Shown here: positions 1 through 49,887 of the stretch, piece after piece
Layout of the letters: each line of letters starts with the position of its first letter
Numbering within the stretch: position 1 is the first letter of the stretch
Assembly (NCBI GenBank): GCA_003556385.1
Contig: PWRA01000113.1
Location: forward strand, 1 to 49,887
Length of the DNA: 49,887 bases
Direction: 5' to 3'
Source of the DNA: Dehalococcoidia bacterium
Lineage (GTDB): Bacteria; Chloroflexota; Dehalococcoidia; GIF9; AB-539-J10
Notes under the pieces: generated by a model
The model's input: the letters and a program-made list of their open reading frames with translations, nothing else
Told to the model about the DNA's origin: nothing
Database searches by the model: none
Made by a program: the position numbers and the translations under genes

Positions 1-992
1 AACACAGACGGCGCCTCGGAACAGGACAGATTGGCTGCCATCTCCATAACGCTACGCTCAATAAAGGGATCAATCTCCTCGATAAACAGGATGGTCTGCG
101 ACCTGCCGAGGTGTTTTTGCACGAATTCCTCGGGCAGCGGCCAGACCGTACCCAGTTTCAGGATACCGACCTGGTCTTCCAGTCTCAGTGCCCTCACCGC
201 GTCCCGGGAATAGAGCCAGCAACTACCACTGGTGACAATAAGAAGCTCTGGCGACTCCGGACCGACATACCGGTTGAACGGCGACGATTCGAACCTCTCG
301 CGTGCCCTGTCCATTTTCTGATGTAGCAGCTTATGACGTGGCACACTGGGGATGGGCATGAAGGGCGTTGGCATAACACTCTTGAGGTCATGTGTCTCGT
401 GGAAGTATGCCCTGTGCTGCCTGTGAGGTAGCTCACCTATCGTCACGTTTCCTCTCGCATGTGCAATGCGTGTCACACTGCGCAGCATGCAGATGGTCCC
501 CAGTTCCTCAGCCAGATCAAAGAGCCAGCTGGTCATGTCCTTGGCCTCCTGAAAATCGCCGGGCTCCAACAGGGGGATATCAAACCATTTAGCTATGGGC
601 CGGGTGTCCTGTTCGTTGCCACTCGATATAGCGGCCGGGTCATCACAACTCACCAGAACGAACCCGCCCTTGCCGATGCCGCTCATGACAAGGTTTGCCA
701 GAAAGTCAGAGACCACGTTTACACCATTCTGCTTCATGGCAGTTAGAGCACGAATACCAGCATAGGATGCGCCTGCCGCGGCCTCCATAGCCACCTTCTC
801 ATTTACAGACCACTCGGTGTAAATGCCCACCTTCGCGGCTACGGCTGCCAGGCTGCCCAAAATCTCCGAGGCCGGTGTCCCCGGGTACGCAGCGGCGAAC
901 CCGATTCCGGCCTCAAGGGCTCCGCGCGCTATAGCTTCGTTGCCAATGAAGAGCTGGCTCGTACCGGGGGCATCTATCTCAATACTCGCCAT
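1..992 (-). CDS. iorA: indolepyruvate:ferredoxin oxidoreductase alpha subunit, N-terminal ~330 codons; the 3' end runs off the left edge of the window
   Basis: Absent from the supplied ORF track because there is no stop inside the window. Hand translation of the minus strand from ATG 992-990 (AAGGAGG 8 nt upstream) stays open to position 1. It reads MASIEIDAPGTSQLFIGNEAIARGALEAGIGFAAAYPGTPASEILG...VNEKVAMEAAAGASYAGIRALTAMKQNGVNV...GILKLGTVWPLPEEF. The GNEAIARGA..AG...AAYPGTP N-terminus is typical of IorA/2-oxoacid:Fd oxidoreductases. Confidence 0.8.
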   Translation of the reverse strand, partial: MASIEIDAPGTSQLFIGNEAIARGALEAGIGFAAAYPGTPASEILGSLAAVAAKVGIYTEWSVNEKVAMEAAAGASYAGIRALTAMKQNGVNVVSDFLANLVMSGIGKGGFVLVSCDDPAAISSGNEQDTRPIAKWFDIPLLEPGDFQEAKDMTSWLFDLAEELGTICMLRSVTRIAHARGNVTIGELPHRQHRAYFHETHDLKSVMPTPFMPIPSVPRHKLLHQKMDRARERFESSPFNRYVGPESPELLIVTSGSCWLYSRDAVRALRLEDQVGILKLGTVWPLPEEFVQKHLGRSQTILFIEEIDPFIERSVMEMAANLSCSEAPSV

Positions 993-1033
993 ACCTCTTA
1001 CCTCCTTGAATGCTGTTCACGCGAAGCGGTTCT

Positions 1034-2146
1034 CTAGGTCAGCAATCTGCTTACAATCTCGTCAGGCAGACCCAGATACAGGAGGTCGCTTCTGTCCCCC
1101 GTCCTGGCAATGATCTGGCTCAGGATCCTCCTCTTCTTGTCCCGCATGACCTTCTTCAGATGTGTTTCGTTCTCCTCAGGCAGCGGCCTGGTCTCGAGAG
1201 CGCCTCTTGCTCTGGCACGCTCCACCAGTTCAGCGCCGGCCTCGCTACGCACGATCACGGTATTCCAGCCTCTGAATTTGGCGCGTCCTGAACCCACGGA
1301 GATGTCGGCGAACTCGGCGGTCATATCCCAGCAATAACTGCAGCCTGGACTGATGAACCGTCTGATCTCGTCCAGCTCCACTGATTCCTTGCCCGACTCA
1401 TAGTACACGTCAAACGTGTTGCCCGGGTGATGGGGGATATCAAATTTGACCACCCGTGACAGGTCAAACTTCTCCTGCAAGAACTGGTGAAAGCCACCGG
1501 TCAGCACCCAGCCGCAGAACAGACCTATTACCAGCCTCACATTATCGATATTCATGTCCCGGGCCGCCGGGTATGCCTTCATCTTGCTCACAGCAAAGGT
1601 CTGGCAGGGTAGACCAACGACAGCTAGCTTCTCATTGCTCTCACGCGTGACGCGGTTGAGCCTTTCAAGAACGGGGCTGGGTTCATAGCTATTGCCAGCG
1701 CACTGAAGCAGTTCCTGCCTGCTCCGGGCTACGACGCCCTGGGGGGATTTATCGTCAGCCATTGCTGTCTCAACCACCCCCTCGATAAAACCATCGGCCA
1801 GAGCCACCGCCAACAGGCCTGTTACGGTGCCTCCGTCCTGACCTTTGTGCTGTATCTCCTGGTCTGTTGACCGGGCCAGAAGCGTCTCCCTGACGACACC
1901 TAGTTCATCCGCCTGAAAGGGTACGCCGAACACCTTCTGGCTGACCTCATTTAGATCGGAGTAGGTGCGCGGGCAGTGTCGGTAACACCGCCCATCAGCC
2001 ACAGTGCAGTTATCAAGAAGAGCAACCCGTCCCTTGTAGTGGACGAGGTACGGACAGACGCCTGTACATGCGCCGCACAGTGTGCATAGTCCGGCGTCAA
2101 TAACCTCGTTGAATAGCTCCCGGCAACCCCTGGCCTCGTCACTCAT
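1034..2146 (-). CDS. FrhB/FdhB-family flavo-iron-sulfur protein (coenzyme F420 hydrogenase/dehydrogenase beta-subunit-like), 370 aa
   Basis: ORF 1034..2185 trimmed to ATG 2146 (MSDEARG...), which has GGAAGGAGGGG just upstream. N-terminal ferredoxin-type Cys clusters (CTLCGACTGVCP, CYRHCP). The core QDGG..TGLL....AVVGLPCQ....GLFC....CSYCWD resembles FrhB N/C domains. Confidence 0.7.
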   Translation of the reverse strand: MSDEARGCRELFNEVIDAGLCTLCGACTGVCPYLVHYKGRVALLDNCTVADGRCYRHCPRTYSDLNEVSQKVFGVPFQADELGVVRETLLARSTDQEIQHKGQDGGTVTGLLAVALADGFIEGVVETAMADDKSPQGVVARSRQELLQCAGNSYEPSPVLERLNRVTRESNEKLAVVGLPCQTFAVSKMKAYPAARDMNIDNVRLVIGLFCGWVLTGGFHQFLQEKFDLSRVVKFDIPHHPGNTFDVYYESGKESVELDEIRRFISPGCSYCWDMTAEFADISVGSGRAKFRGWNTVIVRSEAGAELVERARARGALETRPLPEENETHLKKVMRDKKRRILSQIIARTGDRSDLLYLGLPDEIVSRLLT

Positions 2147-2351
2147 GAACCCCTCCTTCCATGGTGCTCGTCTCTGCTTGACCATCGACTCCCATACCCC
2201 ATAAGAATTGGAACGGGCCTATCGACGAATACGAGTCACCCGGCGGGGATAGGGTGACCTTGCGGATAAACACTGTTGAGTTCGTCCTATGCCGCCATAC
2301 AGCGGGCACCAAATGCTACCACAAAGCAAGACTCTTTTCTAATTCGGGCCT

Positions 2352-2729
2352 CTACTTCGTGGCGATGACCTCGATCTCCAGGGGAAAATCGCCCGGGACT
2401 CCTTTCACGGCGATACAGGAACGGGACGGCAGATCCTCACCGAAAAAGGTCCGGTAAACCTCGTTCATGTCGTCGAAGTCCTTCATACTGCGCAGGAAGA
2501 CCGTGACCTTAACAACCCTGTCAAGATCGCTGCCCGTCGACTGAAGCGCCCGCCTCACGTTGCTGAGCGCCAATCGGGTAGCTTCCTTTACGTCGTCGGT
2601 TATCCTGATGTTCCGTTCGGCGTCAATCGGAAGCATACCGGAAACGAACAGAAAACCGCCTGCCTCTACTACGTGCGAATAGGTTCCGCTCTTAACAAGC
2701 CCATCTACGTTGTGGGTAATCCTTTCCAT
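2352..2729 (-). CDS. ridA: RidA/YjgF family reactive-intermediate (enamine/imine) deaminase, 125 aa
   Basis: ORF 2352..2744 trimmed to ATG 2729 (GGAGAGGAG 5 nt upstream; the track start is a TTG). The sequence ...YSHVVEAGGFLFVSGMLP...VKVTVFL.DM.DF..MNEVY..FF....PSRSCIAV..LP....IEIEVIA is a classic YjgF/RidA pattern. Confidence 0.85.
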   Translation of the reverse strand: MERITHNVDGLVKSGTYSHVVEAGGFLFVSGMLPIDAERNIRITDDVKEATRLALSNVRRALQSTGSDLDRVVKVTVFLRSMKDFDDMNEVYRTFFGEDLPSRSCIAVKGVPGDFPLEIEVIATK

Positions 2730-2818
2730 TATTCTCCTCTCCAATCGATCCGCTCAATAGACACTTCTGTGCCGTATCAGTCCGTGTCCGCACCGGTCAT
2801 CATCACCGGTACCTTTGC

Positions 2819-3931
2819 TCATCTCCGTTCCAGACGGTGAGACACCCTCTCTGCGGTTATCTCTAGCCTGGCAGCAATCTCCTTCTCCGACAGACCCTGG
2901 TCATGCAACCTGAATATCTCCCTTGTCTGTTTCGCTTTCTCCTTCTTCCTGTCAGCAATCTCCTCTATGACAGCAACCTCGCCCATCGGCTCTGTGTCTA
3001 TCACCTCTGCCCGCTCCATGCCGGCCAGCACCTCATAACCGAGCTCGGTACGGACCAGCACTGTCGACCAGCCCTCAGGAGCACCATCACTACCCACCGC
3101 GATGTCGGCCACCTCGGCAGCGAAGTCCCTGCACACGAGGCAATGTCTGGGCACACAGCCCTTGACCTCCGTTACAGGGAAGGACACGAGATTCCCGTCG
3201 GTATAGATGTTAAACTCGTCCGAAACGTCCAGCTTGTCTACCTGGTCGATGTCTACACCTTTCGCTGCGAGCCTTTCGACGAGACAACTGTATTGGTAAT
3301 TTTCCCGGCACAACAGTCCGACCGTCAGCTTCACCGGGGACGCCAGAGGCAGGCCTTTGTGCTTCAGATATCTTATAGACTGTATATGACACGGCGAACC
3401 CACGACACAGATGCTTCCGAGGCCTTCATCGACAACGGCCGCGCGCAGCGTCTTCAGCACCGGTACGGGACCGTATCTAGTGCCGGCCGCCTGAATAACC
3501 TCATCCCTGTCCCTGGCAATAGAGGCTCTCGGTGCCCAGCCATCTCCCACAACCAGCAGTGCTCCGTCTATCATGCCACTTCGAAGCCCATAGGTAAGCA
3601 GAGTGGTTATGAAGCCTCCGTCCTGGCAGATCCGGGCGATTTCGGGATCTTTTGTCCTGGCCATCACCGCACGCCTGTATAACCCGACGCTGTCCCTATG
3701 CCCTCGCCCGATAGCTGCGGCCTCGATCTCCTTTATGAGGTTGTGCCTGAGCATATAGCAAGCGTCATAACAGATGCTGCAGCCCACGCAATCCATAGCG
3801 CGTTTGGGGCGGCGCGGCTTGCCGTCGGGGAGCTTTATGTGAGAGCCAGGGCAGGCCGAAACGCACGCCCCGCATACCGTACACTCTCCGGTATCGATGA
3901 TCCTGGACTCTAGGTCTTCATAGCCGGGCAT
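2819..3931 (-). CDS. FrhB/FdhB-family flavo-iron-sulfur protein with a C-terminal helix-turn-helix-like tail, 370 aa
   Basis: Paralog of 1034..2146 with the same length. Cys clusters CTVCGACVSACP and CVGCSICYDAC; core QDGGFITTLL...VVGSPCH...GLLC...CLVCRDF. The last ~45 aa (KQTREIFRLHDQGLSEKEIAARLEITAERVSHRLERR) look like a sigma70-region-4/LuxR-type HTH. Confidence 0.65.
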   Translation of the reverse strand: MPGYEDLESRIIDTGECTVCGACVSACPGSHIKLPDGKPRRPKRAMDCVGCSICYDACYMLRHNLIKEIEAAAIGRGHRDSVGLYRRAVMARTKDPEIARICQDGGFITTLLTYGLRSGMIDGALLVVGDGWAPRASIARDRDEVIQAAGTRYGPVPVLKTLRAAVVDEGLGSICVVGSPCHIQSIRYLKHKGLPLASPVKLTVGLLCRENYQYSCLVERLAAKGVDIDQVDKLDVSDEFNIYTDGNLVSFPVTEVKGCVPRHCLVCRDFAAEVADIAVGSDGAPEGWSTVLVRTELGYEVLAGMERAEVIDTEPMGEVAVIEEIADRKKEKAKQTREIFRLHDQGLSEKEIAARLEITAERVSHRLERR

Positions 3932-3995
3932 ATAGCTAAGTTCTGTCCTCGCCCTGACACCGGGAGATTAACGCCGGCATTGGCGAGGGCCACAT

Positions 3996-5684
3996 TTACT
4001 GGTTTTCCTTCAGTTCACCGCTCGCTTTCATCTTGGCGACCTCCTCCTCCCGCAACTGTCTCTTAAAAAGCTTCAACGTAACCGTAATAGGCAGTTCTTC
4101 TCTAAACTCTACGAACCTGGGCACGGCATAAGCCGGCAGTTTTTCGCGGCAGTGATCAATTATCTCCTGAGCGGTCACTTTTCCTTCGAATTCCTTCTTA
4201 ATCCTGATGAAGGCCTTTATCCTTTCGCTCCCGGCGCGTTCCGGGTCGGGGATACCGATCGCCACCGCATCACCCACGGCAGGGTGCTCATAAAGCGCAT
4301 CGTCGACAAGCCTTGTGTACACCTTCAGGCCGGATATGTTGGCCATGTCCTTGACCCGGTCCGTGATATAGAAATAACCATCCTCCTCCATCTTCACAAT
4401 ATCACCGGTCGGCAACCAGCCATCCACAAGCCCCTTCCCGGGCTCGGGCCAGTAACCGATCATGACCTGTGGCCCACGGACCCATAGTTCGCCCTCACAG
4501 CCAGGAGCGGCCTCGTCCCCCGTGTCCAGGTCGACGATCCTGACATCAGTGTCGGGCAGCGGGATACCTATCGAGCCGAACTTCTCAAAGGGCATGAAGC
4601 CTGTGACCTTGGAGAAAGACGAGAGATTCATATGTGTACCCCCACCGGTCTCAGTCAAACCGTAGGCCTCGGTTATGGGCACGCCCGTCTCTTTCCTGAA
4701 CTTCTGCGCGATTTCGGGCGCCAGAGCCGCCGTCGTCGACACGAACATCGTGGTCAGTCTACCCAGCCCTGCCGCCACCAGTCGCGAATACTGAGTGGGC
4801 ACACATGCACAGAAGAACGGGCGATACTTCATGAGCATCTGCACCAGAGTATCGGTATCCCTCGGGTCGGGCAGCAGATAGCCCTTCAACCCCCAATATA
4901 CGCCGAACTGCATCATCAGATGACCGTAGGCGTGAAACAAAGGTATGGGTATCATGCTCGAAGCCTTCCCCCTGATGCCCACCTTCAACGGCTCATACGA
5001 CCAGGCGGTCTGCACTATGGCAACCACCCGGTTATAATGCGTCAGCATAACTCCCTTGGGCAAGCCGGTCGCACCCCCGGTAAACGGCAGAACGGCCAGG
5101 TCGTTCATGGGATCAATGTCAATCTCGGGAGGTTCGGGCTCATGGCTCGCTATCAGTTCACGGAACGAATAGGCGCCGGGTATCGCCGCGGGCGAGGGCT
5201 CCTGGGCCGAATAGTCCATAACCGAGGTGACTATGATCCTCTTGATCCCGGTCTTCTCCTGTACCGAGTTCACGGTGTCCAGTGACATATCTGTGCAGAT
5301 GACCGTCTCAGCTCCTGATTCGCCGATCTCATATATTAGGTCGGCCGCCCTGTGCATCAAACTACATGGAACATGCGCCGCCCCGGCCTTCATGATCGCA
5401 AAGTCGCTTATCATGAACTGCGGACAATTAGGCAGGACGGTGGCCACCTTATCGCCCTTCTTGACCCCCAGATCGGCCAAAGCCGCAGCCAGGCTGTCGC
5501 TGAGCAACTTCAACTCGCTATAAAGCAATTCTCTTCCCATATAGTGGCAGGCAGCTCTGTCAGGAAACTCGGCCGCAGTGGCATCCAGCAGGCTGTGAAC
5601 CGTCGTCTGGGGATAGGGTTCCCTGGTCTGCGGAAGCTTGTAGGGCCCTAATTTATACTGGTTCAGCCATGGTCTTTCAGTCAT
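3996..5684 (-). CDS. AMP-dependent acyl-CoA synthetase/ligase (adenylate-forming family)
   Basis: ORF 3996..5699. Has the AMP-binding motif LPFTGGATGLPKGVMLTH, later YGLTETGG and GDIV..DEDGYFYITDR.KD. Start is uncertain: GTG 5699 sits directly against the SD, so ATG 5684 is preferred. Confidence 0.85.
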   Translation of the reverse strand: MTERPWLNQYKLGPYKLPQTREPYPQTTVHSLLDATAAEFPDRAACHYMGRELLYSELKLLSDSLAAALADLGVKKGDKVATVLPNCPQFMISDFAIMKAGAAHVPCSLMHRAADLIYEIGESGAETVICTDMSLDTVNSVQEKTGIKRIIVTSVMDYSAQEPSPAAIPGAYSFRELIASHEPEPPEIDIDPMNDLAVLPFTGGATGLPKGVMLTHYNRVVAIVQTAWSYEPLKVGIRGKASSMIPIPLFHAYGHLMMQFGVYWGLKGYLLPDPRDTDTLVQMLMKYRPFFCACVPTQYSRLVAAGLGRLTTMFVSTTAALAPEIAQKFRKETGVPITEAYGLTETGGGTHMNLSSFSKVTGFMPFEKFGSIGIPLPDTDVRIVDLDTGDEAAPGCEGELWVRGPQVMIGYWPEPGKGLVDGWLPTGDIVKMEEDGYFYITDRVKDMANISGLKVYTRLVDDALYEHPAVGDAVAIGIPDPERAGSERIKAFIRIKKEFEGKVTAQEIIDHCREKLPAYAVPRFVEFREELPITVTLKLFKRQLREEEVAKMKASGELKENQ

Positions 5685-5702
5685 AGCACACACATTCACT
5701 CC

Positions 5703-7559
5703 CTATATCTGATCTATAGCATAGTCGAGATTCAACTCCCGGAGCTTCTCCAGCGTGGGCTTGCCCGTCTTCTTATCCCAACCGCGAAACTGGTAATAAG
5801 CATCCAGCGTCTCGTCCAGCTTCTCAACCCGGTGTCCTGCAGCCGCCCCTTCCGGCAGGGGTTCTTCGAGCAAGCGCTTGGGGAGGGTATCATCGGCCCT
5901 TGTCAGTCCGTCCCTGACGCTGAAAGCTCTGGCCAGGTTATAGACCCTCTCGCCGACCTTTCTGAAATCGTCTGCGCCGAACTCCCACCCGACGCAGTCG
6001 GCTATCATGGCAGCCCAATCCTCCGTAGATAATGCCATCCCCATGAACTTGCAGGTCCCCATACAGTCAAAAACGGTGAGAGCATCCTCCAGGTCCTTCA
6101 CCACCTTCGCCTCGGCAGGGTTCTCAACCATGGAGTCTTCGATCCTGCTATCTTCCACGCACATGAAGGGGATGTCGATGAAGGCCGGTCCCTCGACGTA
6201 GGCTGTAATATGGTCCCCGCCGCGATTAGCCGTGGCGAATGCCAGTCCGCATATCTTGGATGCTCTGGGATCATATGCGGGCAGCTCCAGTCCCTTCACA
6301 TGCATGGCGAAGCTCTCTGCACCCCTATCCAGCTTAGCTGCTATCCTCTTTGTTCCTTCCGCCAGCAGGTCGCCAATACCCTCCCTCTTCGCTATCATAT
6401 GTATCAGCTCAATGACGGGGTCCGGGTCACCGAATCTCAGTTCCAGCCCCCCAGTATCTGCCTTCGTCAATATCCCCTTTTCGTAGCACTCCGTGGCGAA
6501 AGCTATGGTGCTGCCGGTGGAGATGACATCCAACCCGTAGTCATCGCAGAGGTTGTGCGCAAGCGTCACAGGCTCCAAATCCTCCAGAGCACACATAGCA
6601 CCAAAGGTACCGATCGTCTCGAACTCCGGACCTTCTCCCTTGCAGGCATACTTACCGCCCCTTACCACGCTGACCCTGCCGCAACTGATGGGACAGGCAT
6701 AACAGTGCTTCCTATCCACCAGCAATGTACCCTCGAGCGTAATCCCGCTTATCTTGTCTATGTCCGGAAAGACGCCGGTCTGCCAGTTCCTGGTGGGAAA
6801 CCCGCCTCTCACATTCACAAGGTCGGTAGTCATGGCCGTGCCGTAAGTCTCTAGAGTGATCTTCAGCATGCTTTCATTGACCAGGTCGTAGTTCCTCCTG
6901 GAGATCTCGGTGAAGGCATCCTGGTCGGCGATCTTGATCTCCTGCGTTCCGCGGGCCGCTGCGGCCTTTAGCCGCTTAGACCCCATTACCATGCCTACCC
7001 CACATCTACCTGCCGCCCTGTGCACATCGTTGATGATGGCTGCATACCTGACCAGATTCTCACCCGCAATGCCGATGCAGGCAACGTTGAAGTCTTCATC
7101 GAGCTCTTCCTTGATGAGCCTGTCCGTCTCAGTGACACCTTTGCCCCAAAGGTGCTTAGCGTCGCGAAGCTCGGCCTTCCCGTCATCGATGACAAGATAC
7201 ACCGGCTCGGGAGATATCCCGCTCACGATAATCCCGTCGAACCCGGAGCTCTTCAGATACACCCCCCAGCTGCCTCCCGAATTCGCCTCGGCCCAGAACC
7301 CGGTCAGAGGCGACTTGGTGACTACGCAGTATCTGCCGGCGCTCGGCGACTCCGTGCCGGTCAGCGGCCCGGTCATGAATATGAGTTCGTTCTCCGGCCC
7401 GAGCGGGTCCGCACCTTTGGGCACCTCGTCGAAGAGGTACCTGGTTGCCAGCCCACTCCCGCCCAGAAACAGCTTGCAGTCATCCTCTCTGATGGCCTCC
7501 TCTGACACCTTGCCATTTGTCAGGTCAACCCTTAAAATCTTGCCCATGTAGCCAAACAT
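5703..7559 (-). CDS. aor: aldehyde:ferredoxin oxidoreductase (tungstopterin AOR family), 618 aa
   Basis: N-terminus MFGYMGKILRVDLTNGKV is the canonical AOR start. Full-length AOR-like sequence with the 4Fe-4S ligand region CYACPISCGR and GGDH motif. AAGGAAGGTG lies upstream of the ATG. Confidence 0.9.
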   Translation of the reverse strand: MFGYMGKILRVDLTNGKVSEEAIREDDCKLFLGGSGLATRYLFDEVPKGADPLGPENELIFMTGPLTGTESPSAGRYCVVTKSPLTGFWAEANSGGSWGVYLKSSGFDGIIVSGISPEPVYLVIDDGKAELRDAKHLWGKGVTETDRLIKEELDEDFNVACIGIAGENLVRYAAIINDVHRAAGRCGVGMVMGSKRLKAAAARGTQEIKIADQDAFTEISRRNYDLVNESMLKITLETYGTAMTTDLVNVRGGFPTRNWQTGVFPDIDKISGITLEGTLLVDRKHCYACPISCGRVSVVRGGKYACKGEGPEFETIGTFGAMCALEDLEPVTLAHNLCDDYGLDVISTGSTIAFATECYEKGILTKADTGGLELRFGDPDPVIELIHMIAKREGIGDLLAEGTKRIAAKLDRGAESFAMHVKGLELPAYDPRASKICGLAFATANRGGDHITAYVEGPAFIDIPFMCVEDSRIEDSMVENPAEAKVVKDLEDALTVFDCMGTCKFMGMALSTEDWAAMIADCVGWEFGADDFRKVGERVYNLARAFSVRDGLTRADDTLPKRLLEEPLPEGAAAGHRVEKLDETLDAYYQFRGWDKKTGKPTLEKLRELNLDYAIDQI

Positions 7560-7603
7560 GTGTGCACCTTCCTTCTTCTTATGCTCGCGTCACCAGCCCT
7601 CCC

Positions 7604-7876
7604 TCACTCCTCAAAATCTCCCCTCAGGGCATCGAACGATACTACCGGATGAACGGATTCAAACGGTGTCTGAGTGAGGGTGAGCACCCGTATCAGTGTC
7701 CTTTCGTCGGGCGCCTCCCACTCGCAGAAGTGTGTCTTCCCGGCAAAGTCGCAGTAACTGGATCTCCAGCACACGCCCTCCGGCGCATAATTGGGAAAAG
7801 CCTTCGCTCTGGCAATCAACTCGTCTCTGGTTAACGGCGCTCTGTGAACAACGATGAAGCGCGGCATCCTGCTCAT
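7604..7876 (-). CDS. small DUF4242-like protein (SCO4226-type), 90 aa
   Basis: Pattern PRFIVVHR...GVCWRSSYCDFAGKTHFCEWEAPDE..LIRV resembles DUF4242. Sits in-operon between the ADH and AOR genes. Confidence 0.55.
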   Translation of the reverse strand: MSRMPRFIVVHRAPLTRDELIARAKAFPNYAPEGVCWRSSYCDFAGKTHFCEWEAPDERTLIRVLTLTQTPFESVHPVVSFDALRGDFEE

Positions 7877-7929
7877 CTCCTTACTGCCTGCCGAAACTCC
7901 CTATAGCCAGAACAGAGGTCCGGCCAACG

Positions 7930-9099
7930 CTAGAAATCTATGCTCCTGCCTTCGTACGTATACCTGAAGAACCTGTCTGTCTCCGCAACATCCGGTATCC
8001 TCGGACTGACGATCAGCGAGCCATCGGCCATGACATTGTCGATCAGCTTATCCATCGCCCTGTCGAAAGCATGCAGGGGAATACCCAACTCCTTAATGCA
8101 AAGAGGCTGGTTGATCTCGCGAGCCAGCTCCCTTATCGTTTGGGCGACAACTGCCGCTGCCGTCCATCCTGCAGGCACTGGTACTCGCATAGCGTGAGCA
8201 ATCTCCACCCACAGCTCTTCAGCAGCTTCACCGACGAATTCGATGGTGTACGGCAGACATAGTCCAACGGCTCTACCGTGCGGGGTGTTGAAGACAGCCC
8301 CCAGGGAATGACCGGCAGCATGGGCCATAGCCGATAGCGCGTTGATGAAGCCTATACCTGCTATACAGGCTGCGTTGTGCATTTTCTCCCTCGCCTCCAT
8401 GTCGTTCCCGTCCCTCACTGCCCTGGGAAGATAGCGGAGAACAAGCTGAAGAGCCTTCATACACAGGCCATCTGTAAAGTCGTTCCTCCACGAACAGATA
8501 TACCCCTCGACCGCATGAGTCAGCGCGTCCATCCCAGTATCCGCCGTTACGTGAGGCGGCATTGCCCTTGCCATTTCCGGGTCAACGATGGCGATGTCGG
8601 GGACGATCTGGCGGTTGATGAGGCTCAGCTTCATATGATCTTCTCTGTCGCTCAGCACCACCGCGAACGTTGCCTCAGCGCCCGTACCTGAAGTCGTCGA
8701 GACGCAAACAAGCTTACACTTACCACCCAACCCCAGGTCCGGCATAAAGGGGTTTATCTCCTCCGGACGCACGTCCGGACTCTCGTAGGCTACCCGCATA
8801 GCCTTGCCAGCATCCATAACCGACCCCCCTCCCACAGACACAATCAAATCCGGCTCGCATGCCTGCATCAAAGACACACCCTTCTGGACTGTTTGGACGG
8901 ACGGGTCGGGCTCAACCTCGTCAAACACGCCCACAGTCTCTGTCCCGGCCAGAGTGAGTTGCTCCCTGACCCTATCAACCAGGCCCAGACCCACAATGTT
9001 CTTGTCGGTGACGATGAAGGCAGACTTAGCCTTCAGCTCGGCCAGATGGCTCATGGCGTCCTGTCCAAAAACCACCAAGGGGGCCACGAAGTACCACAT
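7930..9099 (-). CDS. iron-containing (group III) alcohol dehydrogenase, 389 aa
   Basis: ORF 7930..9126 begins with TTG. ATG 9099 (MWYFVAPLVVFGQ) has GGAGAG 9 nt upstream. Motifs GGGSVMDAGK, DPE....P...TADTGMDALTHA.E and H..AH.LG are typical of Fe-ADH. Confidence 0.85.
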   Translation of the reverse strand: MWYFVAPLVVFGQDAMSHLAELKAKSAFIVTDKNIVGLGLVDRVREQLTLAGTETVGVFDEVEPDPSVQTVQKGVSLMQACEPDLIVSVGGGSVMDAGKAMRVAYESPDVRPEEINPFMPDLGLGGKCKLVCVSTTSGTGAEATFAVVLSDREDHMKLSLINRQIVPDIAIVDPEMARAMPPHVTADTGMDALTHAVEGYICSWRNDFTDGLCMKALQLVLRYLPRAVRDGNDMEAREKMHNAACIAGIGFINALSAMAHAAGHSLGAVFNTPHGRAVGLCLPYTIEFVGEAAEELWVEIAHAMRVPVPAGWTAAAVVAQTIRELAREINQPLCIKELGIPLHAFDRAMDKLIDNVMADGSLIVSPRIPDVAETDRFFRYTYEGRSIDF

Positions 9100-9200
9100 A
9101 ACTACCTGCTCTCCATAAGACGCCAATGCCTGAAGGACAACGTTATGTCAATCAACATCATCGGTTCCAGGCCTACTCCTCGGTGGGGCCCGGCGAAAAT

Positions 9201-9611
9201 CTACTGAGGGAACTCAGTCTCAAAGGCAGTCATGCAGTTTACCAGTTCCACGGCTGCCCTGGGCATCCTCATGATCTGACTCATGTCACCCTGGACCTTG
9301 ATCTTGCCAGTCATCATAGCTTGCACCGGATCCGCTTCCTTGTCCAGGATCCGCTTCATGTTAGTGAAGGGACCGAATATCCGGTACCTCGGAGACTTCT
9401 CGCCTTCATCCTGCACCACCGACGCCTCGCGGCAGTCGCCATGCCACAGGTCGAGGTATATGATATGCCTGCGCTCATATGATGCATCGGGCTCAACTAT
9501 GATGTACAGGTCTCCCTCCCAGTTCTTGGCTGCCTCTTTGTATGCCTTGCTGTTATCCAGCTCACTCTTCAGCCCATCCGCCCATTCCTGAGTTCCGAAC
9601 ATGACGGCCAT
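9201..9611 (-). CDS. SCP2 sterol-carrier-like domain protein, 136 aa
   Basis: The sequence ...DPVQAMMTGKIKVQGDMSQIMRM resembles the C-terminal SCP2 signature. AAGGAGGAG lies 8 nt upstream of the ATG. Confidence 0.65.
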   Translation of the reverse strand: MAVMFGTQEWADGLKSELDNSKAYKEAAKNWEGDLYIIVEPDASYERRHIIYLDLWHGDCREASVVQDEGEKSPRYRIFGPFTNMKRILDKEADPVQAMMTGKIKVQGDMSQIMRMPRAAVELVNCMTAFETEFPQ

Positions 9612-9695
9612 TTCCTAAATCTCCTCCTTAAAGATGACGATTACTGATTATACCATCAACCTCTATGGAGAGGTAACTATTCACAGAGACTCGCG

Positions 9696-10490
9696 TTATT
9701 CACCCCCAAACTCCGGTTCTCGCTTCTGAAGAAACGCGTTGATCCCTTCCACAAAGTCCTTGGTACCGAACAGGAAGCTCTGGGCGTAGGTTTCGAAGTA
9801 GAGCTGCTGCTCGAGATCATTCAGCAGCCCGCTATGCACCGCCCGCCTGATCTGTGCCATAGCCAGCGGGGGCGCCTTGGCCAGCCTCCCGGCCAGTTGC
9901 ATAGCCTCGTCCATAAACCTGTCGTGGGGAAAGACCATGTCGACCAGCCCTATACGCTCGGCCTCGCTGGCGTCGATCAGGTCACCGGTATACATAAGCT
10001 GGAAGGACTTGCCCGTCCCCAGCAATCTCGGCAGCAGAAAGGTAGCGCCGCAGTCGGGAATCAGGCCCCGGCTTATGAAGGACAACCCGAACCTGGCGTT
10101 CTCAGAGGCAATCCGGATGTCCGAGAGCAATGCCAGGGACACGCCTCCTCCGGCAGCGACACCATTAACTGCTGCGATCACGGGTTTCTCCAGATCATAG
10201 AGGTCCCGTGCAAATGCCCCGAGGGCCTGTAGTCTCTGCTGTCGAGTCAAGCTCAGAGAGAGATCACTCAGCGAAGCCAGTGCGTTGACATCTCCTCCGG
10301 CGCAGAACCCCCTGCCGGCTCCAGTGATAACCAGGACCCGAACTTCATCGTCCTCCTGGATCTGTCTGAGCAGCCTGGGTAGCCAGACAAGACCCATTTC
10401 GGCGCTGATAGCATTCAGCTTGTCGGGGCGGTTGAGAGTCATCGTGGCAATCCCCTCTGACTTCTCAAGTATGATTTCTTTGAACTCCAC
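9696..10490 (-). CDS. enoyl-CoA hydratase/isomerase (crotonase) family protein, 264 aa
   Basis: The sequence LNRPDKLNA....VLVITGAGRGFCAGGD...PVIAAVNG.AAGGG..LAL..D.RIA is the crotonase fold signature. GTG start; first gene of the minus-strand operon. Confidence 0.85.
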   Translation of the reverse strand: MEFKEIILEKSEGIATMTLNRPDKLNAISAEMGLVWLPRLLRQIQEDDEVRVLVITGAGRGFCAGGDVNALASLSDLSLSLTRQQRLQALGAFARDLYDLEKPVIAAVNGVAAGGGVSLALLSDIRIASENARFGLSFISRGLIPDCGATFLLPRLLGTGKSFQLMYTGDLIDASEAERIGLVDMVFPHDRFMDEAMQLAGRLAKAPPLAMAQIRRAVHSGLLNDLEQQLYFETYAQSFLFGTKDFVEGINAFLQKREPEFGGE

Positions 10491-10727
10491 GGGTATCCTC
10501 TAGAACGGCTCTGCCTGGCCCTCTCAGGTTATCAGTCTGAGCATCTCTGCTCAGGACGACACAGCCTGCCTGTGGCGCCCATTATATCGAAAAGGGGGCA
10601 ACCTTGCCACGACCGTCTTGAAGCGCTGTGATACCGACCCAGCAAGCGTTCTCGAGATTGGTGTCAGACCCGGCCGATTCTGCTATCATACTTGTGGGGT
10701 AACCGGCCAACCCTGTGCCCTGGAATT

Positions 10728-11627
10728 ATGATTCCGCAAATGGAGCATGACTTGGAGGAAAGGAAGTCAGACCAGGACACTGCCCGCCGCATTGCAGAAT
10801 CCGCGGAGTTACAACTGGCTCCAGACGGAGAGAGATATCCGGTCATTGACCTGAAAACCACACTCTCCATCTCCCTGGAGAACCGGGTGTCGATGAGACA
10901 CGTGGAGACCACCGCGCTGCAGCAGGGCGTTGTTCCCTGTCGGTACCTGCGCAATATCGGCACAATCGGCGTGGATGGTCAGCTAAAGCTCCTGGAATCA
11001 ACCGTCGCCATCGTGGGAGCAGGCGGACTGGGGGGCACCGCAATTGAGCTGCTGGCCAGGTTAGGAGCAGGTCATCTCATTATCATCGACGATGGCCGCT
11101 TCGCTGATCATAACCTGAACAGGCAGCTTATGTCCGCACAGGACAACGTGGGCGAGCGAAAGGTTACCGTGGCAGCCAGCAGAGTCAGTAAGGTGAATTG
11201 CGCCGTCGAAGTCACCGCGTTCGGCGAACGGTTGACTAATGACAACGCCAGCAGGCTACTCCGCGGAGCCCGGGCTGTCGTCGACGGGCTTGACAATCTA
11301 TCATCGCGCTTTGCGGTTGAACATGCCTGCCGCGATCTGGGAATACCATATGTCTACGGGACTATTGCGGGCTTCTGCGGTCAACTGATGACCATCTACC
11401 CCGGGGATCCGGGGCTATCTTGTATCTACGGCTCATGCCGGGCCGATCTTGAGCAGGGTATGGAGAGCGCAACAGGCAACCCTGCCACTACCCCGGCGCT
11501 TGTCGCAGCATTGCAGGTGCAGGAGTCGGTGAAGATCATCACGGGCATAGGCACACCTTTGCGCAACCGGGTCCTCATGGTGGACGTCGCGCACGGCACG
11601 TTTGACACACTCGAGTTGACGCGGTGA
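10728..11627 (+). CDS. ThiF/MoeB/HesA-family E1-like adenylyltransferase with a ~75-85 aa N-terminal extension
   Basis: ORF 10692..11627 (TTG); the first ATG is at 10728 and the start is uncertain. Core RYLRNIGTIGVDGQLKLLESTVAIVGAGGLGG...IIIDDGRFADHNLNRQ is the E1 Rossmann/ATP motif. No rhodanese domain is visible. Confidence 0.8.
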   Translation: MIPQMEHDLEERKSDQDTARRIAESAELQLAPDGERYPVIDLKTTLSISLENRVSMRHVETTALQQGVVPCRYLRNIGTIGVDGQLKLLESTVAIVGAGGLGGTAIELLARLGAGHLIIIDDGRFADHNLNRQLMSAQDNVGERKVTVAASRVSKVNCAVEVTAFGERLTNDNASRLLRGARAVVDGLDNLSSRFAVEHACRDLGIPYVYGTIAGFCGQLMTIYPGDPGLSCIYGSCRADLEQGMESATGNPATTPALVAALQVQESVKIITGIGTPLRNRVLMVDVAHGTFDTLELTR

Positions 11628-11631
11628 GAGC

Positions 11632-11916
11632 ATGGCATCGGTCACAGTGCGCTTCTACAGTCTATGGCGGGCCCATCTGGGCATGGACAGCACGGAGCTG
11701 CAGGCGGACAGTACAGACGACGCCTTGGCGCAGCTGGAAGAGAGATTCGGCGCCCATGTCCGGGAGAGACTCGCCGCGGAAGGCATTCACCTCGACGGGA
11801 AGCTCCAGGACTATTCTCTAGTACTGCTCAACGGTACGAATCTGCGCAACCTGGCGAACACCGAGCTAAAGGAAGGCGATGTTCTACACATCTTCCCGCG
11901 CGCGATGGGCGGGTAG
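11632..11916 (+). CDS. MoaD/ThiS-family ubiquitin-like sulfur-carrier protein ending in Gly-Gly, 94 aa
   Basis: Starts 4 nt after the E1 stop. Right size for a beta-grasp protein. C-terminus ...GDVLHIFPRAMGG followed by the stop. Confidence 0.75.
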   Translation: MASVTVRFYSLWRAHLGMDSTELQADSTDDALAQLEERFGAHVRERLAAEGIHLDGKLQDYSLVLLNGTNLRNLANTELKEGDVLHIFPRAMGG

Positions 11917-11978
11917 AACGCGCTGCATACCAGCAGCAGCAGTTCCGAGAACCGTAACATAATGCTAGAATTGGCTCT

Positions 11979-12959
11979 ATGCCGGCCAATCTACCCCCAC
12001 AGTACTTCGAGGCGGAGAGGCGATACAGGGCAGCCAAAGACCCCGATGACAAGATCGCGGCCCTGCAGACGATGCTTGCCGTCATGCCCAAGCACAAGGG
12101 CACCGACAAGCTTCACGCTGATCTGAGAAGGCGGATCGCCAGGCACTCACAGGAAGCGGAGAAGAAGTCGGCCACGGCCAGAAGAACGGGCTTCTATATC
12201 AGCCGCGAAGGCGCCGGACAGGTAATGCTCGTCGGTCCGGCCAATGCCGGTAAATCGCAGCTCTTGGCGGCACTCACCGATGCCCTCCCCGAGATAGCCG
12301 AGTATCCGTTCACCACCCAAACGCCTGTGCCGGGAATGATGAAGTACGAAGACATCCAGATTCAGTTGGTGGACACGCCCCCCATCGGCCACAAGGAGGT
12401 GAAAATGCTCCTGGCAAACACCCTCAGAAATGCCGACCTCATTGTGATCGTGATAGACCTTTCTCTGGATCCGGTAGGCCAGGTCGACTTAACCCTTCAG
12501 GGCCTGAGCGACGCAAGAATCGTACCGTTGTCTGAGAAGGGCCCTGAAATCGGCGCGGGCGAATACCCCAGGAAGATGCTGATTGCCGGGAATAAGAACG
12601 ACCTGCCCGAAGCGGGCAAGAACTGGGACGCGTTAAGTTCGCACTATGGCGAGCTGTTCCCGGTCATCTCCTTGTCAGCCAGGGAAGGCAGCGGTCTGCA
12701 GGATTTCAGACGACTGCTTTATCAGGTACTAGACATCATCCGTGTATACACCAAAAGCCCGGGAAGCAAGGCCGACCTGAGCGACCCTTTGATACTGGAG
12801 AAAGGCAGCACGGTGGAAGAAGCAGCTGAGAGCCTGCACAAGGATTTCCGCCACAATCTGAAGTATGCAGTCGTCTGGGGTTCGGGGAAGTACGACGGGC
12901 AGCGCGCTAGCAAGGCACACGTGTTACAGGACGGGGACATCGTAGAGTTCCACATATAA
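11979..12959 (+). CDS. DRG-type (COG1163-like) GTPase with a C-terminal TGS domain, 326 aa
   Basis: G1 GPANAGKS, G3 DTPP, G4 NKND. N-terminal KHKGTDKLHADLRRRIA helix and C-terminal IRVYTKSPGSKADLSDPLIL.KGSTVEEAAESLHKDF...KYAVVWG......Q.....HVLQDGDIVEF match the DRG/Rbg1 layout. Confidence 0.8.
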   Translation: MPANLPPQYFEAERRYRAAKDPDDKIAALQTMLAVMPKHKGTDKLHADLRRRIARHSQEAEKKSATARRTGFYISREGAGQVMLVGPANAGKSQLLAALTDALPEIAEYPFTTQTPVPGMMKYEDIQIQLVDTPPIGHKEVKMLLANTLRNADLIVIVIDLSLDPVGQVDLTLQGLSDARIVPLSEKGPEIGAGEYPRKMLIAGNKNDLPEAGKNWDALSSHYGELFPVISLSAREGSGLQDFRRLLYQVLDIIRVYTKSPGSKADLSDPLILEKGSTVEEAAESLHKDFRHNLKYAVVWGSGKYDGQRASKAHVLQDGDIVEFHI

Positions 12960-13042
12960 CAACCGGCGACGCCGTTTCTTGCAAGCCCGGGACGTCAGAA
13001 ACGGCACGTCTCCCTCAGCACCGGGAGAGGAATATCCGGTGG

Positions 13043-13071
13043 TTGCAGTTTTCAGTGACCTCCATTATACT
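13043..13071 (+). promoter_or_regulatory. sigma70-type promoter TTGCAG-17nt-TATACT for the zinc-ribbon gene
   Basis: TTGCAG at 13043-13048, a 17-nt spacer, and TATACT at 13066-13071, in the intergenic region about 117 nt upstream of ATG 13189. Confidence 0.5.
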
Positions 13072-13188
13072 GGAATGGGTGGTTATAGATTTAGGTTATC
13101 GCTTCTAGGTGAGAGCCCTGGTGGCTCCACTCACAAACGTTGGATGACCGAAGCTCTAGCCCGGACTCAACAGAAAGGAGGTCATCCA

Positions 13189-13491
13189 ATGGGGTTTACA
13201 GACAAAGCGCTGGAATGCTCGGAGTGCGGTAATACGTTCACCTTTACTGCCGATGAGCAGGAATTCTATGCGAACAAGGGTTACGCCAACGAACCCAAGC
13301 GCTGCCCGGCATGCCGGGAGGCGCGAAGGGCCCAGCGCAGTAGCTACGGCGGGTACAGGTCCAGCCGTCAAATGTATGCCGCGGTCTGTGCTGAATGTGC
13401 CAAGGACTGTGAAGTGCCGTTCGAGCCTCGAGAAGACAGACCGGTCTACTGCAGCGACTGTTACAGCAGGCTCAAACCGAGCGGGCGATAA
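13189..13491 (+). CDS. zinc-ribbon protein (N-terminal CxxC...CxxC domain plus C-terminal CxxC-x17-CxxC domain), 100 aa
   Basis: ORF 12979..13491 trimmed to ATG 13189 (AAGGAGG upstream). CSECGNTFTFTADEQEFYANKGYANEPKRCPACR resembles the probable zinc-ribbon (zf-trcl-like) family. CAEC-17aa-CSDC is the CxxC-x17-CxxC motif. Confidence 0.7.
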   Translation: MGFTDKALECSECGNTFTFTADEQEFYANKGYANEPKRCPACREARRAQRSSYGGYRSSRQMYAAVCAECAKDCEVPFEPREDRPVYCSDCYSRLKPSGR

Positions 13492-13624
13492 GCGGAGGCA
13501 TTTCGACACAGAACGCCCGCGGGCACGCAGTTCATCGGCCCCGAAACGGCATGCAATATAGGCGTTTCGCGGCGTTCTACTGCTTTGAGGCCCGGGGCAC
13601 AAGACCGATAAGGAGGTCAGTGAT

Positions 13625-13942
13625 ATGAACATATACGTGGGCAATCTATCTCGCGATACCACCGAGGATGAACTGCGCCAGGCATTTGAGGCTTTCGGTC
13701 AGGTCTCATCAGTACACATCATCAAGGACAGGTACAGCGGCGAATCCAGAGGGTTCGGATTTGTTGAGATGGCGACCAAGAGCGAAGGCCAGGCTGCGAT
13801 CAACGGACTCAACGGGACAACTATGGGGGACCGGACGCTCACTGTCAATGAGGCGCGTCCTCGCTCGGACACCGGAAGGGGAGGTGGGTCCTACGGGAGG
13901 GGCGGTGGCTTTGGCGCCGGGGGAAGACGGCGCAGGTACTAA
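13625..13942 (+). CDS. RRM-type RNA-binding protein with a Gly/Arg-rich tail, 105 aa
   Basis: RNP2 IYVGNL and RNP1 RGFGFVEM, with a C-terminal GRGGGSYGRGGGFGAGGRRRRY tail. AAGGAGG lies upstream. Confidence 0.9.
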   Translation: MNIYVGNLSRDTTEDELRQAFEAFGQVSSVHIIKDRYSGESRGFGFVEMATKSEGQAAINGLNGTTMGDRTLTVNEARPRSDTGRGGGSYGRGGGFGAGGRRRRY

Positions 13943-14838
13943 ACTGCCAGCATCCTTCGCACTGAGGTCTTCGCAACCTCACCCTGGAGTTCCCGGCTGA
14001 GAAAGGGGAGTTCGTTCTTCCTGGCCGCCTCAGAAGCGATCTCCTCAGCTACCTCCTCGAGCTCACCGCGCTCTCGATAGCGCCTATCCACGTATTGCTT
14101 GAACCTTTTCGTTCGCTTCAAGCCACGTGGCAAGACGCATCTTGCCTGCTCACCCAGGAGCGCACCGTGATGGTCGAAAGCACATACATCTGTATCGTAC
14201 CCAGCCAGCTTCTCAAGCGACTCGACATATGAAGGAAAATCGTACTGCGGCGACGGCATTACGAGTCCCCTGCCATCGGGCAAAGGACACGGAGCAGCAT
14301 CCGAGGGAAACATCGCCCTCAGCTGTGGGCAGTATACTGCCAGGGAGCACCTGGTATGCCCCCGTGTCTCTATGAACAAGGCCTCCAGGCCGTCGCCCAG
14401 GTCCATAGCCTCACCCTCGGTAGCAACCCTGTCGACCTGGATCGCGTCAACTTCCAGGTTCAGCCTTTCGTATTCACCATCTAGCCCCATTGCCTCAATG
14501 GCCGCTCGATTGGATCTGGCGATGGTATGCATCACCTTTGGCTTCGAGAACAGCTGTGCTGCGTATGCAGAGGCCACTATTTCAGCATGCGGGAATTTCC
14601 TCTTCAGATACGGGACCGCTCCACAATGGTCAAAATGGGAATGCGGGATGACGACGTATTTTATGTCCTGCATATCCAAACTCATCCCCGCAAACTGTCT
14701 CTCCAGGGACGGGGCGATGTAGCTCATTCCCCCGCCAACGATCATAGCGTCTCTACCTTTCACCAGGTACAGACAGATGTCGCGGGTCCCCAGGAACTCT
14801 ATCCTGTCGGTAACCCTACCCGATTCGCCTATCCACAT
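13939..14838 (-). CDS. MBL-fold metallo-hydrolase, 299 aa
   Basis: The HxHxDH motif is present as PHSHFDHCG. Its 3' end overlaps the convergent RRM gene by 4 nt. Confidence 0.75.
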   Translation of the reverse strand: MWIGESGRVTDRIEFLGTRDICLYLVKGRDAMIVGGGMSYIAPSLERQFAGMSLDMQDIKYVVIPHSHFDHCGAVPYLKRKFPHAEIVASAYAAQLFSKPKVMHTIARSNRAAIEAMGLDGEYERLNLEVDAIQVDRVATEGEAMDLGDGLEALFIETRGHTRCSLAVYCPQLRAMFPSDAAPCPLPDGRGLVMPSPQYDFPSYVESLEKLAGYDTDVCAFDHHGALLGEQARCVLPRGLKRTKRFKQYVDRRYRERGELEEVAEEIASEAARKNELPFLSRELQGEVAKTSVRRMLAV

Positions 14839-14866
14839 TCAGATCATCTCCTCTGACCGGGCACGA

Positions 14867-15640
14867 TTAGATAGAAGTGAACTCCCTGATAGCCCGGAAG
14901 TATGCGTTTCTACCCGTCCACATTATGTCGTTGTGACCCGCCCCAGGAATCACAAGCAGCCTTTTGTCGTTGGCTGCCAGGCTATCGTACAGGGCCTCAC
15001 CCTCGGTGACCGGGATGATCCGGTCGCACTCCCCGTGAAGGACGAGCGCGGGCACCTCGATGGTCCGCGCCTTAACGAGATTCGGCTGCTCGGGCTCTTG
15101 TACCCCCACCGACCCGGGTGGCAAGCCGAGGTGCGTCAAGAGACCGACGAAAGACCCGAAGCCGCTCTCGATAATGAGGCCTGCTATTCTATCCTGGTGG
15201 CGGTAGGCTATCTCGACCGCCGAGAGGCTTCCCAACGAGCGGCCCATAACGAAGATGGCGTCCCGGTACCCCTCCTGCTCCCGAATACTGTCGAACGCCC
15301 TGAATATCACGGGGGCGTCCGAGACCGTGTTGCTCACAGTGGGGCGGCCCTGACTCACGCCGTAGCCCCGATAGTCGGCAACAAACAGGTTGAGGCCAGG
15401 TTCTTTGTACATGGGAGCGATATAGTCATGGTCACTGACCACCTCGCCGTTGCCATGGAAGTATAGAACCGTGGGCGAACCCCGACTGCTGATATAGAAG
15501 CGGCAGGAGACTGAAACGTCTTCGTCCACCGCGATGAAATAGTCACGGGCGTCGGGTGGAGCGGGCGTGAAATCTCTCCGGGGATAGAACACGAAGCTCA
15601 GAATCTCGGGCCGGTCGAGTGCCGAATAATCCTGCGACAT
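14867..15640 (-). CDS. alpha/beta-fold hydrolase, 257 aa
   Basis: YFHGNGE oxyanion region, nucleophile elbow GRSLGS, and a distal GAGHND catalytic His region. Confidence 0.8.
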   Translation of the reverse strand: MSQDYSALDRPEILSFVFYPRRDFTPAPPDARDYFIAVDEDVSVSCRFYISSRGSPTVLYFHGNGEVVSDHDYIAPMYKEPGLNLFVADYRGYGVSQGRPTVSNTVSDAPVIFRAFDSIREQEGYRDAIFVMGRSLGSLSAVEIAYRHQDRIAGLIIESGFGSFVGLLTHLGLPPGSVGVQEPEQPNLVKARTIEVPALVLHGECDRIIPVTEGEALYDSLAANDKRLLVIPGAGHNDIMWTGRNAYFRAIREFTSI

Positions 15641-15834
15641 AACTCCCTGCCGCCTGATTCTAGCATATCCGCAGACTCCCGTCCCTTCATGATTTGTGTG
15701 TCACTAAGGTATCTGAACTAGAGCATTCTTCTTCCGCACCCAGGACATCGCTCTATGGCAACGGCGGGTGACAAGGTGCTATGATTATGCGGTCGGGTTT
15801 CCCAGCAACTACACCCTGAGAAAGGCGTATCGGC

Positions 15835-16596
15835 ATGGCTTACTCTCGGTTCTCACTGGAAGGAAGAGTTGCCCTTGTTACCGGGGCTAGAAGGGGCATA
15901 GGTAAGGGCATCGCGCTCGGTCTCGCTGAGGCAGAGGCAGATGTCGCCGTCTGCGACCTCGTAGTCCAGAGCGGCGAGCTGCGGAGCGTAGCCAGAAGCA
16001 TCCGAGACCTCGGCAGGCGTTCCCTGGCGCTCAAGTGCGACGTTGCCAGGAAGTCTCAGGTCGACAGGATGGTCGAACGGGTAGAGAACCGACTGGGCCC
16101 TATAGATATCCTGGTAAACAACGCCGGCGTCGAGAGCATCCACGGCATGCTTGACACGACAGAGGATGAGTGGCACAGAGTCCTCAATGCCGACCTCACC
16201 AGTTGTTTTTTCTGTGCCCAGGCGGTGGGAAAAAGCATGGTACAACGAAGGCAAGGCTCGATTATCAACATCGCCTCGGGAGCGGGCATAAGAGGGTTCG
16301 CGGGCCGAAACACCTACAATGTCGCCAAGGCCGGTGTCATAATGCTGACCAAGGTCCTGGCGCGCGACTGGGCGCGGTACAACGTCCGGGTCAACGCCAT
16401 CGCGCCCACGATTGTGAGGACAGATATGATGGCCGCGTGGGACGAGGAACTAATAGCTGCCGAAGCTGCGCGAATTCCGCTCAAGCGGCTGGCCGAGGTA
16501 AGCGATCTGGTGGGACCGGCCCTCTTTCTGGCCTCTGACGCCGCCGCTTATATCACAGGCGATACGCTGCTTGTCGATGGCGGCCAACTGACCTGA
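15835..16596 (+). CDS. short-chain dehydrogenase/reductase (FabG-like), 253 aa
   Basis: TGARRGIGKGIA cofactor motif, NNAG, and the catalytic YNVAKAG (YxxxK). Confidence 0.9.
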   Translation: MAYSRFSLEGRVALVTGARRGIGKGIALGLAEAEADVAVCDLVVQSGELRSVARSIRDLGRRSLALKCDVARKSQVDRMVERVENRLGPIDILVNNAGVESIHGMLDTTEDEWHRVLNADLTSCFFCAQAVGKSMVQRRQGSIINIASGAGIRGFAGRNTYNVAKAGVIMLTKVLARDWARYNVRVNAIAPTIVRTDMMAAWDEELIAAEAARIPLKRLAEVSDLVGPALFLASDAAAYITGDTLLVDGGQLT

Positions 16597-16682
16597 GCAC
16601 ACGGCTGTGCACGAGCACCCCAGGCGATCGCCGATTGGTGCAGCAGGGCCAACGCCGAAGGCGCGTCGGCCGGCGGCAACCC

Positions 16683-17543
16683 TCAAGTACCTTTGTAGAA
16701 CGCCAGGGCCAATGTGCCTCTACCGGTAGCATAAGCCATGATCGGACTGAAGTCGGTAACAAAAAGCTCCACGCAGTTGAACTCGGCGGCCACCCTGTCC
16801 CTGAGCATCCGAGCCTCCTCCACAGCGTCGGCGTGCATTACCGCGACATGGATCGGATCAGAATGACCCGCGTGTTCCCCCATCATACTAAGCATCTTCT
16901 CGACCCCGCTCCGTTTTGTTCGGGCAGCACCGGCAAAACGGATCACCCCGTCGCCGTCCGTCAGGATTGGCTTGAGGGACAGCGATGAGCCAATACGGGA
17001 AGCTAGCTTCGGTATGCGCCCTGTTCTATAGACATGCCGGATAGTTTCCAGAAGGCCGATAAACCTCACCCTCTCTCTAACTTCTCGGGCTATGGCCATC
17101 ACCTCTTCGAAAGTCTTACCTTCTTTGGCCGCGCGTGCCGCTGCCAGCGCAATGAGACCTTCAGCAGCGGCCGCAGTCTCACTGTCCAGGACTTCGATCC
17201 TTGTGGAAGGAAGCTCCCGCTGCACTATTTCCCTGGCAGCACTGGCACTATCGTAAAACATGGTCAGCTTCGCGGATATGGTGATGACCAGTATGTTCCG
17301 GTAACCTGCGCTGAGTTCACGATATGTAGCAGCGAAGTCCTCGGGAGAGGCCGCCGAACTCTTCCAGAACTCGGGGGCCTCATCGATGAACCGGTAGGCC
17401 TGGGCCGAAGTTAAGTCTATCACGTCCCGGTAGACACTGCCGTTGAACAATATGTTGGCCGGCACCATGCTGATCCTCAGGTCGTCGAGCCGGTCCCCTG
17501 GGATGCAGGCGATGCTGTCCACAATAATGGCGGTTTCACTCAT
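16683..17543 (-). CDS. DegV family (fatty-acid-binding) protein, 286 aa
   Basis: N-terminus IIVDSIACIP and overall DegV-like length and sequence. Confidence 0.8.
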   Translation of the reverse strand: MSETAIIVDSIACIPGDRLDDLRISMVPANILFNGSVYRDVIDLTSAQAYRFIDEAPEFWKSSAASPEDFAATYRELSAGYRNILVITISAKLTMFYDSASAAREIVQRELPSTRIEVLDSETAAAAEGLIALAAARAAKEGKTFEEVMAIAREVRERVRFIGLLETIRHVYRTGRIPKLASRIGSSLSLKPILTDGDGVIRFAGAARTKRSGVEKMLSMMGEHAGHSDPIHVAVMHADAVEEARMLRDRVAAEFNCVELFVTDFSPIMAYATGRGTLALAFYKGT

Positions 17544-17790
17544 ACCACTGTCTCAAGAGGCCAATCAAATGCGCCGGTTAAGACCAAATGGCCGGCGCTG
17601 CCGGGCATTATATGCTGACGCGCAGCGACGGTCAACCATTGGCCGAAGCTTTCCTTGGTTCCTATCGGCGACCCACTCCCGTGTCTCCAGGCCTCGGCTC
17701 AGCCATACCCTGATCATCGCGGTTCGACCCCAGGCCGCTGCCGCTGATCCATCACGATGGTAACGAGTTGGTGATGGCCGCCAGTATTCG

Positions 17791-17859
17791 CGAATGTAAT
17801 ACTTTTGTAACTTTTTCTGGCTGCATTTTATGACTTCTTTACCACCTATCCATTACCAT
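17791..17859 (+). promoter_or_regulatory. copy A of a 4-member AT-rich promoter module (upstream block, ATGACT, 18 nt, TACCAT), upstream of the ABC-transporter operon
   Basis: cgAATGTAATACTTTTGTAACTTTTTctggctgcATTTT ATGACT (17830-17835), an 18-nt spacer, then TACCAT (17854-17859). Aligns position-for-position with the copies at 28653, 28575(-) and 42419(-). Confidence 0.6.
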
Positions 17860-17925
17860 GGTACTGAACCTTAGCGCGGCAGCCAAGGGGGATGAACCGG
17901 CAAAGAGAGAAAGGAGGTCCTGCCT

Positions 17926-17976
17926 ATGGTAGTAGAAGGTAACAGACGAAGAAGGGGTGATGAGGGGCGGTTGTAG
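17926..17976 (+). other. 16-codon upstream ORF (MVVEGNRRRRGDEGRL) with a strong SD in the leader of the ABC operon
   Basis: GAAAGGAGGT at 17909-17918, ATG at 17926, TAG at 17974-17976. The position of the SD relative to the promoter is conserved with copy B. Translation is unproven. Confidence 0.3.
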
Positions 17977-18023
17977 GAACGACAGGCAAACAAGTAGGAA
18001 CGAAATTCAAAGGAGGAGAAACA

Positions 18024-19238
18024 GTGAAGAATAGAGTATTCTTTGTTGCGTTGGCACTGGTCCTGGCTCTGAGCCTGGCCGGTCTCGGCTGTCCTGATCC
18101 AATAGAACCCGAGCCCGAGCTTACGGTCTATACCCTATGGACGGAGGAGGCGGAGAGACAGGCCTTTAACGCCGTTCTGGCCGAGTTCGAGGACCAGACG
18201 GGCATTCAGGTAACACACACGGCGGTGGACACGGACACCATGTTGGTCACTTTCCCCACGGCCTTCGCGGCGGGCACTTCGCCCGCGGATGTGGTCCTGG
18301 CACCTTGGTCTGCCTGGATCGTCGACCTCAGCGGCCACCTGCTGCCGGTGGGCGAACTGCTTGACGAAGACGAGTTCACCGCGGCCCACCTGGATCCGGT
18401 GACGGAGGCCGGACAGTTGTACGGAGCCCCCTTTAAGATGGCCGGCAAGCCGGGCTTCTGGTACAAGCCGTCGTTCTTTGCCACCCACGATCTGACACCG
18501 CCTGCTACATATGATGAGTTCGTGGAGCTGTTGGCCGACCTCGATGAGATACCCGAGTTGGAAGCCCCCATTGCCAGTGGTAATGGTGTGGGCTGGCCGC
18601 TCTCCGACCAGGTAGAGGGCTTCATAATCGGCCTAGGAGGATACCAACTGCAGTTGGACCTTATCCAGGGCACGGTGGCCTGGACGGATGACGTGGTGAG
18701 AGAGGACGTATTCGGCCCCCTGGTGGATCTGCTCGAGGCAGGTTACTTCAGTGTGCCCGACGAATGGGGAACACAGGTGGAGCAGCTCGACGCTGAGGTA
18801 TACGGCATGATGTGGATGGGCGACTGGATAATCGGCATGGTCGAAGACTCCGACGATATAGACTTCTTCCCGTTCCCGCAGACGGATGGCGTCGTCGGAG
18901 CAATCGACTATGCTATCGTAACCGAGTACACAGACTGGCCCGACGAAGCCCGGGAACTGGTCAGCTTTCTGGCCACCAGCGAGGCACAGGAGATATGGGC
19001 TGAGATAGGCGGTTACCTGGCGCCCAACGCGGAGGTCCCACTGGACATATACCCGCCAGCCGCCCGGTCGGTGGCAGAGTTTATGCTGACAGTCACCGTT
19101 GTTCCGGACCTGGACGACACCATCGGAGGGGCATTCCAGTCAACCTTCTGGGACCAGCTTAAGCTACTGTGGGTTAACCCCGATCTGGTGGACGACGTGC
19201 TCGAGGAAATAGAGGAAGACGCGCCGCAACCCGCGTAG
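18024..19238 (+). CDS. ABC transporter extracellular solute-binding lipoprotein (family 1, sugar-type), 404 aa
   Basis: GTG start with AAAGGAGGAG upstream. Signal peptide plus lipobox LSLAGLGC. Acidic SBP-like sequence followed by two MalF/MalG-type permease genes. Confidence 0.8.
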   Translation: MKNRVFFVALALVLALSLAGLGCPDPIEPEPELTVYTLWTEEAERQAFNAVLAEFEDQTGIQVTHTAVDTDTMLVTFPTAFAAGTSPADVVLAPWSAWIVDLSGHLLPVGELLDEDEFTAAHLDPVTEAGQLYGAPFKMAGKPGFWYKPSFFATHDLTPPATYDEFVELLADLDEIPELEAPIASGNGVGWPLSDQVEGFIIGLGGYQLQLDLIQGTVAWTDDVVREDVFGPLVDLLEAGYFSVPDEWGTQVEQLDAEVYGMMWMGDWIIGMVEDSDDIDFFPFPQTDGVVGAIDYAIVTEYTDWPDEARELVSFLATSEAQEIWAEIGGYLAPNAEVPLDIYPPAARSVAEFMLTVTVVPDLDDTIGGAFQSTFWDQLKLLWVNPDLVDDVLEEIEEDAPQPA

Positions 19239-19250
19239 TGCGCAAGAACT

Positions 19251-19338
19251 CGGTGCGGGGGCGGTTGCCTGAACGCCTCCGCACCGGTCCAATAGTCTGG
19301 ACCTGGCCCTGGTCTTTGGGTCTGAGAGGGGCAGACCC
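19251..19338 (+). promoter_or_regulatory. two intercistronic stem-loops between the SBP and permease genes
   Basis: CGGTGCGGGGG (19251-19261) pairs with CCTCCGCACCG (19276-19286) with 1 mismatch. GGGTCTG (19318-19324) pairs with CAGACCC (19332-19338). No U-tract follows, so these are more likely mRNA stabilizing or attenuating hairpins than a full terminator. Confidence 0.35.
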
Positions 19339-19393
19339 TGCGGTCTGATCTCGCAAATGCAGCAGAGCTTTTCTGTGAAAAGGGGACAACGAC

Positions 19394-20266
19394 ATGCGTA
19401 GGCTGATATTCATCCTACCGGCGCTTATCCTGGTCGCCTTAATAGTGATCTTTCCGGCCGCCGAGACAATACGCTGGAGCTTCTGGGGGTGGGACCGGCT
19501 GGAGATGACTGAATTCGTCGGGTTCGACAACTACGAGCGGCTTTTCGGCAGTAGATCGTTCATCAATATGGCCCGGTTCCCGACCCAGAATCCACCGTGG
19601 GGGGCCCTGATTCACAACATCGTGTGGGTGATAGTCTTCATCCCTCTCACCGCATTGCTCGGTCTGTTCCTGGCTGTTCTGCTCAGGGAGGTCAAAGGCG
19701 GGTCCATAATCAAGTCCATGATCTTCATAGGGATGGTGGTCCCGCTGGTTGTGGGTGGGATGATAATCCGTTTCGTGTTCGACGGGAGGGCGGGAATAGT
19801 AAACGCCGCGCTGCGCACCGTCGGGCTGGATGATCTTGCACGTACCTGGACGGCCTTCCCGGATACTGCCCTGCTTTCACTGATACTGGGCTCGGTCTGG
19901 ATCTGGACCGGTTTTGCCATGATAATCTACTCCGCCGGCCTGGAGCTCATATCGAAGGACCTGTACGAGTCGGCCAGTGTGGACGGCGCCTCACCGTGGC
20001 GAACGTTCCGCAGGATAACCATCCCTATGGTCAAACCTGCCACCCTGATTGTGGTCGTCATGAACCTGATATACGTACTGAGGATCTTCGATATCGTCTA
20101 TGTCGCGACCCGGGGTGGTCCCGGCGGCGCCTCCAGTGTCCTGGCTTTCCAGGGTTACCTCTTTGCCTTTCAGCAACGCGAGTGGGGAATGGCCTCGGCA
20201 GTCTTCACCTTTCTGACCCTTGCTGCCGCCATCATCAGCGTGGTCCTGGTAAGAAGGGTGAAATAA
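19394..20266 (+). CDS. carbohydrate ABC transporter permease (MalF/UgpA-like), 290 aa
   Basis: Multiple TM segments and the EAA-loop region LYESASVDGASPWRTFRRITIPM. Confidence 0.9.
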   Translation: MRRLIFILPALILVALIVIFPAAETIRWSFWGWDRLEMTEFVGFDNYERLFGSRSFINMARFPTQNPPWGALIHNIVWVIVFIPLTALLGLFLAVLLREVKGGSIIKSMIFIGMVVPLVVGGMIIRFVFDGRAGIVNAALRTVGLDDLARTWTAFPDTALLSLILGSVWIWTGFAMIIYSAGLELISKDLYESASVDGASPWRTFRRITIPMVKPATLIVVVMNLIYVLRIFDIVYVATRGGPGGASSVLAFQGYLFAFQQREWGMASAVFTFLTLAAAIISVVLVRRVK

Positions 20267-21093
20267 TGAAGAGGCCGAGGATCATTCTATATGTCATCGC
20301 CTGGCTCATCGGTATCATCTGGGTGCTGCCCTTTTTCGGGGTATTCGTCACGTCCGTGAGGCCTTTTGGTGAGGTAGTTGACGGCTGGTGGCAGCTGGAA
20401 GAGTTCACCCTTACCCTGGACGCATTCCGACAGGCCTGGAATCATCCGGATGCTCCCGTAGGCCCCGCCCTCTTGAACTCCCTCTCCATAGCCATTCCCG
20501 CCACCATACTGACCATCATCCTTGCTTCGCTGGCAGCCTATGCCTTTGCCAGGTTCGAGTTCCGGCTTAAGGGTCCCCTCTTCTCCCTCCTGATAATCAT
20601 TATGGCGATGCCGGGCCAGTCGATCATCATCCCTCTGTTTGCCCATATGATCACCCTGGGGCTCATCGATACCCGGCTAGGGCTTATCCTGATTCACACA
20701 GCCTGGGGAATACCCTGGGCGGTATTGTTCTTGAGAAACTTCTTCCTCAGCGTTCCCATCGACCTGGAGGAATCCGCCCGCGTGGATGGGGCTTCCGATC
20801 TGACGGTCTTCCGCCGCATAGTCCTGCCCATAGCCCTGCCAGCCATAGTCTCCATCGCCGTCCTGCAATTCGTCTGGGTGTGGAATGACTTCCTCTTCGC
20901 CCTGATCGTCATATTGTCCCCAGACAAGAAAGTAGTGACCCAGACCATCCCGCTGCTAAGGGGTAGATTCGACATCCCCTGGAGCGTGCTTAGTGCCGCC
21001 TCGGTGCTGGGCATGATTATCCCCCTACTAGTATTTGTGTTTCTCCAGAGGTATTACATAAAGGGGGTGATGGCCGGCGCGATAAAGGGTTAG
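20266..21093 (+). CDS. carbohydrate ABC transporter permease (MalG/UgpE-like), 275 aa
   Basis: ORF 19996..21093 trimmed to ATG 20266, which overlaps the upstream stop (TAATG). EAA loop LEESARVDGASDLTVFRRIVLPI. Typical C-terminus QRYYIKGVMAGAIKG. Confidence 0.9.
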   Translation: MKRPRIILYVIAWLIGIIWVLPFFGVFVTSVRPFGEVVDGWWQLEEFTLTLDAFRQAWNHPDAPVGPALLNSLSIAIPATILTIILASLAAYAFARFEFRLKGPLFSLLIIIMAMPGQSIIIPLFAHMITLGLIDTRLGLILIHTAWGIPWAVLFLRNFFLSVPIDLEESARVDGASDLTVFRRIVLPIALPAIVSIAVLQFVWVWNDFLFALIVILSPDKKVVTQTIPLLRGRFDIPWSVLSAASVLGMIIPLLVFVFLQRYYIKGVMAGAIKG

Positions 21094-22183
21094 AGCATCC
21101 CCGCGTCAGCAGCCTGTCCTGATCGTAAAGGTAGATAGACTCTTTCGGGAAAGTCAGGTAGACCTTGCTGCCCATCTCGGCGGTGAAGCCGGGAGCAGTC
21201 TTGGCCTTGATCATCATGTCTTCTAACAGCAGGTCGACTATTACGTGTTCGCCCAGGGGCTCATCCGCGTAGCCCTCCGCCTCAAGAGAGTTCTCCTGCC
21301 GCTCCTTGTGCACCGAGAAGTGCTCGGGCCTCACACCCAGGACCAGCTTTGTACCGGCAGGCTTTTCCTTCAACTGCTCGGCAAGGTCCTTATCTAGCGT
21401 GATAGTGGATTCACCGGTACCGAGGCACTTCAGTCCGCCATTCTCGGTCAGAGTGCACTCGATCAAGTTCATCGGCGGAGACCCGATGAAGCCGGCCACC
21501 CACTGGTTCTCAGGGCAGTAGTACAGGTCGTCCGGAGTGCCGACCTGCTGCAGGATCCCCTCGTTCATCACCGCAACCCTATCGGACATGGCCATCGCCT
21601 CCACCTGGTCATGGGTTACGTATACCGTGGTTACCTTCAGCCTCTTATGCAACCTCTTCAGCTCTGCCCTCATCAGGACTCTGAGCTTGGCATCCAGATT
21701 CGACAGGGGCTCGTCCATCAGATAGGCCGAGGGTTGCCTGACGATCGCCCTGGCCAGGGCGACCCTCTGCCGCTGTCCGCCGCTTAGCTGCCCCGGTTTT
21801 CGGTCCAGGAACTGCTCAATCTGGACGAACTCCGCCGCCTCCTTGGCGAGCTTGACCCTCTCCTTTTTGGCAACGCCGCGCGCCTCTAGAGGGAAGGCGA
21901 TGTTGTCCAGCACAGTCATATGAGGATAGATAGCGTAGCTCTGAAAAACCATGGCCACGTTGCGCTTCCCGGGAGAAACCCGGGACACGGGCTTTCCGTC
22001 GAAGTAGATCTCGCCCGAGGTGGGTGCTTCCAGCCCCGCAATAAGGCGGAGGGTGGTCGTCTTACCGCACCCCGATGGCCCTACCAGGCTTATGAACTCC
22101 CCGTCTTCGATCTCGAGATTGACATCATCAACCGCCTTGACGCCCGCAAAGTGTTTGCTCAGACTCTTTAACCGTATCTCCAT
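21017..22183 (-). CDS. ABC transporter ATP-binding protein (MalK/UgpC-like), 388 aa
   Basis: Walker A GPSGCGKTT, signature LSGGQRQRVALARA, Walker B YLMDEPLSNLD. C-terminal TOBE-like domain. The last ~26 codons overlap the convergent permease gene. Confidence 0.9.
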   Translation of the reverse strand: MEIRLKSLSKHFAGVKAVDDVNLEIEDGEFISLVGPSGCGKTTTLRLIAGLEAPTSGEIYFDGKPVSRVSPGKRNVAMVFQSYAIYPHMTVLDNIAFPLEARGVAKKERVKLAKEAAEFVQIEQFLDRKPGQLSGGQRQRVALARAIVRQPSAYLMDEPLSNLDAKLRVLMRAELKRLHKRLKVTTVYVTHDQVEAMAMSDRVAVMNEGILQQVGTPDDLYYCPENQWVAGFIGSPPMNLIECTLTENGGLKCLGTGESTITLDKDLAEQLKEKPAGTKLVLGVRPEHFSVHKERQENSLEAEGYADEPLGEHVIVDLLLEDMMIKAKTAPGFTAEMGSKVYLTFPKESIYLYDQDRLLTRGCSNPLSRRPSPPLCNTSGETQILVGG

Positions 22184-22253
22184 CTCAACACCTCTTACAA
22201 CCCGGCCTCAGCTAGCGGCAATCATCACATCTCGAAACATCTCCCACTCGTAG

Positions 22254-22329
22254 TGGTGGGCGGTACTGGATTTGAACCAGTGACCTCCTGTGTGTAAGAC
22301 AGGCGCTCTCACCACTGAGCTAACCGCCC
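22254..22329 (-). tRNA. tRNA-Val (anticodon TAC), CCA encoded
   Basis: Reverse complement folds as GGGCGGT TA GCTC AGTGGTGA GAGC G CCTGT CTTACAC ACAGG AGGTC ACTGG TTCAAAT CCAGT ACCGCCC A CCA. Confidence 0.9.
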
Positions 22330-22333
22330 CAAG

Positions 22334-22407
22334 CACGCCTGGCGGGATTTGAACCCGCGACCTCAGCCTCCGCAGGGCTGCGCTCTATCCTGCTGAGCTA
22401 CAGGCGT
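22334..22407 (-). tRNA. tRNA-Arg (anticodon GCG), no encoded CCA
   Basis: Reverse complement folds as ACGCCTG TA GCTC AGCAGGATA GAGC G CAGCC CTGCGGA GGCTG AGGTC GCGGG TTCAAAT CCCGC CAGGCGT G. Confidence 0.8.
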
Positions 22408-22424
22408 ATACGAGATCGCATACA

Positions 22425-22510
22425 TGGTGCCGAAGGAGGGATTTGAACCCTCACGCCCGTAAGGACACTACGCCCTGAACGTAGCGCGTCTGCCGTTCCG
22501 CCACTTCGGC
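22425..22510 (-). tRNA. tRNA-Leu (anticodon CAG), class II with long variable arm, CCA encoded
   Basis: Reverse complement is GCCGAAG TG GCGGAACGGCAGACGC G CTACG TTCAGGG CGTAG TGTCCTTACGGGCG TGAGGGTTCAAATCCCTC CTTCGGC A CCA. Confidence 0.85.
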
Positions 22511-22512
22511 AT

Positions 22513-22881
22513 CTAATGGGCAGCCTCGAACTCTCCCTTTCCCAGCGCAACAAATATGAGTGATAGCAAGCCGATAACGGACGCCGGGAGAGCACAGATA
22601 GCCCCTGCCAGCGCCAGCCCGAAACTCTTCCTTCTCAGGGCCGAGATTCCGCCTGCGATGGCAATTATCCCCAGAACAACAAGCACCGCCCCTGCGATGA
22701 CCAGCCACATAGCGACTATACCTCCCCCAGGAGTCCCGGGCGGTGGACTGAACTCCATCAGGAACCGATGACCCATCAGTCCCAAGGCAACCACCACACC
22801 TCCACCGATTAACTCCATCACTCCCGCTATTATGGCCAGAACTCCTCCGGCGGTCAGTAAGCCTCCGCGGCCGTCATTCAT
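22513..22881 (-). CDS. small Gly/Ala-rich integral membrane protein embedded in the tRNA operon, 122 aa
   Basis: ORF 22513..22989 overlaps tRNA-Val, so it is trimmed to ATG 22881 (GGAGGTG 6 nt upstream). About 4 hydrophobic segments (LLTAGGVLAIIAGVMELIGGGVVVALGL..., IVAMWLVIAGAVLVVLGIIAIAGG..., LALAGAICALPASVIGLLSLIFVAL). No recognisable family. Confidence 0.55.
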   Translation of the reverse strand: MNDGRGGLLTAGGVLAIIAGVMELIGGGVVVALGLMGHRFLMEFSPPPGTPGGGIVAMWLVIAGAVLVVLGIIAIAGGISALRRKSFGLALAGAICALPASVIGLLSLIFVALGKGEFEAAH

Positions 22882-22909
22882 CTTTGCACCTCCATCGCAT
22901 TGGCGTTTA

Positions 22910-22985
22910 TGGTGGGCAGTACTGGACTTGAACCAGTGACCTCTTGCGTGTGAAGCAAGCGCTCTAACCACTGAGCTAACCGCCC
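22910..22985 (-). tRNA. tRNA-Val (anticodon CAC), CCA encoded
   Basis: Reverse complement folds as GGGCGGT TA GCTC AGTGGTTA GAGC G CTTGC TTCACAC GCAAG AGGTC ACTGG TTCAAGT CCAGT ACTGCCC A CCA. Confidence 0.9.
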
Positions 22986-22997
22986 GCACTCACACCT

Positions 22998-23026
22998 ATT
23001 GTAACTCCAAAACCTAGCTTTGTAAA
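22998..23026 (-). promoter_or_regulatory. sigma70-type promoter TTTACA-17nt-TACAAT for the tRNA operon
   Basis: Minus strand: TTTACA (23026-23021), a 17-nt spacer, TACAAT (23003-22998). This sits about 12 nt upstream of the tRNA-Val(CAC) 5' end. Confidence 0.6.
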
Positions 23027-23291
23027 CACAGCTCAGGGCGGCAGAATCGACGCCGGTCAAGCACGCCACCAAACGGTCCAAGCGACCCTGGTCCGTGCGA
23101 TCGCCCTACCGACGAGACCGTCAGGCGCCCGGTCAAAATACACGACTCTGTATGCAGCAGGAGAGCACGGGGGCCGAACCTCGGCAGGCCGGCCCGTGTG
23201 CAGCGTAGCCACACAGCCCTTCGCGAGAAGCAGCCGCCATAACAGGCTACTGTAGCGACACGCAAGAGTGACGAGAGACAGGAAGCCCCGG

Positions 23292-23462
23292 CTAACTCTT
23301 CTTCTTCAGCTCTTCACCACAGCAGACAAAGGTACAGGGCTCGCATTCGCACTCTTCAGGAGGAGTGCCCACCTCTCTGCATTCCTTCACCACCTTCAGT
23401 TCCAGCCCGCAATCCTCGCACGCATACACATCCCCCATTTTCAGTTCATGACAACCCGGCAT
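23292..23462 (-). CDS. desulforedoxin-like small Cys-rich metalloprotein with a Cys-rich insertion, 56 aa
   Basis: ORF trimmed to ATG 23462 (GAAAGGAGG upstream). GDVYACEDCG...FVCCGEEL matches the desulforedoxin CxxC...CC iron site. An extra segment ECREVGTPPEECECEPC adds 4 more Cys. Confidence 0.5.
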   Translation of the reverse strand: MPGCHELKMGDVYACEDCGLELKVVKECREVGTPPEECECEPCTFVCCGEELKKKS

Positions 23463-23514
23463 AGCTCTATCCTCCTTTCTCGAAGATGTCATCCAGTCGT
23501 CTTAAGATAGCAGT

Positions 23515-23543
23515 ACTATAGTCGAGTCTGGCTCTCCAGGCAA
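23515..23543 (-). promoter_or_regulatory. possible sigma70-type promoter TTGCCT-17nt-TATAGT upstream of the desulforedoxin-like gene
   Basis: Minus strand: TTGCCT (23543-23538), a 17-nt spacer, TATAGT (23520-23515), in the gap after the aldo/keto reductase stop. Confidence 0.4.
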
Positions 23544-23615
23544 CTTCTTCCCCACGTCCGCCGTCTGATATAAAGCATCCGTGCATCACTCGCCTCCAGT
23601 CCCGGCATCGCTCCA

Positions 23616-24476
23616 TCACCTCATCACCCATTGCGATGGAGCATTCCACACCTCCGCCTTCCACGGGACTGTCTCAGGCGTTACCATGGGCAAGATCTCC
23701 TTGAACAGCTCCAGGCGTTCTGTGTCGGTCAAAGCCCGGTAACTCTCAGCGACCGCCAGGTTCCTTTCCAACTGCTCCATGCTCTCCATACCGACAACAG
23801 CGGTGCTGATAGGCAGGCTGAAGGCATATCGCAGCGCCCGTTCGTATATGTGAGCCAGGGCACCGAGCCCCATTATCTTCATGCCTATGACGGCCACACC
23901 ACGAGCGTTAGCTATCGCCAGGAACTCTTCTACGAAGCTCAGAACGCAGTGATCGAGCACCGAGGTTGCGCAGAGTACGCTATCGAATGGAAACCTCCAC
24001 AACGCTTCCAGCTGGACCTGTGGATTGGTATGGCCACTGATGCTGATATACCGCACCAGACCCTCATCCCGGGCCCGCACAGCCGCCTCTAACGCACCGC
24101 CCGGAGCAGTAACCCTGTCAAGCTCGGCCAAAGACCACACATGATGCATACGCAACTCATCAACGAAGTCGGTCTGAAGTCGCCTCAGGCTCTCCTCCAA
24201 CTGGCTTCTGGCCTCGTCGCGGTCTCGGGACCATACCTTTGTGGCGATCCACATCTCCTTTCTGCGACGGGAAGCTACCTTCCCCACCCGTTCCTCCGAC
24301 TGTCCACCGGAATACACCCATGCCGTATCGAAATAGAACACCCCGCTGTCGATGGCATGGTTAACTATCCGGACGGCCTCCTCTTCAGAACACCCGTGCC
24401 CATCCACGATGCGCTGAGCGCCGAAACCCAGCATGGGGACTCTCTCGCCGGTATTGCCAAACTCCCTCTGCTCCAT
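23616..24476 (-). CDS. aldo/keto reductase family oxidoreductase, 286 aa
   Basis: FGAQRI....EEEAVRIVNHAIDSGVFYFDTAWVYSGGQSE..VGK, with typical AKR length and layout. Confidence 0.85.
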   Translation of the reverse strand: MEQREFGNTGERVPMLGFGAQRIVDGHGCSEEEAVRIVNHAIDSGVFYFDTAWVYSGGQSEERVGKVASRRRKEMWIATKVWSRDRDEARSQLEESLRRLQTDFVDELRMHHVWSLAELDRVTAPGGALEAAVRARDEGLVRYISISGHTNPQVQLEALWRFPFDSVLCATSVLDHCVLSFVEEFLAIANARGVAVIGMKIMGLGALAHIYERALRYAFSLPISTAVVGMESMEQLERNLAVAESYRALTDTERLELFKEILPMVTPETVPWKAEVWNAPSQWVMR

Positions 24477-24503
24477 CTTAAGCTCCTATGGGTGGTCGTC
24501 GCT

Positions 24504-25193
24504 CTAACCCATGCGCCCACTGCGAGCGCCGTGGGTCGATTGTCTCCCCTCGAGCCAACCGATTACCTCCTCGTCGGTCAGGTCATGCCAGTTGCGGTAA
24601 AAGCCGGCCACAGCAAAAGAATAGGTGCGCGCAACAACCAGGCACACGACGTCGTCGACTACCCCCCTGATCAGGTCGTAGGCCGATCCCGAGGCAACCG
24701 GTACGGCGACTACTACCGCAGACGCATGCCGCAGCCGCGTCGATTTGGCAGCGGCCAGCATGGTGAACCCGGACGCCAGTCCGTCGTCTACAAGGATTGC
24801 CGTCTTTCCCTCTACCGGTGAAGGCGCCACCCTCTCTCGAAGCACGGCGGCCCGTCGGGCGATCTCGGCCCGGACTTCGTCTGCCTGACGCTCAATCTGG
24901 CCCTCGGTCAGTCTCAGCCGGGCGACCAGCGGCTCATTCAGCACAACGGTACCGTCCTCGGCTACCGCGCCGTAGCCCGCCTCCGGATTGCCGGGAACGG
25001 TGATCTTGCGCGTCACGATGACATCTAAGGGTATGTTCAGTTCCCCGGCTACTTCGACGCCGACCGGCACACCACCGCGCGGAACTCCTAACACGACGGC
25101 TTCACCCTCCCTATGTTCCTCCAGGCTCTGGGCCAGACGCCGGCCGGCATCGGATCGATCTTGAAAGAAGGGACTTTCTCGATATACTATCAA
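24504..25193 (-). CDS. phosphoribosyltransferase-family protein (COG1926-like), 229 aa
   Basis: F.DR.DAG..LA..L.......VVLGVPRGGVPVG.EVA and the PRPP-binding loop AILVDDGLASGFTM. Confidence 0.8.
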   Translation of the reverse strand: MIVYRESPFFQDRSDAGRRLAQSLEEHREGEAVVLGVPRGGVPVGVEVAGELNIPLDVIVTRKITVPGNPEAGYGAVAEDGTVVLNEPLVARLRLTEGQIERQADEVRAEIARRAAVLRERVAPSPVEGKTAILVDDGLASGFTMLAAAKSTRLRHASAVVVAVPVASGSAYDLIRGVVDDVVCLVVARTYSFAVAGFYRNWHDLTDEEVIGWLEGRQSTHGARSGRMG

Positions 25194-25201
25194 TCATCAC
25201 C

Positions 25202-26233
25202 TCACTGTGTGGCCGCCCCACATTCCGCCAGTCCTACTCCATCTAACTGAGCTCCACATCGGTAGCACCGACCACCGGTTGACCTGTTCTCAACGAGCGC
25301 CGCACTACGCCGGCGCAGCACTACGGCGCCGCAATCATAACAGCAGGTATCGGCACCATCATTCCCGCCCCGCACATTGCCTATGTAGACGTAACGTAAT
25401 CCCGCTCGAAGTCCAATGTCGCGCGCCTTAACCAGACTCTCCATCGGCGTCTGGGGCAGATGACCGAATTCACGAACCGGGTAGAACCGGCTGATATGCC
25501 AGGGGGTATCCATTCCGAGTTCCTGAGCAATGAAACCGGCTATGCCCTGCAGATTGTCGTCAGAATCATTCAACGATGGAATCAGCAGTGTGGTAACCTC
25601 GACCCAGATGTTCAGGCGTTTCATGTAAATCGCAGAGTCGAGAACAGGCTGCAAGCGTGCCTTGCAGGTACCCTCATAGTATGCCTCGCTGAAGCTCTTC
25701 AAATCCACATTGGCGGCGTCCAGGTACGGTTCAATGGTCTCCAGGGCCTGACGTGTCATGTAGCCGTTGGTCACAAACACGTTATATAGCCCGTTCGCTC
25801 TTGCCAACCTGGCGGTATCGTAGGCGTACTCAAAGAATATGGTTGGCTCGGTGTATGTGTAGGAGATGCTCTGACAATCATGCCTCTTCGCATTCTCAAC
25901 GACCTCCTCCGGCAGTAACTCATACCCCGGCAACACAGGCCCGTCTTCCCTGGAGATCTGAGAAATCTGCCAGTTCTGGCAAAAGCCACACCGGAAGTTA
26001 CAGCCCATAGTAGCAATGGAATAGGACCGCGAACCCGGCAGGAAATGATATAGAGGCTTTTTCTCAATGGGATCGATATCGGCCGCTATGGCCTGGGCAT
26101 AGGCGAGCGTAAACAACTGGCCCTCTATGTTCTGCCGCACATTGCAGAAGCCGAGCGCGGAGCTCGCTATCTTGCACTGGTGAGCACACAGGTCGCAGCG
26201 AACCAGCCTGCGGTCCAGCTTCTCATAGAGCAT
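25202..26233 (-). CDS. AmmeMemoRadiSam-system-type radical SAM enzyme (PflA-like activase fold), 343 aa
   Basis: ORF 25202..26389 trimmed to ATG 26233 (AAGGAGG upstream). N-terminal CDLCAHQCKI....GFCNVR auxiliary Cys motif. Radical SAM cluster motif CNFRCGFCQNWQIS. Confidence 0.75.
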   Translation of the reverse strand: MLYEKLDRRLVRCDLCAHQCKIASSALGFCNVRQNIEGQLFTLAYAQAIAADIDPIEKKPLYHFLPGSRSYSIATMGCNFRCGFCQNWQISQISREDGPVLPGYELLPEEVVENAKRHDCQSISYTYTEPTIFFEYAYDTARLARANGLYNVFVTNGYMTRQALETIEPYLDAANVDLKSFSEAYYEGTCKARLQPVLDSAIYMKRLNIWVEVTTLLIPSLNDSDDNLQGIAGFIAQELGMDTPWHISRFYPVREFGHLPQTPMESLVKARDIGLRAGLRYVYIGNVRGGNDGADTCCYDCGAVVLRRRSAALVENRSTGGRCYRCGAQLDGVGLAECGAATQ

Positions 26234-26444
26234 GGCCTCCTTCTTCACTGCTGGCCTCTCATACGTAGCGCCATTCCGCCTCGCCCGGAATGTACCTCGC
26301 CCGACTGAAGACCGAGAATCAGCACTCGCGGCGGCAGATAGCGCCTGGCCTTCAACGCAACAAAACTGCCCGGCACAAGATGCACGCACTCCAGGTTGTC
26401 CAGTTACCCAGATCGCATCGCTGTACTCGAACCGGCCTCGAGCG

Positions 26445-26660
26445 CTAATCAGGTAGCTTCTTGCTGCCCTGCCACTGACGGAAGCTGTCGATTTCTTTCT
26501 GTAGCGCCGTCGCTATCTCGCACCCGTGGGAAGCCGCCAACTGGCGATACATCTCGATGGCGGGCTCAGCCAGTCTGTCTTGAGCCCGGAGGATGAATAT
26601 CGGCTCGTCCGTGCCGATTCGCGGAATATCGAGCCTTCCATACTTACCTGATAAAGCCAT
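26445..26660 (-). CDS. hypothetical small protein, 71 aa
   Basis: Good SD (AGGAGGTG) and same strand as its neighbours. The motif EPIFILRAQDRLAEPAIEMY recalls small uncharacterised proteins that I cannot name. Confidence 0.5.
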   Translation of the reverse strand: MALSGKYGRLDIPRIGTDEPIFILRAQDRLAEPAIEMYRQLAASHGCEIATALQKEIDSFRQWQGSKKLPD

Positions 26661-26765
26661 GTTCGCACCTCCTGTTCTCTATATTGCCAACGCTTGTCAG
26701 AACGACCCGGAACAAGCTGCGCAGCAAAGATGTCGCCCCAGCAGACCCCGGCCTACTCCCCCCGG

Positions 26766-27068
26766 CTATTTCTTGCTGGCCAGGAATTGGATTCTGGCCG
26801 CTACGTTGTCCGCCGCTTGAGCACGGCTCTGTGCCCGCAACAGGTCCCGGGCCAGCTTCTGATCCTCTATCACGTCCCGCACCCAGTTGCTGAAGTCGTT
26901 CCGGTCCTTGCCGGCGTGAAAAGCATAGCTCTCATCCGACATGCCGCTCAGACCGCCCTGGAGTTCCTGCAGACTCCGGAAGACACTACCGTCGCAGCAC
27001 CGGAAGGCATGCTCATCGGGTACATTTGCCAGCCGTCTCTCGGCATCGGCCTTCAGTATTCTAGCCAT
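26766..27068 (-). CDS. hypothetical protein, possibly DUF5752-like, 100 aa
   Basis: GAAGGAGG lies upstream. The F.C.DG.V..SL.EL...L..M....Y.FH.....NDFSNWV pattern is what I remember of DUF5752, a family often found beside glycosyltransferases. This is from memory and not verified. Confidence 0.45.
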   Translation of the reverse strand: MARILKADAERRLANVPDEHAFRCCDGSVFRSLQELQGGLSGMSDESYAFHAGKDRNDFSNWVRDVIEDQKLARDLLRAQSRAQAADNVAARIQFLASKK

Positions 27069-27113
27069 AATCGTGCCTCCTTCACTGTAGTTTGACAGCC
27101 CCCGTGCTCTGCT

Positions 27114-28496
27114 CTACACACCAACCGGAATAAGTATCGGCCCGCCGGCCGGCACCGGCTCCGGGGATTGCGGAGCTTCCGGCAACAGATGAGTCCTCAC
27201 CGGCACCTGCGGAATACCCTGCATGGAGGCCTGGAGCCCCGTCTTCTCGATCAGGTTCCTGATGACCTCCGTCCAGACAAACCGCCTCGCCGTATGCCGC
27301 CCCGCGCTGCGTATCCCATTCTCCTGCTCTGCGTGGCCACTCAGGTAGTCCACGTAGGCCTCGATCTCAGCCGGATCGTCGGTCTCCAGGACAATCGAGT
27401 TATGGAGATGGATCGCGTAGTCCTCCCCGGTGCCACCGGTGAACGCAACTCCCCCGGCGGCCATAGTCTCCAGGCCGACAAGACCAAAGGGCTCGTGAGT
27501 GCTGTTCGCCAGCACGGCATCCGAGGAGTGATACAGCATACTCAGCAGGCGCGGCATGCAGTGAGACTTGAAGTTCAGAACGTCCGCTTCACCGCTTCTG
27601 CCAATAGCATCTAAAGCGGCCTGCTCACCTTGTCCGGTTGCCCAGACGTCCTTCACAATCAAACCAAGTTGCCTGGCCATAAGCATCACCTCCTCACCAA
27701 AGGGCTCTATACCACCTCTGGCCAGAAGGACCGTCTTCCTGCCACCGCGATTGAGCCTCGCCGTCGCCTCCACGGCCTGAAGCCAACCCTTGGTAGGATC
27801 ATACCGCGCGACCTTCGTCAGCAGAAGGTCCGCGCCGAGCTGCTTCTTGAGCCGAGCGGCCGCCCCATCGCCAGCATCGATTAGTGCGGCCTCGGGTATC
27901 CCGTTGGGGATGACGAGCGGGTTCACTCCCAACTCGCGCATGATATATTTCATGTACCGGCTTACAGTAGTGATCGTTGCATTACCTGTCAGGCGCGGCC
28001 AGTCTATACGGTCGAATCCAAACGTGTTATTGGCATTCCAGAAGATCACCACCCTGTCCCTGAGTCCGAGATCCCGAAGCTGTTCGCTCAACTGACAGAC
28101 GGCCTCAGCCGTGTGCCACTCTTCGCTCTGAATGACCACCAGTTTGTCCTCGCTCAGCGCGGGCTTCACCAGGCGTTCGATGACGAAGGGGGGAATAGAG
28201 CGGCTGTAATCATTGACCTTATCGCCCTCTCCATGATATACGCCGCTGGGGTAGTATTCACTGATCCACTGGCACCAGCGATGGAGGATCAGCTTCTCCT
28301 CGCTCATGAACTCTTCACCGCTTAGCCTCGGATCACCGACAAAGAAAAGGTGGGTCGGGAACCCCATGCCCGCCAGAGCCTGACACAGGTTGGCTATCCT
28401 GGTTCCCAGACCCCCGGCCAGAGAGTACGGGTCGGGGCCTTCAAACGAGAGTAGCACAAACAAGCTGTTGTCCCCAGCGATATCCATCTGCCTCAT
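27114..28496 (-). CDS. GT4-family (GT-B fold) glycosyltransferase, 460 aa
   Basis: ORF 27114..28604 trimmed to ATG 28496; the track start ATG at 28604 is the ATGACT -35 box of promoter copy D. N-terminal FEGPDPYSLAGGLGTRI nucleotide-sugar GT motif. C-terminal EPFGLVGLETMAAG (E-x7-E) motif. Confidence 0.8.
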   Translation of the reverse strand: MRQMDIAGDNSLFVLLSFEGPDPYSLAGGLGTRIANLCQALAGMGFPTHLFFVGDPRLSGEEFMSEEKLILHRWCQWISEYYPSGVYHGEGDKVNDYSRSIPPFVIERLVKPALSEDKLVVIQSEEWHTAEAVCQLSEQLRDLGLRDRVVIFWNANNTFGFDRIDWPRLTGNATITTVSRYMKYIMRELGVNPLVIPNGIPEAALIDAGDGAAARLKKQLGADLLLTKVARYDPTKGWLQAVEATARLNRGGRKTVLLARGGIEPFGEEVMLMARQLGLIVKDVWATGQGEQAALDAIGRSGEADVLNFKSHCMPRLLSMLYHSSDAVLANSTHEPFGLVGLETMAAGGVAFTGGTGEDYAIHLHNSIVLETDDPAEIEAYVDYLSGHAEQENGIRSAGRHTARRFVWTEVIRNLIEKTGLQASMQGIPQVPVRTHLLPEAPQSPEPVPAGGPILIPVGV

Positions 28497-28574
28497 GATG
28501 AGATTTCTCCTCTCCCGCACACCTTTACCACCCGACGCCTGCGAACTGCCCGTTGGTGAGGATTTGTTAAGTGA

Positions 28575-28643
28575 ATTGTAAGGGACACAGCATGGCAAAG
28601 TCATAAAACGGGGATGGGAAATATTACAAAACTATAACATCGG
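28575..28643 (-). promoter_or_regulatory. copy D of the promoter module, driving the GT4 operon
   Basis: Minus strand: ccgATGTTATAGTTTTGTAATATTTcccatccccgTTTT ATGACT (28604-28599), an 18-nt spacer, TACAAT (28580-28575). Confidence 0.6.
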
Positions 28644-28652
28644 CCCGGGCTG

Positions 28653-28721
28653 AAAATGTCACACTTTTGTGATTTTTTGCCTGCCCATTTTATGACTTCT
28701 TTATCACCCGTCGACTATCAT
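28653..28721 (+). promoter_or_regulatory. copy B of the promoter module, back-to-back with copy D
   Basis: AAAATGTCACACTTTTGTGATTTTTTgcctgcccATTTT ATGACT (28692-28697), an 18-nt spacer, TATCAT (28716-28721). Confidence 0.6.
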
Positions 28722-28788
28722 AGTCGGACACCTGAACCTCGGGGAGCGGGACGACGGTAGAGCTAAGAGGCGAAAGGAGGTGCTATCT

Positions 28789-29250
28789 GTGGCGAGAAAG
28801 GCTGGAAGCCCGGGATAGGTTTGGTGAACCGGAGACCAGATGGGGAGTTGGGTGAGAGCGAACAGACAGGCAACGTCTCCGGCATGAAGCTTTTGCCCGC
28901 AGTGTCGAGGCGCATTCCAGCAACAGGGGATGAGGTAGACGGGCGCCATAGATGCATAGAGGAGGAGGACACGTTCATGGTGAACGATGATCTTCAAGGA
29001 CTAAGAGAAGAGGACGTGGGTATCTCGGTTGTTGAGGGGACGGCTTTGGACGAACGGAGGACCGAGACTGAGGGGAAAACCGGAGAGGACGGGTACTACT
29101 ATAGTGCACGTGCTTACGGTGGAGTCTGCCACTCTGTAGCTATACCTGTCGACTTCGATGCCGGAAGATTCAGGCCAGCTACGGGCCTGGGGTCCTGTAG
29201 ATCAGCGCCTGCACACACGGACGGGCTCGACCAAGGGGGTTCCCGGTTTC
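28789..29250 (+). pseudogene. decayed small heat-shock protein (Hsp20/alpha-crystallin)-like gene; boundaries approximate
   Basis: The frame of ORF 28821..29405 reads ...LVNRRPDGELGES...EEEDTFMVNDDLQGLREEDVGISVVEGTAL....EDGYYYSARAYGGVCHSVAIPVDFDAGRF. This is in register with the Hsp20 consensus (DPF.EL; DLPG...EDI.ISV..G.L.I.GE...; YY..ER.YG.F.RS..LP..VD...I.A). Many conserved hydrophobic positions are replaced. The only SD-linked start (GTG 28789) is in another frame and stops after 9 codons. The frame then runs about 50 codons past where sHSPs normally end. Confidence 0.4.
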
Positions 29251-29462
29251 GGCTGCAAAGAGGCGAAGGCAGGCCAGCAACCGATCGGGCCCCGGCGTCC
29301 CGCTTCCCGATCCCGGCGGCGTATGTTGCCACCCGTAGACACGGTATCGCACGGTGCTTAAGGCACAAGGCAGCCGGAACGACTACCCGGCGGACTAGCT
29401 CTTGAGAATCGCCCGCACGCAGGACGCCAGACACGAGGAACGCTCACACAAAGGAGGTTGCT

Positions 29463-29912
29463 ATGCAAAGCACAGGAGTACCGGCGCTTGACACGACGAT
29501 TCAGAAGACCAACATCTGGCTGAAGGAAGTCATGGATGAACTCAGCTCGGACGACCGTCGTAGAGCCTACCTGGCTCTTCGTTCGACACTACACACACTA
29601 CGCGACCGGCTTACGGTAGAAGAAGCCACCGACCTGGGAGCCCAGCTGCCTATGCTCATTCGTGGTTTCTACTACGAGGGCTGGAACCCAGCCGGCAAGC
29701 CGGTTAAGTTCGACAGGGATGAATTCCTGTTGCACGTCCGCGAGCATTTCGCCGAGGAGCCGGAGATAGACGGAGCCGGGATTACACAGGCCGTCTTTAA
29801 GATACTCGAGCAGCATATCACGAACGGAGAAATCGAGGACGTGAAGTCTCATCTACCGAAGGACCTGAAGGAATTCTGGGAGAGCATTCGTGGTTCCGGC
29901 GAGGCCCGCTAG
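29463..29912 (+). CDS. DUF2267 domain protein, 149 aa
   Basis: AAAGGAGG lies upstream. A.L...L..LR.RL...EA..L.AQLP.L.RG.YYEGW.P is the DUF2267 pattern. Confidence 0.7.
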   Translation: MQSTGVPALDTTIQKTNIWLKEVMDELSSDDRRRAYLALRSTLHTLRDRLTVEEATDLGAQLPMLIRGFYYEGWNPAGKPVKFDRDEFLLHVREHFAEEPEIDGAGITQAVFKILEQHITNGEIEDVKSHLPKDLKEFWESIRGSGEAR

Positions 29913-30052
29913 AGCATAAGCCGCACGAGGGAAGGTAGAAATAGCCGGCGCCAATGTGATAAAACTACCGCATCACCTGTCAGCGTGCCAGTCACAGGGA
30001 ACATGATTGAACTGCACGTATACAGATAGAAAGAGAAGGAGGTATTGCTCTT

Positions 30053-31507
30053 ATGAAGGACAGCGACGCTAGACCCACAACCAACGATGCGGGTATTCCC
30101 GTGTCAAGCGAGGAGTTTTCCCTTACCGTGGGACCGGATGGCCCCGTCCTGCTTCAAGATCACTATCTTATGGAGCAGATGGCCAACTTCAACCGGGAGA
30201 TGATTCCGGACCGCCAGCCCCATGCCAAGGGCTCCGGGGCCTTCGGACACTTGGAGGTGTCCCGGGACGTCAGCGCGTACACCAGGGCGGCAGTATTCCA
30301 GCCGGGCACCAGGACCGAGGTTCTGGCCCGGTTCTCCACGGTGGCCGGTGAGAGCGGCAGCCCCGACACCTGGCGGGACGTACGCGGCTTCGCGCTCAAG
30401 TTCTACACGAGCGAGGGGAACTACGACATGGTGGGGAATAACACCCCGGTCTTCTTTGTGCGCGACCCGATGAAGTTCCAGCATTTCATCCATTCCCAGA
30501 AGCGCCGGGCGGACAGCGGCCTGCGCGATCATGACATGCAGTGGGACTTCTGGACGCTGTCGCCCGAGTCGGCCCATCAAGTCACCATCCTGATGAGCGA
30601 CCGCGGAGTCCCCAGGAGCTACCGCCACATGAACGGCTACACCAGCCACGCCTACATGTGGGTTAACGCCAAAGGCGAGCGCTTCTGGGTGAAATACCAC
30701 TTTAAGACCGACCAGGGCATCGAAAACCTCACTCAAGAGGAGGCCGACCGGATCGCCGGTGAGGATGCTGACTATCACCGCCGCGATCTGTTTGATGCGA
30801 TCAATCGGGGGGAGTCTCCCAGCTGGACGCTGAAAGTACAGATCATGCCCTTTAAGGAGGCTGAGACATACCGGTTCAACCCCTTTGATCTTACCAAGGT
30901 CTGGTTCCACGCCGACTACCCACTTCACGAGGTGGGCCGGCTGACCCTGGACCGCAACCCCGGCGACTTTCACAGTGAGATCGAGCAGGCCGCGTTCGAG
31001 CCCAACAACCTTGTTCCTGGCATCGGCGCCAGCCCGGACAAGATGCTGCTCGCCCGGCTGGTTTCCTACGCCGACGCCCACCGGGCACGCCTGGGTGTCA
31101 ACTACAAGCAGATTCCGGTCAACCGGCCGAGGACCCCGATACACAGCTACAGCAAGGGCGGTGTGATGCGGATCCAGAATGTCTCTGACCCGGTCTATGC
31201 ACCCAACTCAAAGGGCGGCCCCAAAGCCGACCCGGCGCAGTACCCGGAAGACGCCGTATGGAGTGCCGACGGTGACTTTGTGCGCGCCGCCTACACCAAG
31301 CGCAAGGACGACGACGATTTCGGACAGGCGGGAGCTCTGGTGCGCAGGGTCATGGATGATACCAGGCGTGACCTGCTGGTATCCAATGTGGTAGGGCACC
31401 TGAAGAAGGGCGTTTCCGAGCCCGTGCTGCAGCGCGTTTTTGAGTACTGGCGCAATATCGACAGGGAGACCGGCGATCGCATTGCCAGTGGTATGCGAGC
31501 GAGTTGA
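30053..31507 (+). CDS. katA: monofunctional heme catalase (small-subunit clade), 484 aa
   Basis: [49 protein letters not shown], and the proximal Tyr region RL.SY.DAHR.RLG.NY. Confidence 0.95.
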
Positions 31508-31758
31508 TGTCACCATACCTGTGAGCAGCCGGTTGCCGGTGTCATTGGGGCGGTAGCCTTCGTGCGGGCCCGGGTCATTCTGCCATACGCGCCTGCCTTC
31601 GCCGCCGGTGCTAATAATTGGTTGTTGTAGAAGAACTGATCCCGGAGTCGCAGCGTTCGAGCCATGTCGATCTGGCAACCATGGGCGCGATAATCAGTTT
31701 TGTGGCCATGATGGTGCTTGAGGTAGCGTTTGGCCAGCGACCCATGAGTTGTAACGGG

Positions 31759-31982
31759 ATGAAGCTGTTCACAAAAGCTGAACTGAGGAAATATGAAGGC
31801 ACCAATGGCATCGTCTATGTTGCCTGTGCAGCGAAGTGTACGATGTCTCTCGGAGTTTCCACTAGAGGAAAGGCGTTCACCAGGTCATGTATCGCGCCGG
31901 GCGCGACTTCACCGAGGCACTGGGCCGGGCACCTCACAGGCCCGACATGCTGGACAGATTCCCGGTGATAGGTGTACTTTAG
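31759..31982 (+). pseudogene. cytochrome b5-like heme/steroid-binding domain gene disrupted by a frameshift and an in-frame TAG
   Basis: ATG 31759 gives MKLFTKAELRKYEGTNGIVYVACAAK. The homology continues only after a frame change near 31830-31836: VYDVSRSFH-TAG(31863-31865)-RKGVHQVMYRAGRDFTEALGRAPHRPDMLDRFPVIGVL-stop (31980-31982). The TAG sits where these proteins have a conserved Trp (S.LW..G.H). Confidence 0.6.
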
Positions 31983-32009
31983 GTGTGCCTATAGAATCGG
32001 AGGAACCAG

Positions 32010-32423
32010 ATGACAGATGAGAAGGCTGATAAGAAGCGGACAGTGCTCTTCGTATGCACACACAACTCAGGCCGTAGCCAGATGGCGGAAGCGTTCTTCA
32101 ATCAGCTTGCCGGAGAAAAGGCACGTGCCGTCAGCGCCGGTACCGACCCCGATAGTGCTGTTCAGCCTGCCGTTGTTCAGGTGATGCGGGAATTGGGCAT
32201 AGACCTGAGTAACCAGAGGCCGAAGCCGTTAAGCACAGACCTGATGGACCAGGCGGGCAGAGTCATAACCATGGGCTGCGGCGCGGAAGCGGGCTGCCCG
32301 GCTACCGCGGTCGAGCCCGAAGAATGGGAACTGCAGGACCCGAAAGGCAAGACTCTTGACCGGGTCAGGCAGATACGGGATGAGATCAGGCTTAAGGTTG
32401 TTGACCTCCTCAGGGATATGTAG
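32010..32423 (+). CDS. arsC: LMW-PTP-fold arsenate reductase (thioredoxin-coupled ArsC type) or protein-tyrosine phosphatase, 137 aa
   Basis: P-loop VLFVCTHNSGRSQMAEA and the downstream ITMGCGAEAGCP Cys pair typical of Trx-coupled ArsC. No other ars genes are in the window. Confidence 0.7.
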   Translation: MTDEKADKKRTVLFVCTHNSGRSQMAEAFFNQLAGEKARAVSAGTDPDSAVQPAVVQVMRELGIDLSNQRPKPLSTDLMDQAGRVITMGCGAEAGCPATAVEPEEWELQDPKGKTLDRVRQIRDEIRLKVVDLLRDM

Positions 32424-32445
32424 GCAATAGAGTCAGGCAGCATAA

Positions 32446-33414
32446 ATGGGAAACCGTCTTGTTCACCGAGCATACGACCTTGAGCCGGGGCGCGAGAGCC
32501 TCCTCCGCGAAGCGCTCGCCGGGCTACGTAGGCCGCAAAAGGAGTTGCCCACCAAATACCTCTACGATGAACGTGGCGCAGGCCTGTTCGACCGCATCTG
32601 CAAGCTGGAAGACTATTACATCACCCGGACCGAGGCATCCATCATGGAAGCCAATATCGGCGAGATCGCCAAGTGTCTCGGACGCCTTGTAGCCCTGGTT
32701 GAGTACGGCAGCGGAAACTGCAAGAAGGTGAGACACCTGCTGGACCATCTCGACGATCCTGTAGCCTACATTCCGATCGACATTTCCCGGGAGCAGTTGC
32801 TGCACGTGGCGGAGCAGCTGGCCTCAGATTATCCCGATCTCGAGGTGCAGCCTGTATGCGCTGACTACCTGAGCGTTCTTGATCTGCCCGCATCAAAGCG
32901 CCCCGCCCGGCGCAGATGCGTCTATTTCCCCGGCTCGACGATCGGCAATTTCGAGCCAGCCGCGGCGCAGTTCTTTTTCAAGCACATCAGAGGCGTGTGC
33001 GGCAGGACCGGTGCCCTGCTCATCGGTGTAGACCTGCAAAAAGACCCGGCTGTACTGCACCGCGCCTACAACGACAGAGAGGGTATCACCGCTGCCTTCA
33101 ACCTAAACGTGCTCGAGCGGATGAACCGCGAGCTCGGGTGCGATTTCCAGCCCGCCCGTTTCTACCATTACGCTTTCTACAACCCCGGACAGGGAAGGAT
33201 CGAGATGCATCTCATCAGCCGCCACGCTCAGACAGTCCGCGTGGGCGACGAGGCGATCCCTATTGCTGCCGGAGAGAGCATATGGACCGAGAGTTCATAC
33301 AAGTACACGCTTGACGGATTCGCGCGCCTGGCCGCTGCCGGAGGCTTCAAGACCGAGAGGGTCTGGCTTGACGAGCAACAGTGGTTCAGCGTGCAGTATC
33401 TGGTACCGGACTAG
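32446..33414 (+). CDS. egtD: L-histidine N-alpha-methyltransferase (hercynine synthase, EgtD/EanA family), 322 aa
   Basis: The sequence LPTKYLYDERGAGLFDRICKLEDYYITRTE...VEYGSGNCKK...YIPIDIS...YFPGSTIGNF...LLIGVDLQKD...RAYNDREGITAAFNLNVLERMNREL...GRIEMHL.S...Q.V......I....GE.I.TE.SYKY matches mycobacterial EgtD along its length, as I recall that sequence. Confidence 0.85.
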   Translation: MGNRLVHRAYDLEPGRESLLREALAGLRRPQKELPTKYLYDERGAGLFDRICKLEDYYITRTEASIMEANIGEIAKCLGRLVALVEYGSGNCKKVRHLLDHLDDPVAYIPIDISREQLLHVAEQLASDYPDLEVQPVCADYLSVLDLPASKRPARRRCVYFPGSTIGNFEPAAAQFFFKHIRGVCGRTGALLIGVDLQKDPAVLHRAYNDREGITAAFNLNVLERMNRELGCDFQPARFYHYAFYNPGQGRIEMHLISRHAQTVRVGDEAIPIAAGESIWTESSYKYTLDGFARLAAAGGFKTERVWLDEQQWFSVQYLVPD

Positions 33415-33444
33415 CGCCAGGGCGGCGCGTCCGCAGTTCATAGG

Positions 33445-36400
33445 CTACTTGCATGGTATCAGCCGCACCGTGTCCTTCTCCTCGAGCACCTGCGCCAGCG
33501 CCGACACAGTCTCCTCTATCTCCTCCTCCGTAGTGTAGCGGCTCAACGAGAACCGTACCGCGCAGTGCGCGTCTTCCTCAGTTCTGCCCATAGCGAGAAG
33601 GACGTGGGTGGGCTCCGGAGAGCCCGACCGGCATGCCGAGCCCGAAGACAGCGAAACGCCCCGCTGGTCGAGCATTATGACAAGCGACTCGCCGCGCAGG
33701 CCGGGGAAGGTCAGGTTGAGCGTGTTGGGCAGCCTGTACTTCGGGTGGCCATTCAGTCGCACCCCGGGCACCAGCCGTCTCACGCCTTCCTCCAGTCTGT
33801 TCCGCAGACCTCGTACGCGATCAGCCTCCGACAGGGCGAAGGCCGCTAGCTCAGCCGCCTTGCCCAGCCCAACCGCGCCGGGGATGTTTTCGGTGCCCGC
33901 CCGTATCCCGCCTTCCTGTTTGCCTCCATGAACAAGCGGCTCCAGATGGATGCCCTTCGCGACGTACAGTGCACCTATTCCCTTGGGCCCATGTAGCTTG
34001 TGCCCCGAAATGCTCAGCATGTCTACCCCTAGTTCCTCAACATCCACGCCTGTCTTGCCGACCGCCTGGATAGCATCGGTGTGGAAAAGCACCCCGCTCT
34101 CGTGACAAACAGCGCTCAACTCTCTGATCGGCAGGATCGTGCCGGTCTCATTATTGGCCATCACAATACTAACCAGGACCGTGTGGGCGTCGAGGGCGGC
34201 CCGGAGCGTGGCAGGGTCAAGCCAGCCGTTGCTGTCTACCTCAAGGTACGTAATGCTGTAGCCCAGTCTTTCCAGAAACCGACAGGTTTCCATCACCGCC
34301 GGGTGCTCCACGGTTGTTGTCACGATGTGTCTGCCCCTATGACGCAGGGCGAAAGCGGCTCCCTTGATGGCCAGGTTATTGGACTCAGAGCCTCCGCCCG
34401 TGAAGACCAGACTCCTCGGTCGGGCGTTGATAAGCGCGGCCACCTGACGGCGCGCATGCTCCAGGGCATCCCTGGCCACGAGACCCGAAGCATGTATGCT
34501 GGACGGATTCCCCGCCTCGACACCAAGGTACGGGATCATGGCGTCGCGCACCGCGTCAGCGACCTGCGTCGTGGCGTTGTTATCAAGATATATGCGCCTC
34601 GCCGGCCTGGTTGGCCCTGCGACCGCGCTCAACGCACACTCCTCCCCTAATGCGGGCCGACTGCCCACTGCGCAGCAGGTCTCGTCGGTACCGGACTCGA
34701 CTCTTTCCACGTCGCACAGCAAAGCCTTGTACACCGGAAAGCCGGAGATCTTGTCGTAGTTACCCAGGTCGGTGAGTTCATTCACATTCCACTTCTGCCA
34801 CGCCTCGGGACCGACAGGCGTTCCACCGCCGAACATGCACTCTACACATCCCCTCATGATGTCCCCGGTCACCCTGGCCCGGAAGGGCACGCTTCCCCTG
34901 GCACTCTTAACCCGAACCAGGTCGCCATTCCGGATACCCCTTGCCGCTGCATCCTCGGAGTTGATCTCTACCAGCGGTTCGGGTGTGTCCCGGACCAATC
35001 CTTCGATACCATGGTGCTGAGACCTGAAATCAGTCTGCGGTCTGGCGCCGGAGTTAAAGACCAGCGGAAACCTCTCTGCCAGCTTCGGACTGCCCAGGGG
35101 GCCTTCGGTTGGCTCGATATACACAGGTAACGGCTCATAGCCGTACCCCTCCAATATCGTAGACCATATCTCGAATTTTCCCGTCGGTGTCTCGAACCCC
35201 ATTCTGCCGTCCTTCCGCAGTCTACCCTTCTCCCACTTCCTGTACTCCAGCATAGGTGTCGAACGCCTTACCCAGCCACCGGCCCGCTTTACGTCCTCCA
35301 GACTGTATCCCGAGTCCTTAAGAACATAGCGGAGCATGTCCTCCTCAGTCTGTGGGAACAGATGGCCGTAGCCCAGGTGCATAGCCAGCTCGGCCATTAT
35401 CAAATAGTCGTTGCGTGCCTCGCCCAACGGCTCGATAACCCTCTCACGCAGCCGGAAAACGGGACCGTAGGTCATATACGAGTCGTTTTCGAACATCGTG
35501 GTGGCCGGCAAAACGATGTCGGCGTAGGCAGCATCGGCCGTGAGCTGGCGATCGATGCAGACCACAAAGTCGAGTCCGGCGAGTGTATCTCTCCACACCG
35601 GCGTCTGCGGCCACGACGTCAGCAGGGAAGCCCCGTGAATGATCAGCCCGCGCGTCCGGTACGGGTGTCCTTTCAGCACAGAATCGACGAGGGCGATGGC
35701 GTGCGACTCTCCCCGATAGTCGCTGTACACTGGAAAATCGCGACGCCCGATGGCCATGTCCAGATTCGGATTCTCCAGGTTGCACGCACGATTGATGGGA
35801 AACTCGCTATCCAGCATGGTAAGCCCGATGCCGCCCGGCACATCGAGATGACCGGCCAGGGCGAACAGGGTCAGAGCCGCCCTGGCAGACTGAACGCCGC
35901 TGTTGGAATATTCCAGGCCGGTGTACATGAGCAGCGCAGCACCCCTGGCCCTGGCGATGCGCCGGGCCAGATCTCTGATCCGGTCCGCCGAAATCCCCGT
36001 TATGGTCTGCACCACGTCAGGCCTGAAGTGCTGAACGTACCTCCTCAGTTCATCAAAGCAATGACACCAGTTCTCGGCGAACTCCTCATCGTAGAGGTCC
36101 TCGTCCACAATGACCTCTATCATGCTCAAGGCCAGAGCGCCATCGGTGCCCGGCCGGATCGGAATCCACTCGCCACCGGTGCGCACCACCGCCTCCGTAC
36201 GGCGTGGGTCGATGAAGACGATGTCCGCACCGCGCCCGGCTGCCATCTCCAATCGCGACATGTCCGCAGGGGGTGAATCGGTGGCCGGGTTAGTGCCCCA
36301 GACCACCACCATGCCGGAGTTCTCGATGTCGGCAAACATGTTCATCTGCATTCTCCCCATGGTCACATGAGGAGCGATCATGTGCAGCGAGACGTAACAC

Positions 36401-36837
36401 AGGGCGCCAACGCCTGTTGTGTTCATAGACCCGAACGGGAACAGCACATTAGAGGCCGAAGACACGGCTACGCCTTTAGGCTGGTACATATCGCACAGCG
36501 ACAGTTCCTGGGCGCCACGACCCGTATAGATGCATACGGCCTCCGGCCCCGACTCTTCTCTGATCTCGAGTATACTATCGGTGATGGTCCTGTACGCCTC
36601 CTGCCAGGAAATACGCTGGAAATCGTACGATCCCCGGGGTCCGACCCGCCTTAGAGGATGCAGAATCCGGTGTCTGGAGTAGACTATCTCCGGTGCATGC
36701 TCTCCCCGCCGACAGATCATACCCAGCGTATGGGTGTCATCGGCCCTTATTTCAACCAGCCTGCCACCCACAAGGCCGACCTCCACCCAGCAACCCGCCG
36801 GACATACGCCACAGAGAGCCTTCCGCCACTCGACCAT
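33445..36837 (-). CDS. fusion protein: N-terminal bis-pterin (Mo/W) oxidoreductase module plus C-terminal class V PLP cysteine desulfurase (NifS/IscS-like). Candidate metallopterin-dependent ergothioneine synthase.
   Basis: ORF 33445..36984 (1179 aa). The start is uncertain and is placed at ATG 36837 (MVEWRKALCGVCPAGC), just before the MopB-type C-x2-C-x3-C...C cluster motif. About 750 aa of MopB-family sequence follow, including a C-terminal pterin-binding barrel (INSEDAAARGIRNGDLVRVKSARG). Then comes RIYLDNNATT...SGHKLHGPKG (PLP Lys)...SSGSAC (persulfide Cys). Confidence 0.75.
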   Translation of the reverse strand: MVEWRKALCGVCPAGCWVEVGLVGGRLVEIRADDTHTLGMICRRGEHAPEIVYSRHRILHPLRRVGPRGSYDFQRISWQEAYRTITDSILEIREESGPEAVCIYTGRGAQELSLCDMYQPKGVAVSSASNVLFPFGSMNTTGVGALCYVSLHMIAPHVTMGRMQMNMFADIENSGMVVVWGTNPATDSPPADMSRLEMAAGRGADIVFIDPRRTEAVVRTGGEWIPIRPGTDGALALSMIEVIVDEDLYDEEFAENWCHCFDELRRYVQHFRPDVVQTITGISADRIRDLARRIARARGAALLMYTGLEYSNSGVQSARAALTLFALAGHLDVPGGIGLTMLDSEFPINRACNLENPNLDMAIGRRDFPVYSDYRGESHAIALVDSVLKGHPYRTRGLIIHGASLLTSWPQTPVWRDTLAGLDFVVCIDRQLTADAAYADIVLPATTMFENDSYMTYGPVFRLRERVIEPLGEARNDYLIMAELAMHLGYGHLFPQTEEDMLRYVLKDSGYSLEDVKRAGGWVRRSTPMLEYRKWEKGRLRKDGRMGFETPTGKFEIWSTILEGYGYEPLPVYIEPTEGPLGSPKLAERFPLVFNSGARPQTDFRSQHHGIEGLVRDTPEPLVEINSEDAAARGIRNGDLVRVKSARGSVPFRARVTGDIMRGCVECMFGGGTPVGPEAWQKWNVNELTDLGNYDKISGFPVYKALLCDVERVESGTDETCCAVGSRPALGEECALSAVAGPTRPARRIYLDNNATTQVADAVRDAMIPYLGVEAGNPSSIHASGLVARDALEHARRQVAALINARPRSLVFTGGGSESNNLAIKGAAFALRHRGRHIVTTTVEHPAVMETCRFLERLGYSITYLEVDSNGWLDPATLRAALDAHTVLVSIVMANNETGTILPIRELSAVCHESGVLFHTDAIQAVGKTGVDVEELGVDMLSISGHKLHGPKGIGALYVAKGIHLEPLVHGGKQEGGIRAGTENIPGAVGLGKAAELAAFALSEADRVRGLRNRLEEGVRRLVPGVRLNGHPKYRLPNTLNLTFPGLRGESLVIMLDQRGVSLSSGSACRSGSPEPTHVLLAMGRTEEDAHCAVRFSLSRYTTEEEIEETVSALAQVLEEKDTVRLIPCK

Positions 36838-37065
36838 TGTATGATTCGGGTCAGAGGCGCCTGGGATTTCCTCCGGAGGTCTGTGCATTCTTCCCATATA
36901 GTAACAGCAAGGGCAGGTCATCCTCAATCTCTTTGGTCGGCACATAGCCGGGGTTCGATGACGGAGAGGAGGGAGCGGGGGCAAGACACAGGCAGGCTAC
37001 ATCGACTATAATGGGATGGCAATGGGCAGCAACCGCCCACCCGGCTGTGCGGAACCTTAAAGAGT

Positions 37066-37950
37066 ATGCGGACATGGTTTCTGGAGACCAGACCACAGTT
37101 CCTGATAATCTCCCTAATACTCATACTCCTCGGCACGTCGATCGCCTGGTATCAGGGCTACTTCAACCCGCTACATGCCGGACTGGCCCTTATCGGGATG
37201 CTCCTGGTCCATATCAGTGCCAACACGCTGAACGACTATTTCGACTTCCAGAGCGGTATAGACCTGGAGGTGAAGAGGACCCCCTTCAGCGGGGGGAGCG
37301 GCATCCTGGCCGCCGGGCTCCTGGCTCCGGCCTCTGTGCGACGGTTCGGTCTGATTTGCTTCCTGCTGGCCGTTCCGATAGCCGTCTTCTTCGTCGTCGT
37401 CAGGGGCTTGCTTCTCCTTCCCATCTTTGTCGGAGGCGCACTCTGCCTCGCGCTGTATACAACCCACCTGACCAGGTGGGGGCTGGGTGAGCTCGGTGCC
37501 GGCCTCGGGCTGGGCGCATTACCCGTACTGGGAGCCTACTTCGTACAGTCGGGAGCCTACACCTGGGAAGCGGTGGTCGCCGTTATCCCTTCAGGCATTC
37601 TGCTGCACAATGGTTTGCTGCTGTTTGAGTTCCCCGACGTGGAGGCCGATCAGAAGGGCGGGAAGAGGACTTTCCCCGTGGTCATGGGCAAGAACAGGGC
37701 AGCCGTTCTCTACTCTGTGCTGACGATAGCCATGTATGCGTGGATAGCCGCCTGGTCGATAGCAGGGCTCATGCCCATATGGACCCTGCTCGCGCTCCTG
37801 ACTATCCCGCTGGCATGGCGAGCCATGGCAGGAGCCCTGAACCATGAGGAAGAGAGCAAATTCCTCCCCGGCCTGAAGGCCAACCTCGCGGTACTGCTCG
37901 GCGTTCAGACCCTCCTTGCCGCGGGTTTCATTGTGGCAGCGACCCTATAG
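37066..37950 (+). CDS. UbiA-superfamily aromatic prenyltransferase (MenA-like), 294 aa
   Basis: Polytopic membrane protein. First Asp-rich motif NTLNDYFDFQSGID. Diverges from the fusion gene. Confidence 0.75.
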   Translation: MRTWFLETRPQFLIISLILILLGTSIAWYQGYFNPLHAGLALIGMLLVHISANTLNDYFDFQSGIDLEVKRTPFSGGSGILAAGLLAPASVRRFGLICFLLAVPIAVFFVVVRGLLLLPIFVGGALCLALYTTHLTRWGLGELGAGLGLGALPVLGAYFVQSGAYTWEAVVAVIPSGILLHNGLLLFEFPDVEADQKGGKRTFPVVMGKNRAAVLYSVLTIAMYAWIAAWSIAGLMPIWTLLALLTIPLAWRAMAGALNHEEESKFLPGLKANLAVLLGVQTLLAAGFIVAATL

Positions 37951-37987
37951 GCTCATGATGACCAGGAGACCCGGACAGCGATAAGAA

Positions 37988-39052
37988 ATGCAGATGTCAG
38001 ATGACCGGAACATGAACGAGAACCATCGGAAATCGCATCTTCCTCTGGAAGATTGGGCCGACTATCGGGAGAGCGTCCGCGCCGAGCTGGAGCTGGTCAT
38101 CGACAGGACGCTTCCCCCGCTGCGCGGCATCATGCGCTACCACATGGGGTGGGAGAACGAGCAGGGGGACGCCGGCCAGCCCAGGCCCGGCAAGTTCGTT
38201 CGTGCTATCCTGCATATGCTCAGTTGTGGAGCGGTAGGGGGAGATGCGGCGCAGACGATACCGGCCGCCGCGGCCCTGGAGCTCATTCACAATTTCTCTC
38301 TCATTCATGATGACATCCAGGATGGGAGTCACGAGAGGCGGGGCAGACCAACCGTGTGGGCCCTGTGGGGCACGTCGCAGGCCATAAACGTCGGTGACTT
38401 CCTGTTCGCCCTAGCGTCCCTGGCCCTGCTGCGACTCGGCGACCATAACGTGCCGGGCGAGGACATAGTTCACTCTTTCCAGCTCTTGGCCGAGGCCTGC
38501 AAGGACCTTTGTGAAGGGCAGTACCTCGACCTCGAGTTCGAGAAGAGAGTCGATATTACACTGGAAGACTATCTGGGCATGGTGCGGAGGAAGACGGCGG
38601 CCCTGATTGCAGCGTCCACTTCGATGGGAGCCCACCTGGGCGGAGGCGGCGAGAGAGTTTCGCATTTCCACCGGTTTGGCGAGGCGCTGGGCATAGCCTA
38701 TCAAATCAGCGATGATATACTGGGCATCTGGGGCGTGAAGAAGACCACCGGAAAATCGGTAGAGGCGGACCTCCGCCAGAGAAAGAAGACTCTGCCCGTG
38801 GTATATGCCCTGCGGGAGAGCAAGGACCGGGCGACCCTGGCGGGAATCTACTCGGCGAATGAGATAAAGGGGAGCGATATACCGGTAGCCCTGGAGATCC
38901 TCGACCGGTCCGGCGCCCGTGAATACGCCCAGGGGCTGGTCGAGGGGTACTTCCACCAGGCATTAGTGCAGCTCGAAGCCAGCGGCGTGGGAGCCGACCG
39001 CAGCGCTCCTCTCGTCAGAATAGCGCAGTTCCTCAGGGAGCGGGAATACTGA
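37988..39052 (+). CDS. polyprenyl diphosphate synthase (trans-IPPS family), 354 aa
   Basis: FARM LIHDDIQD and SARM QISDDILG, with the KT..LI and GK....D...RK.T. motifs. Confidence 0.85.
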   Translation: MQMSDDRNMNENHRKSHLPLEDWADYRESVRAELELVIDRTLPPLRGIMRYHMGWENEQGDAGQPRPGKFVRAILHMLSCGAVGGDAAQTIPAAAALELIHNFSLIHDDIQDGSHERRGRPTVWALWGTSQAINVGDFLFALASLALLRLGDHNVPGEDIVHSFQLLAEACKDLCEGQYLDLEFEKRVDITLEDYLGMVRRKTAALIAASTSMGAHLGGGGERVSHFHRFGEALGIAYQISDDILGIWGVKKTTGKSVEADLRQRKKTLPVVYALRESKDRATLAGIYSANEIKGSDIPVALEILDRSGAREYAQGLVEGYFHQALVQLEASGVGADRSAPLVRIAQFLREREY

Positions 39053-39158
39053 GGCGTGCCTGCCTGGAAGCAGGGACCCCGCTGGACCGCGGACAGTGTG
39101 ACGGCTGCAGGAATCGTAGGCCTGAACCGGCCCACACTCTGATGGACGGCATACGGCC

Positions 39159-40472
39159 TCAGGGGGACGTCCTGTCGACCGTAAAGAGGTTCACCAGGTC
39201 GACGGTGTCGACAACGTTCAGCTTCCGGAAGAGCAGCGAAAAGCGCTCTTCCAGAATCTGCCTCATGCCCGCCAGTCTATCCTCAGGAATGTTCCACATC
39301 TCCTCTTTGAAGAGACCGAAGCCCTTCTTACGCGTGCTGTACAGAAACTGCTCGTCTGTGTCTCCGGGCTTCTTTTCGTCTGCATACCTTCGGCGGATCT
39401 CTTCATAGATGCGCTCCAGCAGGTCGTTCGGGAAAAAGCCGCCATCATATATCAGGTTCTGGAATCCAGTGGCCAGGTGCACTTCTGCCGTCCCTGCATC
39501 CGGGAACATCTCGAACGCCTCGTCCGGCAAAGTCGAGGCGCCGTGCTGCACGGCCCCCGCCAGCCCGTACTCATCTCGGGCCACCCTTGAGATCTCGCGG
39601 AGCGCCTCGAAATCGATCTCCACCTCGGCCATCGATCCGTCCGGCAGAACCACACCCCCATGCTTCGTCCCGGTCTGAACGCTGATCTTGGAGATGCCGG
39701 ACGTCTCGGACCCCAGATGCCGGAGGTACCCGGACATGAACGCTCTCAGGTCACCCACGGTGCTGTTCCTGCCGCCGACCTCTCCGATCTCACCGCCCAC
39801 CGAGATGGTGACTCCCCCCGGCTCGATGCCGCGAATCAAGCGGGTCATGTCGCCGGTTACCCGGCAGTTTATCTCCTGCTGCTCCTCGAGCGTCTCCCGT
39901 TCCAGGTCGACGAGGGTAGAGGCGTCGACATCGATGTTCAGGAAGCCGGCAAAGACCGCCCCCTTAATCAGGTCACTGACGGCCTTCAACTCCGCCTGTG
40001 AATCCGAGGCATACTTGCCGCTGCTGAACTGAAAATGGTCTCCTTGAAGGAAAACAGGCCCACTGAAACCTTCCCTGACCGCCGCGGCCAGGACGCACGA
40101 GGCATACTCGGCCGGCGACTGGTCGGTATAGCCGATCTCAGAGCGGGCGATTTCAAATATGAAGGCGCCTACCTTGTGCTTCAGGGCGGCCCGGAAGACG
40201 GCCCTTGCCACCTGATAGGTGATACCGCGGATATTTATCGCCGGGACGGTCTTAGAGACGTAGAGCCCGTTGCCGGCAGCGGTGTACAGGCCGTGAGTGC
40301 TCGCCAGACAGATATCCTGCTTGCGCGCAGACTCGCGAATCGTCTTCCGGGCCCTCTCTCTGTCCGACTTCCCGGGAGAAAAGACGGCGCCGTACACAAC
40401 GGCGTCCATATCGCCGGGCGGCACACCCTTCTTCTCGACATCCCCGCCCCGTCTCTCGTCATCATGCTTCAT
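39159..40472 (-). CDS. fba: class II (metal-dependent) fructose/ketose-bisphosphate aldolase family protein, long form, 437 aa
   Basis: ORF 39159..40952 trimmed to ATG 40472 (GGAGGAGGG 5 nt upstream); the upstream 160 codons overlap pfk out of frame. Motifs VFLQGDHF, GGEIGEVGG, VQTGTKHGG and VQHGASTLPDE....F.....AEVHLATGFQN match class II aldolases. Confidence 0.7.
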   Translation of the reverse strand: MKHDDERRGGDVEKKGVPPGDMDAVVYGAVFSPGKSDRERARKTIRESARKQDICLASTHGLYTAAGNGLYVSKTVPAINIRGITYQVARAVFRAALKHKVGAFIFEIARSEIGYTDQSPAEYASCVLAAAVREGFSGPVFLQGDHFQFSSGKYASDSQAELKAVSDLIKGAVFAGFLNIDVDASTLVDLERETLEEQQEINCRVTGDMTRLIRGIEPGGVTISVGGEIGEVGGRNSTVGDLRAFMSGYLRHLGSETSGISKISVQTGTKHGGVVLPDGSMAEVEIDFEALREISRVARDEYGLAGAVQHGASTLPDEAFEMFPDAGTAEVHLATGFQNLIYDGGFFPNDLLERIYEEIRRRYADEKKPGDTDEQFLYSTRKKGFGLFKEEMWNIPEDRLAGMRQILEERFSLLFRKLNVVDTVDLVNLFTVDRTSP

Positions 40473-41592
40473 GCTTTCCCTCCTCCAGCCTGAGTATCGT
40501 CCGCCGTCCGTTATATCTCTCCACGTCATACTGCGTATCGACATCAACAAATCTGGCCCGCCCGATAGCATTTTCAATAGCGCACATAGTGACTCTTCCG
40601 TTGCGGACGCAGACCATTTTGCCGAAGATGCCTGCCGCCACAAGCTCCATCGCAGCGATGCCGAAGTACCTGCCCATTCTCCTATCGTAGGCACAGGGAG
40701 CACCACCCCGCTGAAGGTGGCTGAGGTTGATGCTACGCGTCTCCAGTCCGGTCGAGGCCTCGATCTCCCGGGCCAGAGAATCTCCGACACCTCCCAGGAA
40801 CTTATGCCCAAAGGCATCGACGCCTTCCTGTCTGGTAAACTCGGTGCCGCCTGCCGGCTTTGCGCCCTCAGAAACCACGATGATCTCGTATCTGGCTCCC
40901 TCTTCTCTTCCCTCGACAAGAAGTTCATTGACTCTGTCCGGAGAAAAATCATGTTCCGGGATGAGGATTATAAAGGCACCGCTCGCTTCGCCCCCCTCCA
41001 AGGCCAACCAGCCGCCATGCCTGCCCATGGTCTCCACAACGAATATTCTCTTGTGCGAACCCGCCGTGGTACGCAGGCGGTCGATCTCTTCAGTGATGAC
41101 GCTAACTGCCGTCTCGAATCCGAGCGTATAATCGGTCTCGGGCAGGTCCTTGTCGATGGTCTTGGGTATGGCGACCACCGGCACGCCCTCACGGTCCAAC
41201 CTGTGGGCGACTCCCAGCGTGTCATCGCCGCCGATCGCTATCAGTGCGTCCAGTCGCAGCTTCTCGATGTTGGCCAACACCCTCCGGGACTGGTCGTTCT
41301 TCGGATCGTAGGGATTGGTCCGCGACGTACCTAGCATGCTGCCACCGTACCTATCCCACGTCCGGACGACGGCCTGGTCCAGCGGCATGACGTACTCTTC
41401 CATGCCTGCTGCGCCGGGCTTGACTTCAATGAGTCCCTTCCATCCGTCCTTGATGCCCACCGGCGTATATCGGGTCATCCTTTCTCGCTGCAGCCGATCA
41501 TCAAGCGCCGTCTTCACTATCCATTTAATGGCGGGATTAATGCCGGCGCAGTCCCCTCCCCCGGTCAGGATACCTATCCTGTTCTCTTTCAT
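40462..41592 (-). CDS. pfp: 6-phosphofructokinase, predicted PPi-dependent type, 376 aa
   Basis: RIGILTGGGDCAGINPAI. The IGGDDTLG (Asp rather than Gly) and IPKTIDKDL (Lys rather than Gly) positions are the known discriminators of PPi- versus ATP-dependent PFKs. Start placed at ATG 41592 (GAGGAGG 9 nt upstream). The stop overlaps the fba start by 11 nt. Confidence 0.8.
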   Translation of the reverse strand: MKENRIGILTGGGDCAGINPAIKWIVKTALDDRLQRERMTRYTPVGIKDGWKGLIEVKPGAAGMEEYVMPLDQAVVRTWDRYGGSMLGTSRTNPYDPKNDQSRRVLANIEKLRLDALIAIGGDDTLGVAHRLDREGVPVVAIPKTIDKDLPETDYTLGFETAVSVITEEIDRLRTTAGSHKRIFVVETMGRHGGWLALEGGEASGAFIILIPEHDFSPDRVNELLVEGREEGARYEIIVVSEGAKPAGGTEFTRQEGVDAFGHKFLGGVGDSLAREIEASTGLETRSINLSHLQRGGAPCAYDRRMGRYFGIAAMELVAAGIFGKMVCVRNGRVTMCAIENAIGRARFVDVDTQYDVERYNGRRTILRLEEGKHEA

Positions 41593-41660
41593 GTCCATCA
41601 ACCTCCTCAGTTCCCGTAACGAACGTCGGTCGTGATCTCCTGCACACTCCGCCTATACCG

Positions 41661-41666
41661 ATTATA
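41661..41666 (-). promoter_or_regulatory. possible -10 box (TATAAT) upstream of pfp
   Basis: Minus strand ...TTAAGAtcggtttgatcaggatgcTATAATcgg, about 68 nt upstream of the pfp ATG. The -35 is weak. Confidence 0.3.
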
Positions 41667-41953
41667 GCATCCTGATCAAACCGATCTTAAGCTGCCGCGT
41701 ACTGCGTGAACAGAATACCTCTCCAACCTGCGGCCGGATCCAGCTTCTCCCCGGAGTCGCCATGGTGTACGCCCCCGCAGCGTTCCAGATCTCGCGGATA
41801 GGTACACGGCCATCCAGGGATTGGGTCCGGACCTGGTTGCACGCTACCGACTGGTGAAAGCCTGAAGAAAAGGACCTGGGTGGATTCAAAATTGGGCAGA
41901 GCTCGACACTGTCCTTCGCCCTTCCGAAACGGGAGTCTCAGCCTTAACAAGCG

Positions 41954-42325
41954 CTAGCGAGCCGCAAGCTCTTCTATCTTCCTCGCCATCTCATCCGGCC
42001 TGAAAGGTTTACTAACAAAGCTGTCAGCGCCCAGGCGTATCGCCCTGTCACGGTTTCCCGGGCTTGCGCTGAAGGCGATCACAGGCAACTGACTGAAAGC
42101 CCGCAGCTGCTTCAACACCTCGCATCCATCCATTTCGGGCATGATGATATCGAGCAGCATGACATCCGGGTTGGCCGTCTTGACAAGATCGAGCGCCTCG
42201 TCGCCAGAGGCAGCCGTAAGGACCTCAAATCCGCGAAGTCTCAGGTCTATCTCCACAAACCTGAGCACCTTCACGTGATCATCGACCACCAGCACGCATG
42301 TCTTTTTTGTTACCTCATTCATCAT
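41954..42325 (-). CDS. stand-alone response-regulator receiver domain (CheY-like), 123 aa
   Basis: VLVVDDH...DVMLLDIIMPEMDG......PVIAFSA......GADSFVSKPF. No output domain. Confidence 0.85.
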   Translation of the reverse strand: MMNEVTKKTCVLVVDDHVKVLRFVEIDLRLRGFEVLTAASGDEALDLVKTANPDVMLLDIIMPEMDGCEVLKQLRAFSQLPVIAFSASPGNRDRAIRLGADSFVSKPFRPDEMARKIEELAAR

Positions 42326-42418
42326 CCGTGCAAAGCCTCACTAGACCGTATTGCGCTACCCGTTTCCAGTTCCTCGACCGAAGATTATATCCCCGTATGC
42401 AAGCGAATTCAAGCACTC

Positions 42419-42487
42419 ATTGTAGCGGCCCGCACATAAAGAAGTCATGGCATTTGGCCGGAAAATGTAACGAAAGTATGACATTTT
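42419..42487 (-). promoter_or_regulatory. copy C of the promoter module, upstream of the response-regulator/pfp/fba genes
   Basis: Minus strand: AAAATGTCATACTTTCGTTACATTTTccggccaaatgcc ATGACT (42448-42443), an 18-nt spacer, TACAAT (42424-42419). Confidence 0.6.
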
Positions 42488-42735
42488 GCCCCGCCTCTCC
42501 GTAACCGCATTTCGGGACGTCTGGCCCGCTAAGCAGCCGAAGCACCACGTAGGCAGACGCAATGCCGCCGATCGATCAGTGTCTCGATTACCGAGTGCAC
42601 ACCCCAGGACGAGCACAACTGCGTGCTGGGCACTCGACGGGATGGTTTACTAGCAGTACCGGGACAGCCAGTCCGCAACCGCCCGAATGGGTCTATGGCG
42701 TTGAAGGCAGTGCTCAAACTGATCGGATGGGCCGA

Positions 42736-43410
42736 CTATCGGCCAGACCTGTTCAGTGACGCCTGTTCCAGCACCCAGGAGCGCCACTCTTCCACCCCCT
42801 GGCCGGTCTTGCACGACAGCTGCAGAACCAGGGCCTCGGAGTTCAGTCCCCGGACGGCCTCGCGAAAGGCGGCGAGGTCGAAGTCAAGGTAAGGAAGAAG
42901 ATCTATCTTGTTCACTATCACTACATCCGCGTCGACAAAAATCAGGGGGTATTTCGCCGTCTTATCGTCACCCTCTGGCAGGCTGGAAATCACGACTCGC
43001 CTGTGTTCACCCAGGGCGAACTCGGAGGGGCAGATGAGATTGCCTATGTTCTCGATCAGGACCAGGTCTACCTCGTCCAGAGGCAGCTCCTTTAGAGCCG
43101 ACTCAATCATGGCAGCCGTCAAGGAGCAACTCTCCGGCATGTTCCGCGTATTTATCTGGACTACTGCACGTGCCTCGTCCTGCACCTTTTCGGCATCTAC
43201 AGTGGATGCGACATCGCCTTCGATAACGGCGACGTTGAGCCTATCTCTCAGGCCGGCAATCGTCTGCAGAATAAGACTCGTCTTGCCGGCACCGGGACCG
43301 GACATGACATTGATGCCAAGGATTCCGTGCTTTTCCAGCAGTTCCCGATTCCGCCTGGCTATGGCCTCATTGGCTTCCAATACGTTCTGTATGACTTCTA
43401 TCTTCTTCAT
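42736..43410 (-). CDS. hypB: hydrogenase nickel-insertion GTPase HypB, 224 aa
   Basis: GPGAGKTSL P-loop, IENIGNLICP, and NK.DL. The start overlaps the hypA stop (ATGA). Confidence 0.9.
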   Translation of the reverse strand: MKKIEVIQNVLEANEAIARRNRELLEKHGILGINVMSGPGAGKTSLILQTIAGLRDRLNVAVIEGDVASTVDAEKVQDEARAVVQINTRNMPESCSLTAAMIESALKELPLDEVDLVLIENIGNLICPSEFALGEHRRVVISSLPEGDDKTAKYPLIFVDADVVIVNKIDLLPYLDFDLAAFREAVRGLNSEALVLQLSCKTGQGVEEWRSWVLEQASLNRSGR

Positions 43411-43748
43411 TCTACTTCTATGCTCTCAACATAGAGCTCGCGGCCCCTGGCTATCTCCACGCTCTGGCTCAAACACTCAGGACAGGACCACATGGTGTCC
43501 TGAGGCATAAAAAGAGCAGCGCAGTCGCGACACCGCAGCTGCGCCGGCACAACCTCGAAGTGGAGTACAGCCTGCTGAGCTATCGTCTCCTCCTTAAAAG
43601 AATCAAAATAGAACTGGATGCAGTCCGGGACGAATCCCGACAGCTCGCCTATGACCAGGTTGATCTGTGTTATCCTGGTGGCCTGCGCTTCACCGGCCTT
43701 GGCCAAGGCAATATCGACGATGTTCTCGGTTATTCCCAGTTCATGCAT
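43407..43748 (-). CDS. hypA: hydrogenase nickel-insertion metallochaperone HypA, 113 aa
   Basis: The track start is TTG, so the CDS is trimmed to the canonical MHELGI N-terminus. Zinc site CRDC...CPEC. Confidence 0.85.
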   Translation of the reverse strand: MHELGITENIVDIALAKAGEAQATRITQINLVIGELSGFVPDCIQFYFDSFKEETIAQQAVLHFEVVPAQLRCRDCAALFMPQDTMWSCPECLSQSVEIARGRELYVESIEVE

Positions 43749-43922
43749 ATGGTGAACCAAGCCAAGGCAAGGTATTCTAGACTACTTCGCGCCTCCACTT
43801 CAAGAGCCGGGCACACAACACGGGAATCAACCACCATGGCCGCCCCCACATCAACTTAGGGGCGAGCCCCAGAGTGGAGCATTCACAGCACGCTGTGCCG
43901 CCATCGCAAGGCTGATAATCGC

Positions 43923-44156
43923 CTACATATGGCAGGTATCACAGCTTGACGCCGAACACGTCCCGCACGAGGAGGCTCCACCGATGGGCGTAGACGACCC
44001 CTCACTGTTCTTAGAGAAAGATGCGAAGCACGAGAATATACGCCTGCTAGCACTTCGACAGCGAGGGCAAGCTGCGTCTGCGTCTACCTGTGTCTGCTGA
44101 CGCAGCAGCTCAAACTTCAGCCCGCAATCGGGGCAACAGTACTCGTAAATGGGCAT
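43923..44156 (-). CDS. FmdB-family zinc-ribbon protein (CxxC_CxxC_SSSS type), 77 aa
   Basis: MPIYEYCCPDCGLKFE......CPRC and a Ser/Cys-rich tail. Confidence 0.8.
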   Translation of the reverse strand: MPIYEYCCPDCGLKFELLRQQTQVDADAACPRCRSASRRIFSCFASFSKNSEGSSTPIGGASSCGTCSASSCDTCHM

Positions 44157-44243
44157 TCCTACGTCCTCGACTAAAGAGCACCGCGAGTCTCAAGAGGTGG
44201 ACCTTTCATCCGTCTCCTGAGACACGCCACATGGATCTTCCGA

Positions 44244-44462
44244 TTAGACGGCCACCACTTCTTCAACCTCGGGCACCCTCTCCTTAAGCACTCTCTCAAT
44301 CCCGCCTTTCAGCGTCATGCTCGCCATCGGGCAGCCGCTGCAGGCACCCGTCAACCTCACTGTCACCACTCCGTCCTTGACATCTATTAGCTGGACATCT
44401 CCACCGTCGGCCAGTAGCGACGGTCTCACCTCAGCCAGCGCTGCTTCTACCTTTTCCCGCAT
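44244..44462 (-). CDS. NifU C-terminal-domain-like Fe-S scaffold/carrier protein, 72 aa
   Basis: V...L..VRP.L.ADGGDV.L..V.DG.V.V.L.GAC.GCPMAS.TLK.GIE..L. Confidence 0.85.
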   Translation of the reverse strand: MREKVEAALAEVRPSLLADGGDVQLIDVKDGVVTVRLTGACSGCPMASMTLKGGIERVLKERVPEVEEVVAV

Positions 44463-44523
44463 TCATTCCCTCCTTAATGTGCTGTCTTCCCAGGTCATCG
44501 CCCTGCTTCCAACCCCAACGGTA

Positions 44524-44552
44524 AATATAGAGTCAAAGGCATCGGTTGTCAA
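44524..44552 (-). promoter_or_regulatory. consensus sigma70 promoter TTGACA-17nt-TATATT, internal to the hydrogenase cluster
   Basis: Minus strand: TTGACA (44552-44547), a 17-nt spacer, TATATT (44529-44524). It lies between the ferredoxin-subunit stop and the nifU-like ATG. Confidence 0.55.
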
Positions 44553-44565
44553 GTGTAACGAGACA

Positions 44566-44904
44566 TCAGACCGGCACCTCTATGGTCTCCACTCCCTTGG
44601 ACAGGGCCGGCTTCGTATAGCGCCTGTCCTGGCCTATCGCTCTCGGAAGACATATCTCCACGCATGTCGCGCAGTAAATGCACTTGAAAGGGTCGTACGT
44701 TATCTGTCGGGACTCCAGGGTCACCTCTATAGCCAACGAGGGACAGACCCTGGCACAATCGCCGCAGAGATCGCACCTATCGGCATCAAAATCGATCCTG
44801 CCCTTGTACCCCGCAAAGGGCTCCCTCACATCATCGAATGGATACCGCCGCGTAACGGGTCGAGATAACAGGTTCCTCAAGATCGTCGGAAGCATCCACG
44901 GCAT
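44566..44904 (-). CDS. 2x[4Fe-4S] ferredoxin-type hydrogenase subunit (EchF/NuoI-like), 112 aa
   Basis: CDLCGDCARVCP and CIYCATCVEICLP. Located immediately downstream of the large subunit. Confidence 0.8.
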   Translation of the reverse strand: MPWMLPTILRNLLSRPVTRRYPFDDVREPFAGYKGRIDFDADRCDLCGDCARVCPSLAIEVTLESRQITYDPFKCIYCATCVEICLPRAIGQDRRYTKPALSKGVETIEVPV

Positions 44905-44909
44905 TTACA

Positions 44910-45989
44910 TCACCTCTCAGTACAGGAGATACAGGGGTCTATCGACAGGGCAATCACCGGTGCGTCGGCCAGTTCACAACCGGGCATCATGGCCAGTAGA
45001 GGAGGTATATTCGCGAAAGTGGGCGTCCTTATCTTCAGTCGCTCCAGATGGTTCGTTCCGTTGCCCTTCAGGTAGTAGATGACTTCACCTCTGGGCTGCT
45101 CGCACCTGGACACCGTCTCCCCCACAGGATAACCGTCCACTCTAATCAGTATCCTCCCATCGGGCATCGCCGTCAGCGACCTTCTCATAAGATCTATAGA
45201 CTGATACAGTTCTCTGGTTCTCACCACGACGCGGGCATGACTATCGCACCCCGTCTCCACTACCGGCTCGAAGCCGAGCTCACCATAAGCCGCGTAGCCT
45301 GTCTGCCTCATATCAACGGCCACACCACTCGCCCGGGCCACGTGACCGACTGCCCCCAGCACCTCGGCCTGGTCCTTCGACAATACCCCCTTCCCTGCAG
45401 TCCGTTGCCTGATGGTCGGATCGTGCAGGAACACACCATGAATGGAGCTATCCACCAGTTGCCTCAGAGCGATAAGCCTCTTCTCCACTTCCCTCACCAT
45501 CTCTTCATCCATATCCCTTCTCACTCCACCGATGGTGCAGGAGGCCTGAATTATCCTGTGCCCGGCCGTCATCTCAGAGATATCGAGGACCATCTCTCTG
45601 GCGCGCCAGCACTGCATGAAGAGGCTCTCGAAGCCCATGGCGTCGGCCAACAGCCCCAACCAAAGTAGATGACTATGCGCCCTGGAGAGTTCACTCCAGA
45701 ATACACGCAGAAACCGGGCCCTGGCGGGAACCTCAACTCCTATCAGGCTTTCAATCCCCTGGCAGTAAGTCAGGCTGTGGATGAAGCTACAGATTCCGCA
45801 TATTCTGTCCATCAGGTTGATGTTTTGACGGAAGGTATTGAGCTCAGCGGCCTTTTCGATCCCGCGGTGGACGTAGCCGATGACGGGCATCACACCGATC
45901 ACCTTCTCATCTTCCAGCTCCAGCTTAAGGTGAATGGGCTCCGGCAACACGGGGTGTTGAGGGCCGAACGGGATCACGGTTCGCGCCAT
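44910..45989 (-). CDS. group 4 (energy-converting, Ech/Mbh-type) [NiFe]-hydrogenase large subunit, NuoD-like, 359 aa
   Basis: N-terminal FGPQHP, Ni-binding RICGICSFIHS and C-terminal DPCISCTER motifs. Size equals EchE-type subunits. Confidence 0.9.
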   Translation of the reverse strand: MARTVIPFGPQHPVLPEPIHLKLELEDEKVIGVMPVIGYVHRGIEKAAELNTFRQNINLMDRICGICSFIHSLTYCQGIESLIGVEVPARARFLRVFWSELSRAHSHLLWLGLLADAMGFESLFMQCWRAREMVLDISEMTAGHRIIQASCTIGGVRRDMDEEMVREVEKRLIALRQLVDSSIHGVFLHDPTIRQRTAGKGVLSKDQAEVLGAVGHVARASGVAVDMRQTGYAAYGELGFEPVVETGCDSHARVVVRTRELYQSIDLMRRSLTAMPDGRILIRVDGYPVGETVSRCEQPRGEVIYYLKGNGTNHLERLKIRTPTFANIPPLLAMMPGCELADAPVIALSIDPCISCTER

Positions 45990-46035
45990 TGCATCACACT
46001 CCTCGGTCTGGTCCGATCATTCTCGATTATCATAC

Positions 46036-47823
46036 TCATTCCTCCAGGTCGCATCTCCAGCACCGCCGGCCCTCAGCCCTGGCCTCCTCTTCGCTCAGTC
46101 CGAGCTCGACCTCTCCGAATCCTCGCAATCTCTCCCCGACGGGCAGACTCGGCATCTCGACCCGGATGCTCTCATTGGTCCACCTATCGATGAAAGTATC
46201 CCGAGCAGTGAGGTCTCTCACCTCGATCTCATCTACCGCCAGGATTCCTGTTCCGCCCAGATACTTATCGATCGATGACGCCGCCTGTTTCCCGGTCCTC
46301 ACGGCCTCAACCACCGAAGCGGGCCCTAGTACTGCATCACCCGCGGCGAAGACGGCATCGCGCGACGTAGCCATAGTCTCTGGATGTGCCAGGATAACGT
46401 TTCCCCGTCCCAATCTGATGCCGAACTCCTGCGAGAACTCGGGGTGTTGCCCGATCGCAGCGATAACGGCACTTACATCCACAGTGAACTCGCTGTCCTC
46501 AACGGGTTCCGGTCGGGGCCTCCCGCTAGCGTCGGGTGGTCCCAGGCGCATACAAATGCTTTCCAGTTGGATTGTATCATCTCTGGTCAATACTCTTGTC
46601 GGCGCTGCCAGGAAACGGATTTTCACCACTTCCTTGAGCGCCTCCTCGATCTCACAGGCATCGGCCGGCATTTCGGCCCGTGTGCGCCGGTAGTACATCA
46701 TAACATCGCTAGCTCCCAGGCGAAGCGCGCTACGCGCGGCATCGATGGCGGCGTTGCCACCGCCGATAATCGCGACCGCTTCTCCCGGCTCGACCCTGCC
46801 ACCAAGATTCACGTCTCTAAGGAAATCTATGCAATCCATTACTCTATGATGATCCTCTCCCTCGACCCCCATCTTAATGCCTACGTGAGCGCCCGTCGCC
46901 ACGAGCACCGCCTGATACCCTTCCTCAAAGAGAGTATCCAAAGATGCTATCCTGTTAGAGGTAAGTATGTCGACGCCCATCCTCCTGATCATGTCTATCT
47001 CGCGATCGAGCACCGCTCTGGGGAGCCGGTAAGACGGGATCCCCACCCGCATCATTCCTCCGGCCTCGGGCAATGCCTCATATATGGTGACTCCGTGCCC
47101 CATCCTGGCAAGGTAGTAGGCCGCGGTGAGCCCGGCCGGCCCTGAGCCGATTATCGCTACACGCTTCCCGGTTTGCCTGGAAGGCACTCCCTCGTCATAG
47201 GCGGCATGATCGTAGGCGAACCTCTTCAGCATCCTGATCGCAATCGGGGTGTCCTGCCTTGCCTGGCGGCAGTTAGCCTCGCAGGGAGCAAAACATACCC
47301 GGCCCAGGATGCCCGGGAAGGGGAGCGCCTGCCTTATCACCGCAAGCGCCTCGGCAACCCTTCCGTCGCCGACAAGCCGGACATAGCGGGGTATGTCGAT
47401 CCCGGCGGGACAAGCGTCGCCGCACCTCACGGGAAGACGCTCCGGTGGTGTAGGCTCATAGGGAGCGGGTTTCAAAAGCTCGCTCTCAGGACTATCCTTG
47501 CTGCGCAGGAACCTCTTATGAAAGTCGAGCGCCAGGCCCTCCATCTCGATACCGAAGTGGTCGCGCATCTCGTTCTCACTCAGGGCAGCGCAGAGGTAGA
47601 CGCCAGATATGCTGGGCAGCGCTTCCCCTTTCCCAATCCGCACCTTGACGTGGCCGAGTGGCGCAGGGCTGTCCTGTAACTCGAAATGGTAGATGACTTC
47701 AAACCCATCTCCCAGGTCAAGACAGGTGATGGCGCCGAACCTGGCTCCGACACCCAACAGCTTCCGCACTGCAGCTACCAGCCCACCCATGTCTACCAGA
47801 ATCTCATTTTCCATGTGCGCCAA
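46036..47823 (-). CDS. fusion protein: NuoC/EchD-like hydrogenase subunit (~110 aa) plus GltD/NfnB/SudA-like NAD(P)H-binding FAD/Fe-S oxidoreductase (~480 aa)
   Basis: The N-terminus ...FEVIYHF.....P.....V.....EALPSISGVY..A...E.E..D.FGI..EG is NuoC-like. Then come RCGDACPAGIDIP.Y......G....A......N.FP...GRVC..PCE..C (GltD-type Fe-S motifs), VAIIGSGPAGLTAA (FAD) and VAIIGGGNAAIDAA (NAD(P)H). Confidence 0.8.
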   Translation of the reverse strand: MAHMENEILVDMGGLVAAVRKLLGVGARFGAITCLDLGDGFEVIYHFELQDSPAPLGHVKVRIGKGEALPSISGVYLCAALSENEMRDHFGIEMEGLALDFHKRFLRSKDSPESELLKPAPYEPTPPERLPVRCGDACPAGIDIPRYVRLVGDGRVAEALAVIRQALPFPGILGRVCFAPCEANCRQARQDTPIAIRMLKRFAYDHAAYDEGVPSRQTGKRVAIIGSGPAGLTAAYYLARMGHGVTIYEALPEAGGMMRVGIPSYRLPRAVLDREIDMIRRMGVDILTSNRIASLDTLFEEGYQAVLVATGAHVGIKMGVEGEDHHRVMDCIDFLRDVNLGGRVEPGEAVAIIGGGNAAIDAARSALRLGASDVMMYYRRTRAEMPADACEIEEALKEVVKIRFLAAPTRVLTRDDTIQLESICMRLGPPDASGRPRPEPVEDSEFTVDVSAVIAAIGQHPEFSQEFGIRLGRGNVILAHPETMATSRDAVFAAGDAVLGPASVVEAVRTGKQAASSIDKYLGGTGILAVDEIEVRDLTARDTFIDRWTNESIRVEMPSLPVGERLRGFGEVELGLSEEEARAEGRRCWRCDLEE

Positions 47824-48232
47824 TGCTCTCCAATGCCAACACTACGCCGTCGATGATCGCCTCGGGCCTGGCGGCGCAACCGGGGATGTAGACATCCACC
47901 GGTATGACCCTGTCTATGCCGCCCAGGACGTTAGGGCAATTGTGAAACACGCCGCCCGTGCACCCACAGGTCCCCACCACTATGACCCGTCTAGGCTCGG
48001 GCATCTGTTCGTACAGATTGCTCAGCACCCTCTGATTGCGGTGGTTGGCGGGGCCGGTCACCAGGAGTACATCAGCGTGTTTCGGATTACCCATATTTAC
48101 GATACCGAACCGCTCTACATCGTAGAAAGGGGTCAGCGCGGCCAGTATCTCAATGTCGCACCCATTGCAGCTACCGCAATCGAAGTGCAACAGCCAGGGC
48201 GATTTAATCCTCGCTCTATTCATTATTCCCAT
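47804..48232 (-). CDS. group 4 [NiFe]-hydrogenase small subunit (EchC/NuoB-like), 142 aa
   Basis: CGSCNGCDIE, ...VVGTCGCTGG... and PGCAARPE cluster ligands. Overlaps the downstream fusion gene by 20 nt. Confidence 0.9.
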   Translation of the reverse strand: MGIMNRARIKSPWLLHFDCGSCNGCDIEILAALTPFYDVERFGIVNMGNPKHADVLLVTGPANHRNQRVLSNLYEQMPEPRRVIVVGTCGCTGGVFHNCPNVLGGIDRVIPVDVYIPGCAARPEAIIDGVVLALESIGAHGK

Positions 48233-48334
48233 TTCGTTACATCCAAAGCCCTTCAGCGCTGTGTGTCAGTGCGAGCCAAGTCAAGCAATCCGGTGGGAGT
48301 GCCACGGCCCGCAATGACGTTAACGCGAAACGCT

Positions 48335-49204
48335 TTACATCCATCCTAAGTGTATCAATACTATGTTCAACGCAATCAAACCTATGCCCGCGCCCCAGGC
48401 GAATCTCAGCATCGAGGACCAGGTCAGGCGAGCGCTTATGTTGTCCACCAGCAGTATGACAAGCCAGCCCAGTAGAGCTATTATGATGGATAGCCACCAC
48501 AGGCTGCCCGCCGCCCAGAACAACCCAAGCACCGACAGCACCAGGACCATCTCGTACCAGTGCCCTAGCTCAATCAACGCCAGGTACGGTCCCGAGTACT
48601 CGGTCACCACACCCCCAACCAGCTCCTGATGTGCATGCTCCGAGCTAGAGACGTCAAAGGGCGACTTTCTCATTACCATAGCGAGCGCGATAAGAAGGGC
48701 GATGAAAGTCAGCCACAACCCGGGCAGTAGAGGCTCTCCGTGTTCCAGGATAGCGGTAATGGAGAAGCCGTCAACCTTCAACGCAATGGGCACTGCCGCC
48801 AGTAACAGGATCGGTTCATAGGCCAGAAATCGCAGCAGTTCACGATGTCCGCCCAGCTGGCTATAGGGAGACTTCACGCTCAACGCGCCTAGAGGAAGAC
48901 ACAGACTGCCGAAAAAGAGTATGAACAGAAGCATCAACAGATCTTGCCTCAAGGCAAAGAAAACCACCGCGGTAACAGTCAGGCCGAGAAACGCATAGGC
49001 AAACACAGTCTGTGTTCGACCGGCGACCATGGGGTTCTTGCCGAACAGCTTGATGACATCGTAGAATGGCTGGAGAAGCGGCGGTCCCCATCTACCCTGC
49101 ATGCGGGCGGTCAGCCTGCGGTCGATGCCTTTCAGCCACCCTCCGATCAGAGGAGCTGCTATCACAGCAATGAGCGCGGTTCCGATCAGCCAGCCTGTGT
49201 TCAT
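48335..49204 (-). CDS. membrane subunit EchB/HycD/NuoH-like, 289 aa
   Basis: Polytopic. The R....MQGR.GP....QPF.D..KL motif is typical of NuoH/HycD. Confidence 0.85.
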   Translation of the reverse strand: MNTGWLIGTALIAVIAAPLIGGWLKGIDRRLTARMQGRWGPPLLQPFYDVIKLFGKNPMVAGRTQTVFAYAFLGLTVTAVVFFALRQDLLMLLFILFFGSLCLPLGALSVKSPYSQLGGHRELLRFLAYEPILLLAAVPIALKVDGFSITAILEHGEPLLPGLWLTFIALLIALAMVMRKSPFDVSSSEHAHQELVGGVVTEYSGPYLALIELGHWYEMVLVLSVLGLFWAAGSLWWLSIIIALLGWLVILLVDNISARLTWSSMLRFAWGAGIGLIALNIVLIHLGWM

Positions 49205-49887
49205 ATCACCACCAGCGCAATCAGGATCGAAAGCAGAACCACGCCGGCGGGTACGATCAACCGCTCCAGCCTCTGCTCTCCCAAGACGCCTTCCATGTAG
49301 AATCCGCCAGTCTTGAGTTCGGTCTTTTCGTCGCCCACGGCAATGAACTCATCCGAACCCATTTCCACGTTCTCCCCACACATGTACGCTGCACGGCCCG
49401 TCTCAGGCCTGAGCCTCACGGTGAGCAAGGGGAGCACAAGCGCCAGAGCCACTCCTATGAAGACCGGCCAACCCGCGAACACCCCGCCGGCGGTCCTCAA
49501 GAACCACCTCTCCGTGATAAAAGCCAGAGCCGGATCATAGCCAGCATCCACCAGAATCGGCCCGACGATAGCGTCGAATACGGGCGCAATCAACAGGCTG
49601 AACAGCACAGCCAGACCAACCAACACCAGAAGGATACCGTGATACTGCGCGACAAACGGTTCGCGGCTCGCCCGAGTTGGCGCGGGACGCTCGCACAGAA
49701 TCCGTCCGATCCACTTGGCCCAGAAGACCGTACTGGCGCCTATGCTCAGGATGAGAAGCACCAGCACGAGCGCCGACCATGTACCAATGGCCGGCGCCGC
49801 CTGAATCGCCGCCCACTTGCTGATAAGGATGCCAAAGGGAGCCACCAGCAGGGAAAGCATGGCCGTTACGGTAATCCCGGCCAGCAC
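49201..49887 (-). CDS. antiporter-like membrane subunit (EchA/HycC/NuoL-like), C-terminal part; the 5' end lies beyond the right edge
   Basis: Hydrophobic ORF open to the window edge; the track's M is only the first in-window GTG. Its stop overlaps the EchB-like start by 4 nt, and its position in the operon fits EchA. Confidence 0.65.
   Translation of the reverse strand: MLAGITVTAMLSLLVAPFGILISKWAAIQAAPAIGTWSALVLVLLILSIGASTVFWAKWIGRILCERPAPTRASREPFVAQYHGILLVLVGLAVLFSLLIAPVFDAIVGPILVDAGYDPALAFITERWFLRTAGGVFAGWPVFIGVALALVLPLLTVRLRPETGRAAYMCGENVEMGSDEFIAVGDEKTELKTGGFYMEGVLGEQRLERLIVPAGVVLLSILIALVVI

Follow-up and report, generated by a model that had tools for sequence, protein, structure and literature searches.

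Four copies of a 69-nt module in the 49,887-nt stretch of Dehalococcoidia DNA analyzed here (the window) are best read as composite, activator-dependent promoters of a general-stress regulon that spans the Dehalococcoidia, a reading to which we assign a probability of about 0.6. The module has a conserved anatomy and intergenic placement, stands before recurring families of target genes and is linked to the gene of an OmpR-family regulator; binding, activation, signal and transcription start are predicted from sequence. An earlier note on this DNA had suggested that the module defines a regulon, and its presence in 62 species, its independently conserved -10 box, the recurring target families and the linked OmpR-family gene all support that suggestion.

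A position check located copies A (17791-17859, +), B (28653-28721, +), C (42419-42487, -) and D (28575-28643, -; back to back with B), whose 69-nt core aligns without a gap, as the earlier note had described. All four are intergenic and each is oriented toward a gene. The pattern ATGTNAYANTTTYGTNAYNTTT has 4 matches with 0 mismatches in the window and none with 1-3 mismatches, compared with a chance expectation of 0.02, and 0 of 100 shuffled sequences reached four matches. The same four sites were returned by ATGACTT-N4-A-N12-TAYMAT with up to 2 mismatches (0.46 expected) and by a window scan with a profile of 117 relatives, which scored A, B, C and D at 48.0, 51.4, 43.9 and 46.5 bits and found no other copies. 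In module A, the direct-repeat box ATGTAAT-ACTTT-TGTAAC (17794-17811, +; -72 to -55) is followed by a linker (17812-17829) with a TTTTT tract adjoining the box and ATTTT adjoining the -35 (the same positions are 97-100% T in 112 relatives), by the -35-like ATGACT (17830-17835) and, after an 18-nt spacer, by the -10 box TACCAT (17854-17859), with a predicted start at ~17866; the 18-nt spacing holds in 90% of relatives. The corresponding parts of module B (+) are the box at 28656-28673, the -35 at 28692-28697, the -10 TATCAT at 28716-28721 and a predicted start at ~28728; those of module C (-) are the box at 42484-42467, the -35 at 42448-42443, the -10 TACAAT at 42424-42419 and a predicted start at ~42412; and those of module D (-) are the box at 28640-28623, the -35 at 28604-28599, the -10 TACAAT at 28580-28575 and a predicted start at ~28568. 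The box consensus TGTWAH-N5-TGTWAH is matched with 0 mismatches in A and D and with 2 in each of B and C. Three structural claims made previously are borne out: ATGACT with an 18-nt spacer occurs in all four copies (with TAYMAT -10 boxes), the 11-bp direct repeat is present as TGTNAY-N5-YGTNAY and begins 72 nt before the predicted start, and a T-tract lies 3' of it. At gathering score, Rfam covariance models found four tRNAs only in the whole window, and the modules are uncovered by any RNA family.

The same module was recovered by scanning related genomes, a check that had been proposed earlier, in 62 species-level genomes, almost all of them Dehalococcoidia/Chloroflexota MAGs. Among GTDB species representatives, the strict pattern matched 111 stretches, 107 of which are in 62 Dehalococcoidia-type assemblies; the remaining 4 have no other module features and are evidently chance matches. 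All matches come from uncultured MAGs. In 112 relatives, the consensus box is matched with 0 mismatches in 11, with 1 in 96 and with 2 in 5. Conservation is position-specific, with the box, T-tracts, -35 and -10 fixed and the linker and spacer free to vary. The T-tracts at -54 to -50 and -41 to -37 are 97-100% conserved, and the non-A/T positions of the upstream block (G/C at -70, -68, -59 and -55) are near-invariant in a module region that is A/T-rich inside 58% GC DNA. The -35 region, ATTTTATGACTT-YKYY-A, is conserved over ~18 nt, with A at -25 in 111 of the 112 relatives, which exceeds a sigma-70 hexamer. Box and core promoter always occur together at fixed spacing, and neither was found alone.

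The modules have the -35/-10-like hexamers, the 18-nt spacing and the gene-ward orientation of sigma-70-type promoters. The -10 box had been left out of the strict search pattern; TA...T is present at the exact 18-nt spacer in 101 of 112 unique matches (90%), compared with 0-11% at other offsets. For 138 of 145 modules, an ORF of 60 aa or more running in the same direction begins within 350 nt. The random scatter through genes that had been named as evidence against a regulon is not seen, with 12 of 146 modules (8%) lying in open frames of at least 150 codons versus 77% for random positions. In 6 of 6 genes of a small wHTH family, the start codon coincides with the 7th nt past the -10 box, and a leaderless mRNA would result from the predicted start. 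In these genomes the linked regulator is itself preceded by a canonical TTGACA-17-TATTAT promoter, and ATGACT with an 18-nt spacer is therefore regarded as sub-optimal. The claim that the window's tRNA promoter lacks the upstream block was also correct (TTTACA-17-TACAAT, block absent).

Module A precedes genes for an ABC sugar-type solute-binding protein (SBP, 18024-19238) and two permeases (19394-20266 and 20266-21093; whole unit 18024-21093, +). The predicted leader of this unit (17866-18023, +) contains an hsp20-leader remnant, the SD sequence GAAAGGAGGT (17909-17918) and a 16-codon ORF (ATG 17926 to TAG 17976). SBP orthologues stand behind modules in loci L007 (81% identity) and L068, and the same hsp20-leader remnant precedes the one in L007 (1375-1449). 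The extra similarity of A and B 3' of the -10 box is due to the hsp20-type leader common to both. An RNA thermometer in this leader was considered and rejected, as RNAalifold on 12 leaders gave zero consensus pairs. Unit B begins with an hsp20 pseudogene (28782-29405, +; GTG 28782), correctly called an hsp20-like relic in the earlier note: it has an in-frame TAG at 28809, a decayed alpha-crystallin domain and a scrambled C-terminus, and the Pfam HSP20 model gives no detection. Intact Hsp20 was found behind modules in 8 other genomes. The rest of unit B (29463-31507, +) codes for a DUF2267 protein (29463-29912) and a catalase (30053-31507), which clusters at 90% identity with Desulfobacterota catalases and was probably acquired horizontally. 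Unit C (39159-42325, -) comprises a receiver-only response regulator (41954-42325), PFK (40462-41592) and a class II fructose-bisphosphate aldolase (39159-40472). An orthologue of this CheY-like protein stands behind a module in L053, and the protein shares 48% identity with the receiver domain of the regulator linked to the module. Unit D (27114-28496, -) is a GT4-family glycosyltransferase of 460 aa with homologues behind modules in L019 and L066. An exact-protein look-up of 3 window proteins with uncertain start codons found none on record. Regulon turnover is visible in the window: its hsp20 has decayed, one promoter cassette has been captured, and its catalase probably arrived by horizontal transfer.

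All four window targets have homologues behind modules elsewhere, and the downstream genes constitute a general-stress set that is class-wide and far broader than the four units of the window. The families among 138 downstream genes include DJ-1/PfpI (10), Hsp20 (8), GlgC-like NTP-transferase (7), HTH_Crp_2 (6), Usp (5), GT4 (5), SDR (4), DUF488 (4), M50-CBS (4) and SOD (3), and P-type ATPase, ferritin/rubrerythrin, hemerythrin and OpuAC also occur behind modules. Other frequent targets or neighbours are CRP/FNR, small wHTH proteins, NarL-type two-component systems and an RpoD-like sigma factor.

A gene linked to the module encodes an OmpR-family regulator. Of 27 orthologous copies of this gene, 26 are followed on their own strand by a module that begins 8-92 nt beyond the 3' end; the remaining copy is cut by the locus edge. 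In populations selected by the regulator protein alone, the arrangement was present in 4 of 4. As a negative control, 80 loci with non-orthologous OmpR regulators (metagenome contigs obtained via the generic peptide GADDYL[AP]K, with listed regulators of 33-55% identity) contained 0 modules. The regulator gene lies 5' of the module, not 3', and the arrangement is therefore co-localization rather than classic autoregulation; exceptions to this order are L017 and L037. The regulator is highly conserved, with a nearly invariant recognition helix, and its partner is a divergently encoded PAS(/MEDS/MASE3)-HisKA kinase. E. coli OmpR and RpoD tblastn probes served only to locate genes, which were characterized with curated models. 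The top curated families for the regulator are RpaB, YycF/WalR and MtrA, with scores of 224.4 bits for RpaB (NF045944, cut-off 330) and 194.4 bits for WalR/YycF (NF040534, cut-off 340), both below the cut-offs. Judging from these scores, the regulator is related to RpaB but belongs to a distinct orthologous group. This linked two-component regulator probably binds the module, and the gene linkage supports the previous proposal of a winged-helix response regulator on direct repeats spaced by one helical turn. The ~60 kb covered for the window's organism (the window, L001 and L113-L117) did not yield the regulator/kinase pair, and database searches with the regulator protein returned other Dehalococcoidia and none from soda-lake MAGs. 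Kmv36, the closest relative with data (SBP 81% identical), has the pair.

Several known systems resemble parts of this arrangement. The cyanobacterial RpaB/HLR1 system (Hik33/NblS kinase), the best curated family for the linked regulator at 224 bits, shares a direct-repeat pair with a TTACA/TGTAA core, a PAS-containing HisKA partner kinase and a redox/stress-responsive regulon. RpaB activates from sites centred between -66 and -45 and represses from -38 to +23, and the box centre here, at ~-63, falls inside the activating range (PMC6525291). However, HLR1 has a 10-bp period (8+2) compared with 11 bp here, the targets here are general stress genes of non-phototrophic anaerobes and not photosystem or high-light genes, and the site is rigidly tied to one fixed core promoter, with no repressor-position sites seen. 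The WalR/VicR (YycF) box, TGTWAH-N5-TGTWAH, has the same 11-bp period; copies A and D fit it perfectly, as do 107 of 112 relatives with at most one mismatch (PMC4168254). In addition, YycF ranks second among the regulator families, and WalK is one of the top families for the kinase. But the scores are under the cut-offs (194 vs 340 and 178 vs 725), the kinase and regulator are divergent here with no walRK-yycHIJ operon, and the top 25 families of the 138 targets include no cell-wall hydrolase or autolysin type, the regulon being one of stress protection instead. The actinobacterial MtrA, PhoP and RegX3 are the closest solved structures to the regulator by sequence, although at only ~35-40% identity and with other regulons and kinases. 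They are OmpR-family proteins that bind direct repeats with a TGTGA/TCACA-type core and ~11-bp spacing. In content, based on the known regulons used for comparison, the gene set resembles the DosR regulon of M. tuberculosis (alpha-crystallin/Hsp20, several Usp, P-type ATPase, M50-CBS protease and phosphofructokinase) and the sigma-B regulon of B. subtilis (catalase, Dps/ferritin, DJ-1/PfpI, SDRs and sugar-1-P nucleotidyltransferase). The regulators, however, are of other kinds, DosR being a NarL-type regulator with a GGGACT-N2-AGTCCC palindrome and sigma-B an alternative sigma factor (GTTTAA-N12-15-GGGTAT), and neither motif is present in the module. By analogy, then, and not by membership, the regulon functions like a general stress/dormancy programme. 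Class I CRP-type activation in E. coli is similar in geometry, with a weak -35, an activator centred ~62 bp upstream of the start and A/T tracts for alpha-CTD near -52 and -40, but the half-sites here are direct, not inverted, and a different protein family is proposed.

In the mechanism we favour, the OmpR-family regulator of the RpaB/WalR/MtrA clade would be made from its own TTGACA-17-TATTAT promoter and, under stress, phosphorylated by the divergently encoded PAS(/MEDS/MASE3)-HisKA kinase. The phosphorylated protein would then bind at -72 to -55, occupying head to tail the direct hexamers TGTCAT-N5-TGTAAC (-71 to -55), and recruit RNA polymerase, with alpha-CTD on the T-tracts near -52 and -39 and sigma region 4 on the weak -35 ATGACT at -36 to -31. 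Combined with the long 18-nt spacer before the -10 TAnAAT, this core promoter would be too weak alone and would need recruitment by the regulator; in such an activator model, the T-tracts at ~-52 and ~-39 may still serve alpha-CTD as UP-like sites. In the window, sugar ABC uptake, the GT4, hsp20 (decayed)-DUF2267-catalase and the receiver-only regulator-PFK-aldolase would be switched on. At somewhat short of even odds, we would extend this to an undescribed, class-wide general stress response (oxygen/dormancy survival) controlled by a single PAS/MEDS-kinase and RpaB/WalR-like pair as a functional counterpart of sigma-B and DosR. The rigid 70-bp layout would then reflect a pre-organized regulator/alpha-CTD/sigma complex, perhaps with a third, inverted half-site in the -35 region, and genes would be recruited by copied hsp20 promoter cassettes, as in the sugar-uptake operon.

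The conservation of the -35 region past a sigma-70 hexamer and the inseparability of box and core could equally mean a dedicated sigma factor or a second protein. It is unlikely, in our assessment, that a dedicated stress-specific group-2 (RpoD-like) sigma reads ATTTTATGACTT-N17-TAnAAT with the upstream block being UP-like or architectural. The ~18 conserved nt with A at -25 and the invariant spacing fit such a factor, and a 509-aa RpoD-like gene, scoring below the RpoD cut-off, stands beside hsp20/CRP clusters in 6 loci. But the -10 is the standard TAnAAT, ATGACT retains the TGAC core of TTGACA, no sigma family is in the top 25 families of the 138 downstream genes, and the G/C at -70, -68, -59 and -55 are beyond sigma reach and fit an OmpR-type box; the linkage of regulator and module would also be left unexplained. 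None of the signatures of sigma-B (GTTTAA-N12-15-GGGTAT), ECF (GGAAC..CGT) or sigma-54 (GG-N10-GC) is present in the module consensus. Another binder of the block, either a CRP/FNR-family regulator or the small CRP-DBD-like wHTH proteins through autoregulation, seems quite unlikely, even though an HTH_Crp_2 gene directly follows modules in at least 6 genomes and full-length CRP/FNR with the canonical R-E-x-x-x-R helix is behind or beside modules in L013, L010, L103 and L048. The sequence AAA-TGTCA-N6-TGTAA-CTTT is similar in layout to a 22-bp CRP site, and against the CRP consensus the left half, AAATGTCAT, looks CRP-like. A CRP homodimer, however, needs the inverted TGTGA-N6-TCACA, whereas the half-sites here are direct and the right half is TGTAA, which rules out a CRP-type palindrome; moreover, a CRP gene adjoins the module in few loci, compared with 26 of 27 for the OmpR-type regulator. 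The small wHTH proteins were rejected as the binder, their recognition helix being without the base-contacting R/E/R residues of CRP.

That the module is a constitutive strong-promoter class, with the block as UP element or curved DNA and no dedicated regulator, is very unlikely. The phased T-tracts coincide with the E. coli alpha-CTD subsites centred near -52 and -39, and the region is A/T-rich in 58% GC DNA, but the non-A/T block positions hardly vary, the targets are stress genes and not rRNA, tRNA or ribosomal-protein genes, the block is absent from both the window tRNA promoter and the regulator's own promoter, and a sub-optimal -35 and spacer would be odd for such a promoter. Of the three mechanisms between which the earlier note had hedged, the activator is favoured, the pure UP-element class is disfavoured by the conservation of specific G/C positions and by a target set of stress genes in place of rRNA/tRNA genes, and the alternative sigma is kept as the group-2 rival described above. 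We give similarly poor odds to the same regulator being mainly a repressor or anti-activator of a promoter that would fire unaided and be silenced in the absence of stress. Both modes are known from RpaB, the closest family (PMC6525291), but RpaB represses from sites centred between -38 and +23, and the box here, at ~-63, lies outside the polymerase footprint and 5' of a weak -35 with an 18-nt spacer. Repeated or mobile DNA (MITE-like or recent duplications) of no regulatory meaning is extremely improbable. In its favour, A and B are similar further downstream, and the duplicate of an hsp20 promoter-leader fragment in A shows that promoter cassettes can be copied. This reading is nevertheless contradicted by the position-specific conservation with varying internal linkers and by the placement of the module, which is always 5' of a gene and facing it and recurs beside orthologous genes across 62 species; a reading of the aligned copies revealed no terminal inverted repeats.

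Sediments, aquifers and the subsurface harbour abundant Dehalococcoidia, which are mostly uncultured and whose gene regulation is almost undescribed; our literature searches found nothing relevant on the motif string or on Dehalococcoidia stress regulons. One recognizable 70-bp promoter and a candidate kinase-regulator pair offer a direct handle on their stress physiology, and a single recombinant protein would be enough to test the model. A motif scan can reveal the regulon in any MAG, its expression can be traced in metatranscriptomes, and the motif serves as a lineage marker. It also flagged contigs labelled Deltaproteobacteria, Pirellulales and Methanomicrobia, which are probably mis-binned.

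The promoter-like module of about 69-70 nt that the earlier note described is present in the window at all four positions, as copies A (17791-17859 (+)), B (28653-28721 (+)), C (42419-42487 (-)) and D (28575-28643 (-)). The copies align without gaps over a 69-nt core, whose 41 invariant columns cluster in three blocks, and the gene calls place each of them between genes and aimed toward one. The pattern ATGTNAYANTTTYGTNAYNTTT, which describes the upstream direct-repeat block (the box), has exactly four matches at 0 mismatches in the window against 0.02 expected, and no further match at 1-3 mismatches. Because the core pattern ATGACTT-N4-A-N12-TAYMAT finds the same four window sites, even with two mismatches permitted, block and core are strictly coupled within the window.

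Contigs from soda-lake sediment MAGs match the window (GCA_003567995.1, GCA_007123295.1 and JGI 3300000362). Scanning one genome per GTDB species with the relaxed pattern ATGTNAYNNTTTYGTNAY-N18-ATGACTT, in which the -10 box was left free, returned 111 stretches, with no named isolate among the matches. By our count, 107 of them come from 62 assemblies with the titles Dehalococcoidia, Dehalococcoidales or Chloroflexota, plus a few under other labels but with the same neighbourhoods; the other four (Halobacillus, Sulfurimonas, Eremiobacterota and Bacteroidales) are plain chance matches without any other module feature. A profile built from the matches revealed about 37 additional copies within the matched 8-kb loci, each slightly diverged (ATAACT, ATGATT or ATGACTA replacing ATGACT). 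The consensus of the aligned relatives is aAATGTCATAgTTTTGTAACTTTTTcc.c....ATTTTATGACTTyk yyAy-N11-TAnAAT.

Several conserved features lie outside the search pattern. Of 112 unique matches, 101 have TA...T at a spacer of exactly 18 nt, versus 0-11% at any other offset; T is conserved to 97-100% at the four positions before ATGACT; and an A stands five nt after ATGACTT in 111/112. The modules are not spread at random into genes, which would have spoken against a regulon: only 12 of 146 fall in open frames of at least 150 codons, whereas 77% of randomly chosen positions within these loci do. For 138/145 modules, an ORF of 60 aa or more that runs in the module's direction starts within 350 nt. 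Box and core occurrences lie inside modules in 128/137 and 118/119 cases, respectively, the remainder being degenerate modules. We infer from these sequence patterns that the module is a promoter with the predicted transcription starts. In a small winged-helix (wHTH) target family the start codon is the 7th nt after the -10 box in 6/6 genes, whose mRNA would be leaderless and begin at the expected transcription start.

With +1 set at the 7th base after the -10 box, the module comprises TGTCAT (-71 to -66), TGTAAC (-60 to -55), a T5 tract (-54 to -50), a free linker (-49 to -42), ATTTT (-41 to -37), ATGACT (-36 to -31), a near-invariant A (-25) and TAnAAT (-12 to -7). The box agrees with the WalR/VicR consensus TGTWAH-N5-TGTWAH (PMC4168254) at 0-1 mismatch in 107/112 relatives and without mismatch in copies A and D of the window, and its centre at about -63 is inside the range (-66 to -45) from which RpaB activates (PMC6525291). 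ATGACT with its 18-nt spacer appears to be a deliberately poor core, since the promoter of the candidate regulator gene itself, in the same genomes, is the canonical TTGACA-17-TATTAT. A head-to-tail dimer of the phosphorylated regulator at -72 to -55 would recruit polymerase, with alpha-CTD placed on the two T-tracts and sigma region 4 on ATGACT; the UP subsites of E. coli lie near -52 and -42. Conservation around the -35 spans -41 to -24; TTTTATGACTT agrees at 9/11 positions with TTTTGTAACTT, the second repeat unit; and GTCATA has an inverted counterpart, TATGAC, at a distance of 33 bp. The regulator may make a third contact, or the sigma preference may be unusual.

An OmpR probe, used solely for locating genes, picked up a full-length OmpR-family regulator gene in roughly one quarter of the loci. 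In 26 of 27 tight-group orthologues a same-strand module begins 8-92 nt past the 3' end; the 27th is truncated at its locus edge. This junction is constant, while what follows the module differs (DJ-1, GlgC-like, wHTH, RAM-like, Hsp20 or ferritin). The orthologues are 65-83% identical to one another, with an almost invariant recognition helix (DDVQILRTWISRLR) and intact catalytic residues in the receiver domain. Conversely, in all four populations chosen by the regulator protein alone (P0098, P0019, P0049 and P0041) a module follows the stop codon at about 35-40 nt, versus 0 modules in 80 metagenomic loci that surround OmpR regulators of non-orthologous type (33-55% identity). The guess of a winged-helix response regulator thus gains support, with the adjoining gene product as candidate binder. 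Its kinase partner is a divergently transcribed PAS-PAS-HisKA-HATPase protein with an N-terminal MEDS or MASE3-like module. Neither was found in the window or elsewhere in the roughly 60 kb recovered for its own organism.

The mechanism class would be an ordinary OmpR-family two-component regulon. The curated families nearest to the regulator are RpaB (224 bits), YycF/WalR (194) and MtrA (192), every one under cut-off, and the nearest solved structures are M. tuberculosis PhoP, RegX3, MtrA, PrrA and RpaA. It fails the RpaB and WalR equivalog tests and its regulon differs from theirs; we regard it as a new orthologous member of the RpaB/WalR/MtrA clade. In two relatives (L017 3050-3115 (+) and L037 2180-2118 (-)) a weaker variant of the module (TTTTGTCATA...ACTTTATAACT) stands before an isochorismatase-like gene, which is followed by the OmpR-family regulator; positive autoregulation could occur there. 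Three TGTAAC/T hexamers with an 11-bp period abut a TTGACT...TATAAT promoter at L017 7553-7580 (-), and may be another architecture for the same regulator.

A group-2 sigma factor might instead read the module: a 509-aa RpoD-like gene, which scores under the RpoD cut-off and could encode a stress (group-2) sigma, adjoins hsp20 and CRP clusters in six loci. We consider this unlikely, and binding of the block by CRP/FNR-family proteins is somewhat less likely still, being disfavoured by the direct orientation of the repeats and by the loss of R-E-R contacts in the small wHTH proteins. The strong UP-element class that the earlier note offered as an alternative, taken here as constitutive, is at odds with both the target set and the conserved G and C positions, and we give it little credence. 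A mobile repeat is the least probable reading, contradicted by conservation that is position-specific and found at orthologous genes. Regulation by the OmpR-family protein is preferred. Beside modules at L103:336-2888 (-) and L048:2022-4559 (-), a CRP/FNR protein with canonical REVVGR helix, a small 4Fe-4S ferredoxin and the 509-aa sigma occur together.

Genes behind modules were clustered and annotated, and counts are out of 138 downstream genes within the sampled 8-kb pieces of genomes. They include protein and oxidative stress functions (DJ-1/PfpI, 10; Hsp20, 8; universal stress proteins, 5; SOD, 3; also ferritin/rubrerythrin and hemerythrin), sugar and envelope functions (GlgC-like sugar-1-P nucleotidyltransferase, 7; GT4 glycosyltransferases, 5; also OpuAC), other enzymes and transporters (SDRs, DUF488 and M50-CBS proteases, 4 each; P-type ATPases) and regulators (CRP-like HTH proteins, 6; HisKA_3/NarL-type two-component operons). 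Behind the regulator-adjacent module the operon order is small protein, DJ-1, Usp, Usp, desulfoferrodoxin, then Hsp20 or CMD. The co-regulation proposed earlier gains comparative support, as each of the four window targets has homologues behind modules in other genomes: the solute-binding protein (SBP) in L007 (MAG Kmv36, 81% identity) and L068, GT4 in L019 and L066, Hsp20 in eight genomes and the CheY-like protein in L053. The set reads as that of a programme for general stress, oxygen defence or dormancy. Its resemblance to the DosR and sigma-B programmes is functional and an analogy only. The proposed regulon and regulator rest on comparative evidence throughout; our literature search brought up no description of the motif or of a stress regulon in Dehalococcoidia, most subscription journals being outside its coverage.

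Module A (predicted start ~17866, (+)) would drive the SBP-permease operon. Its 158-nt leader holds remains (17909-17976 (+)) of the leader, SD and first codons of an hsp20 gene, with a 16-codon ORF that opens at ATG 17926. This relic is also present ahead of the Kmv36 orthologue of the SBP (L007:1375-1449), which suggests that the operon entered the regulon via a duplicated hsp20 promoter cassette. Module B (~28728, (+)) would drive an hsp20 pseudogene, then DUF2267 and catalase genes. The hsp20-like relic noted earlier is this pseudogene (28782-29405 (+)), which retains a GTG start with strong SD behind the intact module; an in-frame TAG interrupts it at 28809, and its C-terminus is scrambled. 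Its identity to intact Hsp20s is 22-32%, against about 70-80% among the intact proteins. The catalase (30053-31507 (+)) falls in a 90%-identity cluster of 1256 proteins, whose named members are Desulfobacterota catalases (Deltaproteobacteria, Desulfobacteraceae and Desulfosudaceae), which points to a recent horizontal acquisition into this unit. Module D (~28568, (-)), back to back with B, would drive the GT4 enzyme, and module C (~42412, (-)) a receiver-only protein, then phosphofructokinase (Pfam PFK) and aldolase. As the receiver-only protein (41954-42325 (-)) is 48% identical to the regulator's receiver domain, it could be a phosphate sink or feedback element.

The commonest first genes behind modules encode two families of ~100-aa proteins (L017:4690-4971, L021:1051-1356, L037:287-559, L112:2453-2743, L065:4112-4417 and L107:139-633), one a leaderless CRP-DBD-only wHTH without R-E-R contacts and the other a RAM/GYD-like domain. 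Their fusion in L107 suggests that they work jointly. Transcripts of hsp20 type and a few other targets share a leader element, TGAAYACCT-N6-8-GGGAAGCGGGAC (L046:1863-1937, L049:2091-2165, L045:2876-2990, L081:4268-4382, L068:5250-5364 and window 28728-28781), for which RNAalifold gave no consensus structure. Some contigs assigned to unrelated phyla (L031, L074, L081, L083, L099 and L108, titled Deltaproteobacteria; L058, Pirellulales; L077, Methanomicrobia) also have perfect modules, together with stress genes and the regulator of Dehalococcoidia type. These are probably mis-binned or mislabelled, and the motif could be used to check binning. A large ORF in the window (33445-36984 (-), called 1108 aa) fuses molybdopterin-oxidoreductase domains to a class-V aminotransferase (cysteine-desulfurase-like).

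Follow-up and report, generated by a model that had tools for sequence, protein, structure and literature searches.

A convergent egtD–MES gene pair from a Dehalococcoidia genome as a probable oxygen-independent ergothioneine pathway

The gene pair and its two products

Does a pair of tail-to-tail genes in a Dehalococcoidia genome encode a route to ergothioneine that needs no O2? An earlier note on the same DNA had proposed so, describing an egtD gene that ends 30 nt from the stop codon of a gene fusing a metallopterin oxidoreductase to a cysteine desulfurase. We analyzed the pair within the window (the whole stretch of DNA under analysis, 49.9 kb) and found both open reading frames (ORFs), their spacing, and their convergent layout just as described. 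The features of the pair are:

32446..33414, + strand: egtD, a SAM-dependent L-histidine N-alpha-trimethyltransferase yielding trimethylhistidine (TMH, hercynine), 322 aa
33415..33444, no strand: gap between the stop codons of egtD and MES, exactly 30 nt
33445..36837, - strand: metallopterin-dependent ergothioneine synthase (MES), conserved core of 1130 aa, an uninterrupted ORF with start ATG at 36837
36676..36831, - strand: Fe4S4-binding domain of MES (PF04879)
35383..36669, - strand: MopB molybdopterin-oxidoreductase domain of MES (PF00384, E 1e-37)
34723..35043, - strand: molybdopterin-dinucleotide-binding beta-barrel of MES (PF01568, E 1e-19)
34594..34722, - strand: inter-module linker of MES between the Pfam borders, ~43 aa, poorly conserved, with variable and gapped alignment columns
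33514..34593, - strand: IscS/NifS-type PLP cysteine desulfurase module of MES (PF00266, E 2e-81)
33445..33513, - strand: C-terminal tail of MES as seen in alignments, ending ...RLIPCK, plus the stop codon

As judged from ORF coordinates, egtD (+) and MES (-) are convergent and therefore not co-transcribed, a point that weighs against the pathway reading. We searched the 30-nt gap between them for a terminator-like site and found none.

Profile searches bore out the EgtD call, with E 3e-109 for Pfam PF10017 and 392.3 bits for the NCBIfam egtD equivalog TIGR03438, above its cutoff of 290.9. The protein has 40% identity to EgtD of M. smegmatis and 43% to that of C. abyssi. From structure papers, we take the histidine-binding set of the M. 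smegmatis enzyme to be Y39, F47, Y56, G161, T163, N166, Y206, M252, E282, and S284; in our alignment, all 10 of these 10 substrate-contact residues are identical in the window protein. Judged by its sequence, the gene at 32446-33414 is a histidine-specific EgtD.

The MES ORF can be read from several starts. Start candidates and homologue N-termini offer ATG 36888, ATG 36897, and TTG 36984 as alternatives to ATG 36837, and from the TTG the ORF covers 33445-36984 (-) and encodes 1179 aa. Pfam borders are given in the numbering of this 1179-aa ORF (Molybdop_Fe4S4 52-103, Molybdopterin 106-534, Molydop_binding 648-754, and Aminotran_5 798-1157), and residue numbers refer to the 1130-aa form. The order of these domains agrees with the earlier description of a MopB module followed by a cysteine desulfurase in one ORF, and the motifs quoted there (C-x2-C-x3-C...C, SGHKLHGPKG, and SSGSAC) are all present. 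Profile matches as strong as these do not arise by chance. We found no twin-arginine (RR) motif in any candidate N-terminus. The desulfurase module has FeS_nifS (TIGR03402, 494 bits) as its best NCBIfam match and aligns with cysteine desulfurases in the PDB at E 1e-97 to 1e-104. An AlphaFold model of MES has a mean pLDDT of 45 and is too poor for the sulfur path to be read from it.

Relationship to the characterized MES enzymes

The MES family was published in 2022 with four enzymes: CaMES from Caldithrix abyssi, hvMES, EaMES, and AbMES (Beliaeva and Seebeck, JACS Au; PMC9516567). All four, from distant phyla, produced ergothioneine; CaMES, and in part the three other homologues, made it from TMH in E. 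coli (PMC9516567). CaMES needs Cys153, Lys952, Cys1074, and Cys1135, of which Cys1135 is the essential relay residue; the C153S and K952A mutants are inactive, and Cys1097 is conserved in the family yet not essential (PMC9516567). The isolated C-module of CaMES has desulfurase activity, and in the full enzyme sulfur transfer is obligatorily intramolecular and the C-S step is reversible, whereas an M=S electrophile as mechanism, bis-MGD as the form of the cofactor, and the metal's identity are proposals (PMC9516567). The two-module C. abyssi enzyme described in the earlier note matches this paper, and every sequence-level feature by which the paper recognizes the family is found in the locus.

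Over its full length of ~1130 aa, the window enzyme is 56% identical to CaMES, 57% to EaMES, 52% to AbMES, and 60% to hvMES, figures that are lower bounds because the reference sequences are OCR text with noise. The N-module is 55-64% identical to those of the four active enzymes, hvMES being the closest characterized (64%). With the characterized enzymes the window enzyme shares the Fe4S4 motif, the MopB bis-pterin module, the linker, the IscS-type desulfurase, the ...PC[KR] tail, every functionally tested residue, and a histidine-specific EgtD as partner; its length of 1130-1147 aa compares with 1136 aa. It differs from them in belonging to a separate Dehalococcoidia-type clade, in having egtD tail-to-tail rather than co-directional or unlinked, and in carrying Met138 in place of an invariant Pro.

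When aligned with the four reference enzymes, the window protein has nine of the nine defining MES residues in the right columns, and we scored their conservation over 71 full-length MES homologues. The Fe4S4 cysteines Cys9, Cys12, Cys16, and Cys42 (codons 36811-13, 36802-04, 36790-92, and 36712-14) fall in the columns of CaMES Cys14/17/21/48 and are invariant (71/71), as is the predicted Mo/W ligand Cys147 (GVGALCYV; codon 36397-36399; CaMES Cys153). Three residues are each kept in 68-70 of the 71: the PLP lysine Lys947 (SGHKLHG; codon 33997-33999; CaMES Lys952), the persulfide cysteine Cys1069 (SSGSACRSG; codon 33631-33633; CaMES Cys1074), and Cys1092 (DAHCAVRF; codon 33562-33564; CaMES Cys1097), which lies 23 residues past the persulfide Cys, as in CaMES. 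The penultimate Cys1129 (...LIPCK; codon 33451-33453; CaMES Cys1135) is kept in 70/71. Table S1 of the 2022 paper defines MES membership by Cys153, Lys952, Cys1074, Cys1097, and Cys1135 in CaMES numbering (PMC9516567), and the window enzyme has the corresponding residue at all five positions. Because that table already contains four Dehalococcoidia homologues (PMC9516567), the window enzyme is an additional member of a family already published, Dehalococcoidia included, and not a new kind. AbMES, with all defining residues, gave just ~0.4 uM ergothioneine in E. coli (PMC9516567); conserved residues therefore do not guarantee high activity.

One residue of the window allele departs from the family. 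Met138 (codon 36424-36426) lies in an otherwise invariant FGSPNT loop, nine residues ahead of the metal ligand Cys147, where 71/71 homologues, the four active MES enzymes, and acetylene hydratase all have Pro. A sister assembly with 99.84% identity encodes Pro here too, and the window allele differs from it by an adjacent two-base substitution. We therefore weighed the alternative that this is a true MES-family gene whose allele is impaired or inactive through the Pro138-to-Met change, the locus being in decay or the base calls wrong. The invariance of Pro138 and the two-base nature of the change speak for this reading, as do a nearby cytochrome-b5-like gene that is a pseudogene in both assemblies and the frameshift or nonsense lesions in MES at 3 of 80 homologous loci. 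Nevertheless, the rest of the 1130-codon ORF is intact with all catalytic residues in place, the sister assembly has the Pro, and Pro138 is not among the residues that proved essential. In a metagenome assembly, a difference of two adjacent bases may equally well be a consensus or strain artefact, and Met138 could be an assembly error. We consider an impaired allele unlikely, though it is the alternative that survives best.

Proposed sulfur route and competing functions

The oxygen-independent ergothioneine reading of the locus is supported, and we consider it highly probable that the window EgtD and MES would form a complete two-step, O2-independent pathway. From the Molybdopterin and Molydop_binding domains, MES is predicted to bind a Mo/W-bis-pterin, and we infer that it would share the activities shown for CaMES. 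In this scheme, the C-terminal PLP desulfurase (Lys947) would take sulfur from L-cysteine to form a persulfide on Cys1069. The sulfur would then be relayed inside one polypeptide, via Cys1129 on the flexible C-terminal tail, to a Mo or W centre with Cys147 as its ligand in the N-terminal bis-pterin module; this module would also carry the Fe4S4 cluster on Cys9/12/16/42. The imidazole C2 of TMH would attack the M(VI)=S species, ergothioneine would leave, and the reduced M(IV) centre would be re-sulfurized. As in the EanB and EgtB/Egt1 routes, EgtD/EanA makes TMH and a second enzyme adds sulfur at imidazole C2; EanB (rhodanese-type, anaerobic) and EgtB/Egt1 (O2-dependent sulfoxide synthases) have folds and chemistry unrelated to MES. 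The window was earlier said to be without the enzymes of these routes, and we detected no EgtB (FGE-sulfatase/DinB), EgtC (GATase), or EanB (rhodanese) domain in its ORFs of >= 220 aa.

A MES homologue might instead serve another main substrate or direction, with sulfur exchange, ergothioneine desulfurization, thiolation of a different imidazole or other heterocycle, or transfer of selenium to give selenoneine as examples. The C-S step of CaMES is chemically reversible, and its authors speculate that related Mo enzymes may sulfurize further heterocycles (PMC9516567). At 44 of 80 MES loci, moreover, there is no egtD within about 5 kb. IscS-type enzymes accept selenocysteine too, which we counted towards the selenium variant. 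Against these points, 24 of 25 members of the window's own clade have egtD right beside MES as a conserved neighbour, the window EgtD has the histidine-specific residue set, and we saw no ergothioneine-catabolic or selenium-pathway genes in the window. Since ergothioneine was also the product of every homologue tested (PMC9516567), we regard a different main function as very unlikely.

The nearest solved structures for the N-module are PsrA of Thermus thermophilus (PDB 2VPW), which scores best at 230 bits, and acetylene hydratase of Syntrophotalea acetylenica (PDB 2E7Z; 227 bits over residues 7-672). The similarity to acetylene hydratase is only about one-quarter of that to MES. Like the window protein, acetylene hydratase is a cytoplasmic single-subunit MopB enzyme that has its Fe4S4 cluster at the N-terminus and a Cys as metal ligand and catalyzes a non-redox-type reaction, whereas it differs in having a catalytic Asp13 after the second cluster Cys, lacks a fused desulfurase, and adds water to acetylene instead of making a C-S bond. 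The active-site features attributed earlier to MES and acetylene hydratase jointly thus hold for the Cys metal ligand and fail at the Asp13 position, which is an invariant Pro in MES. PsrA is likewise a MopB enzyme and handles sulfane sulfur at a Mo centre with a Cys ligand, but it is Tat-exported, works in a respiratory complex with PsrB and PsrC, and cleaves S-S bonds where MES forms a C-S bond. The C-module has the PLP Lys and persulfide-loop Cys (SSGSAC) of IscS/NifS (E. coli IscS 1P3W and H. pylori NifS 5WT2); unlike these, it forms one polypeptide with a MopB enzyme and adds Cys1092 and the C-terminal relay Cys1129.

Four established identities were tried for the protein and rejected: (i) acetylene hydratase, since the window has Pro13 (CGVCPAGC), invariant in 71/71 MES, at the position of the catalytic Asp; (ii) PsrA/PhsA, with a PhsA score of 245 bits versus a cutoff of 694, no RR motif, and UbiA and EgtD as neighbours; (iii) formate dehydrogenase alpha, with 273 bits to TIGR01591 versus a cutoff of 666 and ~155 bits to formate dehydrogenases (FDHs) in the PDB, below PsrA and acetylene hydratase; and (iv) stand-alone NifS/IscS, with 494 versus 531 bits for TIGR03402 and 394 versus 548 for NF010611, the module being part of a fusion.

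A broader version of these identities would make the protein a generic FDH- or polysulfide-reductase-like enzyme, fused to NifS/IscS for maturation of its own cofactor, with egtD adjacent by coincidence. Desulfurases do sulfurate Moco in other systems (PMC9516567), databases name the relatives IscS or NifS, and there are partial NCBIfam matches to Fdh-alpha, PhsA, and DmsA, but all of these matches are far under their cutoffs. Rather than grouping with formate or nitrate reductases, the N-module scores 817-875 bits against MES N-modules, compared with ~230 for PsrA and acetylene hydratase and ~155 for FDHs. The protein has neither a Tat signal nor a partner gene of the PsrB/PsrC type, it carries the MES-specific Cys1092 and Cys1129, and the egtD linkage is conserved. 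These sequence comparisons effectively refute a generic oxidoreductase, which we hold to be highly improbable.

Homologous loci, genomic context, and annotation

The chance that two separate genes were joined artificially, by misassembly or a frameshift, is negligible: nothing speaks for it, and the ORF is continuous in the window. An NCBI MAG (99.84% nucleotide identity across 15.5 kb) and an independent assembly from SRA have the fusion too, >120 protein clusters of 1130-1150 aa carry it, and it is in frame at every one of 80 species-representative loci with enough sequence. The MES family is abundant: it is present in no fewer than 80 species-level genomes, drawn from many phyla rich in anaerobes, and its catalytic residues are nearly invariant among them. 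The window enzyme is 71-86% identical to its nearest relatives, which form the Dehalococcoidia-type clade. The convergent egtD-MES layout is found in 24/25 members of this clade, where short convergent gaps recur, and it is inherited within the clade. The tail-to-tail order that has been kept possibly has regulatory meaning through convergent transcription.

Further genes in the window are:

30053..31507, + strand: monofunctional haem catalase, encoded upstream of egtD in the same direction (PF00199, E 2e-181)
32010..32423, + strand: LMW phosphatase / ArsC-type thiol reductase, 22 nt upstream of egtD (PF01451, E 2e-22)
5703-7559, strand not given: AOR, a tungstopterin enzyme (profile match)
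10692-11627, strand not given: ThiF (profile match)
11632-11916, strand not given: ThiS/MoaD-type protein ending in GG

The AOR and the ThiF/MoaD pair had been noted before and are indeed present; they are all that the window shows towards pterin-cofactor synthesis or Mo/W uptake. Together with FrhB-like proteins, a NiFe-hydrogenase module, and HypA/HypB, AOR gives the window an anaerobe-type gene content, which counts in favour of the O2-independent reading. The LMW phosphatase/ArsC-type gene, which falls under all NCBIfam arsenate-reductase cutoffs, is found in the close relative L081 too, and the linkage of catalase to egtD is shared with the close relatives L081 and L082, not more widely. 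In the window lineage, egtD lies directly downstream of a haem catalase and an ArsC/LMWP thiol-reductase-type gene, possibly a stress-module context. The nearby cytochrome-b5-like pseudogene is seen in the window and the sister assembly alike.

Ergothioneine is a candidate redox buffer where low-molecular-weight thiols are unknown. It is conceivable, though we think it rather doubtful, that ergothioneine made by MES and EgtD is a principal low-molecular-weight thiol of a large and mostly uncultured Dehalococcoidia clade and serves within an oxidative-stress module. If so, the ~55 genomes reported in 2022 (PMC9516567) would greatly understate how common MES is and how much it matters ecologically in anoxic sediments and aquifers.

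No Mo/W-pterin enzyme other than MES is known to form a C-S bond, and ergothioneine synthesis has in MES its third independent way of inserting sulfur. The family still rests on one 2022 paper (PMC9516567), a 2026 review of ergothioneine biosynthesis omits it, and we found neither a Pfam or NCBIfam model nor a solved structure for MES. The window locus brings no new biology to this picture; its use is practical. It marks out the Dehalococcoidia-type clade with its conserved convergent egtD partner, and the conserved residue set could serve as the start of an HMM or annotation rule specific to MES. Public annotation systematically mislabels MES genes as IscS/NifS, as the earlier note had anticipated: relatives appear in databases as "IscS subfamily cysteine desulfurase" or "cysteine desulfurase NifS". 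At least one annotated relative has a truncated start, with the loss of three Fe-S cysteines.

The convergent egtD-MES gene pair

The earlier note placed two tail-to-tail open reading frames (ORFs) in the window, and both are present exactly as claimed: one for an EgtD-type methyltransferase and one for a candidate metallopterin-dependent ergothioneine synthase (MES).

Features of the gene pair
32446-33414, forward strand: EgtD ORF, 322 aa
33445-36984, reverse strand: MES ORF, 1179 aa from a TTG start or 1130 aa from the ATG at 36837
33415-33444: gap of 30 nt between the convergent stop codons

Because the genes are convergent, they do not constitute an operon. A promoter and terminator scan of 31400-37200 gave no signal beyond shuffle expectation, and none within the 30-nt gap. 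Along the MES ORF, Pfam places Molybdop_Fe4S4 (52-103), Molybdopterin (106-534), Molydop_binding (648-754), and Aminotran_5 (798-1157), in the numbering of the 1179-aa form. Candidate starts are ATG at 36837, 36888, or 36897 and TTG at 36984. Cys9 (residue numbers refer to the 1130-aa form) lies downstream of all four; none is preceded by a convincing Shine-Dalgarno sequence, and homologue N-termini do not single out one start. The protein deposited for the sister assembly GCA_007123295.1 (P0001, 1108 aa; 10001-13327 of that locus, SKLJ01000017.1) corresponds to window positions 33445-36771. Its start at an internal GTG leaves out Cys9, Cys12, and Cys16, and it has no PF04879 match; this start is probably a mis-call.

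The C-terminal part reached 494 bits against the NCBIfam NifS equivalog; NCBIfam matches of the molybdopterin (MopB) part were Fdh-alpha, PhsA, and DmsA. Every one of these scores was under the curated cutoff. Neither NCBIfam nor Pfam holds a model for the MopB-desulfurase fusion as such. Members of the MES family are generally named just 'IscS/NifS cysteine desulfurase' in databases.

Assignment to the MES family and alternatives

MES was described by Beliaeva and Seebeck (JACS Au 2022; PMC9516567). The Caldithrix abyssi enzyme (CaMES, 1136 aa) consists of a MopB module (residues 1-718) and a functional cysteine desulfurase (747-1136), with Fe4S4 cysteines at 14, 17, 21, and 48 and Cys153 as predicted metal ligand. 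Experiments established its desulfurase activity and residue requirements: Lys952, Cys1074, and Cys1135 are essential, and Cys1097 is conserved yet dispensable. Membership in Table S1 of that paper, which already includes four Dehalococcoidia/Dehalococcoidales proteins, was defined by conservation of Cys153, Lys952, Cys1074, Cys1097, and Cys1135 (PMC9516567).

We compared the window protein with the four experimentally active enzymes, using OCR text from the paper's supplement that contains some errors. Against these references, identity was 56% to CaMES, 57% to EaMES, 52% to AbMES, and 60% to hvMES, in each case end to end. By module, identity was 55-64% (699-875 bits) for the N-module and 51-58% for the C-module. 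Each of the nine defining residues aligns in its expected column.

Defining residues in the window protein and in CaMES
Cys9, Cys12, Cys16, Cys42 (CaMES Cys14, 17, 21, 48): Fe4S4 cluster
Cys147 (CaMES Cys153): metal ligand
Lys947 (CaMES Lys952): PLP binding
Cys1069 (CaMES Cys1074): persulfide
Cys1092 (CaMES Cys1097): conserved, dispensable
Cys1129 (CaMES Cys1135): essential relay, penultimate residue

The persulfide cysteine is separated from the next conserved cysteine by 23 residues, as in CaMES, and the chain terminates in ...PCK. The earlier note had named the right enzyme, and assignment of the window locus as a new member of the published MES family is well supported at the sequence level. 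It adds a member to a known family, since the family, its outline mechanism, the pairing with EgtD, the restriction to anaerobes, and the presence in Dehalococcoidia have all been published.

We considered other MopB enzymes as alternatives. Among solved structures, the N-module scored best against the polysulfide/thiosulfate reductase PsrA (2VPW, 230 bits) and acetylene hydratase (2E7Z, 227 bits), far under its scores to MES N-modules; the PDB copy searched holds no MES structure. The earlier note had also spoken of shared MES/acetylene-hydratase active-site features. This stood for the cysteine metal ligand, which the two enzymes have in common, but not for the catalytic apparatus of acetylene hydratase, whose catalytic Asp13 corresponds to Pro13 in the window protein and in 71/71 homologues. 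Formate dehydrogenases and nitrate reductases of known structure reached ~155 and ~115 bits, respectively, against 699-875 bits for MES N-modules, so by score the N-module does not group with them.

That the fusion is an artefact of assembly or frameshift is likewise ruled out. The same fusion occurs in more than 120 protein clusters (1130-1150 aa, 71-86% identity). A genome scan queried with the N-module alone yielded 567 tblastn-confirmed relatives, which is not a count of MES because one search pattern could also match other MopB enzymes; the best 80, as species-representative loci, were analyzed, and C. abyssi itself is not among them. In every one of these 80 loci with room for it, the desulfurase module directly follows the N-module on the same strand. 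Most of their MES ORFs are uninterrupted; the exceptions are seven that run off a contig end, two with a frameshift, and one with a nonsense codon. Furthermore, the fusion and the order polyprenyl synthase, UbiA, MES, egtD (convergent) were reproduced in two independent assemblies of close relatives, the NCBI metagenome-assembled genome (MAG) GCA_007123295.1 (99.84% nucleotide identity to the window over 15.5 kb) and an SRA-derived contig from a second relative (~82%). Judging from the relatives found here, the MES family is much larger than the ~55 genomes of 2022.

The three lesions all lie in MAGs and are either assembly errors or signs of decaying genes. The frameshifts are in the desulfurase part (L020, ~9080; L074, ~7950-8080), and the nonsense codon is an in-frame TAG at conserved Trp78 (L045, 6223-6225). 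We rejected a selenocysteine site for the latter, as TAG at this position is a plain nonsense lesion or error.

The window protein itself has one unusual residue. Codon 138 (36424-36426) is ATG, giving FGSMNT nine residues before the metal-ligand cysteine, where 71/71 homologues, the four characterized MES, and acetylene hydratase have proline (FGSPNT). The codon differs from the CCG of GCA_007123295.1 at two adjacent bases (36425-36426). Met138 may reflect an error, a variant that is rare, or a change that harms the protein.

Predicted route to ergothioneine

The partner gene encodes, as the earlier note had read it, an EgtD-type histidine trimethyltransferase. It matched PF10017 (E 3e-109) and the NCBIfam egtD equivalog TIGR03438 (392 bits; cutoff 290.9), and its identity is 40% with EgtD of M. 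smegmatis and 43% with that of C. abyssi. We take the substrate-contact positions of M. smegmatis EgtD to be Y39, F47, Y56, G161, T163, N166, Y206, M252, E282, and S284, a numbering internally consistent with the reconstructed sequence. All ten are kept in the window protein, which supports a histidine-specific enzyme rather than a Trp or Tyr betaine methyltransferase.

In E. coli, ergothioneine was produced from trimethylhistidine (hercynine) with each of CaMES, EaMES, AbMES, and hvMES, and CaMES plus M. smegmatis EgtD was enough for de novo synthesis (PMC9516567). In CaMES, sulfur is transferred strictly within one molecule, and the C-S step can run in reverse; a cycle with a sulfido electrophile was proposed by the authors (PMC9516567).

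Carrying this mechanism over to the window protein, we infer the following route: (i) EgtD would make trimethylhistidine; (ii) the desulfurase module, through Lys947-PLP, would load sulfur from cysteine onto Cys1069; (iii) the persulfide would pass to Cys1129 in the C-terminal tail and on to a Mo/W centre ligated by Cys147, all within one chain; and (iv) the imidazole C2 would attack the M(VI)=S sulfido group, releasing ergothioneine and M(IV), which would then be re-sulfurised. The sequence does not reveal whether the metal is Mo or W; CaMES performed equally well with either metal added and without supplementation (PMC9516567). An AlphaFold2 model of full-length MES (28 homologues, all >70% identical) reached a mean pLDDT of 45 and a pTM of 0.35, and is therefore too poor for conclusions on how the modules pack, on the linker, or on the route of the sulfur.

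Gene arrangement among relatives and in the window

In 26 of the 80 loci, egtD is convergent with MES and directly downstream of it; in 10 others, among them loci with the labels Aminicenantes and Planctomycetes, it is downstream in the same direction. The remaining 44 have no egtD within ~5 kb; they are labelled mostly Calditrichia, Gemmatimonadota, KSB1, Fidelibacterota, Krumholzibacteriia, and Latescibacterota, and no alternative conserved neighbor of MES was found in them. Based on identity, bit scores, and a neighbor-joining tree, the window protein belongs to a clade labelled almost wholly Dehalococcoidia or Chloroflexota. The convergent arrangement is present in 24/25 clade members and is therefore inherited. 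The nearest characterized enzyme, hvMES, is in a neighboring clade, and the closest species-representative genome among the best 80 loci is a Dehalococcoidia MAG (82% N-module identity).

Our literature search found no papers on ergothioneine in Dehalococcoidia and, for MES since 2022, reviews and passing citations only, with no later primary work. A 2026 review of ergothioneine biosynthesis covers just three pathways (mycobacterial, fungal, and EanA/EanB) and has the MES paper in its reference list only (PMC13547098), which indicates that the family has been little taken up. The value left in the window locus is better annotation and a conserved gene arrangement specific to its clade.

Pfam scans covered essentially all window ORFs of at least 220 aa. 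Within this set there were no FGE-sulfatase/DinB (EgtB), amidotransferase (EgtC), or rhodanese (EanB) domains, in agreement with the earlier note, and the AOR and ThiF/MoaD pair it had reported were both found.

Other genes in the window
5703-7559: tungstopterin (tungsten-type) aldehyde:ferredoxin oxidoreductase (AOR)
10692-11627, forward strand: ThiF-family E1-like enzyme
11632-11916, forward strand: ThiS/MoaD-type carrier, 94 aa, Gly-Gly end, 5 nt after ThiF
11979-12959: TGS-domain GTPase, after the ThiS/MoaD-type gene
30053-31507, forward strand: monofunctional haem catalase, upstream of egtD
31759-31982, forward strand: cytochrome-b5-like haem-binding pseudogene, between the catalase and ArsC-like genes
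32010-32423, forward strand: ArsC/LMW-phosphatase-type thiol protein, upstream of egtD

The gene content is anaerobe-type; besides AOR, it includes two FrhB-like proteins and a NiFe-hydrogenase/complex-I-like module with HypA and HypB. ThiF and the ThiS/MoaD-type protein form a sulfur-carrier pair, with Moco, thiamine, or another product as candidate targets. A reverse-strand cluster (1034-9126) encodes two FrhB/FdhB-like Fe-S flavoproteins, a RidA-family (L-PSP) protein, an AMP-forming acyl-CoA ligase, the tungsten-type AOR, and an iron alcohol dehydrogenase, which suggests a module for acid/aldehyde/alcohol interconversion.

Mechanical ORF lists are misleading at 39159-40952 (reverse strand), where the longest ORF (597 aa) is an over-extension by comparison with the sister assembly. 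The real genes are an overlapping class-II fructose-bisphosphate aldolase (437 aa) and PFK-family kinase (376 aa, ~40462-41592).

A haem catalase stands beside egtD despite the otherwise anaerobe-type genes. We rejected this linkage as a general feature, as it occurs just in the window, the sister assembly, and another close relative (L082), and not in more distant relatives. In the cytochrome-b5-like pseudogene, a single frameshift follows ...GIVYVAC, and TAG stands in place of a conserved Trp. Its repaired peptide matches PF00173 (25.8 bits), and both lesions are identical in the sister assembly.

Follow-up and report, generated by a model that had tools for sequence, protein, structure and literature searches.

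The window, a stretch of 49,887 nucleotides from a Dehalococcoidia bacterium, contains an operon for a six-subunit membrane-bound Ech-type [NiFe]-hydrogenase in which a gene fusion has extended EchD by an entire module of the NADPH:acceptor oxidoreductase type. The complex most likely acts, with a probability of roughly 60%, as an ion-translocating NADP(H):H+ oxidoreductase that can run in either direction. Since an NADPH-binding module is fused to EchD, the enzyme probably links NADPH, and not only ferredoxin, to H2 metabolism and to the ion gradient across the membrane. The anatomy, conservation, cofactor motifs and homology of the fusion and its operon were observed directly.

The operon occupies the minus strand and reads, from position 49887 to 44566, EchA, EchB, EchC, the EchD::GltD-like fusion, EchE and EchF, followed by nifU-like, hypA and hypB genes (Table 1). 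A preliminary description had proposed a six-ORF Ech operon on this strand, and all of these ORFs were recovered at the positions it gave. The EchA-like piece matches hydrogenase-4 subunit D weakly and, by tblastn, shares 68% identity with the Proton_antipo_M protein of L001, which is 686 aa long when complete. EchC contains the motifs CGSCNGC, GTCGCTGG and PGC, and EchF contains two CxxCxxCxxxC motifs. EchE carries RICGICSFIH at residue 62 and ends at its C-terminus with DPCISCTER, without a C-terminal extension. The NifU-like protein is probably an accessory to the hydrogenase; a nifU-like gene also lies downstream of the operon in an independent assembly (L092), and a promoter-like site is found at 44552-44524, near the gene in the window.

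Table 1. Features of the fused Ech operon, its neighbouring genes and the domains of the fusion protein (residues in 592-aa numbering).
Feature	Position	Strand	Evidence or remark
EchA-like antiporter-type membrane subunit	49201..49887	-	C-terminal 228 aa only; gene cut by window end
EchB, NuoH-like membrane subunit, 289 aa	48335..49204	-	Pfam NADHdh, E 3.6e-41
EchC, NuoB-like small subunit, one [4Fe-4S], 142 aa	47804..48232	-	Oxidored_q6, E 2.3e-31
EchD::GltD-like fusion, 592 aa	46036..47814	-	ATG start; Pfam domains, full-length homologs, AF2 model, independent assembly
EchD (NuoC-like) domain, aa 1-115	47470..47814	-	Complex1_30kDa match
Short Pro-rich linker from EchD to first cluster Cys, aa 116-130	47425..47469	-	Low pLDDT; stand-alone EchD stops here
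Fe-S domain (Fer4_20), aa 131-205	47200..47424	-	Fer4_20, E 1.7e-20
FAD and NAD(P)H double-Rossmann region, aa 218-508	46291..47163	-	Pyr_redox_2, E 5.6e-27
NAD(P)H-binding subdomain, ~aa 314-446	46477..46875	-	Alignment; segment missing from Dehalococcoides mccartyi homolog
C-terminal extension, aa 509-592	46039..46290	-	Ends in invariant F-x-EVE-x-G...RCWRCD motif
EchE, [NiFe] catalytic large subunit, 359 aa	44910..45989	-	Complex1_49kDa and NiFeSe_Hases
EchF, NuoI-like 2x[4Fe-4S] subunit, 112 aa	44566..44904	-	Fer4 families; NuoI and hydrogenase-4 subunit H models
NifU-like Fe-S scaffold protein, 72 aa	44244..44462	-	NifU, E 9.8e-30; directly downstream of EchF
hypA, nickel-insertion maturation	43407..43760	-	HypA, E 8.6e-33
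hypB, nickel-insertion maturation	42736..43410	-	cobW/HypB, E 5.7e-16

Judged from its subunits, the operon is an Ech-type group 4 [NiFe]-hydrogenase, similar to HydDB group 4e. The large subunit matches group 4 and complex I models and not group 3. Its best solved relatives are MbhL (2.6e-73) and HycE, its homologs carry the name ‘ech hydrogenase subunit E’, and it shares 64-65% identity with EchE from canonical bacterial operons, in which EchD stands alone. The NiFe-binding motifs, the EchC cluster cysteines and the EchF diclusters are intact here. Seven related fused-type operons were checked for the same features and six have them; in the seventh, L083, EchE does not match the strict N-terminal pattern. 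Complete related operons have a single antiporter-like subunit of 603-686 aa and contain no Mrp genes. A tree of the core subunits did not separate fused from canonical operons (0/200 bootstraps), and this comparison gave no independent sign of the core adapting to a new donor.

Sequence comparisons establish the fusion as genuine and under selection. The preliminary description had joined a NuoC-like (EchD) domain in frame to a full GltD/NfnB-like Fe-S flavoprotein, an arrangement borne out by the Pfam domains and by many independent assemblies, across domains of life. Its 595-aa ORF exists (46036-47823, minus strand, from TTG at 47823); database copies are 592 aa long and start at the ATG at 47814. 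Likewise, the junction it placed near 47480-47520 is confirmed by an independent assembly but lies at about 47425-47470, the EchD part ending near residue 115 and the first cluster cysteine being residue 131 (592-aa numbering). A wrong joining of echD and a separate gltD-like gene by assembly or frameshift has a practically negligible probability. The homologous gene is indeed called as two pieces (131 and 251 aa) in L087, one D. mccartyi MAG; however, the fusion gene of L092 (Logan SRR490150) is 99.66% identical to that of the window, with six substitutions and no gaps, the junction peptide is identical, L092 is collinear over 5.9 kb, and of the reading frames through the junction only that of the fusion is open. 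A search for the fusion in other genomes, as had been suggested, returned more than 110 protein clusters of ~592 aa at 49-71% identity, all with the junction kept and with PF00329, PF14691 and PF07992. Hundreds of independent sequences are collinear across the junction, which is also spanned by seven representatives from a library of 1.84 billion proteins. Within the reach of sequence data, the artefact reading is refuted. Operons of the same six genes were found elsewhere in Dehalococcoidia, in an uncultured lineage (49% identity), in a biogas metagenome and in a MAG of Bathyarchaeota; every carrier of the fusion is an uncultured MAG. One subfamily of the fusion has an N-terminal receiver domain.

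On the fusion ORF, Pfam recognises Complex1_30kDa (aa 29-98), Fer4_20 (aa 133-208) and Pyr_redox_2 (aa 221-511). Over its whole length the EchD domain can be aligned, at 48% identity, with the 117-aa EchD that forms a separate subunit in the canonical Ech operon L088. An AF2 model of the fusion has a pLDDT of 88.5, which falls in the linker to a mean of about 47-52 over residues 101-120 and below 50 over residues 111-117. The motifs RCGDACPAG, GRVCFAPCEANC, GSGPAGL and GGGNAAIDAA quoted in the preliminary description all lie within the ORF; GSGPAG marks the FAD site, and GGGNAAID and YRRTR mark the NADPH site. The Fe-S domain contains C131, C135, C174, C178, C182 and K197. K197 aligns with K170 of StnC, a Lys ligand of the FAD-proximal cluster (PMC10482914). 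The C-terminal extension brings two cysteines that are found N-terminally in ordinary GltD, a circular permutation, and in the alignment its RCWRCD end falls on the RCLEC motif found in 9bov_A and 8oh5_C. An alignment of 56 homologs, reaching down to 50% identity, shows no variation in seven cysteines, K197, GSGPxG, GGGN..D or YRR.

The added module looks functional. Its top sequence and fold matches are Nfn-ABC (9bov_A), StnC (8oh5_C) and T. sibiricus NfnABC (9n5u_A), with sequence E-values of 5e-110 to 4e-99 and Foldseek E-values of 1e-50 to 1e-53. By these matches it is a member of the circularly permuted GltD family that also provides the NADPH entry point of StnC and Nfn-ABC. The StnC domain carries FAD and two [4Fe-4S] clusters, binds NADPH and supplies a linear Fe-S chain with electrons, and its FAD is non-bifurcating (PMC10482914). 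T. sibiricus Nfn-Bfu uses NADPH (PMC9304861), and the YRR motif and such homologs are our basis for suggesting NADPH rather than NADH as the substrate. Neighbouring Dehalococcoidia genomes encode the permuted module in fusions with a NuoG-like or a NuoF-like partner, and it therefore appears to act as a portable NADPH plug. We take the first cluster cysteine of the module and the extreme C-terminal cysteine pair to ligate the distal cluster, by homology with dihydropyrimidine dehydrogenase and GltD; the electron exit would therefore adjoin the EchD anchor. The linker from the EchD fold to the first cluster cysteine comprises only about 15 residues.

We infer electron transfer from the module to EchF, ion coupling and direction as follows. 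A hydride from NADPH would reduce FAD, which would pass single electrons to the proximal [4Fe-4S] cluster (three Cys and one Lys) and from there to the distal [4Fe-4S] cluster, kept against the peripheral arm by the EchD anchor and the ~15-residue linker. The two EchF clusters and then the EchC cluster would carry the electrons onward to the [NiFe] site of EchE, at which protons would become H2, and ion movement via EchA and EchB would be coupled to the redox reaction. The reaction would be reversible. At high H2, NADPH would be made from H2. NADPH-driven H2 evolution at about 1-10 Pa H2 would yield roughly -10 to -20 kJ/mol, corresponding to at most about one ion; because this driving force is small, ion pumping would be marginal and the direction would follow the H2 partial pressure and the NADPH/NADP+ ratio. 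The earlier proposal of a hydrogenase wired to NAD(P)(H) thus gains from the homology of the cofactor sites and the ligands invariant in 56 homologs, and electronic coupling to the core stays at the level of a prediction.

Both [4Fe-4S] motifs that EchF has in ferredoxin-dependent Ech are retained here, and the chief partner might therefore still be ferredoxin. Formation of H2 might also be driven jointly by reduced ferredoxin, entering at EchF, and NADPH, entering at the fused module; in the opposite direction H2 might reduce both ferredoxin and NADP+, whether or not the ion gradient assists. We regard this dual-donor reading as doubtful. The bifurcating FAD of NfnAB sits in the GltD fold (the module matches 5jca_L and 4ylf_B), a D. 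mccartyi relative pairs the same scaffold with a BfuABC bifurcating module (PMC9304861), and bifurcation was proposed for NADPH-linked group 4b complexes in a 2026 survey (PMC13582414). However, StnC, the closest characterised module, has lost bifurcation and forms a linear wire from NADPH to Fe-S (PMC10482914), and the fusion has a single Fe-S exit path. An NfnA-like [2Fe-2S]/FAD partner and BfuBC genes are absent from all six-gene operons examined. Flavin-based bifurcation by the fusion is thus unlikely, and the confurcating or bifurcating extension of the preliminary description is not upheld.

Ferredoxin:NADP+ oxidoreductase activity is documented for stand-alone GltD/NfnB-like relatives that contain FAD and two [4Fe-4S] clusters (PMC12221290). 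The module could accordingly be a tethered enzyme of this kind that sits beside the ferredoxin-binding face of Ech and feeds no hydrogenase chain; by sharing the Ech ferredoxin pool, it would let the cell route reduced ferredoxin to H2 or NADPH. A disordered linker in the AF2 model fits such a tether, whereas its length of ~15 residues past the EchD fold favours a fixed docked position, and the strict retention of the module in the operon and the reuse of this scaffold in D. mccartyi to dock BfuA point to direct wiring. This makes a mere tether distinctly unlikely. A structural or regulatory appendage, with a flavoprotein that senses the NADPH/NADP+ ratio or steadies the peripheral arm and carries zero catalytic electron flux, is very improbable. 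The D. mccartyi form has lost the NADPH subdomain and retained the rest, and the module can therefore fill an NADPH-independent role; the receiver domain of one subfamily hints at regulation, and Schut et al. gave the flavin site no function (PMC9304861). Nevertheless, the invariance of the cluster ligands and of the FAD, NADPH and YRR motifs over the aligned homologs is hard to account for without turnover.

The preferred reading, an ion-translocating Ech complex with NADPH as donor, may be set beside several known systems. The preliminary description named no hydrogenase class with this subunit composition; we likewise found no description of the six-gene NADPH form in the literature, but relatives have been published (PMC9304861; PMC4758237). 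Ech itself (EchABCDEF; HydDB group 4e; for example in Methanosarcina barkeri and Thermoanaerobacter kivui) shares the six genes, their order, the single antiporter-like subunit and a large subunit that has about 359 aa and stops at the DPCxxCxxR motif. Canonical EchD has 114-139 aa and the complex uses ferredoxin only, whereas the EchD of the window is longer by about 475 residues, which bring in FAD, two further [4Fe-4S] clusters and a site for NADPH. Mbh-Bfu of Dehalococcoides mccartyi, for which Schut et al. 2022 (PMC9304861) predicted a membrane-bound bifurcating hydrogenase of nine subunits, belongs to the same class, Dehalococcoidia, and has a homologous Ech core (EchE 68% identical) and an EchD::GltD-like fusion at the same position, with seven Cys, the FAD motif and an RCWRCDLEE end. 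In Mbh-Bfu, three genes (NuoE-like, NuoF-like and a Fer2/Fer4 protein, BfuCBA) are inserted before the fusion, which at 461 aa has lost the entire NAD(P)H-binding subdomain; the operon of the window lacks the Bfu genes and its NADPH site is complete. By alignment, subunit G of Mbh-Bfu, whose flavin site was labelled ‘of unknown function’ in 2022 (PMC9304861), is a truncated EchD::GltD-like fusion with the NADPH subdomain missing.

StnC (8oh5) and Nfn-ABC/Nfn-BfuA (9bov, 9n5u) share the circular permutation, with the first two cluster cysteines C-terminal, the Lys ligand (K197 = StnC K170) and the FAD and NADPH motifs. In these enzymes, which are soluble bifurcating transhydrogenases, the module lies inside a NuoG/Fdh-like subunit of roughly 950-1180 aa, whereas that of the window is joined to EchD of a membrane hydrogenase and lacks the N-terminal [2Fe-2S] domain and downstream NuoG-like domains. 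GltD-related flavoproteins also occur in Mbx-like operons of Thermotoga and some proteobacteria (Degli Esposti 2015, PMC4758237), which by published description similarly combine a complex-I-like membrane module and a GltD-family NAD(P)H flavoprotein in one operon. Those complexes have vestigial NiFe Cys only, an Mrp-type membrane arm and the flavoprotein in place of NuoI (PMC4758237); compared with this description, the window retains an intact NiFe site and NuoI-like EchF and has its flavoprotein fused to EchD. Group 3b (P. furiosus SHI) and group 4b with SHI-beta/gamma homologs (PMC13582414) share the proposed chemistry, H2 <-> NADP+/NADPH via Fe-S and flavin. However, SHI-gamma is an NADPH subunit of unrelated architecture with no GltD fusion to EchD, and group 3b is soluble, whereas the large subunit of the window matches the group 4 and complex I models instead.

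As the preliminary description had proposed, an Ech-type operon is encoded on the minus strand, where six open reading frames stand head to tail. Both NiFe motifs reported for the large subunit EchE are present, RICGICSFIH at aa 62 and DPCISCTER at aa 351-359; the second forms the C-terminus of the protein and completes the RxCGxCxxxH and DPCxxCxxR pair. EchC carries the motifs CGSCNGC, GTCGCTGG and PGC for the one [4Fe-4S] cluster of NuoB-like small subunits, and EchF has the CxxCxxCxxxC motif twice, for the two [4Fe-4S] clusters of a NuoI-like protein. The hydrogenase core predicted from these sequences is complete. A complex I, Mbx or Ehr type, in which the NuoD homolog is without NiFe cysteines, was rejected, with four of four such cysteines present and hyp genes adjacent. 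Downstream, on the same strand, come a NifU-like gene and a zinc-ribbon gene, then hypA and hypB. The hallmarks of Ech are two membrane subunits (NuoH-like and one NuoL-like), the order echABCDEF and no Mrp module, and these were found; the window confirms the order with a partial echA, and the single antiporter is read from complete operons elsewhere. Homologs of EchE at 62-76% identity carry the label 'ech hydrogenase subunit E', which, together with the 64-65% identity to EchE of canonical six-gene operons, lends indirect support to a putative place in HydDB subgroup 4e of the membrane-bound group 4 [NiFe]-hydrogenases. A strong sigma-70-like site (11/12 matches) follows the echF stop and precedes the nifU-like gene, so that the maturation and accessory genes may have their own promoter.

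Coordinates of features in the window and in the compared genome loci (L numbers); P numbers are database homologs of the fusion
Feature	Location	Strand	Domains and remarks
Ech-type operon, six open reading frames	window 49887-44566	-	
EchA, antiporter-like first gene		-	cut by window end
EchB, NuoH-like		-	Pfam/NCBIfam, E 3.6e-41
EchC, NuoB-like		-	Pfam/NCBIfam, E 2.3e-31
EchD::GltD fusion		-	Complex1_30kDa aa 29-98; Fer4_20 aa 133-208; Pyr_redox_2 aa 221-511
EchE, NuoD-like large subunit		-	Complex1_49kDa and NiFeSe_Hases
EchF, NuoI-like dicluster protein		-	Pfam/NCBIfam
Sigma-70-like site	window 44524-44552	-	TTGACA, 17 nt, TATATT
Two FrhB/FdhB-like genes	window 1034-2185, 2819-3931		
AOR	window 5703-7559		
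Catalase	window 30053-31507		
EgtD-like histidine methyltransferase (ergothioneine-type)	window 32446-33414		
1179-aa ORF	window 33445-36984	-	Fe4S4, Molybdopterin, Molydop_binding aa 52-754; aminotransferase-like aa 798-1157
597-aa mechanical ORF, class-II aldolase	window 39159-40952	-	aldolase domain aa 235-503
Phosphofructokinase gene	window 40462-41601	-	
Stand-alone receiver gene	window 41954-42325		
Receiver-bearing fusions, 723 aa	L081 8001-10172; L082 1037-3208		P0086-P0110
D. mccartyi fusion homolog	L086 6615-8000; L087 6746-8000		beside NuoE/NuoF/Fer2-like genes
NuoF-like FMN subunit::permuted GltD module, 1027 aa	L003 6309-9392		
Formate-dehydrogenase-like catalytic subunit, two in-line ORFs	L006 4558-5619, 5632-7260		353 and 542 aa

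The fourth gene joins EchD to a GltD-like module, and the in-frame fusion claimed for it was borne out by a sole open reading frame across the junction. The junction lies at about 47425-47470 rather than at 47480-47520, and the length of 595 aa becomes 592 aa with the start used by database copies (ATG 47814). A second assembly, made independently from another sequencing run (L092), stays collinear for 5.9 kb, with 99.6% identity and no gaps; its fusion gene differs by six substitutions and its junction peptide is identical. A search of 5.8 billion proteins found more than 110 clusters at 49-71% identity to the fusion, nearly all of about 592 aa and with the same three domains in every full-length one, and the junction is collinear in alignments down to 49% identity. 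Just seven of the 1.84 billion representative proteins in a library span the EchD/Fe-S junction at E <= 1e-30, and the other matches cover one half of the fusion or the other. A misassembly or frameshift joining echD and gltD is ruled out by the second assembly and the junction-spanning homologs, and an artefact is thereby excluded. Taken together, the open frame, the second assembly, the clusters and the seven representatives establish the fusion as a real but narrow innovation. An exact-sequence look-up of the window's own protein gave no match; the 99%-identical database homolog P0001 did match.

Neighbouring split echD and gltD gene pairs were absent among 80 genome loci. The sole split gene is that of a D. 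mccartyi MAG (L087, GCA_002431625.1), in pieces of 131 and 251 aa, which is probably a sequencing, frameshift or assembly error. Two loci that matched from residue 58 or 42 (L009 and L053) were discarded as further fusions, and relaxed tblastn identified them as ordinary paralogs with no EchD part and no hydrogenase genes.

The search for the same fusion in other genomes recovered the order EchA-EchB-EchC-[EchD::GltD]-EchE-EchF repeatedly. The six-gene operon is found in a Dehalococcoidia MAG (L001), a Bathyarchaeota MAG (L032), a lineage at 49% identity (L083), a biogas-fermenter metagenome (L084, L085) and two loci whose fusion subfamily bears an extra N-terminal receiver domain (L081, L082); all named carriers of the fusion are MAGs. 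The complete operons (L001, L032, L081, L083) each have one antiporter-like gene of 603-686 aa preceded by unrelated genes, and in L084 the gene order is the same with EchA cut by the contig end. No Mrp genes occur in the six-gene operons, which always have one antiporter-like subunit, the Ech architecture. The response-regulator receiver of the 723-aa subfamily points to control of a hydrogenase subunit by phosphorylation. The stand-alone receiver gene of the window was rejected as its counterpart, the similarity being generic at only 31%.

The N-terminal 115 aa of the fusion align end to end, at 48% identity, with a 117-aa EchD that stands alone in a canonical Ech operon, and the scaffold subunit is therefore complete. 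About 15 Pro-rich residues separate it from the GltD-family module. An AF2 model of the fusion (pLDDT 88.5, pTM 0.78) was compared with known folds by Foldseek. By sequence and fold, the best solved relatives of the module are the NADPH domain of Nfn-ABC from C. saccharolyticus (9bov_A), StnC from Sporomusa ovata (8oh5_C) and NfnABC from T. sibiricus (9n5u_A), followed by NfnL/NfnB, Xfn, GltD and dihydropyrimidine dehydrogenase; the fold superposes on NADP(H)-bound NfnI (5jca_L) with an rmsd of 1.9 Å over 428 columns. The alignment to solved relatives extends through the C-terminal RCWRC motif. The subfamily is circularly permuted, such that two cysteines that are N-terminal in ordinary GltD stand last.

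The ligand set for two [4Fe-4S] clusters (CxxxCP, CxxxCxxxC, Lys and C-terminal RCxxC) is complete and matches 9bov_A and 8oh5_C residue for residue. C131, C135, C174, C178, C182, K197, C585 and C588 (592-aa numbering) are invariant in 56 sequences. The FAD and NAD(P)H sites that had been claimed are present as GSGPAG, GGGNAAID and YYRRTR, and GSGPxG, GGGN..D and YRR are likewise invariant across 56 homologs. A complete and conserved module with FAD, an NADPH site and two [4Fe-4S] clusters is thus the predicted cofactor content, and a purely structural or regulatory role is hard to reconcile with such invariant catalytic motifs. In StnC the domain carries FAD, NADPH and a pair of [4Fe-4S] clusters, of which the one proximal to the FAD has K170 as a Lys ligand; the FAD does not bifurcate, and it supplies electrons to a linear Fe-S chain (PMC10482914). 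K197 of the fusion aligns with this K170.

The nearest non-fused paralogs, from other Dehalococcoidia, are joined to NuoG-like or NuoF-like domains in Bfu/Fdh-type clusters, so that the module acts like a portable NADPH plug. A further reuse of the plug in Dehalococcoidales is the 1027-aa protein of L003, which adjoins NuoE-like and FdhA-like genes. Another locus (L006) encodes a 729-aa NuoG-N-terminal::GltD protein beside a NuoF-like gene; the formate-dehydrogenase-like catalytic subunit there is broken into two ORFs, and an in-frame TGA codon for selenocysteine may explain the break.

In the fusion, the module is covalently tethered through EchD by a very short linker. We take the ligands of the distal cluster to be the first cysteine after the linker and the C-terminal cysteine pair, by homology to dihydropyrimidine dehydrogenase and GltD, and the electron exit would therefore adjoin the EchD anchor. 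Electrons would most likely pass from NADPH through FAD, the proximal and distal clusters, the EchF clusters and the EchC cluster to [NiFe], and the redox reaction would be coupled to ion movement via EchA and EchB. The module might instead act as a ferredoxin:NADP+ oxidoreductase that is tethered to the hydrogenase core without being wired to it (PMC12221290), but this is made less likely by the short linker and by the reuse of the same scaffold in D. mccartyi to dock BfuA. Confurcation with ferredoxin, to which the intact EchF would lend itself, is improbable, as the closest module (StnC) is non-bifurcating and there is a single Fe-S exit with no NfnA or BfuBC partner. BfuBC genes (Complex1_51K, 2Fe-2S_thioredx) were absent between echC and the fusion in the window and from the flanks of L001, L032, L081, L083, L084 and L092, and were found only in D. 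mccartyi L086; an NfnA/NfnS-type gene (DHODB_Fe-S_bind, NAD_binding_1) was absent from the six-gene operons and was seen only beside a non-fused paralog in L006. It is similarly doubtful that the complex is a membrane-bound, respiratory-type confurcating or bifurcating hydrogenase that couples H2/H+, NADP+/NADPH, ferredoxin and an ion gradient without a Bfu or NfnA module, as an evolutionary precursor of Mbh-Bfu; were this three-partner coupling true, NADPH oxidation, with protons as the terminal acceptor, could serve energy conservation in abundant subsurface Dehalococcoidia and Bathyarchaeota.

Standard potentials served to calculate the energetics of the proposed NADPH-linked hydrogenase: E'(NADPH) was set at about -320 to -370 mV, and E(H+/H2) at about -296 mV for 10 Pa H2. 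NADPH-driven H2 evolution would yield roughly -5 to -14 kJ/mol at 10 Pa H2 and -10 to -20 kJ/mol at 1 Pa, and the reverse reaction about -9 to -18 kJ/mol at 1 bar H2. Since this driving force is small against the cost of one ion at 150 mV (~14.5 kJ/mol), the enzyme would work near equilibrium, reversibly and with at most about one ion per H2.

The window also encodes aldehyde:ferredoxin oxidoreductase, an iron alcohol dehydrogenase and FrhB-like proteins, a gene set that fits a fermentative anaerobe. Catalase and the EgtD-like gene amid such anaerobe-style genes hint at exposure to oxygen. The 1179-aa ORF combines a molybdopterin oxidoreductase with a class-V aminotransferase/cysteine-desulfurase-like domain; this unusual combination may reflect a genuine fusion or an overlooked stop. 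The aldolase ORF overlaps the phosphofructokinase gene by ~490 bases, and the aldolase probably starts far downstream of the ATG listed for it.

Ferredoxin is normally taken to be the only partner of energy-converting hydrogenases, and metabolic models of uncultured anaerobes assume so for 'Ech'. Dehalococcoidia and Bathyarchaeota are among the most abundant lineages of sediments and aquifers. If the proposed wiring is true, the anabolic NADPH pool would be tied directly to H2 and membrane potential, predicted redox balancing, H2 thresholds and ATP yields would be altered for both lineages, and the enzyme would be the first NADPH-dependent group 4 member and the first NADPH-linked energy-converting hydrogenase. 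The compact six-gene operon is tractable for heterologous expression.

Formate dehydrogenase and CO dehydrogenase are electron-input modules on group 4 hydrogenases. Added input modules are also known from HdrB-linked group 4 complexes (PMC9723716), SHI-beta/gamma-linked group 4b (PMC13582414), GltD-like proteins in Mbx-like operons (PMC4758237) and Mbh-Bfu (PMC9304861). The EchD::GltD six-gene form fits this theme and is no separate category; no description of it with a complete NADPH site was found in the open-access literature. Canonical six-gene Ech operons have a free EchD of 114-139 aa and an EchE 64-65% identical to that of the window. A neighbour-joining tree was built from the concatenated EchB+C+E+F of 10 operons; it is star-like, without an outgroup and poorly resolved, and fused-type operons formed their own clade in 0/200 bootstraps. 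Fused and canonical operons are thus unseparated, and the fused type therefore falls within the ordinary Ech radiation as far as this tree resolves it.

The EchE of D. mccartyi is 68% identical to the window's EchE. The locus there has nine genes: EchA, EchB, EchC, NuoE-like, NuoF-like, a Fer2/Fer4 protein, a 461-aa EchD::GltD-like protein, EchE and EchF. The 461-aa fusion retains its EchD part and RCWRCDLEE end together with the FAD motif and every cluster ligand, but lacks the entire NAD(P)H-binding subdomain, which the alignment places at about aa 314-446 in the window's fusion. The same deletion is found in a 460-aa representative from another lineage (P0270). The nine-gene complex was predicted as 'Mbh-Bfu' (Schut et al. 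2022, PMC9304861), and its flavin site can be identified by alignment as this fusion minus the NADPH subdomain. The six-gene form thereby accounts for the published puzzle of that site (PMC9304861), and the comparison suggests an evolutionary series from Ech, to Ech with an NADPH plug, to Ech with a Bfu module.
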